Of a stretch of 64,000 nucleotides of DNA, positions 1 to 64,000 are shown one piece after another. The DNA is taken from positions 3,424,001 through 3,488,000 of the forward strand of contig OZ219791.1 in the NCBI GenBank assembly GCA_964291215.2, written 5' to 3'. Every line of letters starts with the position of its first letter. The stretch's first letter is position 1. Source of the DNA: Alphaproteobacteria bacterium. GTDB lineage: Bacteria > Pseudomonadota > Alphaproteobacteria > MPNO01 > UBA830. The translations under genes were made by a program, and so were the position numbers. A model generated the notes under the pieces. That model searched no databases. It was not told where the DNA came from and saw nothing but the letters and a program-made list of their open reading frames with translations.

Positions 1-2300
1 ACCCGGATGCGCTGGAGATCGTTGTCCCGGGACCTGGCGAGGCGATGGGAGCATCGGCGCTAAAGACCGATGGCATCCGCAAGGTCGACGGCTCGGAGCT
101 CTACGGCGCAGATGCCGCACCGCCGGATGCGCTGTGGGTCCGGGTGGTGCGTTCGCCGCATGCCAGCGCGACCTTCACGCTGGGCGATTTCGAGCCGCTC
201 CATGCCGCCCATCCGGGGCTGGTGCGCGTACTGACGGCGGCCGATGTCCCCGGCGTCAACGGCTTCGGAGTCTATCCCCACATCAAGGACCAGCCGGCTT
301 TTGCCGTCGATGAGGTGCGTTTCATCGGTGAGGCCGTGGTCGCCCTCGTCGGCGACCACGGGACGGTCTTCGGCGTTCGCGACGAGGAGGTGCCGATTGA
401 CTACAAGGTCCGGCAACCTGTCTTCGGGATCGACGGTGCGCTTCGCGACGACGCCCACCTGATCCACGAAAACCATTCCGGGAACATCTATGCGCGTGGC
501 CATGTCCGCAAGCGCGATGCCGCGGCGGCGATGGCGACGGCCGACATCGTCGTCGCAGGCAGCTTCGAGACCGGCTTCGTGGAGCATGCCTATATCGAGC
601 CCGAGGCAGGTTGGGCGCGCCGCGTCGGCGACCGCCTCGAAATCACGGTCACCACCCAGTCGCCCTACATGGATCGCGACGAGATGGCCAACATTCTCGG
701 CATTTCGCCGGAGGACGTGCGCATCATCCCCAGCGCCTGCGGCGGCGGGTTCGGCGGCAAGCTCGACCTCAGCGTACAGATTCCGGTCGGCCTCGCCGCC
801 TGGCTGCTCGACCGCCCGGTGCGCAGCACATGGAATCGTCTCGAATCGATGGCGGCGACGACCAAGCGCCACCCGTCACGGATCACGGGGCGTTACGGCT
901 GCAGCCGTGACGGCGACCTCGTCGCCTACGAGATGCAGGGCGATTTCGACACCGGCGCCTATGTTTCCTGGGGAATGACCGTCAAGGACCGGGTACCGGT
1001 CCACGCTACTGGCCCCTATCTTGTCCCCAATGTGGAAGCGAGATCGCGCGCGGTGTTTACCAACGGGCCTCCGGCCGGTGCGTTCAGGGGTTTCGGCATT
1101 CCGCAGGCGGCGATAGCCCACGAGACGCTGATGGACATGATGGCCGAGAGGATTGGCATGGATCCGCTGGCCTTTCGTCTGCGCAACGCCATACGCAAGG
1201 GGCAGGAAACCTGCACCGGACAGGTGCTGAAGCACAGCGCGGGCCTCGACCAGTGCCTGGAGGCGTTGCAGGTGCCGTGGCGCAAGGCGCGCCCAGCGGC
1301 CAGCTTCTTCAATGCCGAGAGCAACGGCGTGACGCGGCGCGGCGTCGGCGTCGGCTGCATGTGGTACGGATGTGGCAACACGTCGATGAGCAACCCGTCG
1401 ACCATGCATATCGGGCTTGGGCCCGACGGTTCGGTGACGCTCTATTCGGGCGCCCAGGATATCGGCCAGGGCACCAATACGACAATGGTGCAGGTAGCCG
1501 CCGACGGCCTCGGTATCGCGATGGACAGAGTTCAGCTGGTCTGGGGCGACACCGATCTGACGGCCGATGCGGGCAAGAGTTCCGCGTCGCGTCAGGCCTA
1601 TGTCTCGGGCAAGGCGGCGATGCTGGCCGGCATCGATCTGCGGTCGCAGATCCTGCGACTCGCGAATGTCGGGGAGGGCGCGGCCATCGAGTTCGGCGAC
1701 GGCCGGCTTCTGGTGCGCGACGGCGCGGCCGAGCGCGAGATCGATCTTGCCGCGCTACCCGCCGACAAGCCGCACGGCAACGTCCTGTTTGGCGAGGCGA
1801 CCTTCGATCCGCCGACGACGCCGCTCGACGAAATGGGCCAGGGCAATCCCTATGCTACCTACGGCTTTGGTGCCCAGGTGGCCGAGGTCGAGGTCGACAC
1901 CGAGCTCGGTACCGTCCATGTGCGCCGTATCTGGGCTGCGCACGACATGGGCGCAGCCATCAATCCGGCGCAGGTGGAGGGCCAGATACACGGCGGCGTC
2001 GCCCAGGGTCTGGGTCTTGCGCTCATGGAGGAGTTCATTCCGGGGCGGACCGAGAACCTGCACGATTACCTGATACCCACGTTTGGTGACATGCCGCCGG
2101 TCGAGATCTTCCTGATCGAGGACTCCGAACCGACGGGACCTTATGGCGCCAAGGGCATCGGGGAACCGGCACTCATTCCGACGGCACCGGCGATCTTCGG
2201 CGCCATCTACCATGCCACGGGCGTGCGCATGACAAGAGCGCCGGCCACGCCGGACCGGGTCCGTGCAGCGCTGCTCGCGGCCGGAGGAGACAGACAGTGA
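1..2300 (+). CDS. Xanthine dehydrogenase-family molybdopterin-binding subunit, probable nicotinate dehydrogenase large subunit (5'-truncated by window edge)
   Basis: Moco motifs GGGFGGK, GAFRGFG, DIGQG, SASRQ, GAKGIGE; frame is open upstream of the ATG at 45; overlaps the start of the 6-hydroxynicotinate reductase gene. Confidence 0.85.
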   Translation, partial: PDALEIVVPGPGEAMGASALKTDGIRKVDGSELYGADAAPPDALWVRVVRSPHASATFTLGDFEPLHAAHPGLVRVLTAADVPGVNGFGVYPHIKDQPAFAVDEVRFIGEAVVALVGDHGTVFGVRDEEVPIDYKVRQPVFGIDGALRDDAHLIHENHSGNIYARGHVRKRDAAAAMATADIVVAGSFETGFVEHAYIEPEAGWARRVGDRLEITVTTQSPYMDRDEMANILGISPEDVRIIPSACGGGFGGKLDLSVQIPVGLAAWLLDRPVRSTWNRLESMAATTKRHPSRITGRYGCSRDGDLVAYEMQGDFDTGAYVSWGMTVKDRVPVHATGPYLVPNVEARSRAVFTNGPPAGAFRGFGIPQAAIAHETLMDMMAERIGMDPLAFRLRNAIRKGQETCTGQVLKHSAGLDQCLEALQVPWRKARPAASFFNAESNGVTRRGVGVGCMWYGCGNTSMSNPSTMHIGLGPDGSVTLYSGAQDIGQGTNTTMVQVAADGLGIAMDRVQLVWGDTDLTADAGKSSASRQAYVSGKAAMLAGIDLRSQILRLANVGEGAAIEFGDGRLLVRDGAAEREIDLAALPADKPHGNVLFGEATFDPPTTPLDEMGQGNPYATYGFGAQVAEVEVDTELGTVHVRRIWAAHDMGAAINPAQVEGQIHGGVAQGLGLALMEEFIPGRTENLHDYLIPTFGDMPPVEIFLIEDSEPTGPYGAKGIGEPALIPTAPAIFGAIYHATGVRMTRAPATPDRVRAALLAAGGDRQ

Positions 2301-3799
2301 GTGATGCGACACCTGACGGGGCCGGGACGGCGGCCCCTATCATTACCTGCGACGCCTGTCCGGTGCTCTGCAGGATTCGTGACAACAAGACCGGCGCATG
2401 CAACCGCTACGGCAATGTCGGGGGCACGCTGACGCGGATGGATCCGCTGGTTGTGACCCAGCAGGTGGTTGACGGCGACGGAGATCTGGTGCCGTTTCTG
2501 CCGCCCGACAGTGAATGGGACGGTACGCTCAGCTTCGAGCGGCCGTCTTTCGTCACCGGAATCGGCGCGACGACGACCTATCCGGACTACAAGCCGGCGC
2601 CCTTTATCGTCTCTTCGGAGCACCGCGGCGTCGACATGGTGACGGTGGTTTCAGAGGGAATCTTCAGCTATTGCGGCATCAAGGTGAAGATCGATACCGA
2701 CCGGTATATCGGTCCGGAACCGGCCGCGGTGCGCGTCGACGGCGAGCAGATCGGGCATGTGACGACGGCCGAGTATGGATCCCAGATGCTGGCGCTCGGC
2801 GGCGTTCGCCACCTGACCGGTGGCAGCAAGAAGGAGGGCAACGTGACCTGCGCGGCGATGCTCGCTCTCTGCAACGGCGAGGCTGTGGACATGACCATCG
2901 ACGACGGTGCGGCGCTGACAGTCGAGGCCGGACAGCCGCCGGTCATCGATAGCGTCCGCGAGGAACGCATGCGGGTCGGCTGCGGATCCGCCACCATTGG
3001 CATCTTCGCGCTCCAGTGGCACGGCCATGTCGACGAGGTTATTGTCGTCGATGATCATATCACGGGGGTTCTCACCGAACACCAGTCGGGGAAGTTCCTC
3101 GACATGCCGGCCGCGGGCATCCGCGTCGTCGGTCGCAGGTCCACGCCGGGGCGTTATTTCCAGGTGGCGGAGCCGGGAAGCGGTTGGGGCGGCACTGACG
3201 TCACCGAGCCGTTGTCGATCATCGAACGGATCGACCCGAAAACGGCCTGGCCAGGACTGCGCCTTCTCATGGTCAGCACGACCGGAGAAGATCATGCGTA
3301 CTACCTGCTTGATGACGATCTGAAGCCGGTGCCGGCGGAAATGCCCGAGGACTTGAGGGTTTCCGTCGACCGGATCGGCGAAAACTGCGAACCGGCTCTC
3401 TGCACCGTGCTGTTTATGGGCGGTGCCGGAGGCTCGCTCCGCGCCGGGGTTACCGTGAACCCGGTGCGGCTGACTCGATCGGTGCGGGAGCTGCGTACGC
3501 GTGTGACCTGCGGCGGTGCTCCGGTCTATGTCTGGCCCGGCGGCGGCATCACCGTGATGGTTGATGTCATCCGCACGCCGGCCAATTCCTTTGGCTATGT
3601 GCCGACCCCGGCGCTGGTTGCGCCGATCGAATTTACCATGCCGCGTGAGGAATATGTCGCGCTCGGCGGCTATACGGACCATATCCGGCCGCTGGACGAG
3701 ACGCTCTCCTCGGGAAGTCCCCACGGTGTGCGCCCGATTCCGTGGGCCGGGCAAAACCCGTGGCCGCTGCAGAAACAGCCGATGCCGGACAGCCTCTAG
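2297..3799 (+). CDS. hnr: 6-hydroxynicotinate reductase
   Basis: N-terminal CDACPVLC...GACNRY Fe-S motif, TTYPDYKPAPFIV, EGIFSYCG, RVGCGSATIG, GGAGGSLRAGVT; context with Mo-hydroxylase and enamidase. Confidence 0.85.
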   Translation: MSDATPDGAGTAAPIITCDACPVLCRIRDNKTGACNRYGNVGGTLTRMDPLVVTQQVVDGDGDLVPFLPPDSEWDGTLSFERPSFVTGIGATTTYPDYKPAPFIVSSEHRGVDMVTVVSEGIFSYCGIKVKIDTDRYIGPEPAAVRVDGEQIGHVTTAEYGSQMLALGGVRHLTGGSKKEGNVTCAAMLALCNGEAVDMTIDDGAALTVEAGQPPVIDSVREERMRVGCGSATIGIFALQWHGHVDEVIVVDDHITGVLTEHQSGKFLDMPAAGIRVVGRRSTPGRYFQVAEPGSGWGGTDVTEPLSIIERIDPKTAWPGLRLLMVSTTGEDHAYYLLDDDLKPVPAEMPEDLRVSVDRIGENCEPALCTVLFMGGAGGSLRAGVTVNPVRLTRSVRELRTRVTCGGAPVYVWPGGGITVMVDVIRTPANSFGYVPTPALVAPIEFTMPREEYVALGGYTDHIRPLDETLSSGSPHGVRPIPWAGQNPWPLQKQPMPDSL

Positions 3800-3857
3800 C
3801 GAAGGCGTCGGCGGTTGCCGCGCTCGCAGCCATGCGGTGGTCGATCGGATCCGGGCG

Positions 3858-4733
3858 GTGACAGATCCCCGGGCACAGCTCCTTGGTGACGGGCGCCGGC
3901 TGCATCTCCAGCACGGCCCCATTGATCTGGTGATCGAGGCTTTCGCCGGGCCCGGCGAGGTTCGCCGCGCGTACGGGCAGGCAAGGGACCGGTTTGCAAC
4001 AGTGCTGGAAGAGCTCGTCCGGGAGCTGCCACGGCTTCGCCAGGAGATCCCTGCCTCCGGCTGGACCCCTGCGGGTCGGGTGGCTGCCCGCATGGTGGAC
4101 GCCGTCCGGCTGCACCGGCAGGAGTTCGTCACGCCGATGGCGGCAGTTGCCGGGGCGGTGGCCGACGAGATCATGGAGGCGCTGGTGGCGGGCCGCCGCA
4201 TCTCCAGGGCATATGTCAACAATTCCGGCGATATAGCCTTGCATCTGGAGCCTGGAGAAAGCCTGCGTCTTGGCATCGTTGACAATGTCGAACGCCCCGC
4301 GATCGAGGGCGCGGCCGAAATTCATGCCGATTTCGGCATTGGAGGCGTGGCGACAAGTGGCTGGCGCGGACGCAGCCATTCCTTCGGAATTGCCGATGCG
4401 GTAACCGTCCTTGCGGACACTGCCGCTGCGGCCGATGTCGCGGCTACGCTTGTCGCCAACGCCGTCAATGTCGATCACCCCGCGATCTCGCGGGTACCGG
4501 CCTCATCGCTGGATCCCGATACGGATCTCGGCGAAGGCCTCGTGACCGCGGCCGTCGGCGAACTCGATCCGGCGGCAGTGAGGCGGGCCCTTGAGGCTGG
4601 TCGGAGCCGAGCGGCAGACATGGTGGCGCGGGGCCTTGTTCTCGGGGTTGTGCTGAGACTCGACGGCGAGGTTCGCGTGGCCGGAGCCGCGCCTTTGAAG
4701 CTGCTGTCCGGAGACGGTGCAAACGCGCGGTGA
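3858..4733 (+). CDS. UPF0280 / ApbE-like protein
   Basis: RLHLQHGPIDL, TPMAAVAGAVAD, YVNNSGDIA, GVATSGWRGRSHSFGIADAVTV; GTG start at 3858 inferred within ORF 3561-4733. Confidence 0.85.
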   Translation: MTDPRAQLLGDGRRLHLQHGPIDLVIEAFAGPGEVRRAYGQARDRFATVLEELVRELPRLRQEIPASGWTPAGRVAARMVDAVRLHRQEFVTPMAAVAGAVADEIMEALVAGRRISRAYVNNSGDIALHLEPGESLRLGIVDNVERPAIEGAAEIHADFGIGGVATSGWRGRSHSFGIADAVTVLADTAAAADVAATLVANAVNVDHPAISRVPASSLDPDTDLGEGLVTAAVGELDPAAVRRALEAGRSRAADMVARGLVLGVVLRLDGEVRVAGAAPLKLLSGDGANAR

Positions 4734-4749
4734 AACGCGCCGGGGTGGT

Positions 4750-5752
4750 TACTCGGGTGGCGCCCCGTTGACTTGCGGAGGCTACATCCTCGTCCATGAA
4801 CTGGCGCAGATGGGCCGCCCAGAGTTCGGCGTGGAGGGTGGAGTAGTGACCGAACGTCCGCTCGCTCGCGTGCACCAGAAGCTGCCGGGCACCCGGAATC
4901 ATGGCGATTGCGGATTCGACGACGCCAAGTTCCGGGGGGAGCAGCTCGTCGTCCCCAATGTTGATCGCAAGGAGCCGCGCCCGGATCCTGTCGAGATCGC
5001 CGGACGGGTCGTAGTCCATCGAGGCGTCGATCTGGTAGAGGCGGTCATTGGCGTCTCCCCGGCGCGCCCGTTCGACAAGCGCCTCGTAGTGGCGGTCGGC
5101 GGCTTCGCGCGTCGGCGCGATCTCCTGGAGCCGCACGACGCTCTGCGTCATCAGGGCACTGAACGCTGCCGTGCGGACATAGCGCGACGGGTTGGACACG
5201 TAGTGTCCGCCGTTCCGGATGGCCTCGATCGATATACGGCGCTGGATCCAGTTGCGGCCGCTCATGGGGCCGGGTTGGCTTGCGATGGGGACTGGCATCT
5301 CGGCGAAATCCGGAAATCCAACCCCGGACATCCAGGTTAGCATGCCGCCCATGGATAGGCCGAGGACAAGTGTCAGAAGAGTTACGCCGAGATCCTCCGT
5401 GAGCAGTTGGTGTGGAGGTGACGAGATGGTCGTAGCGACAGTTTGGGAAATCGGAACGCAGGCCGTCGCTGGGCTTGCTCGATCCGCCGAAACCCAGCAT
5501 GTCCGGGATGATCACGAAGTGTCTTGAGACATCGAGCACCTGTTCGGCGCCGAACAGCCGGTCGGCGAGACCGGGTTCGAGCCAGAATCTGGCCGAACCG
5601 GTGGTGTTGTGAAGGAGAAGCACCGCGTAGGCGCTCCTGCCTGAAGCATCCTTCCTCTCGGTTCCCATCGTCAGATAGCGGAGGCGAAGCGGGTCCTGAC
5701 CGTTCGCGAATACGAAATCGCGACACACATGCTCGTACTCACATATGCCCAT
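4750..5752 (-). pseudogene. Homoserine O-acetyltransferase-like alpha/beta hydrolase, frameshifted
   Basis: N-half (LLLHNTTGS, IIPDMLGFGGSSKPSDGL) and C-half (GLSMGGM nucleophile elbow, DANDRLYQ, TFGH) lie in different frames, with the shift near 5415; no clean stop. Confidence 0.7.
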
Positions 5753-6090
5753 TCTGTCATGATCGCGCCTTCTCGTGCCGCCATTCTGCTCGGGATGCGG
5801 CAAGTACAGCACCGTGAATGCATGACGGCAGAAAACCCCGCATTCGCTGTCCGACCTGCCGGGTCGGTCCGGTGGGGTACGAAGTTCGCCGGCGGTTCGC
5901 CCGGATCTCCATGGATGGCGGCAGCTGCCGGCGGTTCGACGACTGATCGCATCAGACGCCTCCGCAGTTCTGTCCTGCGGCACCGTCGAACACCGGGTTC
6001 CGCGGAGGGTCGCGCACGACTCATGGCAAAGACTCTGATATCTTCGCGCGTCCAATCGGAATTTTCCGGGGCGTCAGCAGGGAGCGGAGC

Positions 6091-6720
6091 ATGGATGATG
6101 CCAAAATCGCGGAGGTAACAGCGCAGCCAGGAGACTTTGGCGACCTCGTCAAGGTCCGCAAGTTCGTCTTGTATGTCGAGGAGGTTCTGCATGAGTTTGG
6201 GCCGGTGCCCGAAACACCGCAATTCAAGGGCTACATCGCGGCTGTGGCCCACAACCCCTATGCCGGGCGTTATGTGGAGGACATCCTTCCGCTCATGGAC
6301 CAACTCAAGCCGATGGGAATCGAGATGGCGAAGAAGCTGATGGCTGTCCTCGGTGGCCCAGACAGGATCACTGCCTACGGCAAGGCGGCAGTCGTCGGCG
6401 AGAATGGCGAGCTCGAGCACGCGGCGTTGTGGCATGAACCCGGCGGCTACGGGATGCGGCAGCTCATGGGAAAATCGGCTGCAATCGTTCCCTCGACGAA
6501 GAAGGTTGGCGGACCGGGCTGCGCGATCGACATCCCCATTGCCCATGCCAACGCGGCGTATGTCCGGTCGCATTTCGATACGGTGGTGTGCAGCATCAAC
6601 GATGCGCCGCGCGCCAACGAGGTTGTCTGGATACAGTCGATGTCGACTGGCCCGCGCATATACTCGCGCTCGGGCGGGCTCGAGGAAAAGGATGTCGTCG
6701 GCAAGGACGGGCTGCGCTGA
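6091..6720 (+). CDS. Amino acid synthesis family protein (DUF1185), copy 1
   Basis: NPYAGRY, YGKAAVVGENGELEH, AAYVRSHFD, DAPRANE. Confidence 0.85.
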   Translation: MDDAKIAEVTAQPGDFGDLVKVRKFVLYVEEVLHEFGPVPETPQFKGYIAAVAHNPYAGRYVEDILPLMDQLKPMGIEMAKKLMAVLGGPDRITAYGKAAVVGENGELEHAALWHEPGGYGMRQLMGKSAAIVPSTKKVGGPGCAIDIPIAHANAAYVRSHFDTVVCSINDAPRANEVVWIQSMSTGPRIYSRSGGLEEKDVVGKDGLR

Positions 6721-6741
6721 AGCAGTCGGGGTCGCCCGCGC

Positions 6742-9087
6742 TCAGGCGCCGGCCGTTCCGTGTAACGCTCGCCAGACCCGGTCCGGTGTTGCCGGGATGC
6801 CGAGTTCGCGGCCGCCGTTGCCGTCGAGCGCATCCATGATGGCGTTGTAGACCGCGGGGTAGGAGCCGCCGTTTCCGGCTTCGCCGCAGCCCTTGACCCC
6901 CAGGGGATTGGTCTTGCAGGGGACTGCGTGGGTGGAGAAATCTACATGTGGCATATCGTCGGCTCTCGGCATGGCATAATCCATGTAGGTGCCCGACAAC
7001 AGTTGTCCGTCCTCCTGATAGATCGCGGTCTCGCCGAGAACCTGGCCGACACCCTGCATGATTCCGCCATGAACCTGACCCTCGACGATGAGCGGGTTCA
7101 CGACCACACCGAAGTCATCGACCACCGTGTAGCGGTCGATCCTGACCAGGCCCGTGTCAGGATCAATTTCTATCTCGACGACGTGGCAGCCGTTCGGAAA
7201 GCTCGACGGGCTGGTCGTGTGGTTGACTTTCGCTGAGAGCGAATCGGGAAGATCACCCGCCTGCGCCGCAGCTTGCGGCGCCTTTCGGGCAAGCTCCATT
7301 ATGTCGATGCAACGATCGGTTCCCGCTACGGTGAACATGCCGCCGGCAAAGACTATGTCCTCGACCGCAGCTTCAAGTACATGGGCGGCAAGCCTGCGTC
7401 CGCTGTCGATGATGGCCTCGCTGCATTCGACGATTGCACCTCCGGCAGCAATTATCGAGCGTGACCCCCCGGATCCCCCTGCACCGGTGCTCATTTCATC
7501 GGAGTCGTACTGGACCAGGCGGATGCGGTCGAACGGGATGCCGAGGCGCGAGCCGATCACCTGCTTGAAGGGTGTTGCATGGCCCATGCCAAAGTCCTTT
7601 GTACCGGTAACGAGAGACACGGTTCCGTCATCTTCGAAACGGATATCGGCCAGTTCCGAGCCTGGCGGTGCGGTGGTCTCCAGATAGGGTGCTATTCCAA
7701 TTCCGCGGAGCATCCCCTTCGTCTCCGATTCACGCTTGCGCCCCGGGTATCCGGCGTAATCACCGTGCTCGAGCGCCTTATTCATGATGGCCTCGAACTC
7801 TCCCGAGTCGTAGGTCAGGTCTACCGGCGTAGCATACGGCATCTGGTCGGGCGAGACCATATTCCGCCGACGGATCTCGACCCGGTCGACGCCTGTCTCC
7901 TCCGCGGCCTTGTCGATCAGCCGTTCGAGAAAGAACTTGCTTTCCGGCCGTCCGGCACCGCGATAGGGGCCGGTCGGCACGGTATTGGTGAAGATGCACT
8001 TCACGTTGTACGAGATCGTCGGGGTCTGGTAGACGCTGATGATATTGCGGCCCGTTACCATGGTTGGCGGCCATGGGCCCATGGCTGTCAGATAGGCTCC
8101 CATGTCGCCGACGCCGTTTACCCTGAGCGCGAGAAAGTTGGTGTCCGCGTCGAGTGCCAGTTCGAGAGCCAGCGTACTGGCACGGCCGTGGTGGTCCGCG
8201 AGGAAGCTCTCCGAGCGGTCAGCGGTCCACTTGACGGGGCGCCCCAGCTTCCGGGCGGTATAAAGGCAGGCAATCGATTCGGCGTAGGCACTGCCCTTCA
8301 TGCCGAAGGAACCGCCCACCTCCCGGGATATCACGCGTACGTTTGCGGGATCGACCCCGAAGATGTTCGCCATCCCGTTTCGGTATCCGGTTACGCCTTG
8401 GGTGCCGACGGTCAACGTGAAGCGTTTTCCGTCATATTCGGCAAGGACGGAGCGGGGCTCCATGGCATTGACGACGATCCTGGTGTTGGTGAGCTCAAGC
8501 CGCGTGACATGCGCTGCCTCGGCAAAAGCCCTGTCAACCGCCGCCTCGTCACCGATATGAAAGTCGAGACACACGTTGTCGGGTGCGTTGTCCCACACGA
8601 TGGGTGCGCCGTCGCCGGAAGCTGTGACTGGATCGCTGATTGCGGGCAGCGGTGCAATCTTGGGACTGATCAATTCGGCGGCGTTCCTCGCCTGGGCAAG
8701 AGTTTCGGCCACGACGATCGCAAGCGGGTCGCCGACATATTTCACCTGCTTCGCGGCTAGCGCCGGATAGGGCGGCACCACGGCGTCGGAGCCGTCCCGG
8801 CTCTTCACGGCAACAGGGCAGGGAATGTCCTTGATCCCGTCGCGCCGCAGGTCGGTGCCTGTAAAGACGCCGACTACACCGGGCGCGGCCAGGGCGGCCG
8901 AAACGTCGATCGAGACGATGTCTCCGTGCGCAACCGGGGAGCGGAGGATGAAGGCGTAGGCCTGGCCGTCGACGCTGCAGTCGTCGGTAAAGGACCCGCG
9001 TCCGGTAAGGAGGCTGGGATCCTCAGTGCGCAGCACCGGTTGGCCGATGCCGAATTTCATTGCGTGGTGGACGGAGTCGTCGGGCAT
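6742..9087 (-). CDS. Xanthine dehydrogenase/CoxL form II-like molybdopterin-binding subunit
   Basis: FGIGQPVLRTED, VGGSFGMK, GPYRGAGRPE (not the form I AYxCSFR), NPLGVKGCGEAG; start at 9087 or 9060. Confidence 0.85.
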   Translation of the reverse strand: MPDDSVHHAMKFGIGQPVLRTEDPSLLTGRGSFTDDCSVDGQAYAFILRSPVAHGDIVSIDVSAALAAPGVVGVFTGTDLRRDGIKDIPCPVAVKSRDGSDAVVPPYPALAAKQVKYVGDPLAIVVAETLAQARNAAELISPKIAPLPAISDPVTASGDGAPIVWDNAPDNVCLDFHIGDEAAVDRAFAEAAHVTRLELTNTRIVVNAMEPRSVLAEYDGKRFTLTVGTQGVTGYRNGMANIFGVDPANVRVISREVGGSFGMKGSAYAESIACLYTARKLGRPVKWTADRSESFLADHHGRASTLALELALDADTNFLALRVNGVGDMGAYLTAMGPWPPTMVTGRNIISVYQTPTISYNVKCIFTNTVPTGPYRGAGRPESKFFLERLIDKAAEETGVDRVEIRRRNMVSPDQMPYATPVDLTYDSGEFEAIMNKALEHGDYAGYPGRKRESETKGMLRGIGIAPYLETTAPPGSELADIRFEDDGTVSLVTGTKDFGMGHATPFKQVIGSRLGIPFDRIRLVQYDSDEMSTGAGGSGGSRSIIAAGGAIVECSEAIIDSGRRLAAHVLEAAVEDIVFAGGMFTVAGTDRCIDIMELARKAPQAAAQAGDLPDSLSAKVNHTTSPSSFPNGCHVVEIEIDPDTGLVRIDRYTVVDDFGVVVNPLIVEGQVHGGIMQGVGQVLGETAIYQEDGQLLSGTYMDYAMPRADDMPHVDFSTHAVPCKTNPLGVKGCGEAGNGGSYPAVYNAIMDALDGNGGRELGIPATPDRVWRALHGTAGA

Positions 9088-9423
9088 TCCGGCGCATCTT
9101 TCGGTGGGTTGTGCTGTAGGTAACGCGACCGGAGGGGTGAGCATCCCCCTTCGTCGGGCAGAATTCAGCATAGCCTCCCGGTGCCGTCGTTGCAAGACAT
9201 CGCGGGCGTCCGGTAGGGCCTCTCGGTCACAATGCGAAAGGCTTCAGGCGCATGCCCGCAGTTTCGGCCATTCCGCCTGGCGCCGGCCAGGCGCTTTCAC
9301 CGCGATGGTTCCGGGAGCACTGCCTCCAAGGCTGCCTTTGGCGTGGATTCTTGACAACGGACGCACCGCTCACAACTATGGCGTCATGTACTGGACCCCA
9401 AGGGCAATCCGGCAGGACTCGTC

Positions 9424-10008
9424 ATGAAAGCACAAATACGCAAGACATCGGTAATCGTCGAGGAAACGCGGCAGGATCTGGGCAAGGTGGTCGATCCTCC
9501 GACCCGCAAGGCCGCGGCGCTCGCCGTGATCGCAAACCCGTTCGCTGGCCGTTACGAGGACGACCTCAGCGAGTTGATGGACATCGGCGCGGAACTCGGC
9601 GATATGCTTGGACGGATGTGCGTCGAGGCGCTCGGGATCGAGCCGGGTGAGGCCGAGAGCTACGGCAAGGCGGCCGTCGTCGGCGAAGGCGGCGAATGGG
9701 AGCATGCGGCCGCCATCCTCCATCCGAAGCTGGGAGCGCCGCTTCGCAAGGCGGTGGAGAAGGGGGCCGCGCTGGTGCCTTCGGTGAAGAAGCTCGGAGG
9801 CCCCGGCACCGCGATCGATATTCCGCTCGGGCACAAGGACGCTGCCTATGTGCGCAGCCACTTCGACGGAATCGAGGTACGGATGCCGGATGCGCCGCGC
9901 GCGGGCGAGATTCTGGTCGCCGTCTCGGTCACGGACTCGGGGCGGCCGTTCCCCCGGGTTGGAGGTCTGACCACGAGCGAGGCGACAGGCGAGGACGGGC
10001 TGCGCTGA
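9424..10008 (+). CDS. Amino acid synthesis family protein (DUF1185), copy 2
   Basis: NPFAGRY, SYGKAAVVGEGGEWEH, AAYVRSHFD, EDGLR C-terminus. Confidence 0.88.
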   Translation: MKAQIRKTSVIVEETRQDLGKVVDPPTRKAAALAVIANPFAGRYEDDLSELMDIGAELGDMLGRMCVEALGIEPGEAESYGKAAVVGEGGEWEHAAAILHPKLGAPLRKAVEKGAALVPSVKKLGGPGTAIDIPLGHKDAAYVRSHFDGIEVRMPDAPRAGEILVAVSVTDSGRPFPRVGGLTTSEATGEDGLR

Positions 10009-10084
10009 CCCTGGGGGCTGCCCTCCAGAGAGATACGCCTGCGTTCCGAATCCGCATCGTGGGTGCCGGGAGGGCTACGCTGGC

Positions 10085-11275
10085 TCAGACGATCTCGGGC
10101 AAGCGCTCTGCCGGCGGCGTGTTGCGACTTCTTCCGCTCGCCACCTTGCCGTCGATGACCACCATTCCCACGCCGGGGATGTCTCCCATGCGGACGCTCT
10201 CCAGCAAGTCCTTTCCTGCGGTGTGCTGGGCGCGGTCGAGGAACACGAAGTCGGCCGTACGTCCCTGCTCGATCAACCCGCAATCGAGATCACGCACCCT
10301 GGCCGTGTTTCCGGTTGCAAAACAGAAGACTGTCTCGGCCGGCACCTCCCCAAGCGATGACAGGATCGCGATCGTTCGCAATATTCCGAGCGGCTGAACC
10401 CCCGAACCGGCCGGACCGTCGGTGCCGAGGATCACCCGTTCGAGCTGGCCAAGTTCGGTCGCCGTGCGAAGCGCGAACAGCGCTGCCGTCGCGTTGCCGT
10501 TGTGGACGATCTCGATGCCGGCCCGGCAATCCTCGCACAGGCAACGGATCTGGTCGAGGGGTAGTGAGGTGTGGCCGCCATTGATGTGTCCGATGATGTC
10601 GGCGCCGGCCTCGAGGACCACATCCTTGTCGATCAGGCCGGAGCCCGGAATCGACGGGCCGCCGGTGTGTATCGTCGACTGGATCCCGTACTTGCGAGCC
10701 CAGTCCACCATCTGACGGGCCTCGGTTCCGGCCTTGACGCCGCCGAGCCCGATTTCGCCGAGGAGCTTGACGCCGGCCTCTGCGAGTTCCTTGAAATCCT
10801 CCTCGACCATTCCGGTCTCGAGAATGGGTGCTCCGGCATGAACCTTCACGCCGCCCGGCGGAAATGCTGAAAACGCGCGTTGCGCGGTGATGCCGAGCGC
10901 GACCACGCCTCTCGGGTCCTTCGGGCGGCCCGGCAGATGGACCTCGCCGGCGGATATCATCGTCGTGACCCCGCCATGCATCGAGGAGTCTATCCAGTTG
11001 AGCTGGCTCTGGCGGGGCGTCCAGTCCCCGAATACTGGATGGACATGGCTGTCGATCAGGCCGGGGCAGAGCGTGACGCCATGAGCGTCGATGGCGAGAT
11101 CCGCCCCTTCCTGATCGACATCGGCGGCCTTGCCGAAGGCCGAGATCCGGCCGTCTACGGCGACCAGGGTATCCGCATCGAGGACAGGAGATTCAAGCGC
11201 CCCCGAGAGCATCATGCCGATGTTGCGGATGACGGTCTTGCCCTTGGGTACCTCTCGAAGTATCGCTCCGGCCAT
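10085..11275 (-). CDS. ena: Enamidase (amidohydrolase family)
   Basis: PGLIDSHVHPVFGDWTPRQ, SAGEVHLPGRP, IHTGGPSIPGS, GHINGG, GTDGPAGSG, SRNTPP. Confidence 0.82.
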   Translation of the reverse strand: MAGAILREVPKGKTVIRNIGMMLSGALESPVLDADTLVAVDGRISAFGKAADVDQEGADLAIDAHGVTLCPGLIDSHVHPVFGDWTPRQSQLNWIDSSMHGGVTTMISAGEVHLPGRPKDPRGVVALGITAQRAFSAFPPGGVKVHAGAPILETGMVEEDFKELAEAGVKLLGEIGLGGVKAGTEARQMVDWARKYGIQSTIHTGGPSIPGSGLIDKDVVLEAGADIIGHINGGHTSLPLDQIRCLCEDCRAGIEIVHNGNATAALFALRTATELGQLERVILGTDGPAGSGVQPLGILRTIAILSSLGEVPAETVFCFATGNTARVRDLDCGLIEQGRTADFVFLDRAQHTAGKDLLESVRMGDIPGVGMVVIDGKVASGRSRNTPPAERLPEIV

Positions 11276-11302
11276 GTCGCGGCTCCTTCCCCGTGGCTGA
11301 CG

Positions 11303-12016
11303 TTATTCGGCGGCCGCCGGCGCATTGCGCCGATCGGAAGCCTCAAGCCGCGCACACAGATCGTCAGTCGCCTGTACGTCTCCGAAATGCAGGTAGAACG
11401 CCTTCAGCGCGTTGGCGTGTTCCTCATCGGTTGCCGTCGCACAGCCGTCAGACACCATGAGCGTGCGGTAGTTGAGCATCATCGCGTCGCGGGCGGTAGA
11501 TTCACAACACACGTTTGTTGCGACGCCGCAGATCAGGACGTTCTCGATACCATGATCCTTGAGCACGAGTTCGATGTCGGACGAGCCCTGAATGAAGGCG
11601 CTGTAGCGCCGCTTGATGACGCGGTGGTCTTCCTCTTGCACATCGAGCGTCGGCCAGAGTTCGAACGGCCAGGCGCCGCGGGTCATGGAGTTGATGCGGA
11701 TGTCGCCCTTCTCCGGGAGATTGCGCTCGTGGGCGGTCTTCCACGAGACCGGCGTGTCGGCCGGCGCCAGATTCTGTATCCAGATGACGATTCCGCCGGT
11801 GCGCCGCACGGTATCGGCGATCCTGTTGACATTGTCGACAATAGTCTGGCCGACCGGGCAGCCGGCCTGCTGGGTCTCGTCCATGAAATAGTTCTGCATG
11901 TCGACGACCACGAGCGCGGTCTTCTCGGTGTCGAAGGTCTCGCAGGTGTGCTCGCGGCCCTGACGCGCAACGATGCGGTCGATGTAGTCGCGGGGCATTT
12001 CAAATGGATGCGGCAT
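11303..12016 (-). CDS. Isochorismatase/cysteine hydrolase family protein
   Basis: LVVVDMQNYF, KRRYSAF, GVATNVCCESTARDA catalytic motifs; start inferred at MPHPFEM. Confidence 0.85.
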   Translation of the reverse strand: MPHPFEMPRDYIDRIVARQGREHTCETFDTEKTALVVVDMQNYFMDETQQAGCPVGQTIVDNVNRIADTVRRTGGIVIWIQNLAPADTPVSWKTAHERNLPEKGDIRINSMTRGAWPFELWPTLDVQEEDHRVIKRRYSAFIQGSSDIELVLKDHGIENVLICGVATNVCCESTARDAMMLNYRTLMVSDGCATATDEEHANALKAFYLHFGDVQATDDLCARLEASDRRNAPAAAE

Positions 12017-12458
12017 GTTACGGTCTCCATCGAGGATGATCATCGGATCCTCGATCATACGTCCGGATTGGGCGCCGGCCAACATGCGCCAGCATTTTCT
12101 CGAGTTACGGTTGATGATGTCGGGGCGTTGGCGGCGACCGAGGCCCCGTGTCCGCGCTCCTTGCCGTCGACGGGGCGGAACTGGCACGCCTCTCGCCGGG
12201 ATGACAGATTCTGATTTCCGGGTCCGGGAAATTCCGGCACACCGCGGAGCCCACGGACGGAGAAAGATGGCTCTGACCGCGGGCATTGGTTTGGATGGCA
12301 GGCGGGTTTTTGCTATAGACAGGCAGACTGACAACCAGCGGCAAGCGTCGCAGGGAGCGTCCCTGAGGTTTCGTGACGGGTGTACGGCCCGACTTCCGGC
12401 CGCGGTCGGCATGGAAGCCGGTCGGGGCCGTAGCACCGGAACGAGCTGAGGAGCGAAG

Positions 12459-13031
12459 ATGTCTGCCAGGAAAAATAGCGGCGTTTCCGCACCGGTCTGG
12501 TTCACGATCGTGACCGTGCCGAGGGTGATTATCGGCCTGGTCATCCTCGTCGGCATCGCGATCAATTTTGCGAACGTGATCGGACGCTATGTCTTTCTCG
12601 AACCCATCATTTGGGCAGAGGAGATCATGATCTACATCATGGTCTGGACCGTTTTCATCGGAGCCGTCCTGGTGTCATTCGAGGGGCAGCATCTGAAGAT
12701 GGACTTCTTTTCGGTCATGCTCCCGTCGCCGTGGAAAGAGATCATCAACTTCGTCGCCACCATCGCGATTCTCGCCGTCTGCGTCTTCGTTATTCCGCAG
12801 AACTGGACGGTTGTCGAGTTGATGTGGAACAACGACCAGCGCAGTGTGGTTGCCGAGGTTCCAATGGTAATTCCGCACTTTGCGCTGCTATTGGGCTTCG
12901 TTCTCATTTTCGTGGCCATCGTGGTGCGTTTCAGATCGCATATTACGGGCACTCTGTCGAGCGAGGTCGATGAGATCGTCGAGGAATATGGCGGCGATAT
13001 CGACGCGCCTGCCGGGTTGTCGGAGAAGTAG
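12459..13031 (+). CDS. dctQ: TRAP transporter small permease
   Basis: Four TM segments, NVIGRYVF...WAEE...GAV...HL.MD pattern. Confidence 0.85.
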   Translation: MSARKNSGVSAPVWFTIVTVPRVIIGLVILVGIAINFANVIGRYVFLEPIIWAEEIMIYIMVWTVFIGAVLVSFEGQHLKMDFFSVMLPSPWKEIINFVATIAILAVCVFVIPQNWTVVELMWNNDQRSVVAEVPMVIPHFALLLGFVLIFVAIVVRFRSHITGTLSSEVDEIVEEYGGDIDAPAGLSEK

Positions 13032-13067
13032 ACCGGCCGCCGACATCAAGTTACAGGGAGAGTTTTC

Positions 13068-14342
13068 ATGGAATGGGTAATGGCGGTCGTCCCGGTAGTT
13101 CTGTTGTTGCTGGGATTCCCCATCTTCGTGATCCTGCTGGCGACGCCGGCGATCATCCTCCTGATTTTCGCGCCGGTGCCGCCGATGGCGGTGCACATCA
13201 ACATGTTTGGAAGCGTTGACAAATTTGCGCTGATGGCAGTGCCGTTCTTCATCTTTGCCGGAGAGCTGATGGGCCATGGCGGAATCTCGAAGCGAATTGT
13301 CGCCTGGGTGCTCTCGATCATTGGCGGTGTGCGCGGAAGCCTTGCACTCACCACGGTCGGCACCTGCACCGTCTTCGGCGCGATCTCGGGCTCAAGCCCG
13401 GCAACGGTGGCCGCCGTCGGGCGACTGCTCTACGGGCCGCTCCGCGACGCCGGCTACGACGAGAAGTTCTCAAGCGGACTTCTCGCCTCCTCGGGCGCCA
13501 TCGCCATCGTCATTCCGCCGTCGATCGGCATGATCCTCTACGGCGCGTCGGCCGAGCAGTCGGTGGCCTTGCTGTTCATCGCCGGGATCATTCCGGGCCT
13601 TATCATGGCCGCGCTCATGGCAGCCTACATCTACGCCTTTGCGCTCAGGAGGAACATTCGCGAGGCTGCGGGCTTTTCTTTCGGCGAATTCCTTCGTGCC
13701 AGCAAGGACGGCATCTGGGCGCTCGGCACGCCAATCATCATCCTCGGCGGCATCTATGCCGGCATCTTCTCGCCCACCGAGTCGGCGGGCATAGCCTGCG
13801 TCTATGCGATCATCGTGACCCGCTTCATCTACGGCGATATCGACTGGAAGGGTATCTGGGACGTCTCGGTCAATTCCATGTACCTCACGGCCCAGGTCCT
13901 GATCATCGTTGCCGCCGCCGGCGTGTTCTCCCAGCTTCTGACCATCAGCGGCATTCCGCAGAGCGCTGTCGTCGCGATCAAGGAAATGAATCTCGAACCA
14001 TGGATGGTTCTCCTCGTCATCAACGTCTTCCTGCTGTTCGTGGGCTGCCTGCTTGATCCCGGTTCGGCCATCCTCGTGCTGACGCCGCTTCTTGCGCCGA
14101 TTGCGGCGGCCATGGGGGTCGATCTGATCCACTTCGGGATCATCATGACCGTCAATCTCGCAATCGGCATGTTCACGCCGCCGTTCGGGCTGAACATCTT
14201 CGTGACGCAGGCACTCTTCAAGGTGCCGCTCTCGAGCATCTATCCGGGGCTGATCCCGTTCATTTTCATCAATATCATCGCACTGCTGATCGTAACCTAT
14301 GTTCCGGAACTCTCGCTGTTCCTGACCCGTTACGTCAACTAG
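13068..14342 (+). CDS. dctM: TRAP transporter large permease
   Basis: LMAVPFFIFAGELM, FGAISGSSPA, IIPPSI, FSPTES, GMFTPPFGLN. Confidence 0.92.
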   Translation: MEWVMAVVPVVLLLLGFPIFVILLATPAIILLIFAPVPPMAVHINMFGSVDKFALMAVPFFIFAGELMGHGGISKRIVAWVLSIIGGVRGSLALTTVGTCTVFGAISGSSPATVAAVGRLLYGPLRDAGYDEKFSSGLLASSGAIAIVIPPSIGMILYGASAEQSVALLFIAGIIPGLIMAALMAAYIYAFALRRNIREAAGFSFGEFLRASKDGIWALGTPIIILGGIYAGIFSPTESAGIACVYAIIVTRFIYGDIDWKGIWDVSVNSMYLTAQVLIIVAAAGVFSQLLTISGIPQSAVVAIKEMNLEPWMVLLVINVFLLFVGCLLDPGSAILVLTPLLAPIAAAMGVDLIHFGIIMTVNLAIGMFTPPFGLNIFVTQALFKVPLSSIYPGLIPFIFINIIALLIVTYVPELSLFLTRYVN

Positions 14343-14404
14343 CACGCGGGTCGGCGCCGCGGCACGGCCGCCGACCCGGGCGCTGTCGTGGCAGGTGAAG
14401 GCAG

Positions 14405-15289
14405 ATGACGGAGAATCGCAGGCTGGGCCTGCTTGCGCTTGCGCTGACCATATTTTGCTTCGGGACGCTGTGGACCGCGGGCAAGTTCGCGATCGATCAT
14501 GTCCCGCCGCTGTGGTTTACGGCCGGTCGCTTCGCCATCGGCGGCCTCTTCATTGCATCACTGCTTGCGCTCCAGGGCCGGCTGCGGCTGCCGGCCCGCG
14601 CCGACATCCCGATCATTCTAAGCGTTGGCGGCTTCATGTTCGGCGTCTACTCCTCAATTTTCCAGAGCGCCCTGGAATTCGTCCATGCCGGCCGCGCTAC
14701 GATCCTCGGCTACACGACGGCAATCTTCGTGACGCCGGCCGCGGTACTGTTCCTCGGCGAACGCCTGTCGGGCGTAAGATTCACCGGCCTCATAGCGGCG
14801 ATCGCCGGATTTCTCGTCCTGTTCAACCCGCTGGAGCTCGACTGGTCGGACCGCGAGGTCCTGGTCGGCAACGCCATGATCGTGTTCTGTGTAATCATGT
14901 GGTCGGGCGTCATCCTCCATATCAGGGCTCACCGCCAGGTCTCGGATACGCTGCAGCTGGTCCCGTTCTTCCTGCTGGTTGCCTGCACGGTCGCGACATG
15001 CTCGGCCCTGGTCTTCGAGGGCCTGCCGGATTTCGAGGTGACCGAGACCGTCGTCTGGCTCTATCTCTATTCTGGGGCGATCGCGAGCGGCCTCGGCAAC
15101 TGGGGCGTGACCACGGCGATACGGAACCTGCCATCAGCGGTTTCGACGGTCGGCCTTCTCGGCGTGCCGGTGCTTGCGCTCGTTATCAGCATCTTGTTTC
15201 TCGGGGAGGTTCTGACCTGGTCGCTGGGCGTGGGGATCGTGTTGATCACCGCGGGAATTACCATCGTCACACTATCGAAGGACAGTTGA
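14405..15289 (+). CDS. DMT/EamA family transporter
   Basis: About 10 TM helices, two EamA repeats (FLGERL / FLGEVL). Confidence 0.85.
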   Translation: MTENRRLGLLALALTIFCFGTLWTAGKFAIDHVPPLWFTAGRFAIGGLFIASLLALQGRLRLPARADIPIILSVGGFMFGVYSSIFQSALEFVHAGRATILGYTTAIFVTPAAVLFLGERLSGVRFTGLIAAIAGFLVLFNPLELDWSDREVLVGNAMIVFCVIMWSGVILHIRAHRQVSDTLQLVPFFLLVACTVATCSALVFEGLPDFEVTETVVWLYLYSGAIASGLGNWGVTTAIRNLPSAVSTVGLLGVPVLALVISILFLGEVLTWSLGVGIVLITAGITIVTLSKDS

Positions 15290-15302
15290 GGGAGACAGCT
15301 GC

Positions 15303-16052
15303 ATGCTTGCAGACAGAACCATCATCGTAACCGGCGCGGCGAGCGGAATTGGGCGCGCCTGCGCCACGCGCCTTCTCGAACAGGGCAACCGCGTGGTTGC
15401 CGTGGATCTCGGCCGCGACGCTCTCGAGGCGGAACACGGCGGCGAGACCGGCAGCCTCAGGCTGATCGCGGGCGATGTCGCGCTGCCGGAAACGGCGGCG
15501 CGCGCCAGCGCCGCGGCGGTATCCGAATTCGGAGGCGTCGATGGCCTTGCCCATTTCGCTGCAGCGCACTCGAAACTCGACTGGCAGAAAGCGGATGCCG
15601 GGGAGTTCAACCGCATCCTCTCGATCAACGTGACCGGGTCGTTCCTCATGGCCAAGGCGGCGGCCGAGGCGATGATCGAGCGCGGCATCCGCGGCGCGAT
15701 GGTACTGACCGCGTCGGGCGGCGTCCTGATGGGCGGCACTGGAGAGCAGGGACGCGGGGGTCCCGCCTACACGACATCGAAGGGCGGTGTACTGATTCTC
15801 GTCCGCTGCCTTGCAAAGTCCTGGGGATGCCATGGCATCCGCGTCAACGCCTTGAGCCCCGGTGTTGTCGAGACGGCGATGACGTCGAACTACACGGCCA
15901 AGGCCAAGAGGGACGCGGCGGCGCGCGCTGCGCTCGGCCGGATTTCTCAGCCTGAGGACCAGGCGGCCACCGCCATCTGGTTGCTGTCCGACGACGCAGC
16001 ATTTATCACCGGTGAGAATGTCAACGTCAATGGCGGCGCGGCCTTTGGCTAG
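15303..16052 (+). CDS. SDR family oxidoreductase
   Basis: TGAASGIG, YTTSKGG, IRVNALSPG. Confidence 0.9.
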   Translation: MLADRTIIVTGAASGIGRACATRLLEQGNRVVAVDLGRDALEAEHGGETGSLRLIAGDVALPETAARASAAAVSEFGGVDGLAHFAAAHSKLDWQKADAGEFNRILSINVTGSFLMAKAAAEAMIERGIRGAMVLTASGGVLMGGTGEQGRGGPAYTTSKGGVLILVRCLAKSWGCHGIRVNALSPGVVETAMTSNYTAKAKRDAAARAALGRISQPEDQAATAIWLLSDDAAFITGENVNVNGGAAFG

Positions 16053-16085
16053 GCTGCTGGTTCCGCATACCTGGGTTCGTGCGCG

Positions 16086-16352
16086 TTGCGAAAGATTCCT
16101 GGAGGCCGCGGTGCAGCAGCCGTCGCCGTCGTGGTTGGAACAGGTTCGCGGGTGCGAGGGCGGGATGAGCGGGTATCGATGTCGGAATCGCTGGCCCGCA
16201 GGTTTGCCCGCGACGGTTTCGGCGTATTGCGCCGAATGGCGGAGGCTGTCAGCCTTGACTTCGGAAACCCGGATGTCCTAGGGTTTTTGACACCCGTCAC
16301 GGTCGGTATGGTGCCGTTCGCGGAGGATCCGTCCGACGGTGTCAGCGCTTGA
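16086..16352 (+). pseudogene. Possible degenerate SDR N-terminal remnant
   Basis: AVVVGTG...ESLARRFARDGF resembles an SDR Rossmann start; the rest is missing. Confidence 0.3.
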
Positions 16353-16437
16353 GCAGGTGGGATCAGAGGCACACCGGAACCGGCTCTTGCAGTGGTAGGG
16401 AAGCGTCAGTCTAGCAACTCGACGAAAGGGAGGGAGC

Positions 16438-17478
16438 ATGTTTCTTAGAAACGCCTGGTATGTTGCCGCCTGGGAGGCCGAGATCGGCGCCCAGCCCTTT
16501 GCACGCACGATTCTCGGCGACCCTGTCGCTCTTTTCCGCACGGCCGACGGCGAAATCGCAGCCCTCGAGGACCGATGCTGTCACCGCTCACTGCCCCTGT
16601 CGCTCGGAACGGTAGTCGGCGAACGCATTCAGTGCGGCTATCATGGGCTCGAGTTCAATCGGTCGGGAACCTGCGTGAAGGTGCCCGGCCAGTCGAAGAT
16701 TCCGCCAGGAGCCAAAGTTCGCGCCTACCCGGTGGTCCGGCGCTACGGATGGGTGTGGATATGGCCGGGCGATCCCGACAAGGCCGACGAAGCGCTGCTT
16801 CCCGACTGGTGGTGGTGCGAGAGCCCGGAATGGAAAACGATCCCGGGCCGCGACAGCACGCCGCTGCATGTGGAGGCAAACTACCTGCTGATTTCCGATA
16901 ACCTGTTCGACATCACCCATCTTGCCTATGTCCACACCTCGTCGATCGGCAATCTCGACATCATGGATTTTCCGGTCAAGACGCAGCGCTTCGACCGCCG
17001 CGCTGTAATGACCCGGTTGGTGCTCGACCGTCCGCCCGCACCGTTCTACAAGAAGGCGGGGGGATTCGAGGGCAATGTCGACCGCTGGCTGATCACCACC
17101 TCCGACCTTCCATGCTACATCGTCAATGACGCGGGATCGGTCGAGGTCGGCACCGGCATCACGCCCGGCGAGGCCGACGAGGCCAGGGGAGTCGAGATGA
17201 AGGTTATGAACGTCCCGACACCGGAGACGGACACCTCGACCCATTATTTCTACGCCCATGCGCGGCATTTCAAGATAGATTCGGAGGAGTGGGACGAGAT
17301 CTACCGCGCCGAGTTCATGGGCGTGTTCGACGAGGACAAGGTCATCCTTGAGGCGCAGCAGCGAAATATGAGCGGTCTGAACGGGGCGCACGAGATCGAC
17401 ATCAACGGCGACGCGCCCAATATTCTGGCGCGGAATATGCTCGACGAGCTGATTGCCGCCGAGCAGCGGCAGTCGTGA
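16438..17478 (+). CDS. Rieske non-heme iron oxygenase (VanA-like demethylase family)
   Basis: MFLRNAWYVAAW, CCHR...CGYHG Rieske motif, DNLFDITHLAYVH iron site. Confidence 0.9.
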   Translation: MFLRNAWYVAAWEAEIGAQPFARTILGDPVALFRTADGEIAALEDRCCHRSLPLSLGTVVGERIQCGYHGLEFNRSGTCVKVPGQSKIPPGAKVRAYPVVRRYGWVWIWPGDPDKADEALLPDWWWCESPEWKTIPGRDSTPLHVEANYLLISDNLFDITHLAYVHTSSIGNLDIMDFPVKTQRFDRRAVMTRLVLDRPPAPFYKKAGGFEGNVDRWLITTSDLPCYIVNDAGSVEVGTGITPGEADEARGVEMKVMNVPTPETDTSTHYFYAHARHFKIDSEEWDEIYRAEFMGVFDEDKVILEAQQRNMSGLNGAHEIDINGDAPNILARNMLDELIAAEQRQS

Positions 17479-18680
17479 GTGCGGATCAGGAGCAGGACAT
17501 AGTGCCGGGACCGCTTGATAGGGTGCGCATCCTCGAACTGACCACGATGATCACGGGATCATTGTGCGGTCAGATGCTGGGTGATCTTGGCGCCGATGTT
17601 ATCAAGGTCGAAAAACCCGATGGCGGAGACATGTTCCGGGCGTGGCGCGGCGGGACATATTCAGGGCAGTTTACCGCCTACAACCGGAACAAGCGCTCCA
17701 TCACGCTCGACCTTCGAAGCGATGAAGGGCGCGAGATCGTGCTGCGGCTGGCCGAACGGGCGGACGTGTTGATCGAGAATTTTCGCCCCGGCGTCATGGA
17801 ACGGCTCGGATTGTCGCTCGATGTCCTACGCTCGAGAAGTCCGAATTTGATCTATTGTTCGATCACGGGGTTCGGAGAGGACGGGCCGTACGACAAGCGC
17901 CCCGCCTACGACGCGGTGGCGCAGTCGCTGTCGGGAATCACCAGCCTGTTCGTCGATCCCGAGAACCCGACGATCACGGGACCGACAATCGCCGACAACA
18001 TGACCGGCATTAACGCTTGCTACGGCATTCTTGGTGCGTTGTTCGAGCGCGAGCGCGGGCGGGTACCGAGGCGAATCGACGTCAACATGATCGAGAGCGC
18101 GATCTGGTTCATCCCCGATCCGTTCGCCAACATGGTCTTGCAGGGAATCGAGCAGGGGCCGCTAGCCCGCGTCCGCGCCTCGCAGTCCTATGGGATGGCC
18201 TGCAAGGACGGGAAGTTGCTTGCGGTCCATCTGTCATCGCCGGAGAAGTTCTGGCTCGGGGTCACGGCTGCCTTCGGGCTCGAACACTTGCGTGACGATC
18301 CCCGATTTCATGAACGCATGCTCAGGATGGACAACTATCTCGAACTCCACGGAGAGTTCAAGACGATGGCGAAGACAATGCCACGTGATCACTGGACGCC
18401 GCGGCTGGAAGCGAATGATGTGCCCTATGCGCCGATCAACACGCTGGAGGACGTGTTCGGTGATCCCCAAGTCCGGCACCTCGGAACCTTCGCCGAAGTA
18501 GAACAGCCGGGCAAGGGGCGTCAGAAATTCGCCCGGCGCGCGGTCTGGTACGACGGCTCCCGGGACGACCAGCCCCTTGACCTGGCGCCGTTCCTTGGCG
18601 AGCACACAGACGACGTGTTGGCAGAACTCGGGCATGACGCCGGCGAGATCGCGGCGCTTCGTGATAAGGGCGTCATCTGA
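17475..18680 (+). CDS. CaiB/BaiF family III CoA-transferase
   Basis: LGADVIKVE, NRNKRSITLDL, ENFRPG, SITGFG..GP. Confidence 0.92.
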   Translation: MSADQEQDIVPGPLDRVRILELTTMITGSLCGQMLGDLGADVIKVEKPDGGDMFRAWRGGTYSGQFTAYNRNKRSITLDLRSDEGREIVLRLAERADVLIENFRPGVMERLGLSLDVLRSRSPNLIYCSITGFGEDGPYDKRPAYDAVAQSLSGITSLFVDPENPTITGPTIADNMTGINACYGILGALFERERGRVPRRIDVNMIESAIWFIPDPFANMVLQGIEQGPLARVRASQSYGMACKDGKLLAVHLSSPEKFWLGVTAAFGLEHLRDDPRFHERMLRMDNYLELHGEFKTMAKTMPRDHWTPRLEANDVPYAPINTLEDVFGDPQVRHLGTFAEVEQPGKGRQKFARRAVWYDGSRDDQPLDLAPFLGEHTDDVLAELGHDAGEIAALRDKGVI

Positions 18681-18844
18681 CAGCTCCCAATCCCGGAGCG
18701 CCGCTGGCAGTGTGTACCGCCCTATCGGATTTTCCTATGCTTCCTTGAACCTAAAGACCTCGTTAGTGCCTGCGCTCGTCAGCCCCTATTCCGATGGCCG
18801 AAAGCACTGCAACATCGCGCACAACGCCGTCATGGCGGGCTTTT

Positions 18845-19430
18845 TCATAGCGCGCATCCAGGATCAGGTATTTCATCAGGGGCCGGTTGCGCGGCGAGTT
18901 CTTCGTCGAGCAACCTGGTGGCCCGGCTGACCTGAGAAGAGGACAGGCTCCCGAACTCGCGCATTACATTCTGCCATGTGGAAACACCCTTGATGTACAT
19001 CTCGGCTACGGCGCGAGAAGATCGCTGGCCGCGTTCAAGCGACTGGGGACGGGTCGTCCCCGTGACTGGCCCTCTTTGGCACCTGAACGGTAACAGTGGG
19101 GGTGTCGATCCGCTTGTAGCCGTTGGCATAGCCCTGTTGCTCCGGCGTCTGGTGGCCCGCTTTCAAGTGCTGCTCGCGCTCGATTTGCATCGCAAGCTCG
19201 AAGAGCTGGCCAAAGACCCGCCCCAGATCCGTTGCTCCGTTTGCGATCAGATGTTCCAAAACAGTCCCGATCGTCGTAGTGTGTCGCAGGTCCATTCGCT
19301 TCCTCCATGAAGGTTTTCCAACTCCATGGGATAGTACGATGGCGCCGCGTTTCACTGGGGGCTAGCCCCCCAGTGAAACGCCTCAAAGCGCAAACCTCAG
19401 ACAAATTTCCAGACATCAAGTTACAGTACC
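18845..19430 (-). mobile_element. IS256-family remnant (left end and eroded transposase N-terminus)
   Basis: ANGYK.IDTP, AEMYIKGVST, SSSQVSRA fragments; terminal sequence at 19401-19430 shares AATTTCCAGACATCA with the IS256 end at 50258-50287; palindrome at about 19350-19379. Confidence 0.8.
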
Positions 19431-19631
19431 TGCTGCGCGACGGCGAAATAGTGGCTTGAAGCCGACAAAGGCGTTGCATAAGCTCGATGTTGAAGGAACT
19501 GAAGCTGTTCCCAGGCGGAATCGAGAGGGGCAGAGGGGAAAAATTTGCGCAACATCCGGCCCTCATCTCCGTTCGGGCTACGCCCTCACTGCGATGAGGG
19601 CCGGATGTTGCACTTCAGACTGGAAGTGGGG
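19431..19631 (+). mobile_element. IS30-family right-end fragment (inverted copy of 24547-24722)
   Basis: Near-identical reverse complement of 24547-24722, ending TGTTGCACTTCAGACTGGAAGTGGGG; contains a long GC hairpin. Confidence 0.85.
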
Positions 19632-19820
19632 TCAATTACCTATCGGGAACTCTTACGTTCCGGTCACCATTCAAAAGCTTCCCTCCATGAGTTGAGCAAC
19701 ACGGCGGGAGCCGTTGTGGTAGCGATTGTGGGTACTTTATTAACCACGAGGTTTACCTCTGTCAGCAATCTGTCGGGCTCGTGTAAAGGAGACGAATGAC
19801 GCAGGGCGACAAGAGGGCGA

Positions 19821-20692
19821 TTACGCCTGTCCGGGGACAGAAAGGCGATCGAGGTCGAGGTGGTCACTCTCGACGTAATCACGGGCCGTCATGTCCTCCA
19901 GGCGGTCGGCGGATCGAGACGGAATCGGCCGGTCTGGTCGAAGAAGGCAAGCCACTGATCCATGTGCGTCGGCCAATCGGCCTCAGCGTCCGCGGGATCG
20001 GCGTCCTTGATGAACCACCAGCTAAGCTGGATCTCGGCGTCGTCCCAGGACGGCGCCGCGCGGACCCTGATTTCGCGCAGCGCCCGAAGATGGGCGCCCT
20101 CGTCGGTCTCCTTGTCGTGCTTGTCGACAAGGCGCCTTTGCAGGACCTCGGCCGCGGCGACGAAATCGTCGGGAAAGGCGAAGCGGGACCTCTTGCGAGA
20201 AAGGGCCAGGGCAATGGCCCGCAACTCTTCGTCGGTCTCCCAGCCGGGCGTGCGGGTCCATCGAGCGACAAGGGCCTTCTCCACGGTCATGGTGCGGTCG
20301 AGGTCGGCGACCAGGCGGTCGCCGGCGACGGCCGGCACGTAGGCGAAGGCGGGGCGCTTGAGGCGGCGGACGGCCTCGACCCACTCCTCGGACACCTCGA
20401 TCAGGGGCGCGACTTCGACGAAGGGCCGGGAACGGCAGCTCCGGACGACATCGCAAGTCTGGCTGAGCATGACCATGTCGCGGGCTTCGTCTAGGATCGG
20501 CGTGGGACCGTCCTCAATGGGCTTGCCGTCATTGGCCATGGCCTCGGCGATTTGGTTGGACGCCGGGCTATGCGGACGGGTGAGGTCGGCGAGATGAAGG
20601 AACTCCAGGCCGGCGTCCAGGGAAACATCTCCCTGGCGCCAAGCCTGGAGGGCCTCGTCAATCGCCCGCTCGTCCTCTTCCATCAAAGGCAT
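19821..20692 (-). CDS. Hypothetical protein with PemK/MazF-like N-terminal motifs; 3' end probably frameshifted
   Basis: WRQGDV...VMLSQTCDV...VEVAPL...VADLDR...RSRFAFPDDF; the ORF stops at 19889, but a shifted frame continues LEDMTARDYVESDHLDLDRLSVPGQA* to 19821. Confidence 0.6.
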
Positions 20693-20698
20693 GAAGCA

Positions 20699-21370
20699 TC
20701 ATCCCCTCTTCTTGGGCGTCTGCTTCGCGTGGGCGGTTCGAGCCTTGGCCGGAACGTCGGGCCGCTCTTGCTCGGCCTCCAGGAGAAGCGTTGGCGCTTG
20801 CGGCCGGCGCGCGTCCTGGGCCTCCCGAGACAGCGGGACGCGGCGGGGTGCGGGCGGCCGGATGCCCGCGGCGCGCGCCATGGCCTCGTCGAAGCGGCCC
20901 TTCTTGAAGAGGTCGAGGGCGGAAACGCCCGTGGCGGTGTCCACGGCCAAGAGTTGGGCGCGGGTGCCGGCCTGGTTGCCCTGGTCGAGGCGGCGGATGG
21001 CGGCCAGCATCCGACGAATCGCTTGGTCGTGCCTGGCGGAGACGGCCTTGCCGCTGGCCCAATGGTGGACGCTCCGGCGCGAGACATCGAACAGGTCGCT
21101 CAGCTCCTCCCAGGTAAGGCCGGATCGGCGGCGGATTTCCAGGACGGCCTCGGCCGTGAACTCCGCGGCCACGTGGTCGATCTGACCAGCGGGGCCGGCG
21201 GCCGTCCGTTCGACGAATCGGGGAAAGTCGTAAGTGCTCGCGGTCGCCGATCCTGACAGACCAGTGACAACGAGCAAGGCCGCGAAAGCGGCATCAAGGC
21301 CGGGGCGATACATGGAGCCGACCGCGGACGTGTGCGTGGCTGGCATGTCTCGGAGTGCTGGCGCAGTCAT
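20699..21370 (-). CDS. XRE/Cro-like HTH protein with hydrophobic N-terminal segment
   Basis: EIRRRSGLTWEELSDLFDVSRRSVHHWASGK HTH; 4-nt overlap with the upstream gene. Confidence 0.75.
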   Translation of the reverse strand: MTAPALRDMPATHTSAVGSMYRPGLDAAFAALLVVTGLSGSATASTYDFPRFVERTAAGPAGQIDHVAAEFTAEAVLEIRRRSGLTWEELSDLFDVSRRSVHHWASGKAVSARHDQAIRRMLAAIRRLDQGNQAGTRAQLLAVDTATGVSALDLFKKGRFDEAMARAAGIRPPAPRRVPLSREAQDARRPQAPTLLLEAEQERPDVPAKARTAHAKQTPKKRG

Positions 21371-22185
21371 AACTCACCTCCGTAAAATCTCAGGAACTCG
21401 TCCGTGACCACCTGGCGGAAGAGCCAATAAAGACATGTGGCGAATCCGGTGGCGGTTGTCAGCAACTCTTCGCTCGCAAAGGGTCGCGGCTCCGACGTGA
21501 ACATGTCCAAGTCGAGCACCCAGCTCGGCTCACCGATCGGCTCAAGGGCGTCGGGATCATAGGTCGCGTTCGGCGGCAGTTGACCCCAACATCCCTGGAC
21601 GAGGGCGGCGTCCGGAGCCAGGAATTGCGCCTCGGTCATCAGGTGGATGATCGAATCGTCGAGCGCAAAGGGCGGGTCGTCGGCGGGACGCATGATGCTC
21701 AGGATCTCGCGCTGGATCAGGTCGCCGACGCGATCGACGGCCTCGCCGGTCAGGCGGTCGATGTAGCGCAAGCCGAGGCGCTTGGCGTCCGCGGGCTTGA
21801 ATGCCTCCTCGACCGCGGAAACGACGGCGCGAAGCCGGCCCAGAAAATCGGCTCGGCTGTCATAGTCCGAGGTTTCGAGGGCCACGAAATCTACGCCGAG
21901 GGACACGCGCCACGACGGGTCCGCCTCGCTGTCGGTAAGGCGCCAGACGATACCCTGGCGGACGTTCGGGGTCTGGCCGGCGGTCAGCTCGATGCGGTGA
22001 ACCTGGTCCTCGCCGAGATACGGATAGGTCGCGCGGAGGGCTTCCTGGAAGACGGCAACCTTGTCGGGGTTACGGATCGCCAGGATGGGCGAAAACCGGG
22101 CCTGCGCGATCACGCGCGCCAAGGGCGCCCGGGGTAGCGGCACCTCGGGCGTGGGCGTGGGGTTAAGCGGCCACGGTTCCTTCAT
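21367..22185 (-). CDS. TIGR04255 family protein
   Basis: PRAPLARVIAQARF, ALETSDYDS..DF, KRLGLRYIDRL, WVLDLDMF, VTDEFLRFYG; AAGGAGG RBS before the ATG at 22185. Confidence 0.8.
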   Translation of the reverse strand: MKEPWPLNPTPTPEVPLPRAPLARVIAQARFSPILAIRNPDKVAVFQEALRATYPYLGEDQVHRIELTAGQTPNVRQGIVWRLTDSEADPSWRVSLGVDFVALETSDYDSRADFLGRLRAVVSAVEEAFKPADAKRLGLRYIDRLTGEAVDRVGDLIQREILSIMRPADDPPFALDDSIIHLMTEAQFLAPDAALVQGCWGQLPPNATYDPDALEPIGEPSWVLDLDMFTSEPRPFASEELLTTATGFATCLYWLFRQVVTDEFLRFYGGEL

Positions 22186-22323
22186 GTCGGTGTCCTCCTT
22201 GCCTCCGTAGATATGTGAAGTATAATATGAAGTATCACCTCTTGAAAAGGACTTAACGTCGCACCAGATGTGAAATATTGTGTGAGGCAAAGGTTCGACA
22301 GGCCGACAGAAAAAAAATTTCTT
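22186..22323. promoter_or_regulatory. AT-rich divergent promoter region between the TIGR04255 operon and CBASS
   Basis: TATAAT at 22221; repeats TGAAGTAT (22216, 22228) and TGAAATAT (22271). Confidence 0.5.
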
Positions 22324-23580
22324 ATGGAATTTCAATAGCTTGTCCGGGGTCTGCTCGGCAATCTCAGCCCCCTCGACGTGATGCTCGCCGAGATCGCGCT
22401 GCGGATTCAGCTCAGCCCCACGGATCACGGCAAGGCGGTCGGTCGGTACGAGACGGTGAGCGACTGGATCGACCGGCCCGATAGTCCGCTTTGCGGCCTG
22501 GTCGAGCTGACGTACGCCCAAGGCTCGATGGCCATTGATGCCACGATCGCCCGGTGCTCGGATCGGGACGAGTACGACATCGACGCGATGGCGCAGCTCG
22601 GCCTGCCTCGGGACACCGATCCCGAGATCGCGCTGTCGCTGCTGGAGACGAGCATCCGGGGCGAACGCGGCTCGCGCTACTACAACATGACCACGCGCCG
22701 GACCCGGTGCGTCACGATCGAGTACGCGGACGGGATGCACCTAGACGTGACGCCGGCGATTCTCTTGCCGGACCTGATCGAGCGGACCTCGTTCATCTTC
22801 CACTTCAAGCCCGAGGACCCGAGAGAGCCCAAGCTGCGGCTCCACGCCAATCCCTATGGCTTCGCCGGGTGATTCAAGGAGATGACGCCGGCCGACGTGG
22901 CGTTCGCCGAGTATTTCGAGCGGCGCTCCCTGGAGGAGGCGCGGATTCGCGCCATGGCCAAGGGCGAGACGGAGCCAGTGCCGAACCAGATGCCGGCCTA
23001 TCGCAAGTCGATGGCCTTGATCGCGCTCCAGCTCATCAAGCGCTACCGCAACGTGCGCTATGAGCGCCGGCCCAGCCTGCGGCGGCCGCCGTCGGTGCTG
23101 CTGTGCAAGTATGTCGCCGACCACGCGAACCGGACGACGACGCTGGCGGAGGAGGTGCTGCATCAGGCGTCGGCCATGCTGGATATTTTCGAGGCGGCGC
23201 ACCGGGCCGGCCGGTTCGTCCACGAGGTGAACCCGAGGTGCCTGACCGACGTGCTGACCGATCGCTGGTCGGCGAGCGCGGAGGACCAGGCCCGCTTCAT
23301 CGCCGACCAGCGCGAACTGACCCAAATGCTGGTGCGGCTCCTGGAGGGCGTGCCGCTGGAGGAGATGCGGAAGACTCTCGAAGACCTGTTCGGCGAGCGG
23401 CCGGCGCGCGATGTCGTGTCGGACTACATCAAGCGCTACGGCTGGCAGGTGGGACACGGGGGCGGCGCTCACCTGCCGAGGATCGGACAGGTCCCGGCGG
23501 CCGGCGTGATGCTCGGCTCGATGCCGACGGCGGCGCGAAGCACGCCGGGGCACCGCTTCTTCGGCGATGAACCGGAATGA
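22324..23580 (+). pseudogene. CBASS CD-NTase (cGAS/DncV-like nucleotidyltransferase) with in-frame stop(s)
   Basis: QGSMAIDATI...EYDID, RCVTIEYADGMHLDVTP, ANPYGFAG*FK (TGA 22870-22872 where Trp is expected), RPPSVLL, C-terminal HRFFGD; ORFs 22378-22872 and 22882-23580 are in frame; possible second stop TAG at 22336. Confidence 0.85.
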
Positions 23581-24385
23581 CTTGGCTGACCGTCCAGGAG
23601 CAGGACCGACGGATTCGGGAGGTCTTCCCGGAGTTCAAGCTGACCCTGAACGCCGGCTGGATGGCAGTGTGGGAGGGACCGCTGACGCCGATCATGCGGC
23701 GTTATCGCGTCCGCGTCGTACATTTCCGGCGCCGGTTCTTCGACACCTGGTCGCTGGAGAACGACTATGCCGCGGTCCAGGTGGTCGATCCCGTGATCGG
23801 GCTCGACCCGCGCGGCACGAGGCAATTGCCGCCGCACATCTACTTCAACATGGCCAACCCGCCATGTCCCCGGCTTTGCCTGTACGACCCGAAGGAGAGG
23901 CTTTGGGCCCCGGAGGAATACATCGCGGACACGATCATCCCCTGGACCATCGACTGGCTGTTCTTTTCGAGGGCTGGCTTGATACGGGGACGTGGGAAGG
24001 CGGGGGACGACACCCGGAGAGAAGGTCAAGCTCATGCCCCAGAACGGACGCCTCGGACCCGGAGAGCCGCGATCGGTTGGATCGCTCCGTCGCCGCCGGG
24101 TTCCACAGGCTTGGCCAAAGGATCGGCGTTTTCGCATCCTTTCCATTGATGGAGGTGGCATCCGAGGGGTGTTTCCCGCCACTCTCCTGGGAGAGCTGGA
24201 GCGGCGGCACACCGGTGGCCGACCGATTGGCGAGTATTTTGATCTCGTCGCCGGCACCTCCACGGGCGGCATCCTTGCCCTTGGCCTTGCGGCGGGGCTC
24301 ACGGCCGGGGAGTTGCAAGATCTTTATGTCCGGTGCGGACCCGAAATCTTTCCGCGTCTCGTCGGAGGCTGGCTTGGCCGCGTGA
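23577..24385 (+). pseudogene. Bacterial E2-like (Cap2-type, E2-only) protein, frameshifted
   Basis: WEGPLTP, LPPHIY, RLCLYDP...W, TIIPWTIDWLFF; a 1-nt loss near 23968 would restore FFYEGWLDTGTWEGGGRHP; 3' boundary uncertain. Confidence 0.75.
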
Positions 24386-24546
24386 TCGGCTGGCTGACCT
24401 GGCCCTAGTACCTGGGCAACGCCCGTTACGACCGGAAAGCACTGAGCGAGATACTCGGCGAGACGCTGGGAGACCGAACCATTGGCGACGCCAAGGTGCG
24501 CCTGTGCGTCCCGTGCTTCGACGGCCGGAATAGCGAGGTCTATGCT
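24034..24546 (+). pseudogene. CBASS patatin-like phospholipase effector (CapV-like), nonsense mutation and IS-truncated
   Basis: ILSIDGGGIRG, FDLVAGTSTGGILA; TAG at 24406-24408, then RYDRKAL...VPCFD, cut by the IS30 end at 24547. Confidence 0.85.
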
Positions 24547-25711
24547 CCCCACTTCCAGTCTGAAGTGCAACACCCGGCCCTCATCGCAGTGAGGGCCGGG
24601 TGTTGCACAAGTTTCCCTCTCTGCCCCTCTCGATTCCGCCTGGGAACAGCTTCAGTTCCTTCAACATCGAGCTTATGCAACGCCTTTGTCGGCTTCAAGC
24701 CACTATTTCGCCGTCGCGCGGCATGGACCCTGCTGCACGTTGCGGCTGCGGAACATGGCGCAGATGGTCAGGGCGGTTTCACTTCAAGATTACCTCCGTC
24801 GGCGATCCCAGGACTTTCCGAGTGTTGAGCCGCACCTTCTGAACATCTTCGTTGCATGTCGCGCGAAAGTCCGTGCCCTTCGGGAAGTACTCCCGCACCA
24901 GGCCGTTGGTGTGCTCATTCAAGCCGCGCTCCCAAGAATGGAAAGGCGAAGAAGAAATCTGCGTCAAGTGCGACGCGCCTGTGGTCTGCGAACTCCTTGC
25001 CGTTGTGATTGTGTGGACCAATAGCGCACCAGAGCCGAGCAGGCGGATCATGACCGAACCGACCGGGTCTTTCTGTCCACCCGGCAAGGTGTATTTCGTG
25101 GCACGAGCGACACGACAGCTCCACTGTGAGCTTTGCCGATGATGGCTCCCAGTCGCCGATCCGTTCCTTTGCCTCCGCAGGGCGCTCGGAAATGTCCACC
25201 CGGCCGGAATGGCATCCGCCCTTCCAGTTCGGCTTCTTGCCGCGCCGCCGAAGCTTCAAGGCGCCCCCAGCTCTCCGATCTTCGGCGATCATAGATCCGT
25301 TGCCGACCCACGGCCTTCCAGTCGAAAACGGCCGCTGCTCGGGGCCCTCCCGCAGCTTTTTCTGAGCTTCAGCTCGAGGCGTCAACCGCCAAGAAACAGA
25401 CGAGGCGGCCCTGCGTTTCTGCCATCCTTTGCGCCTGCTTGTGACGGTAACCCCGTCCCCCGGTGTTGCGCTTGATCTCCCGGAAAATTGTTGATCGGCC
25501 CAGCTGCCGAGCAATCGCACCTTGTGAAAGACCGCTTTTCTGCCTCAATCTGGCATCGCTCTTCGTAGGTGACGGTAGCCTTTGGACATGAACAAGCTCC
25601 CTCCATCTTGTACAGGAACTCTCGCCGCTGCTGGACAGCTCCGCAACATCATGCGTCTAAAAACACATGGCCACAGCCCATCATGTGTTGCACTTCACTA
25701 TGGAACGGGGG
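24547..25711 (-). mobile_element. IS30-family element, eroded transposase
   Basis: 26-bp imperfect TIRs (CCCCACTTCCAGTCTGAAGTGCAACA / TGTTGCACTTCACTATGGAACGGGGG); fragments ISERP..RIGDWE, NGKEFADH, HSWERGLNEHTNGLVREYFPKGTDF. Confidence 0.88.
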
Positions 25712-25766
25712 GGGGGGTCATTTCCGCGCCGGCATGTTAAGTATGATTCATTGATAGAGGGGGACT

Positions 25767-25799
25767 GATCAAGTCAACTCACGAGGTCAGGACGTCTGA
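25767..25799 (+). repeat. Orphan terminal repeat, 31/33 identical to 43506-43538
   Basis: GATCAAGTCAACTCACGAGGTCAGGACGTCTGA versus GATCAAGTCAGCTCACGAGGTCAGGACATCTGA. Confidence 0.7.
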
Positions 25800-26125
25800 A
25801 TTTTCCGCGCCGAGAAGGTCTCATTGAGCCTTGGCGGTACGATTGCAGCGCGACGCAGACCGAACAATCTCGCCGGTCGCCGCTGGATTAGCAGCGTGGG
25901 ATCGTCGTGGCACCGGGCCGTGCGCGGAAGCGGGTGACAGGCCGGGAGGCGATGGCGCCAACAGTCGGGTCCCATCCTGCCGGGGATATGTCCATCCCGT
26001 CAAGGCCGGATGCCGATTGACAGCCGGCTGTGTACGCCCCACACTGCCAATGCTGACTTTGGCGTCTGGCGTCGCCCGGAGCGCAATCGTCAGGATCCGT
26101 CATGAAATGCAACGGGGGCCTGTCC

Positions 26126-26890
26126 ATGGCAGTGGTCGTTCCGACTAACAAGTCCGTGGAAACGCTCGAGGGCATTCACCTTTACCACGGGGGCATTTCG
26201 AACTGCTCGATGTGGGTCCGCATGACGCTGATCGAGAAGGGTCTGCCTTGGACTGGTCACCATCTCGACCTGAAGCTCAAGGAAAACATTTCGGGCGAGT
26301 ACTTCGGCATCAATCCGAACGGTCTAGTGCCGACTCTGATCGACAATGGCGTCGTCCATATCGAATCCAACGATATCATCGACTATCTCGACGAAACCTA
26401 CCCCGACCCCTCGCTGCGCGCCTCTGGCAATGAAGACGAGATGCTTGAATGGCTTCGTCTTTCAGCGTCCATCCACGTGCCGGCGATCAAGCCGTATGTC
26501 TACGCGACCAAGATGCAGAAGAAATTGAAGAAGACTGCCGAAGAGCAAAAAAAGTACGACGAGCTTCAGAAGAACGAGGAGATGAAAGAATTCCACGCGA
26601 AACATGCCGGTGGCAGCCAGTTCGGCGAGGAGGATATTGCCAAGGCAAAGGAGATACTTGAGGGGTGTTTCACCAAACTCGAAAACACCCTGGAGGGCCG
26701 TGAATGGATCATGGGCGATCAGTTCACCCTGGCTGACATTTCCTGGATCCCCACGCACTTCGTGCTCGAAGGATGCGGCTATCCGTTCAAAGACTACCCG
26801 AACGTTCTGTGCTGGGCGGCGGCTTTTCAGGACCGGGAGAGCTACAGGGGCGGTATCCTGAAGTGGTGCCCGGATTTCTCAAAAGTCTGA
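26126..26890 (+). CDS. Glutathione S-transferase family protein
   Basis: LYHGGISNCS, INPNGLVPTL, IESNDIIDYLD, FTLADI. Confidence 0.9.
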   Translation: MAVVVPTNKSVETLEGIHLYHGGISNCSMWVRMTLIEKGLPWTGHHLDLKLKENISGEYFGINPNGLVPTLIDNGVVHIESNDIIDYLDETYPDPSLRASGNEDEMLEWLRLSASIHVPAIKPYVYATKMQKKLKKTAEEQKKYDELQKNEEMKEFHAKHAGGSQFGEEDIAKAKEILEGCFTKLENTLEGREWIMGDQFTLADISWIPTHFVLEGCGYPFKDYPNVLCWAAAFQDRESYRGGILKWCPDFSKV

Positions 26891-26997
26891 GTTTCCGGCA
26901 GCGATAAGGCACTCTGATTTCCCGAACCGAACAGCGGGATGTGCAGTCAGGGTAGTCGCCTTCTGTAATCGGGTCCGTAGTCAAGCAGCCCCTCGGA

Positions 26998-28127
26998 CCC
27001 TATCAATCTAACGTACTTAACTCCGTGTCTTTATCTCCTTCCGAGTGGTTCTCGTCCCAGTCCTCCTTGGCCCGAATGCCGATGACGGCCTGAGACAGGA
27101 ACCTGACGCCCTCCCATAGCTTCTGTGTGCCGGGCAGCGGCTGGCGCTTCGAGGGATGGAAGCCGGCCAGCCCGCCGGTGAGCGCGACGAAGCTCATGAT
27201 GGTCATGTCCGGCGGTGCCCGGGGAAGCTTGATGCCGTAATAGGTGGCGAGGGCGCAGAGCGCCGTGATGTCCTCCCTCGTGACATACTGTTTGGTCGTT
27301 CGGCCTCTCGCGGGCCAGGATGGAGAGGTCCCAGACCCGGAACGCGGCGTCGAAAGCGAAGCACTTCTTCAGATCGTCGGCCGCGTCGGCGGTCCTCGAT
27401 GCGGGTGCCGACCTTCAGAGCGTGGAAGAAGCGTTCGATCTTCCAGCGCAACTCGTACCAGCGCAAGATGGTGCGAGCGGTCTTGCGATCGGCCTCGGTG
27501 GTCAGCAACATCCAGGGCTCGCCCTTCTTCCCCGCCACGAGGTGATGGGGCGGGTTCTCCTCAAGGGCGGAGACCGCGATCATGCGAATCGGCCCCTCGC
27601 CCCCTTCGGGGCAACCAGGTCCACGGGCGTGCAGCACAGCGTCAGCTTCGCGGCCCTTCCTGCGGTTCGGACCGCCGCAGGCGGGAACCACGATCCGGCA
27701 CCTGGGCTCCGTTTCCAGCACATGGTCCCAGAGGTCTGCGTCGCCGCCCGAACGCAGCGCCACCCGGCGCTGCCTTCCCCGACTCGCCCGGATCAGCAGC
27801 GCTGCCCCGGTTTCCTCGGCCCGCGAGATCATCTCCCAGAAGTCGCCCTCGCGGTCGCAGACCGTCACCACGCGGGTGTCGTCCAGACAGGCGCGCGCAA
27901 GTTTCTGCGCGCGGTCGAGGATCCAGCGGACGCTGTCCTTGTCCTCAGCCTGGCGGAAGTCGGCGGCCGCTTCGAACATTCCGAGCGGCCCGCGTTCACC
28001 GCCATGCCGACCAGGATGCCCGAGGTGCCCTTGCCGCCGCCGCCGCCGAGGTCGTCGAGGCCCGATGTCCCCGACAGGCCGTCGTAGGTGTCCTGCACGG
28101 CCAGCACCAGCCGCTCTGCGCGGCACC
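26998..28127 (-). mobile_element. IS4-family (IS50/Tn5-like) transposase remnant
   Basis: LAVQDT, VCDREGDFWE, WYELRWKIERFFHALKVG, GFHPSKRQPLPG, split across several frames. Confidence 0.82.
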
Positions 28128-28201
28128 GCTCCGCAACATCATGCGTCTAAAAACACATGGACACAGCCCATCATGTGTTGCACTTCACTATGGAACGGGG
28201 G
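28128..28201 (-). mobile_element. IS30 left-end fragment (direct repeat of 25638-25711)
   Basis: 74-bp near-identical repeat ending TGTTGCACTTCACTATGGAACGGGGG. Confidence 0.85.
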
Positions 28202-28229
28202 TGATATAGAAGGGACGAAGAATCTCGCT

Positions 28230-29769
28230 TTGGGGCGGGAATTGGCCGATCAGACCGGGAATCCGCCGGATTTTCGGAAAACTTCGCGAGAATTGCCATG
28301 CGAAACGTCATCAGCCCGCAGCTGGAATTGGGTCAGGTTGCGATCGAGAAGATCGATCTCAGCGAAAACTCGCGGGATGACATCCCACCGATGCTGCGCG
28401 GGATTCAGCACGTGTATGCCGACCCGGCTGTTCAAGATCCTGGAGGAGGGGATTCTTCCGAGAGTGTCCCACAGGAAAGGGCGTCCCGGCGCTGTGGAAG
28501 ATCCTGGTGTCCTGAAGCAGGGCTTGGGGTATGACCTTGATCATCTGCACGAGCTGGTGAACGAGACGGTTCGCAAGTTCCTGGACCACGGCGATATCCG
28601 GGACAACACGAGGTACAGCTATCGGACGGTGCTGGAGAACGTCAGCCATCTGACGCCGGAAGTGCTGGAGAAGGTATCGCAGCTGGTGGCGGAGAGCGGC
28701 CATGCGATGGTCCGCAAGAGCAAGTCGGACGGGTCCTTTGCGGGGCCGCTGCGATTCGTTCGTGGTGCACTACCCGACGGACGTCAACCTGCTGCAGGAT
28801 GCGTTGCCTGGTGCGCGGCCGCGCAGCCGTGCTCGCGGGGGTAGCGGCAGTGGTAGAATCGGAACCGCGGGAAGCGCTTTCAGAAGAGACCAGGCGGGCC
28901 TCTTCGGAGGACGGTACCTCGACGACAGTCGGGAGTTGGAGCGCAGGAGACGGTTCCGGCACTTGTGGAGAAGGGCGTCGGGGCCTTCAGGATTCTCAAG
29001 ATCGAATCGTACCTCAACCATGCCCGCCGGCAGATCGACCAGGTGGACCGCCGCCTAAGGCGAGAAGATCCCGCGGGAAGAGAAGGTGTTTTCGATCTTT
29101 GAGGAGCGCTGGTGCGTGAAGGGCAAGTGCCGGTGGAACTCGGCGTGCCGGTGGCCGTGCTGGAGGACCAGCACGGTTTCCTCCTGCACCACCGGATCCT
29201 GTGGGAGGGCAGTGACGTGGACCATGCGGTGCCCATGATCCGGGAAGCACAGGCTCGCTTCCCCGACCTGTGCAGTTTCGATCGCGGGTTCCACAGCCCC
29301 CGGATTGCACTGGACGAGCTGCTGGACGCGCTGCTGAAGAAGGGAAAGCCTGGTCGGGCGGAACGGGAAGCTGAGACGACGTTCCGGGAGATGCGCCGAC
29401 AGCATCCGGTCGTGGGGTCGGCGATCAACAATCTTGGGCAACGCGACATGGACCGGGTCCTGTGGGGTGGACGGCTTTGCGCGGATGGTGGCGCTGTCCA
29501 TGGTCGCCTTCAATTGTCCACCGTCTGCTGCTGCACGGACGGGCCCGACGACGACGAAAACGCGCCGCCTGACGGCGGTGCCCCTCCACCCCACCCACCC
29601 GCCGGGAGCGGGAACGGAGCCGCTCGTCCGGCTTCTCGGCTGGAAGAGCCCTGATACCGCCGCGAATCAGCAGGAATCCCCCGAAAACGGAGCGGGACCC
29701 GGAAGGGCGATCAAACCAGAAATTTCGCCGGAATCTCAGCCAAAACGGTCATTTCCGCGCGGGCACTAA
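28230..29769 (+). mobile_element. IS5/ISNCY-type transposase remnant
   Basis: SRDDIPPMLRGIQH, RCDSFVVHYPTDVNLLQDA, EKVFSIFE, VELGVPVAVLEDQHGFLLHH, SFDRGFHSP; ends GGGCACTAA. Confidence 0.75.
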
Positions 29770-30209
29770 CTCATCGACGCCTCCCGGTTCGGGGTTCGCG
29801 CACTGCGGTCGGATGCTTTGCGCGACATACGCAAGATTGCTACACGGGCTAAAGCCTCGCATTCCGGCGAGGGCTTCAAGCGACTGTTGACAGTACCGCC
29901 GTCTCGGCCCGCGGGTGCTCGGTTCCATGGGTTGCGACAATCCCTGCTACAGCCGTTATCCTTCGTTGTCCAACCGCCAATTCGGAAGGTGCCGAAAGAG
30001 ATCCTGGCCGGACCCAGGGTGGCGATATCTCCGCCGTCGCCGGGGGGGCTTCGTCAGGACATCTCCTGGCCGCGGTCGCATTCCGACGCGTGCGCAGCAG
30101 CTCGGCGCCTGCCTGTCATGCTAAACCTTGCATGGTGCGCAGGAATGTCGATAGTGTGCCGGATCGGGGCTGGGTATGCTGGCCGCGGTCCCGGTACGGG
30201 AGACGCGCA

Positions 30210-31154
30210 GTGAAGGCGATTCGTTTCGACCGGTTTGGCGGGCCCGGAGAGTTGCGGCTCGTCGACATGCCGGATCCGGTTCCAGGAGATGGCGAAGTCC
30301 TGATCGAGGTGCATGCGGTCAGCGTCGTGCCTGGCGACTGCAAGCTGCGGAATGGCGATCTTGTCGACCATTTTCCGGTGACGCCGCCCAAGGTGCCGGG
30401 GAGGGATGGCGCCGGCATCGTCCGCGGCGTCGGCGGCGGGGTCGCGGGTTTCGGCCCGGGCGACCGGGTCTGCTTCACCTGTCAGCATGTCGATCAGGGA
30501 TCCTATGCCGAGCTCACCTGTCGTCCTGTCGCCGAGGTGGTTGCCATGCCCGAGCGGCTGGATTTCATCGAGGCTGCGGCGGTGATGCATGCGGGCGTCT
30601 GCGCCCACATCGCGATCGTCGGAACCGCCGACGTGAAGATCGGAGACAGGGTACTGGTCCAAGCCGCTGCAGGTGCCATCGGCGGCATGGCCGTGCAGCT
30701 ATGCAGACATCTCGGCGCCGAGGTCACTGGCACCTGCAGTGCCCGTAATGCCGACCATGTGAGGGCGTTGGGCGCCGAGCGAGTCATCGCCTATGACGTG
30801 GAGGATTTCGCGGCGGTGGCTGGGGAGCAGGATGTCGTGCTCGATCTGGTGGGCGGGAACGTCCATGCGCGTTCTCGCACCGTCCTGCGGCCGGGCGGGA
30901 TGCTGGTCTGGCTCATTGCCCTGCCTTTCGGGGAGGAGGATGACGGGCGGGATGTCGTGGTGCGGCAGGCGATCATCAAGGACAACCTCGAGATTCTGTC
31001 GGCTGTGGTTACGCTGGCCGAGGAAGGGCATCTTCGACCGCTGATCAGCCGCGTGCTGCCGCTTGAGGAGGCGGCCCAGGCCCATCGCATCGTCGAGACC
31101 GGCGAGAACACCCGTGGCCGCCTCGTGCTTGAGGTCCGGCGGCCTTCGGCATGA
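30210..31154 (+). CDS. NADP-dependent MDR-family oxidoreductase (quinone reductase-like)
   Basis: KAIRFDRFGGP, PGRDGAG, AAAGAIG, RGRLVL; GTG start at 30210. Confidence 0.88.
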   Translation: MKAIRFDRFGGPGELRLVDMPDPVPGDGEVLIEVHAVSVVPGDCKLRNGDLVDHFPVTPPKVPGRDGAGIVRGVGGGVAGFGPGDRVCFTCQHVDQGSYAELTCRPVAEVVAMPERLDFIEAAAVMHAGVCAHIAIVGTADVKIGDRVLVQAAAGAIGGMAVQLCRHLGAEVTGTCSARNADHVRALGAERVIAYDVEDFAAVAGEQDVVLDLVGGNVHARSRTVLRPGGMLVWLIALPFGEEDDGRDVVVRQAIIKDNLEILSAVVTLAEEGHLRPLISRVLPLEEAAQAHRIVETGENTRGRLVLEVRRPSA

Positions 31155-33244
31155 TGGGAAGTGACTGGCGGCTTGGTGCCGATATCGGCGGAACCTTCAC
31201 CGACCTTGTATTGGCGGCGCCGGACGGGACGCTCCACACCCACAAGCGCCTTTCCACCCCCGGAGACTACGGCATCGGCGTTCGCGACGGTATTGGCGTA
31301 TTGCTGGAAGAGCTCTCGGTAGAGCCCGGGGTGATCGAGCAGATCGTTCACGGAACGACCGTTGCGACAAACACGGTTCTGGAAGGCAAGGGGGCGCGAA
31401 CCGCCCTGGTCACGACCCGCGGGTTCCGGGACGTCCTGGAAATGCGGCGACTGCGCATTCCCGAGATGTACACCCTGAACTACGAGCGCTCCAAACCGCT
31501 GGTGCCACGGCGGCTTCGCCTTGAGATCGACGAGCGGATGGGGCCGGAGGGAGAGGCTTGGCGGCCGCTCGACGAGGCGAGCGTCGCGGAAGCGGCGGAA
31601 CGGCTTGCCGGCGAGGAGATTGAAGCCGTCGCAGTCTGCCTGCTTCACGCTTACGCCAATCCCGATCATGAGCAGCGCGCCGCCGAAATCCTCGCGCGGC
31701 GGTTGGGCGCCGACGTGTTCATGACCTGCTCGAGCGATCTTCTTCCGGTGATCCGGGAATACGAGCGGACCAGCACGACGGTCATCAACGCCTATCTGGG
31801 GCCGGTGGTGCGCGGTTATCTGGGCAGGCTCTCCCGGCATCTGGAGGAGATCGGCGTCACCGCCCCGATCCTCGTGATGAAGTCGGACGGCGGGATCATC
31901 GGCGCCGCCGCCGCCGCCCAACGGCCGGCCTATATCGTGGAATCGGGACCCGCAGCCGGCGTCATAGGGGCGGCGCACACGGGCCGGCGCGACGGCATCG
32001 CCGACTGCATCACACTCGACATGGGCGGGACCACCGCCAAGGCGTCGATCGTCGAGACCGGGGAGGTGGCGAAGACCGGGGACTACGAGGTCGGCGCCGG
32101 GATCAATCTCTCCAGCAAGCTGGTGATGGGTGGCGGGCACGCGCTGAAGCTGCCGGTGATCGACATTTCGGAAATCGGCGCCGGCGGCGGTAGCATCGTG
32201 CGTCTTGACAGCGGTGGGCTGGTTCGCGTCGGCCCCGAGAGCGCGGGCGCTATTCCGGGCCCGGTGGCCTACGACCGGGGTGGCGAGCGGGCGACATTCT
32301 GCGACGCCGTGTTGGCGCTGGGCTATCTCAATCCGGACCATCTGGTCGGCGGTGAGCTTGCCATCGACACCGGGAAGGCAATGGCGGCGCTGGCCGAACA
32401 GGTCGCCGGGCGCCTCGGCAAGGATCTCCTGGATTCCGCCTACGGCGTACTTGAGGTAGCATGCGGCACGATGATGCGGGCCGTCAAGGCCGTGTCCACT
32501 TACCGCGGTAGGGATCCGCGGGATTTCGCCCTGTTCGCCTTCGGCGGAAACGGCCCTGTGGTTGCGGTGGTCATCGCGGATCTCTTGGAAATGACGATGG
32601 TGGTCGTGCCGCCGAACCCGGGCGTGTTCAGCGCCTATGGGCTGTTGCTGGCTGACATTGAGCAGGAAGCTGCTCGCACGCATCTTGCGTTGCTTTCGGG
32701 GACCGATCCGACCCGGCTGGATGCGCTGTTCGGTGAACTCGAGGAACGGCTTTCTGCGGACCTGGCACGGGAAGGCCATGGCGCTGCGAACTTTGCCGTG
32801 ACCCGGTTTGCGGATCTCCGCTACGAGGGCCAGGCCCACGAGCTCACCATTCCGGTCGCGTCCGGCGGAGACGGGTTGCCTGATCTCGAAGCGATGGCGC
32901 GGGCGTTCAGCGACGAGCATGAGCGCACCTACGGCCACAGGGCCGAGGCTGAAGCCGTCGAGAGCGTCACGCTCCGGGCAGCAGCAACGGTTGCCGTGGC
33001 AAAGCCTGTTCTCCGGTTGGGTTCGGCAGAGGAGACGCTGCCGACCTGCCGCGAGATGTTCTTCGGACCAAGATACGGACACCGCGCGGCTCCGGTGCTG
33101 CGACGGACGGAACTGGAGTCGGAACCGCGTTCGGGACCGTTCGTCGTCGAGGAATATGACGCGACCTGTGTCGTGCCGCCGGGCTGGTCGGGGCGTCTTG
33201 ACCTCGCCGGCAACATGATCATCGAAAGGGAGCAGCCGCGATGA
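31151..33244 (+). CDS. Hydantoinase/oxoprolinase subunit A
   Basis: DIGGTFTD, HGTTVATN, EYERTSTT, ESGPAAG, DMGGTT, IGAGGGS. Confidence 0.92.
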   Translation: MMGSDWRLGADIGGTFTDLVLAAPDGTLHTHKRLSTPGDYGIGVRDGIGVLLEELSVEPGVIEQIVHGTTVATNTVLEGKGARTALVTTRGFRDVLEMRRLRIPEMYTLNYERSKPLVPRRLRLEIDERMGPEGEAWRPLDEASVAEAAERLAGEEIEAVAVCLLHAYANPDHEQRAAEILARRLGADVFMTCSSDLLPVIREYERTSTTVINAYLGPVVRGYLGRLSRHLEEIGVTAPILVMKSDGGIIGAAAAAQRPAYIVESGPAAGVIGAAHTGRRDGIADCITLDMGGTTAKASIVETGEVAKTGDYEVGAGINLSSKLVMGGGHALKLPVIDISEIGAGGGSIVRLDSGGLVRVGPESAGAIPGPVAYDRGGERATFCDAVLALGYLNPDHLVGGELAIDTGKAMAALAEQVAGRLGKDLLDSAYGVLEVACGTMMRAVKAVSTYRGRDPRDFALFAFGGNGPVVAVVIADLLEMTMVVVPPNPGVFSAYGLLLADIEQEAARTHLALLSGTDPTRLDALFGELEERLSADLAREGHGAANFAVTRFADLRYEGQAHELTIPVASGGDGLPDLEAMARAFSDEHERTYGHRAEAEAVESVTLRAAATVAVAKPVLRLGSAEETLPTCREMFFGPRYGHRAAPVLRRTELESEPRSGPFVVEEYDATCVVPPGWSGRLDLAGNMIIEREQPR

Positions 33245-35130
33245 CCGGCCGCAACGCAGATCCGATCACGATGGAAGTCGTGCGAAATGGCTTGTCATCG
33301 ATCGCCGACGAGATGGCACTCGTCATCATGCGTACGGCCTATTCGTCGATCGTCCGCGATTCGATGGATTATTCCACCGGATTGTGCGATCGTCGCGGCG
33401 AGACAGTCGCCCACGGGTTGACAATGGCGCTTCATCTCGGCTCGTTCCCCGACGCCATGCGGGCGCTGGTTGCCGAATATGGCGACGACACGCACCCGGG
33501 CGACATGTTCGTCTTCAACGATCCCTATACCGCCGGCGGGATGCACCTGCCCGATGTCTACATCGTGAAGCCGCTGTTCGTTGACGGTGCGCTGGAAGGT
33601 TATGCGGCGACTCTCGTCCACCAGATCGACATGGGTGGAATCGCGCCCGGAAGCACCGCGGTCTATGCGACCGAGGTCTTCCAGGAAGGGTTGCGGATCC
33701 CCGTGCTGAAGCTTTTCGAGGAGGGTCGGCCGAACGAGACCTTCTTCAAGCTCATGCACCAGAACACCCGCGTGCCCGACAAGCTCGCCGGCGACATGAG
33801 GGCACAGGTCGCCGCCTGCAACACCGCCGATCGCGCCTATGGCCGCCTCGTGGAGAAGTATGGAAGCGACAGCTTCCGGTCGATCCTCGCGGATCTCCAC
33901 GACTATGCCGAGACGGTCGTGCGCCAGGAGGTCGCCCGACTGCCGAACGGCTCATGGAGTTTCACCGATTATCTCGACGGGCTTGGCGACGATCCCGAGC
34001 CGATCGCGCTGAGGGTGACGGTTACGGTCGACGGCGAGGACATGATTGTCGACTGGGCGGGAAGCGCGCCGGAAGTGCCTGGCGCCATCAACTGTCCGTC
34101 GCCGTTCGTCAAGTCGGCCGTCCATCTCATCGTCAAGTGCATCGCAGATAACGACATTCCCAATTTCGAGGGATTCACGAGGGCGCTCGACATTCGCTTG
34201 CCCGAGGGAACGATCGTCAACCCTCGGCCCCCAGCGGCATGCGCGGCGCGCGCAGTCATCGGTTGGCGCGCGATCGACGTGCTCCTTGGCGCCTTCGCGC
34301 AGATCGTTCCGGACAAGATCCCCGCCGCTGGCGAAGGCGGGGTGACCTTTCCTGCGATCAGCGGCTACCACCGGGGGCGGCGCTTCGTCTGCTCGGAGAC
34401 GATGGCCGGCAGCTGGGGCGCGATGCCGGATCGCGACGGCACCTTCGCGATTCCCAACCCTGGCGGCAACCTGACCAACCAACCGGTCGAGATGATCGAG
34501 GCGCTGCATCCTCTCGAAATCGAATGTTACGGCATGGTCGAAAATTCGGGCGGCCCAGGGCGCTTTCGCGGCGCTCAGGCCTTCCGGCGCCAGTACCGCG
34601 TGCGCGGCGACGGAGTTCAGATCGTCATGCGTTCCGACCGCCGCAAGTTCCTTCCCTACGGGCTCAATGGCGGCAGCCCGGGAACACCTTCGTGGAATCT
34701 GGTCAATCCCGGTCCCGCCCAGGAAATCGTTCCCGTGATGCCGATGGAAGCGATCCATCTCGGCACGGACGACGTGTTTTGCCACATTAGCGCCAGCGGG
34801 GCAGGGCAGGGGGATCCCCTCGAACGGGACCCGGCCCTGGTCGCCGAAGATGTGCGGGAGGAAAGGCTCGACGCGGCCTATGCCGAAGAGGTCTACGGGG
34901 TGGTGTTTCGCGCGGGAAGCCTGGAATGCGATGCCGAGGCGACGGCGGCGCGGCGCGCAGGGTTGCGCGCCGCAAGGGCCGCCGGGAACGGCGGCAAGCC
35001 GGCCTATCTGCGCATCTTCCAGGAGCAATTGGGGCTGCCGGATTTCCGGATCGAGGGGGAGCGCAAGGTCGTATACCATGAAGGTGCCGGGCCAGGGCAT
35101 GTGCCGGCGTCGGCAGAGGATCGGTCATGA
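33241..35130 (+). CDS. Hydantoinase B/oxoprolinase subunit B
   Basis: MRTAYSSIVRDSMDYS, NDPY..GMHLPD, HQIDMGG, QEGLRIP, SGGPGRFRG. Confidence 0.92.
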   Translation: MTGRNADPITMEVVRNGLSSIADEMALVIMRTAYSSIVRDSMDYSTGLCDRRGETVAHGLTMALHLGSFPDAMRALVAEYGDDTHPGDMFVFNDPYTAGGMHLPDVYIVKPLFVDGALEGYAATLVHQIDMGGIAPGSTAVYATEVFQEGLRIPVLKLFEEGRPNETFFKLMHQNTRVPDKLAGDMRAQVAACNTADRAYGRLVEKYGSDSFRSILADLHDYAETVVRQEVARLPNGSWSFTDYLDGLGDDPEPIALRVTVTVDGEDMIVDWAGSAPEVPGAINCPSPFVKSAVHLIVKCIADNDIPNFEGFTRALDIRLPEGTIVNPRPPAACAARAVIGWRAIDVLLGAFAQIVPDKIPAAGEGGVTFPAISGYHRGRRFVCSETMAGSWGAMPDRDGTFAIPNPGGNLTNQPVEMIEALHPLEIECYGMVENSGGPGRFRGAQAFRRQYRVRGDGVQIVMRSDRRKFLPYGLNGGSPGTPSWNLVNPGPAQEIVPVMPMEAIHLGTDDVFCHISASGAGQGDPLERDPALVAEDVREERLDAAYAEEVYGVVFRAGSLECDAEATAARRAGLRAARAAGNGGKPAYLRIFQEQLGLPDFRIEGERKVVYHEGAGPGHVPASAEDRS

Positions 35131-35756
35131 CAGCCAATCTTATCGAGGAATTCGTGATCCCGGCCCGCCGCGGCCGGGCGTTCGAAGTGAAGAAGGGCCA
35201 AACCTTCCGCATTCACCAGATCGTTGGCGGGCAGGTTGGAGACTGCGTCTTCTTCAATGCGGACGATCACAAGGAGATGTTCCATTGCGGGCAGAGCTGG
35301 GCCATCAACGTGATCGCTGGAACCGGCACGAGCAAGGCTTTTCGGTATTTCTATTCCAAGCCGCCACGCGAGAATGTGATGATGACGGTGCTGCAGGACA
35401 CATATCCGAACCACTGGGGCAACATGGGCGGGCGCTGTTCGCAGCGGCTCTACGAGATTCGCGACAGCCTTGCCGCCGGAAGCCACCGCTCCTGCCAGGA
35501 AAACCTCCGGGAAGCCCTGGAGCCTTTCGAACTGACCGGAGACGACATCATTGATGTCTTCAACGTGTTCATGAATGTTGATCTGCATGCCGACGGGACC
35601 TTCACCATTCGCTCGACCGAGGTCGGGAAGGACGATTTCATGGAAATGCGCGCGGAGATGAACATTCTTGCTGCGGTGTCCGCCTGTCCGGCAGACACGT
35701 CACCGACGAACGGCGGCAAGTCGGCGCCGCTCGGCATCCGGATATACGAAGCCTGA
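35127..35756 (+). CDS. DUF1989 / urea carboxylase-associated family protein
   Basis: GGQVGD, GRCS, SCQENL, FNVFMNV, VSACP. Confidence 0.85.
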   Translation: MTANLIEEFVIPARRGRAFEVKKGQTFRIHQIVGGQVGDCVFFNADDHKEMFHCGQSWAINVIAGTGTSKAFRYFYSKPPRENVMMTVLQDTYPNHWGNMGGRCSQRLYEIRDSLAAGSHRSCQENLREALEPFELTGDDIIDVFNVFMNVDLHADGTFTIRSTEVGKDDFMEMRAEMNILAAVSACPADTSPTNGGKSAPLGIRIYEA

Positions 35757-36282
35757 CCTTCGCTGGCGCAATACTGATTCCAGAAAGAGCTTGTTGGGAG
35801 GAGCACAGCGTCTGGTGCGACAATCAGGTCCGGAGAATGCGGCAGAAAACCCCGCAATAGCGATCCGGTTTCCGTAGGCTCTTGGAATAGCCTGAATACC
35901 TGGCTGCTCCAGCACATGGAACACGATATTTGGAGCCGGACGAATTGCAGGCAGATCGCTGTCCGCAGCTTCGCCGCATGACCCCGCGATCGGCGCAAGT
36001 CCGCGGTCCCTTGTATCTGGTCGGTCGGCGGGACTAGCGTGAGAGCGCGTCGGCGGCCAGGATGAACGAAGGAGCACGCGGAACCGGATGGGGCCCGAAA
36101 TGATCGCTATTGCCACTGTCAGCGACAGCGTAGCGGGTCCGGTCCCGAACGGCCATATAGATACGGCGCCGATGCGCGCGGGCGGTGAGATCGACGTTCA
36201 GCGGAATCAGCCGGTTTGAACAGGGATGGACAAAATTTTGTGAAGCCCTGAAGTTGCGGGTGTCGAGACAATATTGTGAAAA

Positions 36283-37495
36283 CCCAAGTTGGCACTTTTT
36301 GCGTCAGTTGAAGGGGAAATTTATGCGGCAGCCTCACTTCATATAATATATGCCGGCATTTGCTCGCCCTTATCCACTGTATTTGCGATTTTCTGTCCAA
36401 AATAGCCACTGTCCGGTATATCTGGAGCCTCGTCAACACAAAAGGCTCCAGACAACATGTTCATCAGGGCAAGCAAAATCTGCAGCACCGCAGACGGCAA
36501 GCCCGTCCACAGCCCGTGCTTTCTCAACGCATCGGCGACAAGGTCAGACAGCGCACGCTGCTCAATCTCGGCACCGACTATCCGGTGGCGCGCAAGAACT
36601 GGAAGGAGGTTACCGCGCTCGACGGCGCGGGCTTTCGGCGCAGTTGCGAGGTCTTGCCGGGCAACGTGAGCGAGCCGGGCACGCTGCTGAGGCTGGAGGC
36701 GGGCGGCAAAGCCGACGGCAGTCATGGACGCGGCACCGAGACGAACATCGCGTGGCGAGCATGTCTGGATCGCGGGCGGCGCCGCCCGAGGGTGGGCCCG
36801 AGGCTGATCACCAACCACGAGGTGCAGGCGCCTTGCCAGCGAGGATGGCGCGGCGTGGAGAGCAGGAAGAGGGCCGAGGACGCCATTCCTGGCCGCAGGG
36901 CTTCGAGGCGGCAAAGTTCCACCTCCAAGGGCCGGCGCCACGACAAGGTGCCGGAGAGCGGTCTCGAGCAGCGCTTCTCCACCGTCGCCCGGCACTACGA
37001 GATCACTGTCGAGAAGGCCAACGCAACGGCCGTGCGCTTCAGCCACAGACGACAAGACAATGCGGGCGCCTGCGCACCAGCGACCGGGATATCGAGACCG
37101 TCCTCGGGACATGGATATCGAGGCCACCTTCCGTTCATTGAAATCCGAGCCCGGATTGCGCCCGGCCAGCGCATCGCCACCCACCTGTTGATCGCCGTGC
37201 TCGCCGCGGTGCATCTGATCTCCGCGCGGGGCATCGACAAGTGCTAGACATCAATCCACGAGAGCATGCGGAACCAGGGTCACCACGCGCCTGCGCGCAT
37301 TGATCGTCAACCGACAGGGCACGCACCGCCGAGGTCGCCGAAATCTCCTCGGCAGCTGGTGTCGAACCCGCCGCACGAGGAGCCGCCTCACAAGCTGACA
37401 GAATTCAACGGAATGTAGTGCCATGTTGAAATCGGCCGACAAAAAAATCGCGCAACGTGATAAAAATTCCAGGCTGCAAAAAGTGCCAACTTGGG
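36283..37495 (+). mobile_element. IS1634-family element, internally eroded, perfect 20-bp TIRs
   Basis: CCCAAGTTGGCACTTTTTGC (36283) / GCAAAAAGTGCCAACTTGGG (to 37495); RIGDKVRQRTLLNLG, RIATHLLIAVLA. Confidence 0.85.
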
Positions 37496-37629
37496 AAAAA
37501 ATTTCCTGACATATTCAACGAAGCAATCTCAACGAAGCAATTGTTCTTTAGCTTTTTTCTTCGTTTTTTGCCTCTTGGTATTACGCCGAGATATGAGGAA
37601 ATGGCACTGACGCAGCGCGTCTGATCGGA

Positions 37630-39144
37630 CTATTCGCCGTCAGCTGCGACGTTCCGCAGCCGGCCCAGCCCCGTCCGGATGGAGGGCAGGAAGATCAGGG
37701 TGACCGCAAAGACCAGAAGCGCGGCGGTCATCGGACGCTCCCAGATGAAGCTCACGCCGTCGCTCAGATTCATGGCGCGCGCGAAGTTGTTCTCGAGGAG
37801 CGGCCCGAGGATGAACCCGATCAACATCGGCGCCAGGGGAAAGCCCGCGATCCGCATTATCGTCGCCACGGTTCCCATGCCGGCCAGCAGCAGCAGTTCG
37901 GTGGCGTTGTTCTGGCCGATATAGCTGCCCATCATCGTAAAAAAAAGGATGAAGGGTATAAGGTAATTGCGTGGAATTTCGAGCAGTTTCGCGATGTAGG
38001 GAATGAGTGGGAGATTGAGGATCAACAGCACGACGTTGCCTACGTACATCGAGATGATCACCGCCCAGAAGATCGAGGGATTGTCGACCATCAGACGCGG
38101 GCCCGGCGCGACGTTGAGCGCGATCAGCGCACCGAGAAGGATGGCGGTGGTGCCGGAACCCGGAATGCCAAGGGTCAGCAGCGGCACGAACGAGCCTGTG
38201 CAGGCGGCGTTGTTGGCGGTCTCGGGCGCGGCCAGGCCCTTGACCGAGCCCTTGCCGAACTTCACGCGGTCCTTGCCCTTGGCGATGTTGCGTTCCACGG
38301 CGTAGCCGAGAAAGGACGCTATGGTAGCCCCGGCGCCCGGCATGACGCCGATGAAGAAGCCCTGAAGCGACTGACGGCCTATGACGGGGGCGATCTCCTT
38401 TGCTTCGCTGCGCGTGATCCGGAGGTTCGAGATCCTGCCGCCGCCTTCGCCGCGTTTCGAGCGTTTGGGATCGAGAACGAGATAGAGCGCCTCCGGCAGC
38501 GCGAATAGCGCCATGGCGAGGGTGATGAAGCTGAGGCCGCTCTGGAGATCCTGGAGGCCCAGCGTAAAGCGCGGGGCGTTGAACAGTGCACTTTCCCCGA
38601 CCGTGGCGAGCATCACGCCGAGAATGGTCATCATCAGCGCCTTCGCGACCTGGCCGGCGCCGGCGAATGCAGCGATGGCGGCGAGGCCCACGACCATCAG
38701 TGCAAAATATTCCGAGGAATGGAAGAGGAGGGCGACGCTCGCGAGCCCGGGCGCAAACCCGAGGAGGAGGAGGGCGCCGATGGTTCCTCCGGCGAAGGAG
38801 GCGATGGCTGCAATCGTCAGCGCCTTGCCCGCGAGGCCCTGGCGCGCAAGCGGATAGCCGTCGAAAGACGTGGCCACGGTGCCGGCGACGCCCGGGGCGT
38901 TGATCAGGATCGATGAGGTGGAGCCGCCGAATATGGCGCCGTAATAGACGCCCGCGAGGAGGATCAGGGCGGCGGAGGGATCGCCGAGCTGGACGGCGAC
39001 CGGAATCATGATCGCGATGATCGACATTGGGCCGAGGCCCGGCAGCATGCCGATGACGGTGCCGATCAAGCAGCCGGCGACGACCATGATCAGGTTCTGG
39101 AGGCTGAAGGCGGTCGACAGTCCGGCGACTATTCCCTCAAGCAC
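37630..39144 (-). CDS. tctA: Tripartite tricarboxylate transporter permease
   Basis: GMLPGLG, YYGAIFGGSTSSILINAPG, APETANNA, LGIPGSGTTA. Confidence 0.93.
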   Translation of the reverse strand: MLEGIVAGLSTAFSLQNLIMVVAGCLIGTVIGMLPGLGPMSIIAIMIPVAVQLGDPSAALILLAGVYYGAIFGGSTSSILINAPGVAGTVATSFDGYPLARQGLAGKALTIAAIASFAGGTIGALLLLGFAPGLASVALLFHSSEYFALMVVGLAAIAAFAGAGQVAKALMMTILGVMLATVGESALFNAPRFTLGLQDLQSGLSFITLAMALFALPEALYLVLDPKRSKRGEGGGRISNLRITRSEAKEIAPVIGRQSLQGFFIGVMPGAGATIASFLGYAVERNIAKGKDRVKFGKGSVKGLAAPETANNAACTGSFVPLLTLGIPGSGTTAILLGALIALNVAPGPRLMVDNPSIFWAVIISMYVGNVVLLILNLPLIPYIAKLLEIPRNYLIPFILFFTMMGSYIGQNNATELLLLAGMGTVATIMRIAGFPLAPMLIGFILGPLLENNFARAMNLSDGVSFIWERPMTAALLVFAVTLIFLPSIRTGLGRLRNVAADGE

Positions 39145-39156
39145 GGCACATATCCT

Positions 39157-39642
39157 TCAGACGAATGCGGGCCATGGGCGGAGGAAGATGCCGAGCACCT
39201 CCTGCACCAGATACCAGATCACGAAGGCGGCGAGCACAGAGACGAGAACAAGAACGGCGTAGCGCCTCTCGCCGAGAATGATGCCGCCGACGAGCAGGAA
39301 CACCGATGTCGCGGCAACGAAGCCGACGGGCCGCAGCAGCAGGGCATAGGCGATCATCAGCACCAGCAGAAAAATCGCTTGGCCAAGCTTGTACTGCCGG
39401 AGCCTGCGGACATCGATGCCGCCGGGATCGAGTTCTGCGTCCGCCGCCGGCTTCGACCGGACGAGCACGAAGAATCCGGCGACGGCGCCGAGCATGCTCA
39501 GCCACTTCGGCAAGATATTGGGGAGGAAGGTCATGTTGTGCTCGAAGGGCAGGAGATCTGCCTCCATGACCACGAACGCCGTGTACCCGTATGCCAGGCA
39601 GACGGCGATGAATATTCCGACAATCGCCCTTTCGAGGGTCAC
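39157..39642 (-). CDS. tctB: Tripartite tricarboxylate transporter small subunit
   Basis: Four TM segments between tctC and tctA; GGGAGG RBS before the GTG at 39642. Confidence 0.85.
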   Translation of the reverse strand: MTLERAIVGIFIAVCLAYGYTAFVVMEADLLPFEHNMTFLPNILPKWLSMLGAVAGFFVLVRSKPAADAELDPGGIDVRRLRQYKLGQAIFLLVLMIAYALLLRPVGFVAATSVFLLVGGIILGERRYAVLVLVSVLAAFVIWYLVQEVLGIFLRPWPAFV

Positions 39643-39708
39643 GGTTCCTCCCGCGCGTGAACGGGGGACCGGCCGGGCGCCTGACGTGGGCGTCCCGGCC
39701 GGCAATTC

Positions 39709-40704
39709 CTATTTCAGGAAGCCGAGCTTCTGCATCAGCTTCTTGATCACCGTCTCCTGATTTTCGAGGAAGGCCACGAAATCCTTGCCCGAATTGTGAA
39801 TGTCGACCCAGCCGTTCCGATCACGGACGGCCTTCCATTCCGGTGTCGCGTACATTGCCGCGAGGGCCTCGCGGTACTGGTCCGCCTTCGCCGCCGGCAG
39901 ACCGGGCGCGGCGAAGAAGCCCCGCCAATTGACGAACGCCGCGTCGTATCCCTGCTCCTTGAGGGTGGGCGCGTCCTTGAAGGCCGGCACGCGCTTCTCC
40001 GAGGTCACGGCGAGTATCTGCATTTCTCCAGCCTTGGCCAACGCCACCGCCTCGGAGAAGCCGGTCGACCCGGCATCGACCTCGCCGGACAGAATCGCGG
40101 CGTTCAGCTTGCCGCCGGCGTCGTAGGGGATGTACTTGACCTTGGTCGGATCGGCGCCCGCCGCCTGGAAGGCCATCGCGGCCACCAGATGGTCCATTCC
40201 GCCCGGCACCGAACCGCCGCCGACCGCCACCTTCTTCGGGTCCTTCTTGTAGGCCGCGACGAGGTCTGCAAAATTCTTGTAGGGGCTGTTCTTGCCGGTG
40301 ATGATGGCGGCGTAATCGCCGATCGTGCCGGCGATCATCGTCAGGTCGCGAAAGTTGTGGGGGAAACGTCCGACCAGCGAGCGGATGACGATCGGCGTCG
40401 AGTTGACCATCAGCGTTCCGTGGTTGGAGGCGGCGTTCTCGATCAGATAACCGATCGCCTTGCCGCCACCGCCGCCGGACATGTTCTCGTAGGAGGCCGT
40501 CCCGACGATGCCCGACTTGGTCAGCGCTTCGCCGGTGCCGCGCGCGGTACCGTCCCAGCCGCCGCCGGCGCCGCCGGGGATGAGGAAGTGGATCTTGTCA
40601 ATCATCTTTTCAGCCGCCTGCGCCGAGACCGGAGCTGCCGCAATCATGGCCGCCGCGGCGACCGCGGAGAAAACGAAACGTCCACTCAAATCAATCATCT
40701 TCAT
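39709..40704 (-). CDS. tctC: Tripartite tricarboxylate transporter substrate-binding protein
   Basis: Signal peptide, PGGAGGGWDGTAR, NWRGFF. Confidence 0.92.
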   Translation of the reverse strand: MKMIDLSGRFVFSAVAAAAMIAAAPVSAQAAEKMIDKIHFLIPGGAGGGWDGTARGTGEALTKSGIVGTASYENMSGGGGGKAIGYLIENAASNHGTLMVNSTPIVIRSLVGRFPHNFRDLTMIAGTIGDYAAIITGKNSPYKNFADLVAAYKKDPKKVAVGGGSVPGGMDHLVAAMAFQAAGADPTKVKYIPYDAGGKLNAAILSGEVDAGSTGFSEAVALAKAGEMQILAVTSEKRVPAFKDAPTLKEQGYDAAFVNWRGFFAAPGLPAAKADQYREALAAMYATPEWKAVRDRNGWVDIHNSGKDFVAFLENQETVIKKLMQKLGFLK

Positions 40705-40747
40705 GCCCTTGTTCTCCAGTGATTGGATGTCTACGGGGGTTGCTAGA

Positions 40748-41548
40748 TTAGGGTCCGTCGTAAGTCAATCCGTATTCCGGCGGGACCGGGCCCTTGTTGC
40801 GCCCGCCCTGCACCGACTGTTCCCAGGCGTGGGCAACGATGCCCACCGATCGCGACAGGCAGAAGAGCCCGCGTGCGAGCGCCGGCGGACAGCCGAGCTC
40901 GCCGAAGATCACCGCCGTAGCGCCGTCAATGTTGAGCGGGACGGGCCTGCTTTTCCCGTCGGCGAGCGCCTTCTCGATCGACCGCGCGATCTTCGCGTGG
41001 CAGCCGATGATGTCTCCGGCTTCCGCGGCCCTGTCGACGAGGCCGAGCAGTGGCGGCGTCCTCGGATCGAGACTCTTGTGAAAGCGATGGCCGTATCCGG
41101 GGACATAGGCCGTCCGTTCCCGCCGCCACCGGCTGAGGCCGTCGGCAACGGCGTCCTCCGCGGACCGGCCGCCCTCCATCGCCTCGGATATTTCGGTGAA
41201 GAGTTCGAGCGCCTGCTCTCCGGCGCCGCCGTGCACGTCGCCGAGCATGTTAACCCCGCTCGCAAGCGCGTTGTTGATCCCGACGCCGCAGGTAATCGCC
41301 ATTCGCGCGGCTGCGATAGAGGGCGCGTGCGGACCGTGGTCGACCGCGGCGACCAGCGCGGCCTCGAGGAGCCTTGCCCGCGGAGCGGTGAGTTCCTCGC
41401 CAGTGGTCATCAGCCATATGACCTGGGCAAAATTCCACCTGCCGATCAGCTCCTCGACCGGACGACCACGGATGACGATCCTGCCGGGTTCCGTGTCAAT
41501 GATTGACGTTCGCCACCAGTCCCCCGGATCGGGTCTGCGGTTCGTCAT
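40748..41548 (-). CDS. Citryl-CoA lyase (citrate synthase-like)
   Basis: WWRTSI, AVDHGPHAPSIA, GDVHGGAGE, PGYGHRFH, NIDG. Confidence 0.85.
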   Translation of the reverse strand: MTNRRPDPGDWWRTSIIDTEPGRIVIRGRPVEELIGRWNFAQVIWLMTTGEELTAPRARLLEAALVAAVDHGPHAPSIAAARMAITCGVGINNALASGVNMLGDVHGGAGEQALELFTEISEAMEGGRSAEDAVADGLSRWRRERTAYVPGYGHRFHKSLDPRTPPLLGLVDRAAEAGDIIGCHAKIARSIEKALADGKSRPVPLNIDGATAVIFGELGCPPALARGLFCLSRSVGIVAHAWEQSVQGGRNKGPVPPEYGLTYDGP

Positions 41549-42738
41549 ATGACGCCCTCCTCCTTGAGGCGGAAAAGCTCTTCCTCTCCGATGCCGAGTT
41601 CGCCGAATATCTCGGCATTGTGCGCGCCGAGAGGCGCCGGCGGGGCCGCGACGGACGGCGCTGCGCCATCCACCTTGGCGCCGGTCCGGACGACGCGAAT
41701 GTCGCGGCCAACTCCGGGCACGTCGGGGAAGCTGGCGATCAATCCGCGCGAGGCGATGACCTCGTGGTCGAGAATCGCTGGAATGTCGAGCACCTCGCCG
41801 GCCGGCACGCCGATAGCGATCAGATCCCGAACCAGTTCGCTGGCCGTCCGCTTCGCCGTTTCCTTCTCAATCTCCGCGCGAAGCAGCATCCGGTTCTCCT
41901 TGCGGTCTTCCCGGGTGCGGAATTCCGAACGTTCGAGGAGATCCTCCCGTCCGAGATAGCTGGCGAGCCCGTGCCATTGTTCGTCCTTGTTCGCGGCAAT
42001 GTTGACCGGCCTGTCCCCGGTCCGGAACGTCCCGGAAGGCGCGGAGGTCGCGTTCTCGTTTCCGTGCGCGGCCGGGCGCTGGCCCGCGATCAGCCAGTTC
42101 GAGATTACCCATCCGGCGGTGGCCAGTACCGATTCCAGCATCGAGACGTCGATGAAGGTACCGCAGCCGCGGTTGTTGAGCGCCGCCGCGATCGCGAAGG
42201 CGGCGGTGAGCCCGCCGATCGTATCGGCAACCGGAAAGCCGGTCCGCAACGGTGCGCTGCTGTCGTCCCCGGTGATCGACATCAGGCCGGAGACGCCCTG
42301 GATGATCTGGTCGTAGGCCGGATGCCGGGACCACGGGCCGTCCTGACCGAACCCGGAAATCGCGCAATAGACGAGCCCGGGATTGACCTCTCTGAGGTCT
42401 TCCCAGCCCAGCCCCAGCCGATTCATGACCCCGGGACGGAAATTCTCGACAAGCACATCGGAACGCCGCACGAGCTGCTTCAGCAGGTCCGCGCCCTTGC
42501 GATTCTTGAGATCGAGCGTGATCGACTTCTTTCCGGCGTTCTGGGCGAGGAAGGAGACCCCCATCTTCCGGCCGTTGAGCTCTGGGTCGGCGCCGAGCTC
42601 GCGCGCGAGGTCGCCGCGGCCGCGTGCCTCGACCTTGACGACCTCGGCGCCGAAATGCGCGAGCTGGTGACAGCAAAACGGGCCCGCCAGCACGTTCGTC
42701 AGGTCGAGAACGCGCACGCCTTCAAGAAGTCGCGTCAT
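41545..42738 (-). CDS. CaiB/BaiF family III CoA-transferase
   Basis: VLDLTNVLAGPFC, QNAGKKS, ENFRPG, ISGFGQDGP. Confidence 0.92.
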   Translation of the reverse strand: MTRLLEGVRVLDLTNVLAGPFCCHQLAHFGAEVVKVEARGRGDLARELGADPELNGRKMGVSFLAQNAGKKSITLDLKNRKGADLLKQLVRRSDVLVENFRPGVMNRLGLGWEDLREVNPGLVYCAISGFGQDGPWSRHPAYDQIIQGVSGLMSITGDDSSAPLRTGFPVADTIGGLTAAFAIAAALNNRGCGTFIDVSMLESVLATAGWVISNWLIAGQRPAAHGNENATSAPSGTFRTGDRPVNIAANKDEQWHGLASYLGREDLLERSEFRTREDRKENRMLLRAEIEKETAKRTASELVRDLIAIGVPAGEVLDIPAILDHEVIASRGLIASFPDVPGVGRDIRVVRTGAKVDGAAPSVAAPPAPLGAHNAEIFGELGIGEEELFRLKEEGVI

Positions 42739-42739
42739 C

Positions 42740-43003
42740 GGCGCCGCTCCGCGGGAACTCGACGGCCGCATCCTCGACGACCGTGTGCGGCGTGTGTGCC
42801 GGCATGGTGTCGAACACCTCCGCCAGGCCGCTGCCGAAAGCCGCTGTGACGGAATCGAGCATCCCGCACGAGACAATCGTCCGCCCGCAGATCACACACT
42901 CCGACCGGCGCACGAGAGCGGAGATCGGCGACGGTAACCTGGAAACGCTTCTCCGGCCGTAGCAGACCTTCTCCGGCCAGTCCTCGATCAGCCCCTCATA
43001 CAT
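42740..43003 (-). pseudogene. Iron-containing alcohol dehydrogenase/maleylacetate reductase N-terminal remnant
   Basis: EKVCYGR...VFDTMPAHTP..VV pattern; only about 90 aa remain. Confidence 0.4.
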
Positions 43004-43189
43004 GTCGCACCGTGTCGCTGTCGCCTCGTACCGGATTTGTGCACCGGATGGCTTTCTGATGCAACGGACCCTGATACTTGCGCGCTTGACCGGCGTATCG
43101 AACGATCAGTTCGCAATTGCCGGCGATAATCGTTGGCGCCTGCACCGTTGCGTGGCGGTACGATCCCGGAAGGAACCAGAGGTGTATTT

Positions 43190-43538
43190 TCAGACGTCCT
43201 GACCTCGGCTTTGATTTCTTCGAATCAGGGTGATGCTTCCGGGCCGAGTTTGCGTGCGTTGTCTGGCAGTTCTTAGATCATGCGGAGGCCGGTTCCGGAG
43301 CTTCTTCACTGCACGGTCGCGCGGCTCACGCCGCCTGCAGGTCTCTTTGAGGTTCCGATCTGGACGGCTTCAGGAGGGTGCATCGCGAGCGTGTTCACGG
43401 CCGGGGCCATCCAATTCCAGGCATCGTGCCATCACGACGCGGCTACGATGTCAGGCAAAAAACCGGGAAAATCGTTGATTGTGTTGGAAAAGGGGGAGCC
43501 GGACGGATCAAGTCAGCTCACGAGGTCAGGACATCTGA
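43190..43538. mobile_element. MITE-like element with 18-bp TIRs
   Basis: TCAGACGTCCTGACCTCG (43190-43207) / CGAGGTCAGGACATCTGA (43521-43538), 17/18 inverted match; no credible internal ORF. Confidence 0.6.
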
Positions 43539-43642
43539 TTTTGCCGCGACGCTGTCCGGCAGCTAAGTTCTGCCGCAAGAGCCATTCCATCGGCTCCGGA
43601 TATGGCCTGAGCAGGAAGACTGCTGACTGACAGAAAGGATGC

Positions 43643-44668
43643 GTGATGAGCACAACCGGACAGACGCCGTTTGCTGCGCCCGTGGTCGATCACCTCTCGG
43701 TACGGGTCGTTGTCGATTCCCATTACGAGCGTTTTCTGCCGAAGGCAACGCACTCGCATGTTGCGATCGAGCATGTCGGCAGCATTCCCGGCCGCCAGAT
43801 GAGTACGCTGGCAGGGGAATGGGGCCTGTCGCTTCACCTCGAATCGTCGGTGCAAGGCGAGAAGGCGCAATACCTCCTCGATTTCGGCTATACGCCGGAA
43901 ATCCTCAACCGCAATGTCGATCTTCTCGATATTGACGCCTCCTGGCTCAACGGCCTCATCTTGAGCCATGGCCATCGGGATCACTATGGTGGCCTTGAGG
44001 GTTTCGTCGAACGGCACCGCGCACAGATGCGCGATGAGGTGTCACTGTTCGTTGGCGCCGAGGAGGCGTTCCATGTGCGCTGGGTGCCGGGGCCGCTCCG
44101 CGAAAAATCTGGCGGAAAACGCGAAATGGTATGCTGGGGAGCGCCCGATCGTACTGCGCTGGTCGCACAGCAGGTGGCGCCGGTCTGTTGCCACGCGCCG
44201 CAGGTTCTCGATGGCGCGTTCACCACCGGTTACATCGAGCGCGAGTCCTTTGAGGAGGTGACCGGCGGCTCAATGCTTGAGAGTACCGATCATTTCACCG
44301 AGGCCGAGCGGCGGGGCGAGCTGGTTCAGGACAGCCATCCCGAAGAACATGCAACCTGCTATCTGGTGCGGAACAAGGGGCTGGTCGTGATCTCTTCCTG
44401 CGGACATGCGGGCATAGTGAATTCCGTCAAGACGGCCATGGCCGTGGCCGGCACCGATCGCCTGCACGCGGTGATCGGCGGTTTTCACCTCGCGATGTCG
44501 AAGCCCGACTATATCGAGCATACCGTCGACGAGCTTGAGGTCCTTGAACCCGACGTGGTCCTGCCCATGCACTGCACCGGGACGGGTTTCATCGAATCGA
44601 TGCGGCGCCGGATGCCGGAACGCTTGGTTCTTTCCAACCTCGGAAGCAGGTTCACGTTCGGGGCATGA
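43643..44668 (+). CDS. MBL-fold metallo-hydrolase
   Basis: EWGLS, LLDFG, SHGHRDHYGG, SCGHAG, GGFHL, PMHCTG. Confidence 0.9.
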   Translation: MMSTTGQTPFAAPVVDHLSVRVVVDSHYERFLPKATHSHVAIEHVGSIPGRQMSTLAGEWGLSLHLESSVQGEKAQYLLDFGYTPEILNRNVDLLDIDASWLNGLILSHGHRDHYGGLEGFVERHRAQMRDEVSLFVGAEEAFHVRWVPGPLREKSGGKREMVCWGAPDRTALVAQQVAPVCCHAPQVLDGAFTTGYIERESFEEVTGGSMLESTDHFTEAERRGELVQDSHPEEHATCYLVRNKGLVVISSCGHAGIVNSVKTAMAVAGTDRLHAVIGGFHLAMSKPDYIEHTVDELEVLEPDVVLPMHCTGTGFIESMRRRMPERLVLSNLGSRFTFGA

Positions 44669-44800
44669 GAGTCGCTGCCGCCTCGGGACCGGCGGTTCCG
44701 AGGCGGCAGCCGGGTTTTCAAGCGCCGGTCTGCTGGATCCCGGTGCGGGCCTTCCGCCCCAGGTTCTCAATGCGCAGGGCCTCCGGGTCCGACAGCGCTG

Positions 44801-45976
44801 TTATCCCTCGAACAGATTCCTCTGACGCAGCCAGTCCAGCGTATGGCGGACTGCCTCCGCCATGTGTTGCGGCTGGTCGAGGTAGTAATGCGTCGCGCCC
44901 TCGACGATATGATGTTCCTTGTCGGCGCTCGCGGCGGCCTCGAAGATTCTTGCCGTATGCGGTTTCGGCACGGCATCGTCGGCGCTGTTCTCAATGGCGA
45001 GCAGCGGCACGCTGATGCGCGCGGCGTTGGCCGGCCCGTCCGCCCGGCTCTCGTCCACCGACCATTGGCTGAGCCAGGAACGCAGTGTGGAGAAGCGGGC
45101 CAGCCCGACCGGGCCGGTATTCACCGTCGCCGGATCGCCGAGATAGCACCATCCGGGCTTTCGATCGTTTGGATCGATTGCAGGATCCAGAAACCTGGGA
45201 TCCGCCATCGTGCGGTGAACGACGAAGCCGCGTTCGAGTTCCTTGCCGCCCCGCCGGCGGAGATCGTCGAGTGTCTCGCGCACGCGAGCGGTGATCCGGC
45301 GGTTGCGGGCGATCTGGGCAGCCCTGTAGCGCTGAATGAAATCGGTTGTGAAAGGGGGGCCGTTGGACGGATCATATATGTCGAGCGAGGGTTCGCGCCG
45401 GTCCGGGTTCTCCTCATCCACGACGGAGCCGTCCATCCATTCCGTAAGCGTCCATGCGCGCGAAATGTGCGCAGCCTGGAAAACCAGAGCGTCGACGGGA
45501 GCAAGTTCGGAGCCGACGATGTCGATCGGGTCGCCGGCAGGGGTGTCGATGATGGTGGGGTTCTCCGCCTGCGCCTGATAGAAGAGCGAAACTGCGCCCC
45601 CGCCTGACCAGCCGCAGAGCACAATACGCTCGTAGCCCCACTCGCTCCTGGCGGTACGCACCCACGCGCCAAGATCGAGGAGCACCTTCTCCATGATGAG
45701 CGCGCTGTCGTTCTTCGGGTACCGGCTGCCGGCGCAGAGCACATGCAGCCCGTGCGCGGGGAGCGCCCGGGGCACGGGCAGGAGCTGCAGCGTCGAGGAC
45801 GGATGCATGAAGATCATCAACGTCTTCGAATCCACGCCCCTGGGCCGGTAGTGAATACCCTCGAGGCTCACCCGTCCGGCAGATCCGGCGAAACCGTAGG
45901 TTTCGGTGAACGCTGCTTTCTCCTCATGGCTGACGTGGCGCCAGAGGGATTCAACTTCATGGATGCGATTGGGCAT
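44801..45976 (-). CDS. Alpha/beta hydrolase
   Basis: GWSGGG nucleophile, ADDAVP, GATHYY; start at MPNRIHE. Confidence 0.85.
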   Translation of the reverse strand: MPNRIHEVESLWRHVSHEEKAAFTETYGFAGSAGRVSLEGIHYRPRGVDSKTLMIFMHPSSTLQLLPVPRALPAHGLHVLCAGSRYPKNDSALIMEKVLLDLGAWVRTARSEWGYERIVLCGWSGGGAVSLFYQAQAENPTIIDTPAGDPIDIVGSELAPVDALVFQAAHISRAWTLTEWMDGSVVDEENPDRREPSLDIYDPSNGPPFTTDFIQRYRAAQIARNRRITARVRETLDDLRRRGGKELERGFVVHRTMADPRFLDPAIDPNDRKPGWCYLGDPATVNTGPVGLARFSTLRSWLSQWSVDESRADGPANAARISVPLLAIENSADDAVPKPHTARIFEAAASADKEHHIVEGATHYYLDQPQHMAEAVRHTLDWLRQRNLFEG

Positions 45977-46431
45977 CGGCTTTCTCCAGGTTCCGGTCCG
46001 GCAAAAATCCGGTGGATGCCACATCATGTCAAACACTCGCGCCGCGTCGTCGTGCGTCCCGCGTTGCGGCAGAGAGCCCGGCGGGTGGGTTTCCTGCTGC
46101 CTGGCGGGGAGGTGAACGGCAGGCGGCACTGCGCCGTTGGTCGGTGCTCGCCGAAGCTGTGCACCCGACTACGCATCCAGGGCCTACGAGTTTGATCCAG
46201 TGTCGTTTTCTTCTTTCCCCCATTGTTGAAGACGAACGGAGCCCGACACCTCCCGCTTCCTCAGGATCACGTGTTCGACAGCGGGAAGCGTTTGTTGGCG
46301 TTGTCGGGTTTCGGCTTGCAGCGCACCGCAAGTTTTGCTTTTATACGAAGAGTGGGAGACGATTTACGGGCGCCTGCGATGCGCGGAAGCAGTCCGCCGC
46401 GGCTGTGCCTCCTGGCCATGGGAGAGATACG

Positions 46432-47811
46432 ATGGATCGGCTGAACGCAATTATCGATTCGGTAAACGCTTTCGCATGGGGTCCTCCCATGCTCGGCATT
46501 CTGGGCGTGACGGGCATGCTGCTCACCCTCGGTCTCGTATTCATGCCGTGGCGCAAGGTGGGATACGGCTTCCGCCTTCTGTTCGAGAAGGGTGGCGCCA
46601 CGGGGGACGGAGAGGTCAAACCGTTCAACGCACTGATGACCGCTCTGTCGGCAACCGTCGGCACCGGGAACATCGCCGGCGTTGCCACGGCGATCGCGCT
46701 CGGCGGGCCGGGCGCGATCTTCTACATGTGGCTGATCGCGCTGTTCGGCATGGCGACGAAATACGCCGAGGCGGTGTGTGCGGTGACCTACCGCGAGAAG
46801 GACGCCACGGGCAAGTATGTTGGCGGTCCGATGTATTACCTGCGCAACGGAGTCGGGGAGTTCGCGCCCGAGCTCGGCAAGTGGCTGGGGCTCGCCTTTG
46901 CGATCTTCGGGGCCGTGGCGGCGTTCGGCATCGGCAACGCGGTGCAGGTCAACTCAATGGCCGCCGCACTCGACAACAGCTTCGGGGCGCCGGCATGGGT
47001 AACCGGTTTGGTCGTGGCGGCGCTGGTCGGCATCGTCGTCATCGGCGGCATCCGGCGCATCGGCGATGTGGCAGGCAAGCTGGTGCCGGCGATGATCGTT
47101 CTCTATCTCGGCGCTGCGCTGCTGATCCTCGCGATCAATGTCACGGCGATACCGGAGGCAATCGGCCTGATCTTCACCCATGCCTTCACTCCTGCCGCCG
47201 CAACCGGCGGGTTTGCGGGTGCGGCGGTGGCCGCTGCCATTCGCTTCGGCATCGCGCGGGGCGTGTTCTCCAACGAATCGGGGCTCGGTTCGGCCGCCAT
47301 CGCGCATGCGGCGGCGCAGACCAACAGCCCGGTGCGGCAGGGGATCATCGCCATGCTGGGCACCTTCATCGACACCCTCGTGGTGTGCACGATGACGGCG
47401 CTGGTCATCCTGACCTCCGGGGCGTGGACGATGACGGGCTCCGATGGCGGCGGGCTCACCGGCGCGGTGCTCACCTCGACCGGCTTCGAGACCTCGATGG
47501 CCGGCGGCCAGTACATCGTCACCATCGCGCTGGCGGTATTCGCCTTCACCACCATTCTCGGCTGGTCCTATTACGGAGAGCGGTGCTGGCAGTACCTCTT
47601 CAAGGAGAAAAGCCTGGTCATTTACCGGGCGTTATGGGTGGTGGCCGCCTTGGCCTTCGCCAACGTGAAGGTGGATTTTGTGTGGAATCTCGCCGACACG
47701 CTGAACGGCCTGATGGCGGTGCCCAACCTGATCGGGCTGCTGCTGCTAGCGCCGATGGTATTCAAGGTCACGCGGCAGTACTTCGAGGATCTCGGCAGAC
47801 CGCTCGGATGA
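46432..47811 (+). CDS. Alanine/glycine:cation symporter (AGCS family)
   Basis: ATVGTGNIAGVA, GGPGA.F.MW, GGPMYY, RGVFSNESGLGS, FIDTLVVCTMT. Confidence 0.93.
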   Translation: MDRLNAIIDSVNAFAWGPPMLGILGVTGMLLTLGLVFMPWRKVGYGFRLLFEKGGATGDGEVKPFNALMTALSATVGTGNIAGVATAIALGGPGAIFYMWLIALFGMATKYAEAVCAVTYREKDATGKYVGGPMYYLRNGVGEFAPELGKWLGLAFAIFGAVAAFGIGNAVQVNSMAAALDNSFGAPAWVTGLVVAALVGIVVIGGIRRIGDVAGKLVPAMIVLYLGAALLILAINVTAIPEAIGLIFTHAFTPAAATGGFAGAAVAAAIRFGIARGVFSNESGLGSAAIAHAAAQTNSPVRQGIIAMLGTFIDTLVVCTMTALVILTSGAWTMTGSDGGGLTGAVLTSTGFETSMAGGQYIVTIALAVFAFTTILGWSYYGERCWQYLFKEKSLVIYRALWVVAALAFANVKVDFVWNLADTLNGLMAVPNLIGLLLLAPMVFKVTRQYFEDLGRPLG

Positions 47812-48114
47812 CGGCCCGGCGTGGACCTCCGCCGGGCGCTGCGCATCGCTGGTGCGGAGGCGTCGCTGAGAATGCCGCACCGGGAGAAGGGCCGTCTCTC
47901 TCCGACGACGCCGGGATGAGAGTCGCTCTCCTGACCAGTTCAGCCATCCTTGGGAGGAGGGGAGCGGCCCTTCTGCCTGCGGTCGCAGAGGACGCTGGCT
48001 GCGATTCTCCTCGGGTGCAGTTCTCGTATGGCGAATCCAAGTCATTGATTTAACACAATTGTGCGGTCGCAAGGTAGCGGCGAAAACGGGTTTTCGTGAC
48101 AATCGCCCGTTTCA

Positions 48115-48456
48115 GGACAGGATTTTGTCACGACCCCCGCGGCATCGACAGGGTGGTCCGGGCGCTGCACCACCTTCGCGGCGCCAACGGGCCGACAGGG
48201 AACTGTCCCTCTTCCGCAAGCATCGCCACCGCATGCGCTACCACGCGCTGAATCAACCGGCTCGGGAATTGTCGAGGCGGCAAACAAGACCCCCGTCACA
48301 CAGCGCATGAGGCGCTCCGGGATGCGCCGGCGCATCGTCGGCGGACAATCACCTTCCGCGCCCTGCTCGAAGCCGGCCGCTTCGAGAGCGCGTGGACGGC
48401 CATGATCGGTGCAGACGACGCACCAGCCAACGACAACATCAGCCCAAATCACACCC
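48115..48456 (+). mobile_element. ISKra4/ISLre2-like transposase C-terminal remnant
   Basis: FRKHRHRMRY, GSGIVEAANK, QRMRRSGMR, GRFESAW fragments. Confidence 0.65.
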
Positions 48457-48799
48457 CGGCACCGGCCGCATGAGATGAACAAATGGTACTGAGCCTGCAA
48501 CCGTGCCATACGAAACTCTCACCCTTCTCCTCCCGACTTGCCAGCCGCTGCGGGTCTTGATGCCGATACAGGCGGGCCTCATCTCCCGGGCCGCCTTCAG
48601 CATCGCCGTGGTGCTCTTCGTCTTGCGCCGACCCTTCGCCGCGAGCGGCTCGGCGGGGCGAGAACGATATCGCCGTCGGCGCGGGCCCGGTACCTTTCAA
48701 AGTGCCGGACTTGTATAGCTGATCCGTTTCGTGCATGCAGGTCGGGCTCCGCCATTTCGATTCGCAGACGCTTGACTGGTTAGCTGGCGCGTTGCGCTC

Positions 48800-49290
48800 A
48801 GCCGATGTCCGCTATCGCTTCTCGCTCTTGCGCCCGTACATCGACTTCGACGACTTGCTCGAACGAAGCTTGTCGCTCTCCGCCTCAACCCGCTCCTTCA
48901 GCACCTACACCTCGGCCCAGCATTCTCCATGCGCAGCGATCCCACCGGCGACCGCTTCCGCGCATCAACGCCAGCCTCGGCAAGAAGCTGGCCCAGATGC
49001 GCAGCCTCCTGCTCCAGCGCAAGAGACTGCTTCGCCGTCCGCCGAACCTCCCCGATCTCCGCACGGGCAGCTGCCAGCTTCTCGCGATTGCTCTCGAAAA
49101 TCGCCTTCAGGGAATTTGCGCGGCTGCGCTCCTCCACCTCCTGCCAGCGCAGCTCCTCACAGCGACCCTCCGCAGCCGCCGCGCGGGCTTCCGCCGCCTC
49201 GGCTCGAATACGCTCGCGATCGCACCGGGACTTCCAGGTGACCGAAGCACAACACGACGACTGCGGCGCGTCGCCTGTGGCGGCGCTGCC
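48800..49290 (-). mobile_element. Coiled-coil transposase N-terminal remnant (IS66-like)
   Basis: RAEAAEARA...CEELRWQE...RSRANSLK...LAEAGVDARKRS; fragmentary, family uncertain. Confidence 0.4.
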
Positions 49291-49299
49291 GCGCCATCG

Positions 49300-49470
49300 C
49301 CGACACCCACGCCGAGCGTTATCTCCACGCGTGCGGGCCGGCGTCGCCGCCACCGTCATCCTGCCCGCCGGCAACGACTTCAACGACGACCTGGTCGCGC
49401 TCGGCCCGGCAACGCTCCGCGCCCGCTTCGCGCCGCTGTTCCGCACCCCCGCCTGCGCCTCCCCGGCCGG
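49300..49470 (+). pseudogene. Toprim/primase C-terminal fragment
   Basis: AGVAATVILPAGNDFNDDLVALG matches the DFNDDL end of plasmid/ICE toprim proteins. Confidence 0.55.
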
Positions 49471-49545
49471 CGCGGGCTCCCGGTCCGGGGGAGGAAGAGG
49501 AGAGCGGAGGGTCGGGCAAGCCGACCCGAAGAGTGGAGGGAGTCC

Positions 49546-49896
49546 ATGAGAGCCGTCGTCAACCTGAATACCGAGCCGCGGCTGCGCGAGGCGTTCGAAT
49601 ACGCGCAGGTCGTCGACAACACCGTGCTGATCGACCGCCGCACTCGGTGGGGCAATCCGTTCCGAATCGGCCAGGACCGCGCGCAGGCGATCGCCCGCTA
49701 CCGCGCCGACCTCTGGCGCCGCATCCGCGCGGGCGAGGTCGCGCTGGAGGAGCTGGCCGGACTGGACGGCTGCTGGCTCGCCTGCTGGTGCGAGCCGCTG
49801 CCCTGCCACGGCGATGTCCTCGCCCGGGCCGCAGAATGGGCATCCGGGCAGTTGGCGCAGCGCAACACCGGCCGGACGGAAGGAGGCGCGTCATGA
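49546..49896 (+). CDS. DUF4326 domain protein
   Basis: IDRRTRWGNPF, LACWCEPLPCHGDVL; GGAGG RBS. Confidence 0.85.
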   Translation: MRAVVNLNTEPRLREAFEYAQVVDNTVLIDRRTRWGNPFRIGQDRAQAIARYRADLWRRIRAGEVALEELAGLDGCWLACWCEPLPCHGDVLARAAEWASGQLAQRNTGRTEGGAS

Positions 49897-50075
49897 GCAC
49901 CATCTCCTTCCGCCGCATCGCCCCCGACGAATCCCGCATCTACCGGGACGGCGATCATGTCGGAGACATCCACGCCTTCGACGACAGCACCCGGCCGGGG
50001 CGCCGGGTGTTCGCCATACACCTCGACGAAGACCCGCGCGGGCCGGTGTATCTCCAAGACCGCGCCCGCACCACT
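49893..50075 (+). pseudogene. Small hypothetical protein truncated by an IS256 fragment
   Basis: ATG overlaps the DUF4326 stop (MSTISFRRIAPDESRIY...); the frame runs into IS sequence. Confidence 0.45.
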
Positions 50076-50287
50076 CGCGCATCCCGCCAGGCCATGAGCG
50101 ACCGATCCAGCAAGAGCTCAAGCGGCGCACCTCCAAAGTCAGGGTCTTTCCGAACCTCGCCTCGTTGGAGCGCCTCTCAACCGCGGTCCTCATCGACGAA
50201 AAATGGGAAACCGAAACCAAGGCATACATCAAATGGGAACAGCTCGATCAGCTTCACGACAATTTCCAGACATCAGGTTGCGTAATC
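50076..50287 (+). mobile_element. IS256-family right-end remnant
   Basis: IQQELKRRTSKVRVFPN..SLERL...DEKW; terminal AATTTCCAGACATCAGGTTGCGTAATC. Confidence 0.82.
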
Positions 50288-50549
50288 GCCGGGCGCCCAT
50301 CTCGCCTTCCTGCACGGCCCATGGCATCGCATCCTGAAGCGCGCCGGCATCGAGGACCTGCGCATCCATGACCTCCGCCACAGCTTTGCCAGCGGCGGTC
50401 TGCTGGTCGGCGAGGGCCTGCCGATGATCGGCAAGCTGCTCGGACACAACAAGGTCCAGACGACCGCCCGCTATGCCCATCTCGCCAACGATCCCGTCAA
50501 GTCCGCCGCCAACAGGATCGCAACCAGGATCGCCGAAGTCGCGGGGTGA
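50288..50549 (+). pseudogene. Tyrosine recombinase/integrase C-terminal fragment
   Basis: LRIHDLRHSFAS...IGKLLGH..VQTTARYAHL. Confidence 0.88.
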
Positions 50550-50643
50550 GGCGGCCCCCGGTCGAGCCGGTGGGGGATTTGCACTTCCGGCGGCCGGGTG
50601 GTACGAATATCCGGCTTTCCAACATCGGTCGCGGGGGACCGCC

Positions 50644-50937
50644 ATGCCGTTCGTCACGGTGAAGCCGAAGTTCCAGGTCACCATTCCGGCCGGGTTGCGC
50701 AAGGACATCGATCTTCGCGAGGGCGACCTCATGGAGGCGACGCTCGTGGGCGACGGAATCCTGCTGAGGCCCAAGGAGGTGGTGGACCGCAAGGCATCGG
50801 CCGACCGGATCGCCGCAACGCTTGCGGCGGCTCGGCCTTCGTCCAGGGATCGCGGGCGCACCGAGGACGAAATCATGGAGGAGACGGTCGCGGAGATATC
50901 CGCCTCGCGCCGTGAGCGCCGCGCCCGCGCTGGATGA
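50644..50937 (+). CDS. AbrB/MazE/SpoVT-family antitoxin
   Basis: VKPKFQVTIPAGLRKDIDLREGD...ILLRP. Confidence 0.85.
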   Translation: MPFVTVKPKFQVTIPAGLRKDIDLREGDLMEATLVGDGILLRPKEVVDRKASADRIAATLAAARPSSRDRGRTEDEIMEETVAEISASRRERRARAG

Positions 50938-51327
50938 AGGTCGTGCTGGATTGCAATGTCGTGGTGGCGGCGGCGCGAACCGACGGCGCGTGCCGCCAAG
51001 CGATCGACAGGGTGCATGCGGGATCACGAGCTCGTCCTGTCCGCGCCCATCCTGTTGGAATACGAAACGGTTGCCGCTCGGCCCGCCTAGGCGTCCTGCC
51101 GCGAAACCCTGGAATTGGTCATCCGGGAGATCGCGCGTCTGGCGGTCACGGTCGAGCCGGCGGACCTCGCATTCGGCCTGCGCGACCCCGACGACGAGGT
51201 TTATCTGGCGACCGCCGCGGCCGGCGGCGCGATCCTGATCACCGGCAATGTGCGGGACTTCACGGAGCCGCGCTACGGGCCGGTCGAGATATGGTCGCCG
51301 CGCGCGTTTCTCGACCGCACGAGCTGA
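50934..51327 (+). pseudogene. PIN-domain (VapC-like) toxin, frameshift plus nonsense
   Basis: MKVVLDCNVVVAA, RDPDDEVYLATA, LITGNVRDF; frameshift near 51015 and TAG at 51088-51090. Confidence 0.82.
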
Positions 51328-51439
51328 CCGGGCTTCGGCCGGTCCATCGCCTCACGACGCGCTGAAACCGGCACTGGCCAGGGCCGGGCGGATCGCGTGA
51401 AGAACTTTTTGGGGGCAGGGCGGCGCCACGGGCGGCCAC

Positions 51440-51790
51440 GTGATGCCGGGGCTGCGAATTTCTGGATGTGCACCGCGCCCCGGACTCGCTCGCCGGCAGA
51501 GGCGATGTCGAGCGCCGCCGCGACGGGCGGATAGCAGCGGTTGGCGTCGGAGACCGGCAGGGCATCCGGGGCGAGGACCGGCCTAGCACCGCCTTCACGC
51601 TGTCTGCGTTCAACGCCGGCAGAGTGTGGCTGAGGGTCTCGCCGCCACGGTCGGCGGCGACTGGGACCGGCACCTGCTCGCGCAAGAGGTCGCGCTTCCT
51701 GGCCTTGCCGCCTCGACGACCCCGGCAAGCCGCTCCGGCGCCTGCCTGACCGCCGTCAGGAAGCGCGGCTGCCCTTTCGAATATCTGCAC
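51440..51790 (-). mobile_element. IS1595-family transposase remnant
   Basis: RRGGKARKR...EQVPV.VAADRGG, VSDANRCY, GERVRGAVHIQ. Confidence 0.75.
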
Positions 51791-51823
51791 CCAGAAGATC
51801 GCGGGCTGCATCGTCTTGCCGCT

Positions 51824-52495
51824 TCATTCGAGGACGCTGAGAACCTCAGTGCCTCGCTTGACGACAACGCGCTTTACGTGGTCGCGGATGTCTTTGACCG
51901 AACAATCAACGGTCAATTCAACCACACGCTTCCGACGACGACGCCGTTTCCGCCAATGAGCGTACGGATAATCGGAAATACGCGCGAAGATGGTCTCGTC
52001 CCTGGGATGCGGGAACGGCTTGGTGCAACCGCTGTTGATCGGACAGAGCCAAATCGCATCCCGATGCGCTTTAATCAGCGACCTCGTATCGACTTCAAGA
52101 ACATCGTGCCTCTGCTCTCGATAGGCTTTGGCGTTGGTCATCCTGTGGAGGCGCTCTTCCGAAAGCCAAAAGAAGACTTTGGCGTTCAGCAGTTTATACT
52201 AATCCGCCGGGGAAAGATGGTCGGGCAAAGCCCTTCTAAGACCCGAATCGCTCATTGGGATTTGGTCGCGTACAACAGCCCGACACAGACCGTCTCCTGT
52301 CACCTCAACGCTCTTCGGTCGATGTCGGCTTTCGATCTCGGCCCGTTTTGGCGGCTCAACAGCGTAGTGGTCCAAGAGTGCGCTGGTGCTCAGCAGGCCA
52401 TAACGCTTGATCGATTCCCATGAGCCTCGCTCTGCCATGTGATACAGCGTGGGACAGTCAGTGATCAGCTCTTCAAGCTCCGCTTCGGTCACCAC
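51824..52495 (-). pseudogene. DUF7002-like protein (possible DarT/ART-like fold) with one in-frame TAG
   Basis: LYHMAERGSWESIKRYGLLSTSALL, VRDQIPM, D*YKLLNAKVFFW, PINSG, VVELTV; ORFs 52199-52495 and 51824-52141 are in frame. Confidence 0.65.
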
Positions 52496-52892
52496 GCTCT
52501 CCGATCAATGACGTTACGCCAGCTGAAGTCCGTAGATAGCAGGGAAACAGGTCGACCTGATATTCTCTCGATCTCCTCCACGAAGCTGATAGTATACTCC
52601 GAAAGCTGCTCAAAGCGAAAGGCGTTTCGATTGTTTGCGTCGAAATAGTCGACAAATGTCAGCGCAATGTCGGTCGGACCATTTAGCTGGACGGAATCAC
52701 GAAACTGAAGCCAGTCGAACTCCACTATCCGTCGCGGCTTGTCGGTGGTGGTCGTCCGCTCGGTGCGTTCAAGTTCCTCCAGAGGGACATTGCTGCGCCG
52801 CTGGATTTTGGCCATGTCGACCTCGTGCGCCATCGAACCTGACGGCCCGCCCACCCGGATCGGGTAGGTGCGACAGACCATGATGATTTTTC
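52489..52892 (-). pseudogene. Adenylosuccinate synthetase-like (PurA/PurZ-type) C-terminal fragment, cut by IS66
   Basis: RTYPIRVGGPSG, ERTTTTDKPRRI.EFD, NGPTDIALTFVDY; stop overlaps the next gene start. Confidence 0.8.
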
Positions 52893-53129
52893 GTATCTAC
52901 TCACCCCTTGTTGGGTTCTGATTCATAGTGCTCGTTGATGATGTCTGCGGCTTTTCCGTCGAGGGCGGTCTGGGTGGCGACGAGTGGGTTGTAGCCGAGT
53001 GCGGCCATGGAGGTGAGGTAGCTTGAGCTCCGGCACCATGCTTTTGCGTGGAGCGGAAGCATCCGGACACCTTGACCTTTGCCATCCTGATCTTCTGTTC
53101 TCCGGCATTGTTGGTGAAGCTGACATCGG

Positions 53130-54788
53130 GTGCGCCAGGCAAACTGGTGGAATGTGGCCGGGTGCAAGTCCCGGTAGGAAGAGAGGCTAACCACCACTTT
53201 CTCCGTGAACCATGCGTCGGGCGTCGTGAGGCGCTAGGCGAAGCGTTGGGGAGCGGCAGGCCAGGCTATTGAGCCACGAGATGCTTTGAAACCGGAGTGC
53301 CGAGGTCGTGGCCGAAGGCAACGAGCCGCGTTGGTGAGGGGGGCTCCGCGGGGTCCGAGAACCATGGCACGCGCCGAAGCAGGGACCTGGGAGGTCTTGC
53401 CCCTCTGTCGTGGAGGGGCCGCAGAGGAAAGGAACTAATCCGTAAACCGATGATGAACGAGAAGTCAGATTCGGCCATAGTACCGTTGAAGGCGGCGAAC
53501 AAGGGTTCTTCGGAGCCTGCGGAGTTGCTGGAGGGAAGGGCAATGCGGTTGGCCAAAGCCCGCGCCGCGCGCAGAAGCGGGGGTCACAGGCGGCTGAACG
53601 CAGGTAGCGAAGAGGAACCCGGAAGAGCGTCTTTACTCCACCACGTGACGGTCGACGCTCTGCACGATGCGTTCCATTCCTTGAGGAAGGACGCGGCGGC
53701 GGGCGTGGACGGCGTTGTGTGGCAAGCGTATGCGGAGGGTGTGGAACTGCCTGCACGCCCGTGTGCACAGGGGTGCGTACCGGGCGCCTCCATCTCGGCG
53801 GGTTTACATACCCAAGGAGGATGGAGGGCAACGACCGCTTGCCTCGGACAAGATTCTTCAGCGGGCGGTGTGATTCTGGTGCCGCGAGACGGAGTTCCTC
53901 GGGTTTAGTTACGGCTTCCGGCCAGGGCGCATCATGCGCTCGATGCCGTCACGGTCGGAGTGGAACGGCGGAAGGTCAACTGGATCGTTGACGCCGACAT
54001 CCGTGGGTTCTTCGACAATCTCGACCGCGACCATCTGGTCGCGATGCTCGGGAAACGGATCGGGGGGTCTGATCATCAAGTGGCTGAACGCCGGCGTCAT
54101 GGAAGGGACCGACTGGCAAGGGAACACCGCAAGGGGCGATTGTATCGCCATGCCTTGCGAACGTCTACCTGCACTACGTGCTCGATGACTGGTTCCAGAA
54201 CCACTGGCGCAAGCGGATGGCTGGAGGCGACACGATCATTGTCCGCTATGCGGATGACTTCGTGTGCGGCTTTCAGCGTCTGGGCGACGCGCGGCGCTTT
54301 CTCCGAGACCTTGGGGAGAGACTGGCCCACTTGAACTGCACCCGGAAAATCATCGAGTTCGGACGGTTTGCCAGAGCAAACCGCCGGAAGCAGGGCAAGA
54401 CGTTCGACTTCCTCGGCATGACGCACTTCTGCGAACAGACGAGGAAAGGCAGGTTCAGGGTCGGTCCATCTCGCAAACGGGCACCCTGCGGCGGATCAAG
54501 GAGGCCTTGCGCAGGCGGTGGCACGATAACCGGCACGAAACGGCCAAGTGGTGAGTTATCAACGGCTGCTACTACGCCGTTCCAGGAAGCAGCCTGCAGA
54601 AGTTCATACACCAATGCAAACAGCTGCGTGCCCTTCGGCGACGCTCCCAAAAGGACTTCACCGGGGACACAGACACCCTCACCGCTGCCCACTGAGCCCG
54701 TGGCCAAACCAGCGCCTTGTCGTCAGGGGAGGAGCGAACAGCGCACGTCCGGTTCTGTGCGGGGGGTAACCCGGTTCCCTACCGCGAT
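53130..54788 (+). mobile_element. Group II intron (degenerate), antisense within IS66
   Basis: 5' GTGCG at 53130; D5/D6-like GGAGC...GCACGTCCGGTTCTGTGCGGGGGG...CCCTACCGCGAT ending 54788; removing it restores the IS66 frame LRFTDD/PDVSFTNN. Confidence 0.88.
53600..54725 (+). pseudogene. ltrA: Group II intron reverse transcriptase/maturase, multiply frameshifted
   Basis: LLHHVT, AAAGVDG, SYGFRPG, WIVDADIRGFFD, NVYLHYVLD, VRYADDFV, TFDFLGMTH. Confidence 0.88.
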
Positions 54789-56038
54789 GGTCGTCTGTGA
54801 AGCGCAGGTTTTCGTGTTTCACGAGACGTTCGTGCAAGTTGTGCGCGTTTGCGATGCGTTTTCCTTTCGTCGGGATGTCGGGCAGTTCCTTGGCGCCCTG
54901 AGTGAGGGTGGTGCGGTAGCGCCCGGCCTCGTTCAGGGTCTTGGATGCGCTCTTGTTGATCTTGTGGCAGGGAGCAGGCTCTTCATCAGTCGCGCGGTAG
55001 CCTCGACGACGAAGGTCAGTTCGCGCAGCAGGTGGCTGCCGCTGGTGGCTACACTGCCATGTACGAGGCCCAGGACGCCCTTGCAGCACGGGCCGATCTC
55101 TTGCTTGCGGTGCGGGAACTTGCACGTCCCGACGACATGGAGCCACTTTCTGTTGATCCGAAATCATCGACATCGGGCGTTGCAGGAGCACGGCGGCCTC
55201 CTCCCATGACGCATCGTGAAAGCATGGCCGAGGCCTCGGAGAGCTTGATATCGCCTGCACGAGCGCGACGGCACAGGGGCAGCATCCGGGCGACCAGCAG
55301 GGACGAGGGCCTGGATGCCGTACTGCCCGGATGTTGTCGGGGAACCGGCCCCGGGCCTTGCACTTCGGGCATTCCTCGGCGTCGACGCGGCGCGACCTCG
55401 AACACGATGTCGTGCGGCGCTCGACGGGGTCGGCGCCGCAGGCGTCGCAGGCCGCGACCGTCTCCTCGACGATGGTCTTGCGCAGGTTGTCGCCCATCTG
55501 CCGGTTCGGCTTCGGGCCGTTGCTCTCGGCACGCTCTTGTCCGTCTGTGACGGCGGCAGACCGGAGTTCCGGCTCGTGCGTGGTCTTCTCCAGAAGGACG
55601 ACGATGAGGATGTCGAGGACGCGGATCACGGCCTCTTCCGCCACCTTGCCGGCAGCGCCGCGGTCCTGGCCGCTTCGAACTCCTCGCGCGCCGCCCGTCG
55701 CCATCACCCGGCCTCGCCGCGAGCATCGCCTGGCGCTCGCCCGGCGGCATCTTCCGGTACTCCGCCTTGCGCTTCATCAGCGCACCGCTTCCCGGATGCG
55801 TTTCCACATACAGATCATGCGGAGCCCCGGAAGCAGCTGGCACAGCCCGCTCGTCGCCTTCGATCCAAAGTAGCCCACTGGCGGTCCCCGTCGTTCTCGA
55901 TGACCACCACTAAACGAATCGGCCTGCAGTGTCAAATCTCCACGAAAACCCGTTCGTTGCTCTACCCCGACATCAAGCCGGAACCAGGGGGTGAGCAGTT
56001 ACTTTTGTTCAAGTCAGATTGGTCCAGCTAGTGTCAGG

Positions 56039-56281
56039 TCAATCTGTTTTTTCGATCCGGCAGACGTTGTTCCCGACGGGCACGTCGGCGCCTTCCTCGA
56101 CGAGATGTTCGAGCATCGTCCCGCCGCACGGGGCTTCATATTCGTTGGTAACTTTCTCGGTCTCCATCTCATAGAGGATATCGCCTTCCTTGAATGCCTC
56201 TCCTGGCTGGACACGCCAGGTGACCAGCGTGCCCTCTTCCATATTCATGCCGATCCGCGGCATTTTCAGCGCAACTTTCAC
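56039..56281 (-). CDS. Stand-alone biotin/lipoyl carrier domain protein
   Basis: MPRIGMNMEEGTLVTW, METEKV lipoyl-lysine turn. Confidence 0.88.
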   Translation of the reverse strand: MKVALKMPRIGMNMEEGTLVTWRVQPGEAFKEGDILYEMETEKVTNEYEAPCGGTMLEHLVEEGADVPVGNNVCRIEKTD

Positions 56282-56284
56282 GAT

Positions 56285-57274
56285 TTACGCCTCCGCCCCG
56301 AACGGTTTGCCCAATAGGTCCCGCACGGTGGCCGAGATGCTGCCTTCGTTGGGGAGCAAGGCTTTTTCCAGCGGCGGCGAATATGGTATCGCCACATCGG
56401 GAACGGTAATCCGCTTGATCGGCGCCTTCAGGGCCTCGAAACATTGGTCGGCACAGACGGCGGCCACGTGAGACGCGGCCGAACACAGGTCCCGTGCTTC
56501 ATCGACCACCACCAGCCGGCCGGTGCGGCGAACCGATGAAATGATCGCATCCGTGTCCAACGGGACCATCGTGCGGGGATCGATGAGGTCGACGCCAATA
56601 CCGTCTTCGGCAAGTTGCTTCGCGGCGCGAAGGGCGGGGCGAACCATGGCCCCAATGGCAACCATGGTGACGTCGTTCCCGTCGTGCACTGTGGAGGCCT
56701 TGCCCAGCTCGAAGATCATGTCACCGTCCGGCACTTCGCCGGATTCGCCGCCTCGGCCGGCCGCCTGCAGGAAGACCACCGGGTTGGGATCGTGAATTGA
56801 GGCGCGGAGGAGACCCGCGGCGTCGGCGGGTGTCGCCGGCAGTGCAACCTTGATTCCGCCCAGGTTCATGAACATGGGGTGCATGGCGTCGGAGTGTTGC
56901 GCCGCGGCGGAGCGGCCGCCCCCGAAGACGCTCATATAGACGATCGGCAGGCTGATCTGGCCGGCTGTCATGTAGCGAAGTTTGCTGGCCTGATTGGCGA
57001 TGCTGTCGAAGCCGGTATACATGAAGTTGCCGAACATCATGTGGCAGACGACCTTGTAGCCTGCCGCCGCCGCGCCGACCGCCATGCCGCTCATCACCGT
57101 CTCCGAGATGGGCATGTTCCTGACGCGATGCGCGCCGTGCTTGTCCTTCAGTCCGGCAGTGTCGCCGAAGAGGCTGATTTCCACATCCTCGCCAAACAGG
57201 ACGATCTTCGGATCTCTGGCCATCTCGCTGTCGAGCGTTTCGTTGATGGCCTGGATCATGCGTTTCTTTGCCAT
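56285..57274 (-). CDS. TPP-dependent 2-oxoacid/acetoin dehydrogenase E1 beta
   Basis: LFGEDV, NMPISE, AAQHS, IDPRTMVPLD. Confidence 0.9.
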   Translation of the reverse strand: MAKKRMIQAINETLDSEMARDPKIVLFGEDVEISLFGDTAGLKDKHGAHRVRNMPISETVMSGMAVGAAAAGYKVVCHMMFGNFMYTGFDSIANQASKLRYMTAGQISLPIVYMSVFGGGRSAAAQHSDAMHPMFMNLGGIKVALPATPADAAGLLRASIHDPNPVVFLQAAGRGGESGEVPDGDMIFELGKASTVHDGNDVTMVAIGAMVRPALRAAKQLAEDGIGVDLIDPRTMVPLDTDAIISSVRRTGRLVVVDEARDLCSAASHVAAVCADQCFEALKAPIKRITVPDVAIPYSPPLEKALLPNEGSISATVRDLLGKPFGAEA

Positions 57275-57287
57275 GGATTTGCCTCCC

Positions 57288-58280
57288 TTAGGCGAACATG
57301 TAGCCGGTGCCCTGATCGGTAGGGTCCGGATAGGGTGATTCCTCGGCGAAGGCGACTGCTTCGGCCACTTCCGCCGAGATTTCCGCGTTGATACGGTCGA
57401 GGTCCGCTTGGCTGGCCTGACCGGCTTGCAAGATCCGTCTGGCGAATGCGGGGATGGGGTCATCGGCCTTTTTTTGTTCCACTTCTTCCTCTGACCGGTA
57501 GGTGCCGCTGAGGAACGCATGTTCCCCCACCACGTGGCCGCTGTGACGATAGGTGCGGGCTTCGATCAACGTCGGACCTTCTCCGTCCCTGGCCCGCCGG
57601 ATCGCCCTGGCGGCGCATTGCCAAACCTCGATTAGATCGTTGCCGTCGATGGTCTCATGCGCCGCACCATATGGTTTCGCCCGATCGGCGATGCTGCCTG
57701 ACGTGACGGTTGAGTATGGAGAGAACTCCGAGAACCCGTTGTTCTCACACACGAAAATCACGGGGAGTTTCCATAGGGTCGAAACGTTCAGCGCTTCGCA
57801 CAGCACACCTTGGTTGGCCGCGCCGTCTCCAAAGAAGGCGATTCCCACGGCGCCGTTGCCATCGAGCTGAGCTGCCCAAGCAGCGCCCGTGGCGATGGAG
57901 ATTCCGGCACCGACGATGCCGTTCGCACCGATGATGCCCTTCGAGAAGTCCGCGACATGCATGGATCCGCCGTGTCCCCGGCAGATGCCGGTCTTGCGCC
58001 CATACACCTCCGCCACGAGGCGCCTGCTATCGCCCCCTTTGGCGAGAAAATGTCCATGACCGCGGTGGTTGGAGGCAATCCAGTCGTCGTCGCGAAGCTG
58101 GCTGCAGATACCTACGCCCACTGCTTCCTGTCCGATGTAGAGATGGACAGCACCAGGCAAATTCCCGGCCAGGCTGTCTTTTCCGAGCTGTTCCTCGACA
58201 CGGCGAATGCGCAGCATGTCACGGTAAAAGCCAAGCATTTGCTCGTTGGAGAAATTGGTGTCGGCACCGGAACTGGTCAT
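57288..58280 (-). CDS. TPP-dependent 2-oxoacid/acetoin dehydrogenase E1 alpha
   Basis: HLYIGQEA, SNHRGHGH, GGSMH, FFGDGAANQG...ENN, TYRHSGH. Confidence 0.9.
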   Translation of the reverse strand: MTSSGADTNFSNEQMLGFYRDMLRIRRVEEQLGKDSLAGNLPGAVHLYIGQEAVGVGICSQLRDDDWIASNHRGHGHFLAKGGDSRRLVAEVYGRKTGICRGHGGSMHVADFSKGIIGANGIVGAGISIATGAAWAAQLDGNGAVGIAFFGDGAANQGVLCEALNVSTLWKLPVIFVCENNGFSEFSPYSTVTSGSIADRAKPYGAAHETIDGNDLIEVWQCAARAIRRARDGEGPTLIEARTYRHSGHVVGEHAFLSGTYRSEEEVEQKKADDPIPAFARRILQAGQASQADLDRINAEISAEVAEAVAFAEESPYPDPTDQGTGYMFA

Positions 58281-58349
58281 GAAAATCGTCCTCGCTGTTT
58301 CGAATCGGGCCCTGATCAGGACCATCTCCGAGCGAGGGGATAACATACA

Positions 58350-58375
58350 AAAGGTATAGAAGTCTAGACCTTTAG
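58350..58375. promoter_or_regulatory. Putative GntR (HutC-type) operator upstream of E1 alpha
   Basis: AAAGGTATAGAAGTCTAGACCTTTAG, containing the palindrome GTCTAGAC; similar to 59215-59244. Confidence 0.6.
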
Positions 58376-58466
58376 AATGAGAGGCCGGTGATTTTCGCCT
58401 CACCACCCAGTCATAAGCCGATGAATATTTCTGATTGGAGAGGGGGGCTGGTCCTCGGAAACTGCT

Positions 58467-59189
58467 CTATTCGGTCCCGTCGACGGTGAACTCCATCTCG
58501 AACTGGAGTGCATCACCCGGATAGAGGAGGGTCGAGGAGTAAATCAGCCGATCGTGTTCGTCGTATATCTGGCGGTTTACTCTGAAGATCGGGGAGTTCA
58601 CCTTGATTTTCAGCGCCTGCGAAAGTTCAAAGTCGGCGTAGGAGATTCGGACCGACTGTCGGGCGGACCTGAACTTGACCCCCATATTTTCCAATACGCT
58701 GATAACGATCTCGGAGGCAAACCGTTCCGGCGCTTTTTCATAGAGCGCGCTGTCTACCCGCAGATCGACATGACAGAACGGCTTGCCGTCCAGGGAATGA
58801 ATTCGCTTCATGCGGTGATAAGCGATGCCGTTTTCATCCGGCTGCTCGTCCTGGGAGTCTTCCACAAGGACCGAAACCTCGAGCTGCGAGACCATGGAGT
58901 ACAACTGCGAAAGCTGTGCCTGCATGTTCAAGGTTTGGCGTGTGGGCAGCTTGATCTTCTTGACAAATGTTCCGCGGCCGGCGTGGCGTTCGATGAGACC
59001 CTCGGTCTCCAGGGCATCCATCGCCTGGCGAATGGTCATCCTTGCCACGCCCAGTTTGCTGGTGAGTTCGCTGAGGGGCGGGAGCTGCTCGCCCGGGGCC
59101 AGCGTACCGGACATGATTTGATTGCGAAGAAGTGAGGCCACCTCGGCGTGCAGAGGGACAGCTTCTCGCTTCATCGCAGGGAGATTCAT
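58467..59189 (-). CDS. GntR family regulator (HutC/UTRA type)
   Basis: PGEQLP...LGVARMTIRQAM..L..EGLI.R..GRGTFV with a UTRA-like C-terminus. Confidence 0.9.
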   Translation of the reverse strand: MNLPAMKREAVPLHAEVASLLRNQIMSGTLAPGEQLPPLSELTSKLGVARMTIRQAMDALETEGLIERHAGRGTFVKKIKLPTRQTLNMQAQLSQLYSMVSQLEVSVLVEDSQDEQPDENGIAYHRMKRIHSLDGKPFCHVDLRVDSALYEKAPERFASEIVISVLENMGVKFRSARQSVRISYADFELSQALKIKVNSPIFRVNRQIYDEHDRLIYSSTLLYPGDALQFEMEFTVDGTE

Positions 59190-59214
59190 ATTGACTCTCG
59201 GATCTTCAGTGACT

Positions 59215-59244
59215 AAAGGTATAAAGGTCTAGCACTTTATATAC
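59215..59244. promoter_or_regulatory. Putative GntR operator in the gntR/transketolase divergent region
   Basis: AAAGGTATAAAGGTCTAGCACTTTATATAC, second copy of the 58350 motif. Confidence 0.55.
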
Positions 59245-59308
59245 ACGATTCGAGTTTTGTTTGCAAGGGATTTGCCGATCCCGAACCTTCGGATCGAAGG
59301 GGGTCGAG

Positions 59309-60151
59309 TTGTCACAAGCCGATCATTCAAAGCACAATATCGCCGAACTGGAGAGCATTGCCGCGAAGTTGCGCTTGCGGGTAGTCGAGATGGTTGCGCC
59401 GACGGGCCAGGGTTATGTCCAACAGGGCTTGGGTTCGGCCGATATATTCACCGCCTTGTATTTCGCCGAGGCGCGCGTTGATCCCGAGAATCCGAATTGG
59501 CAAGACCGCGACCGTGTCTTCCTAACCACCGCACATAACACGGCCATCTTCTACGCCGCGTTGGCCGAGCGCGGCTTTTTCGAAACCGAGCGGCTGTCGA
59601 CCTACTGCAAAGACGGATCTCCATTGGAGATTAATGCGTCCGAGCGCATGGGCCGGTTTGTCGAAGCGACCTGCGGCTCACTTGGCCAAGGCCTCTCGGT
59701 CGCCGTCGGCACGGCGCTGGCGGCCAGGCGTCAGGGGCGTCCGACCAGGTGTTATGTGGTTTTGGGGGATGGCGAGATGCAGGAGGGACAGGTTTGGGAA
59801 GCCCTGATGTCCGCCGGCGCGTGGGGCCTCGACAATCTCTGCGTCATTCTCGACTTCAACGAGATGCAGTGCGAGGGACACATGGATAATGTGGTCTCCC
59901 TCCGCCCGGTTGTGGACAAAGTCGAGAGCTTCGGCTTTGCGGTGCACGACATCGACGGCAATGACATGGCCGCGATCCTGAACGCCCTCGATGCGGCCCG
60001 GGAAACCGAGGGCAAACCTGCATTCATCAACGCAAGGACGCTGGTTGGAAAAGGGGTTCCCGCACTGGAAGGCCTCATGGCGCATCAGCTCATGTTCCCG
60101 CCCGAGGTGGCGGAGAACGCCATCGCCGTTCTGAAGGAAAACCGCTTATGA
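59309..60151 (+). CDS. Transketolase N-terminal subunit (pair 1)
   Basis: RDRVFL, GSLGQGLS, GDGEMQEGQVWEA; TTG start inferred. Confidence 0.88.
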   Translation: MSQADHSKHNIAELESIAAKLRLRVVEMVAPTGQGYVQQGLGSADIFTALYFAEARVDPENPNWQDRDRVFLTTAHNTAIFYAALAERGFFETERLSTYCKDGSPLEINASERMGRFVEATCGSLGQGLSVAVGTALAARRQGRPTRCYVVLGDGEMQEGQVWEALMSAGAWGLDNLCVILDFNEMQCEGHMDNVVSLRPVVDKVESFGFAVHDIDGNDMAAILNALDAARETEGKPAFINARTLVGKGVPALEGLMAHQLMFPPEVAENAIAVLKENRL

Positions 60152-61140
60152 GCCAGGCTCATAAACTCGACAAATTTGAGGCGGCCGACTTCATCAGCCG
60201 GACCCACAAGCCCATCCCCCGGTTCTACGGTGATGCGCTTCTGGCGGCGGCGAAAAAGGACGAGCGCATCCTCGCCCTGACAGCCGACCTGGCCACGCCG
60301 ACCGAGACCGACATCTTTCGCGACGAGCTGCCGGAACGCTACCACAACGTCGGCATCGCGGAAGCCAACATGATCGGGCTGGCAAGCGGCATGGCGCGGG
60401 CGGGCGAAATTCCGTTCGTGCACACCTTCTGCTCGTTCGCCACGAAGCGATGCTACGACCAGATCACCATGCAGGCCGCCTATCCCAACCTGCCGGTCAA
60501 AATCGTGGGATTCCTGCCCGGGGTGGCGACTCTGCTCGGGGTTTCACATCAGGCCATCGAGGATGTAGCGATCATGCGGGCCATCCCCAACTTGGTGGTC
60601 CTCGATCCGTCCGGTCCGGAATATCACGCTTCTGCCGTTGACGTCGCACTGGCCCATGACGGGCCGGTGTATATGCGTCTCAAACGGCCCGAGATCCCGC
60701 CGGAAAACGATATCGTTCCCAAGGAATTCCGAAAGGGCGAGGGCATTCTGGCCCGGGACGGCGACGATCTCACGATCATCGCAGCTGGTCTGTCCGTTAC
60801 GGAGGCCCTCGCCGCTGCGGACCGGTTGGCCGCTGGCGGAATTGAAGCCTCCGTCATCGATATGGCTTCGATCAAACCGCTGGACGCTGATCTGGTCATC
60901 GACCGCGCCAAGGCAACGGGCGCCATCGTAACCGCGGAAAATCATTCGGTGATTGGTGGCCTGGGGTCCGCCGTGGCAGAAGTCCTGTGCGACGCCGGGA
61001 TCGGGCTGCCGTACAGGCGGGTGGGCTTGGCCGACCTGTTTGCCGAAGGGGGCTCCACCCCGTATCTCATGAAGAAGTACGGATTGGACAGCACGGCGAT
61101 CGTCGAGGCCGCCCGAGACGTTTATGCGAAGAAGGCCTGA
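60148..61140 (+). CDS. Transketolase C-terminal subunit (pair 1)
   Basis: LTADL, VGIAEANM, SHQAIED, GPVYMRL, ENHSVIGGLG. Confidence 0.9.
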   Translation: MSQAHKLDKFEAADFISRTHKPIPRFYGDALLAAAKKDERILALTADLATPTETDIFRDELPERYHNVGIAEANMIGLASGMARAGEIPFVHTFCSFATKRCYDQITMQAAYPNLPVKIVGFLPGVATLLGVSHQAIEDVAIMRAIPNLVVLDPSGPEYHASAVDVALAHDGPVYMRLKRPEIPPENDIVPKEFRKGEGILARDGDDLTIIAAGLSVTEALAAADRLAAGGIEASVIDMASIKPLDADLVIDRAKATGAIVTAENHSVIGGLGSAVAEVLCDAGIGLPYRRVGLADLFAEGGSTPYLMKKYGLDSTAIVEAARDVYAKKA

Positions 61141-61150
61141 GGTCTGGCGA

Positions 61151-61870
61151 ATGGCCGACCGAGCACCACTCGCCATGGTTACGGGTGCCGCCGGAGGGAT
61201 CGGGACGGCCCTCGCACATCGGCTCGCAAATGACGGTTGGCGCCTGCACTTGGTGGATATTGATCAGGGTCGGCTTGACCGGCTCAGCGAAGAGTTGCCG
61301 GGCGGCGCGATCAATAAGGAGAGTCGGCTCGATGACCGGAGGGCCTGCGTCGATGCACTTCCGGACGGCGAAGAGATCGACGCGCTGGTCCACCTGGCGG
61401 GTATATTCGTCGCCGACGACCTCGAGCCGGAGAGTCGGGATATCTACGACCGGACCATGCAGGCCAACGCGACAAACGCATTGGATCTGGCCGGCGCGGC
61501 GCTGCCGCATGTGCGGGATGGCGCCAGCATCGTCTTCGCCTCGTCGATGGGATTTAACCGGGGCGTGCCCGACCGCATCGCGTACTCGATGGCCAAAGGC
61601 GCCATCGTCGGTCTAACCCGCGCACTGTCGCGTCGGGTCGGTGACCGGGGCATCAACGTCAACGCCGTGGCGCCCGGCATCATCGATACGTCGATGCCGC
61701 GCGAACTGATCAGCGAACGCGGGCGGGAGGCGCTCGTGTCTTCAATTCCGCTCGGCCGGTTCGGCCGGCCGGAGGAGGTCGCGGGAGTGATCGCATTTCT
61801 GATCTCCGAGGACGCATCCTACATTACGGGACAGGTCATCAACATCGACGGCGGGATTATCAATGGCTGA
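61151..61870 (+). CDS. SDR family oxidoreductase
   Basis: TGAAGGIG, YSMAKG, NAVAPG. Confidence 0.9.
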   Translation: MADRAPLAMVTGAAGGIGTALAHRLANDGWRLHLVDIDQGRLDRLSEELPGGAINKESRLDDRRACVDALPDGEEIDALVHLAGIFVADDLEPESRDIYDRTMQANATNALDLAGAALPHVRDGASIVFASSMGFNRGVPDRIAYSMAKGAIVGLTRALSRRVGDRGINVNAVAPGIIDTSMPRELISERGREALVSSIPLGRFGRPEEVAGVIAFLISEDASYITGQVINIDGGIING

Positions 61871-61905
61871 TCGGAGCCGACGGAAGATCCGAAGGAGGAC
61901 CGCAT

Positions 61906-62850
61906 ATGCTGCTTGAGGGGGAGACGACTTTCGACGACACCCCGTTCGACGGGATCAGCTTCGATCTTTGCTCGCGCCGCAAGAATGTCGTCATGGTGAG
62001 TGCGGACTTGAGCAAGCACACCCAGATCATTCGAGTAAAGGAAGAGCTGCCGGATCAGCACCTCGATGTCGGGATGGCGGAACAAAACCTGATCTCCGTC
62101 GCGGCCGGCGTCGCCAAGGCGGGTTTTGTCCCGGTGGCGACCACGTTCGCCGTCTACGCGACCCGGCGCGCCTATGATCAGATGGTGATCTGCATGGGGA
62201 CCGGTCCGCACACGAGTATTGTTGTTGGATTTACGCCGGGCATCGCCAATCCGGCGCGGATCCATCACCAGGCAGCGGAGGATTTGGGCATGCTTCGGTC
62301 GATCCCGAACACGACCGTCATCGACCCGATGGATGTCACCGATTTCAAGCAGGCGCTCGACATCGCCGTCGACCTGCCGGGCCTGGTTTATATGCGGGGT
62401 CATCGCGGCAATACCCCGCGGCTCCTCGATCCGCAGAAGTTCAAGTTTGAACTGGGCAAGACCTATCGCCTCCGTTCCGGGAGCGGGACCGGCATCATTG
62501 CCACCGGCCACGCCACCCAATGGGCATTGGAAGCCTCCGAGATACTCAAGGACCGCGGGATCGATCATTCGCTTCTTCATGTCCCGACGATCAAGCCGGT
62601 CGACAAGGCCGGGTTGGCGGACTTCTGCTTTGCCCACAATCGGATCGTCACCATAGAGAACCACCAGATCGTCACCGGTCTCGGGAGCCTTGTCGCCGAG
62701 GTGGTTTCCGATGTCGGCGGCGGGCCTCGCATCACACGCCTTGGGGTGCCCGGCAGTTGGGCGCCCGGCGGCACGTTGCCGTATATCCGGGAACAGCTGG
62801 GACTGGATGCCGTGGGACTTGCGGATCGTATCCGGGAGGCCGGCCAATGA
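61906..62850 (+). CDS. Transketolase C-terminal subunit (pair 2)
   Basis: SADL, VGMAEQNL, HQAAED, VYMRG, ENHQIVTGLG. Confidence 0.88.
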   Translation: MLLEGETTFDDTPFDGISFDLCSRRKNVVMVSADLSKHTQIIRVKEELPDQHLDVGMAEQNLISVAAGVAKAGFVPVATTFAVYATRRAYDQMVICMGTGPHTSIVVGFTPGIANPARIHHQAAEDLGMLRSIPNTTVIDPMDVTDFKQALDIAVDLPGLVYMRGHRGNTPRLLDPQKFKFELGKTYRLRSGSGTGIIATGHATQWALEASEILKDRGIDHSLLHVPTIKPVDKAGLADFCFAHNRIVTIENHQIVTGLGSLVAEVVSDVGGGPRITRLGVPGSWAPGGTLPYIREQLGLDAVGLADRIREAGQ

Positions 62851-63692
62851 GCACCGGTTCCAACAGCCGCGTCCGGAATTTGGAAATCCTTGCGGCCAAA
62901 ATCAGGCGCAATGCCCTAGACATCTGCATGCAACGCGGCGGTTACGCGGGGCAGGGCGTTGCCTTGGCCGATATTGCGGCGTGCCTCTATTTTGACGAAC
63001 TGCGTCCCGACGGCAGGGGTTGGTTTCATGACCGGTTTGTGCTGTCGAACGGGCACGACGCGATCATGAGCTATGCGGCGTTGGCAGAGCACGGCTCATA
63101 CACGCTCGAGGAGTTGCGGACCTACAACGCCGACGGCACGAAGATCGATCAGAGTCCCATCGAGGGGCAGCGGGGGTTTGAAATCACCGCCGGTTCCCTG
63201 GGGCAGGGGCCGTCACAGGCGGCCGGTATCGCCTGGGCAGAGCGGCAGAGGGGAACCGACAAGCGAATCTATTGCCTGTTCTCGGATGGCGAGCTTCAGG
63301 AGGGCAATGTTTGGGAGGCTGCCATGTTCGCCGCTCACCAAAAGCTCTCCAATCTGGTCTACATCATCGACAACAACGACCTTCAGGCCTCGGGCGCCAC
63401 GACAAACGTGATGAGCGTCGAGCCGGTTCCGGAGAAATTCGAGGCGTTTGGGTGCTTTGCGCGGCGGGTCAATGGAAACAGCGTCACCGAAGTGCTTGAA
63501 GCGTTCGAAGAGGCCAAAAGCGTTGCCGGCAAACCTTATGTCATGGTCTGCGATACCAGGATATTCGCGGGAATCGACTGTCTGCGGGAAGCGCTGCCCA
63601 TGGCGCACTATGTCGCGCAAAACGCCGCGAACTGGGAGGCGGGACTGGCGGAAATCGATGCGAAGATCGCAGATTTGGCCGGCGGCGCGTGA
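62847..63692 (+). CDS. Transketolase N-terminal subunit (pair 2)
   Basis: DRFVLSNGH, GSLGQG, SDGELQEGNVWEA; ATG overlaps the previous stop. Confidence 0.88.
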   Translation: MSTGSNSRVRNLEILAAKIRRNALDICMQRGGYAGQGVALADIAACLYFDELRPDGRGWFHDRFVLSNGHDAIMSYAALAEHGSYTLEELRTYNADGTKIDQSPIEGQRGFEITAGSLGQGPSQAAGIAWAERQRGTDKRIYCLFSDGELQEGNVWEAAMFAAHQKLSNLVYIIDNNDLQASGATTNVMSVEPVPEKFEAFGCFARRVNGNSVTEVLEAFEEAKSVAGKPYVMVCDTRIFAGIDCLREALPMAHYVAQNAANWEAGLAEIDAKIADLAGGA

Positions 63693-63717
63693 TCTTGAAA
63701 GCAGTGAGGATTTAACG

Positions 63718-64000
63718 ATGAGCAGTGAATTGACGGACAATAGGCCGCTGACCGGCAAAGTGGCGGTCGTTACCGGGGCGGGACGCGGAATTGGCCGGTC
63801 AATCGCCCTGGCGCTGACCAGGGCCGGAGCGGATCTGGCCATTTGCTCCCGCACGCCCGCTGAAATTGAAGCGACGCAGGAGGCCATCGTGGACCTCGGC
63901 GTCCGTTGCTTCGTCGGTATCGCCGATCTTTCCGACCCAAAGGCAACGGAATCCGTTTGTGACGAAATTCTCACCGAGTTCGGGCAGGTTCACGTGCTGG
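63718..64000 (+). CDS. SDR family oxidoreductase (3'-truncated by window edge)
   Basis: GKVAVVTGAGRGIGRSIA. Confidence 0.85.
   Translation, partial: MSSELTDNRPLTGKVAVVTGAGRGIGRSIALALTRAGADLAICSRTPAEIEATQEAIVDLGVRCFVGIADLSDPKATESVCDEILTEFGQVHVL

Follow-up and report, generated by a model that had tools for sequence, protein, structure and literature searches.

A TIGR04255 protein, an HTH protein and a predicted toxin with a MazF-like fold are encoded by three consecutive genes at 19821..22185 of the 64,000-nt stretch of DNA analysed here (the window). This triad is a conserved unit, as the first-pass annotation had anticipated: a TIGR04255 gene and an HTH gene lie upstream of gene 3, in the same order, in 73 of the best 80 loci compared out of 220 GTDB stretches that encode a gene 3 relative. 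The triad matched no named system, PADLOC entries included; no main text of the open-access literature names TIGR04255, nor do the supplements of PMC12366544, and within that literature the triad is apparently an undescribed three-gene system, also as first suspected. We propose that it is a mobile cassette of a wider, TIGR04255-led family and that it may act as a tripartite toxin-antitoxin anti-phage switch. By analogy with toxin-antitoxin-chaperone (TAC) systems, we consider it moderately probable that the TIGR04255 protein protects the antitoxin through an N-terminal tail and senses phage. Gene 3 would be the toxin and gene 2 both the antitoxin and the operon repressor; the TIGR04255 protein would bind the Ser/Thr-rich N-terminal tail of the antitoxin and thereby stabilize it, until a phage protein displaced the tail, the antitoxin was lost and the freed toxin arrested the infected cell. 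That gene 3 is toxic, that gene 2 counteracts it, that the tail is bound and that phage is sensed are steps that we infer.

All three genes are on the minus strand and tightly packed, as previously described: gene 1 (21367..22185, 272 aa) overlaps gene 2 (20699..21370, 223 aa) by 4 nt (21367–21370), a gap of 6 nt (20693–20698) separates gene 2 from gene 3 (19821..20692 including an out-of-frame tail; ORF 19889–20692, 267 aa), and a strong ribosome-binding site, AAGGAGG (22194..22200, minus strand), lies 8 nt ahead of gene 1. Head-to-head with the triad, on the plus strand, is a decayed CBASS-like operon (22378..24546) comprising a CD-NTase gene with an in-frame stop (22870–22872), an E2-like gene and a truncated patatin gene broken off before the right IS end; PADLOC matched these genes as Cyclase (2e-70 and 3e-62), E2 (2e-27) and phospholipase (2e-35). 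Between both operons, at 22199..22248, are two overlapping divergent sigma-70-like promoter matches, against 0.2 expected from shuffles, identified by consensus only. The whole block (19632–24546) is enclosed by two IS ends (19426..19631 and 24547..24728) that are inverted with respect to each other and 95–98% complementary, and which we take to belong to IS256; these, together with the PADLOC matches, agree with the earlier description of a CBASS neighbour in an IS-bounded island. The sequence adjoining the left IS end (18766–19440) has dozens of copies in the genome at 88–99%, and the triad is present only once. The CBASS-like operon is cargo of the same block and stands outside the triad.

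Gene 3 is indeed present as the third co-oriented member but appears to be frameshifted in this genome. In comparison with four relatives, 7 nt are missing near position 19900, so that the ORF stops at 19889 and the last ca. 25 conserved codons continue in another frame to 19821; close relatives are mostly 287–296 aa, versus the 267 aa of the ORF here. The 7 nt are present at this site in contigs of runs X2, X6, and X7 and in one variant from run X1, which may be the source of the window and also contains contigs identical to it, one of them spanning the CD-NTase stop. From these sequence comparisons, the frameshift is probably genuine and the copy of the triad in this genome is probably decaying. 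Intact copies occur on plasmids NC_019699.1 of Chroococcidiopsis thermalis (CHRO_RS28305-28315) and NC_021909.1 of Rhizobium etli (REMIM1_RS28550-28560), and their presence in named strains makes the system directly testable.

Relatives of gene 3 are numerous, with 1902 matches at 90% clustering and 1118 among 50% representatives, and the titles of records with the triad include Proteobacteria, Binatia, Cyanobacteria, Myxococcota, Acidobacteriota, Actinomycetota, Deinococcota, and others. The conservation of the triad in 73 of 80 loci speaks for the proposed switch. Of the seven exceptions, one is at a contig end, one has a long unrelated ORF immediately upstream, which by eye resembles a transposase, and two have either a truncated gene 3 or a decayed gene 2; in the other three, gene 1 was lost and the HTH gene kept, and the tail of gene 2 was gone in all three, a small number. 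This joint loss of tail and gene 1 is consistent with the tail being the element on which the TIGR04255 protein would act.

The expected enrichment in defence islands emerged only in part. For 20 of the 80 loci, compared with 20 control regions at fixed positions and not matched by taxon, PADLOC matches amounted to 25 of 148 flanking proteins versus 17 of 147 in the controls, which is not significant (p 0.24); curation by eye, restricted to near-full-length defence-specific matches, gave 10 of 20 loci versus 2–3 of 20 of these same non-taxon-matched controls (p 0.014–0.04). One copy of the triad is located between the BREX genes pglX and pglZ, others are near RM and AbiE genes, and many lie amid housekeeping genes. 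Gene 3 relatives were found on six plasmids, with the full triad on both of those examined closely, and copies of the triad occur on conjugative plasmids and by an integrase. Gene 3 was found on a single viral contig, where the full triad is present, and the ART-like version of the family occurs in a phage record.

Part of this evidence is also what would be expected of a selfish module, serving addiction or stress, which stabilizes mobile DNA and has no anti-phage role, a reading that we consider unlikely. In its favour are the IS-bounded block, the copies on conjugative plasmids or by an integrase and the lack of significance of the raw enrichment in defence neighbours; besides, MazF-type systems have non-defence roles. 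The raw PADLOC result, the many copies amid housekeeping genes and the finding of only one viral contig with gene 3 likewise weigh against an anti-phage switch. Conversely, simple addiction needs no dedicated third protein, and the copy inside BREX, as well as those near RM and AbiE genes, point to defence; for the switch, the copies on plasmids, on the viral contig and in the phage record can be added to the BREX-embedded copy. Additionally, in Table S4 of the DefensePredictor study, at least eight TIGR04255 clusters are predicted to be defensive, with log-odds of 4.7–9.3, and one of the clusters starts with the same residues as gene 1 of L113, an HTH/long-MazF locus (PMC13092281, accessible part); these predictions favour an anti-phage switch over mere addiction.

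The PemK/MazF-like fold and the extra C-terminal domain first proposed for gene 3 were both recovered in an AlphaFold model of a natural relative, P0005, which is 97% identical (pLDDT 95.6). In this model, residues ca. 14–172 matched MazF/CcdB/Kid folds with VIA Z scores of 8–9.9 (best MazF-fold match, Z 9.9, rmsd 2.8, 102 of 105 residues aligned), and Foldseek matched the model to MazF with an E of 5.9e-4. Residues ca. 172–285 matched MNT folds over about 95 aa with middling scores (Z 4.6–5.9, rmsd 3.3 at 5.9), and this C-terminal domain also matched the MafI immunity protein (VIA Z 6.4). Sequence comparisons were less revealing, since gene 3 had no match in Pfam, NCBIfam or PADLOC and its profile matched no PDB sequence.

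The catalytic residues of MazF are an Arg and a Thr and, in a register set by eye, only 22 of 125 gene 3 relatives have Arg at position 71 and 7 of 125 have Thr at position 98. Therefore, these residues are apparently absent and an RNase activity for gene 3 is uncertain; of the PemK/MazF RNase originally suggested, the predicted fold stands and the usual active site does not, and the lack of these residues in most relatives weighs against a toxin-based switch. Likewise, the MNT catalytic motif is GS...DxD, and no conserved acidic pair appears at residues 221–225 in a register also set by eye. The residues that are near-invariant among the 125 sequences are instead W18, Q20–D22, C80, D81, K139, and R170. 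The similarity to MazF/PemK/CcdB toxins (PDB 8zws, 4mzm, and 1vub) thus resides in the predicted fold of residues ca. 14–172, and the differences are several: MazF/PemK toxins are single domains of ca. 110 aa with a MazE/AbrB-type antitoxin, whereas gene 3 encodes ca. 290 aa in two domains, the second a fused MNT-like domain, is partnered by an HTH protein, and has long insertions and the near-invariant Cys80-Asp81, Lys139, and Arg170. Gene 3 is thus a predicted toxin that, judging from the model, appears to be built as one of the MazF superfamily, yet it would not be classifiable as MazF.

The product of gene 2 begins with a variable Ser/Thr-rich tail of ca. 70 aa, continues with an Xre-like HTH and a helical domain, and ends in a C-terminal tail that is conserved, basic and Pro/Arg-rich. 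The HTH anticipated for this gene gave weak matches in the window (Xre-like HTH, E 4e-4, score 21, below the Pfam cut-off of 25.8) and was corroborated by its relatives: at E ≤ 0.05, HTH_3 was matched in 56 of 58 and Xre-like-HTH (PF20432) in 40 of 58 (best 2e-5). Its position and its HTH suggest that gene 2 is likely the antitoxin and the operon repressor. In its weak Xre-like HTH match followed by a helical domain, gene 2 resembles the Xre/MbcA/ParS antitoxins of RES-Xre pairs; however, it falls below the Pfam cut-off, has extra tails at both ends and a partner that is not RES, and no C-terminal toxin-binding family was matched in the 58 relatives. Three Thr residues of the N-terminal tail are shared by most of these relatives (T14, 51/58; T43, 55/58; T56, 55/58), although the alignment of low-complexity sequence may overstate their conservation, and no aromatic column occurs among the columns of the C-terminal tail that are at least 90% conserved.

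The assignment of gene 1 to TIGR04255 was amply upheld, with 125.1 bits against an NCBIfam cut-off of 30 over positions 2–249 of 252. Its AlphaFold model (pLDDT 90.6) is a two-lobed beta-sheet saddle, whose first half has a strand-helix-four-strand-helix order and aligns with TBP-like domains. The top folds in VIA searches were the catalytic domains of guanido kinases (McsB, arginine/creatine kinase; Z 7–8.3), the best matches having Z 7.9 (rmsd 3.7, 177 residues aligned) and Z 8.3 (rmsd 3.8, 183 aligned), followed by TBP and AdoMetDC (Z 6–7) at about 1 Z unit from the top; a best Z of 7–8 is ordinary in such searches and typical of chance arrangements. In other searches, Foldseek retrieved nothing from the PDB at E ≤ 0.001, the gene 1 profile matched no PDB sequence, and ESM Atlas yielded only TIGR04255 or hypothetical clusters (best named cluster, 0.76). 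A viral structure library gave A0A515MGR4, an unnamed protein, as the best match (E 1e-6, TM 0.48/0.62), followed by TBP-like viral proteins, and single-sequence patterns found no gene 1 relatives in viral contigs. Long fused TIGR04255 proteins were absent among 7995 candidates of 504–2000 aa, which is weak evidence, and the two halves of TIGR04255 showed no mutual profile similarity.

These folds raise the alternative, in our view quite unlikely, that TIGR04255 is an enzyme with a guanido-kinase-like bowl that sets the state of the toxin by covalently modifying the conserved Thr residues of the tail or by making or using a small molecule. That the best whole-domain folds of gene 1 are McsB and arginine/creatine kinase (Z 7.9 and 8.3), enzyme domains and not a chaperone, suits this alternative and counts against the proposed switch; it also agrees with the three near-invariant Thr positions of the tail and with the conservation of charged strand residues among 85 diverse members (E24, 0.71; R136, 0.56; R140, 0.65; D225, 0.73; D227, 0.72). 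Nevertheless, such Z scores are within the range of chance, TBP and AdoMetDC score almost as high, and an hhalign comparison of TIGR04255 with 21 McsB gave 0.1%. Guanido kinases are recognized by the NEED motif and an arginine cluster, neither of which is among the conserved TIGR04255 columns. A search of 61 genomes of one phylum found no McsB.

TAC chaperones accompany, among others, HicA-type toxins, and a HicA-like gene is among the partners of TIGR04255 (see below). TIGR04255 might accordingly be a SecB-like chaperone that has duplicated internally and diverged greatly, in an ordinary TAC with reversed gene order, which would be consistent with its being about twice the length of SecB, with its two beta-sheet halves and with ART-like partners, as in CmdTAC (PMC11618068, accessible part). 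SecB is absent among the matches listed in three fold searches of gene 1, and hhalign of TIGR04255 against 15 SecB gave 0.1–0.3%. We regard a SecB-like chaperone as very unlikely: the order of secondary structure elements in the first half aligns with TBP-like domains. Moreover, as described in the accessible text of bioRxiv 10.1101/2024.02.24.581848, TAC systems have the chaperone gene last and a C-terminal addiction element, whereas gene 1 comes first and the tail is N-terminal. The switch that we favour resembles TAC systems (HigBAC, MqsRAC, and CmdTAC/PD-T4-9; same sources, accessible parts) in being a three-gene operon in which one protein stays constant and the toxin-antitoxin unit can be swapped, in having toxins of the ART type as some of its partners, and in the long extension of the antitoxin, which looks unstructured. 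It differs in that the constant gene, last in TAC, is first, encodes ca. 250–280 aa and has no detected SecB match, and in that the distinctive antitoxin tail is N-terminal and Thr-patterned instead of C-terminal and aromatic. Hence, of the TAC-like architecture suggested at first, the tripartite toxin-antitoxin-accessory reading fits the wider family, but the order is reversed and SecB is not matched; by the features compared, the triad is a variant of tripartite toxin-antitoxin systems that falls outside TAC.

TIGR04255 occurred in 22 of 301, 27 of 351, 16 of 251, and 17 of 151 sampled genomes, counts that include the centre genomes and whose first two samples overlap. Of 93 loci, 89 from three phyla were kept, the window included; the four removed were two split-gene duplicates and two centre genomes that had been selected by way of gene 3. 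One unpublished genome (G040, L198) was excluded. A simple gene caller, which erred at a few broken loci, detected a second gene in 88 of the 89 and a third in 84; TIGR04255 came first wherever downstream genes were called, and in 78 of 88 loci the gap between genes 1 and 2 lay within −20 to +15 nt. Third genes could be classified at 78 of the 89 loci, the remaining 11 being left unclassified. The MazF type accounts for 27 (13 long and 14 short; hhalign to the gene 3 profile, 98.9 and 98.1%) and the ART-like type for 36 (24 clustered, 4 by profile, and 8 by eye); the others, assigned largely by eye, are five peptidase-like, three HEPN-like (one Pfam match, E 0.006) and one HicA-like, plus six in two unassigned groups. 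The ART-like profile matched no PDB sequence, so this type is named after an R-S-H motif that was recognized by eye. Almost none of the dozens of partner toxin and antitoxin candidates had a Pfam match above the cut-off.

Each type of third gene tends to occur with its own type of second gene. On a quick IQ-TREE phylogeny of 77 TIGR04255 proteins, the third-gene labels required 17 changes, as compared to a minimum of 7 and a mean of 39 after shuffling, and, given the well-supported branches, the ART-like and the short MazF types must each have changed at least five times. These values indicate that the pairs are inherited with gene 1 but have been repeatedly swapped, and such module swapping speaks for a switch with one constant component. 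So do the tails: the first 45 residues of unrelated second-gene products are richer in Ser/Thr than the remainder in 32 of 35 of the WDGY type and in 24 of 29 of the other types, and there is no such enrichment at the N-termini of genes 1 and 3. Against the switch, the HTH class, to which this locus belongs, shows no significant enrichment of this kind (10 of 16, p 0.16), and the sequences compared include kin that are not independent.

Two further systems share features with the family. The PADLOC candidate PDC-M32 shares the domain of the WDGY-type second genes (PDC-M32A, best E 1e-11) and, once, an ART-like third gene, a match that also favours a role in defence; nevertheless, PDC-M32 is a two-gene candidate that matches no TIGR04255 protein and does not include the HTH/MazF version. 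According to the accessible part of PMC13092281, DS-42 (PRO1) is a validated three-gene defence unit of E. coli composed of an unknown 238-aa protein, a 190-aa protein and an effector. The N-terminus of the 190-aa protein is Ser/Thr-rich by eye, as in the second genes of the family, but the first protein is not annotated there as TIGR04255 and the effector is an MBL hydrolase, unlike the MazF-fold gene 3; among 51 TIGR04255 members, none had DS-type NCBIfam matches at E ≤ 0.01.

Our analyses propose a role for the orphan family TIGR04255 and bring to light dozens of candidate toxins and antitoxins. A broader view, possible but doubtful, is that the TIGR04255-led operons constitute a second class of tripartite immune switch, one that evolved independently, in ca. 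6–11% of the sampled genomes and in three phyla. In it, a non-SecB protein, possibly a guanido-kinase-like enzyme, would read or modify a Thr-patterned N-terminal tail on unrelated antitoxins and so gate at least five toxin folds, one of them a MazF-fold protein whose active site would be a new Cys-Asp pair and which would not be a canonical RNase. If the tail model were true, addiction of an antitoxin to a sensor would have two separate origins, and chosen effectors could be paired with TIGR04255 as a new, modular sensor of phage.

The head-to-head arrangement with the CBASS-like operon across overlapping promoter matches, in a block that recurs elsewhere, might suggest that the triad is its regulator or accessory, as was once entertained, but this is highly improbable and largely refuted by the finding of CBASS homologues next to only 1 of 80 gene 3 loci (phmmer, with the CBASS pieces of the window as the only queries, some flanks being short and distant cyclases liable to be missed). 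The block of triad plus CBASS is also present in L029, with 77% identity, and a 44.9-kb contig of run X2 covers both, with 126 substitutions and 22 gap letters; triad and CBASS therefore travel together in some lineages.

The CBASS-like operon beside the window triad (22378-24546) is decaying; its CD-NTase gene carries an in-frame stop (22870-22872), its patatin gene is truncated and, near 23963, the window shows a one-base gap relative to contigs from sequencing runs X2 and X7. Fragments of IS30, IS4 and ISNCY transposases occur at 24779-29654, and the IS remnant at 18766-19440 recurs, degraded, in dozens of copies (88-99%) across the genome. The island flanks (9424-18680 and 30090-35130) hold apparently intact catabolic and transport genes, labeled by eye as amidohydrolase, TRAP transporter, Rieske oxygenase, CoA transferase and a hydantoinase-like pair.

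Three loci from other records (L035:9122-9991, L041:6194-6718 and L052:9487-9991) have lost gene 1 as well as the tail of gene 2 and keep the HTH and gene 3; these are possible natural two-gene derivatives of the triad. At L035, fragments judged by eye to be helicase-like share the reading frame of the remnant. Elsewhere, a BREX operon encloses the triad (L106:3002-14625), with pglX on one side and pglZ on the other.

The commonest version of the TIGR04255 family pairs WDGY-type second genes with ART-like third genes. The WDGY-motif domain, found in L015:2301-2810 and eight similar second genes, is shared with the C-terminus of the PADLOC candidate PDC-M32A. In five TIGR04255 operons the last protein carries no annotation; it has conserved His-His-Cys motifs and, by eye, resembles a peptidase (L001:273-935, L002:386-1072, L109:2756-3397, L110:2737-3408 and L172:295-954).

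An intact TIGR04255/WDGY-type/ART-like triad lies close to the end of the unannotated phage record ON170239.1 (L253:368-2058). The best structural match to the gene-1 model (21367-22185) in the viral structure library BFVD was an unnamed viral protein of 202 aa, A0A515MGR4 (E 1.4e-6, TM 0.48/0.62), which could be a phage-borne relative.

In one control region, a SecB-like gene (PD-T4-9_C match) is close to a small PDC-S09-like gene (L239:6682-8672), possibly a toxin-antitoxin-chaperone-like locus.
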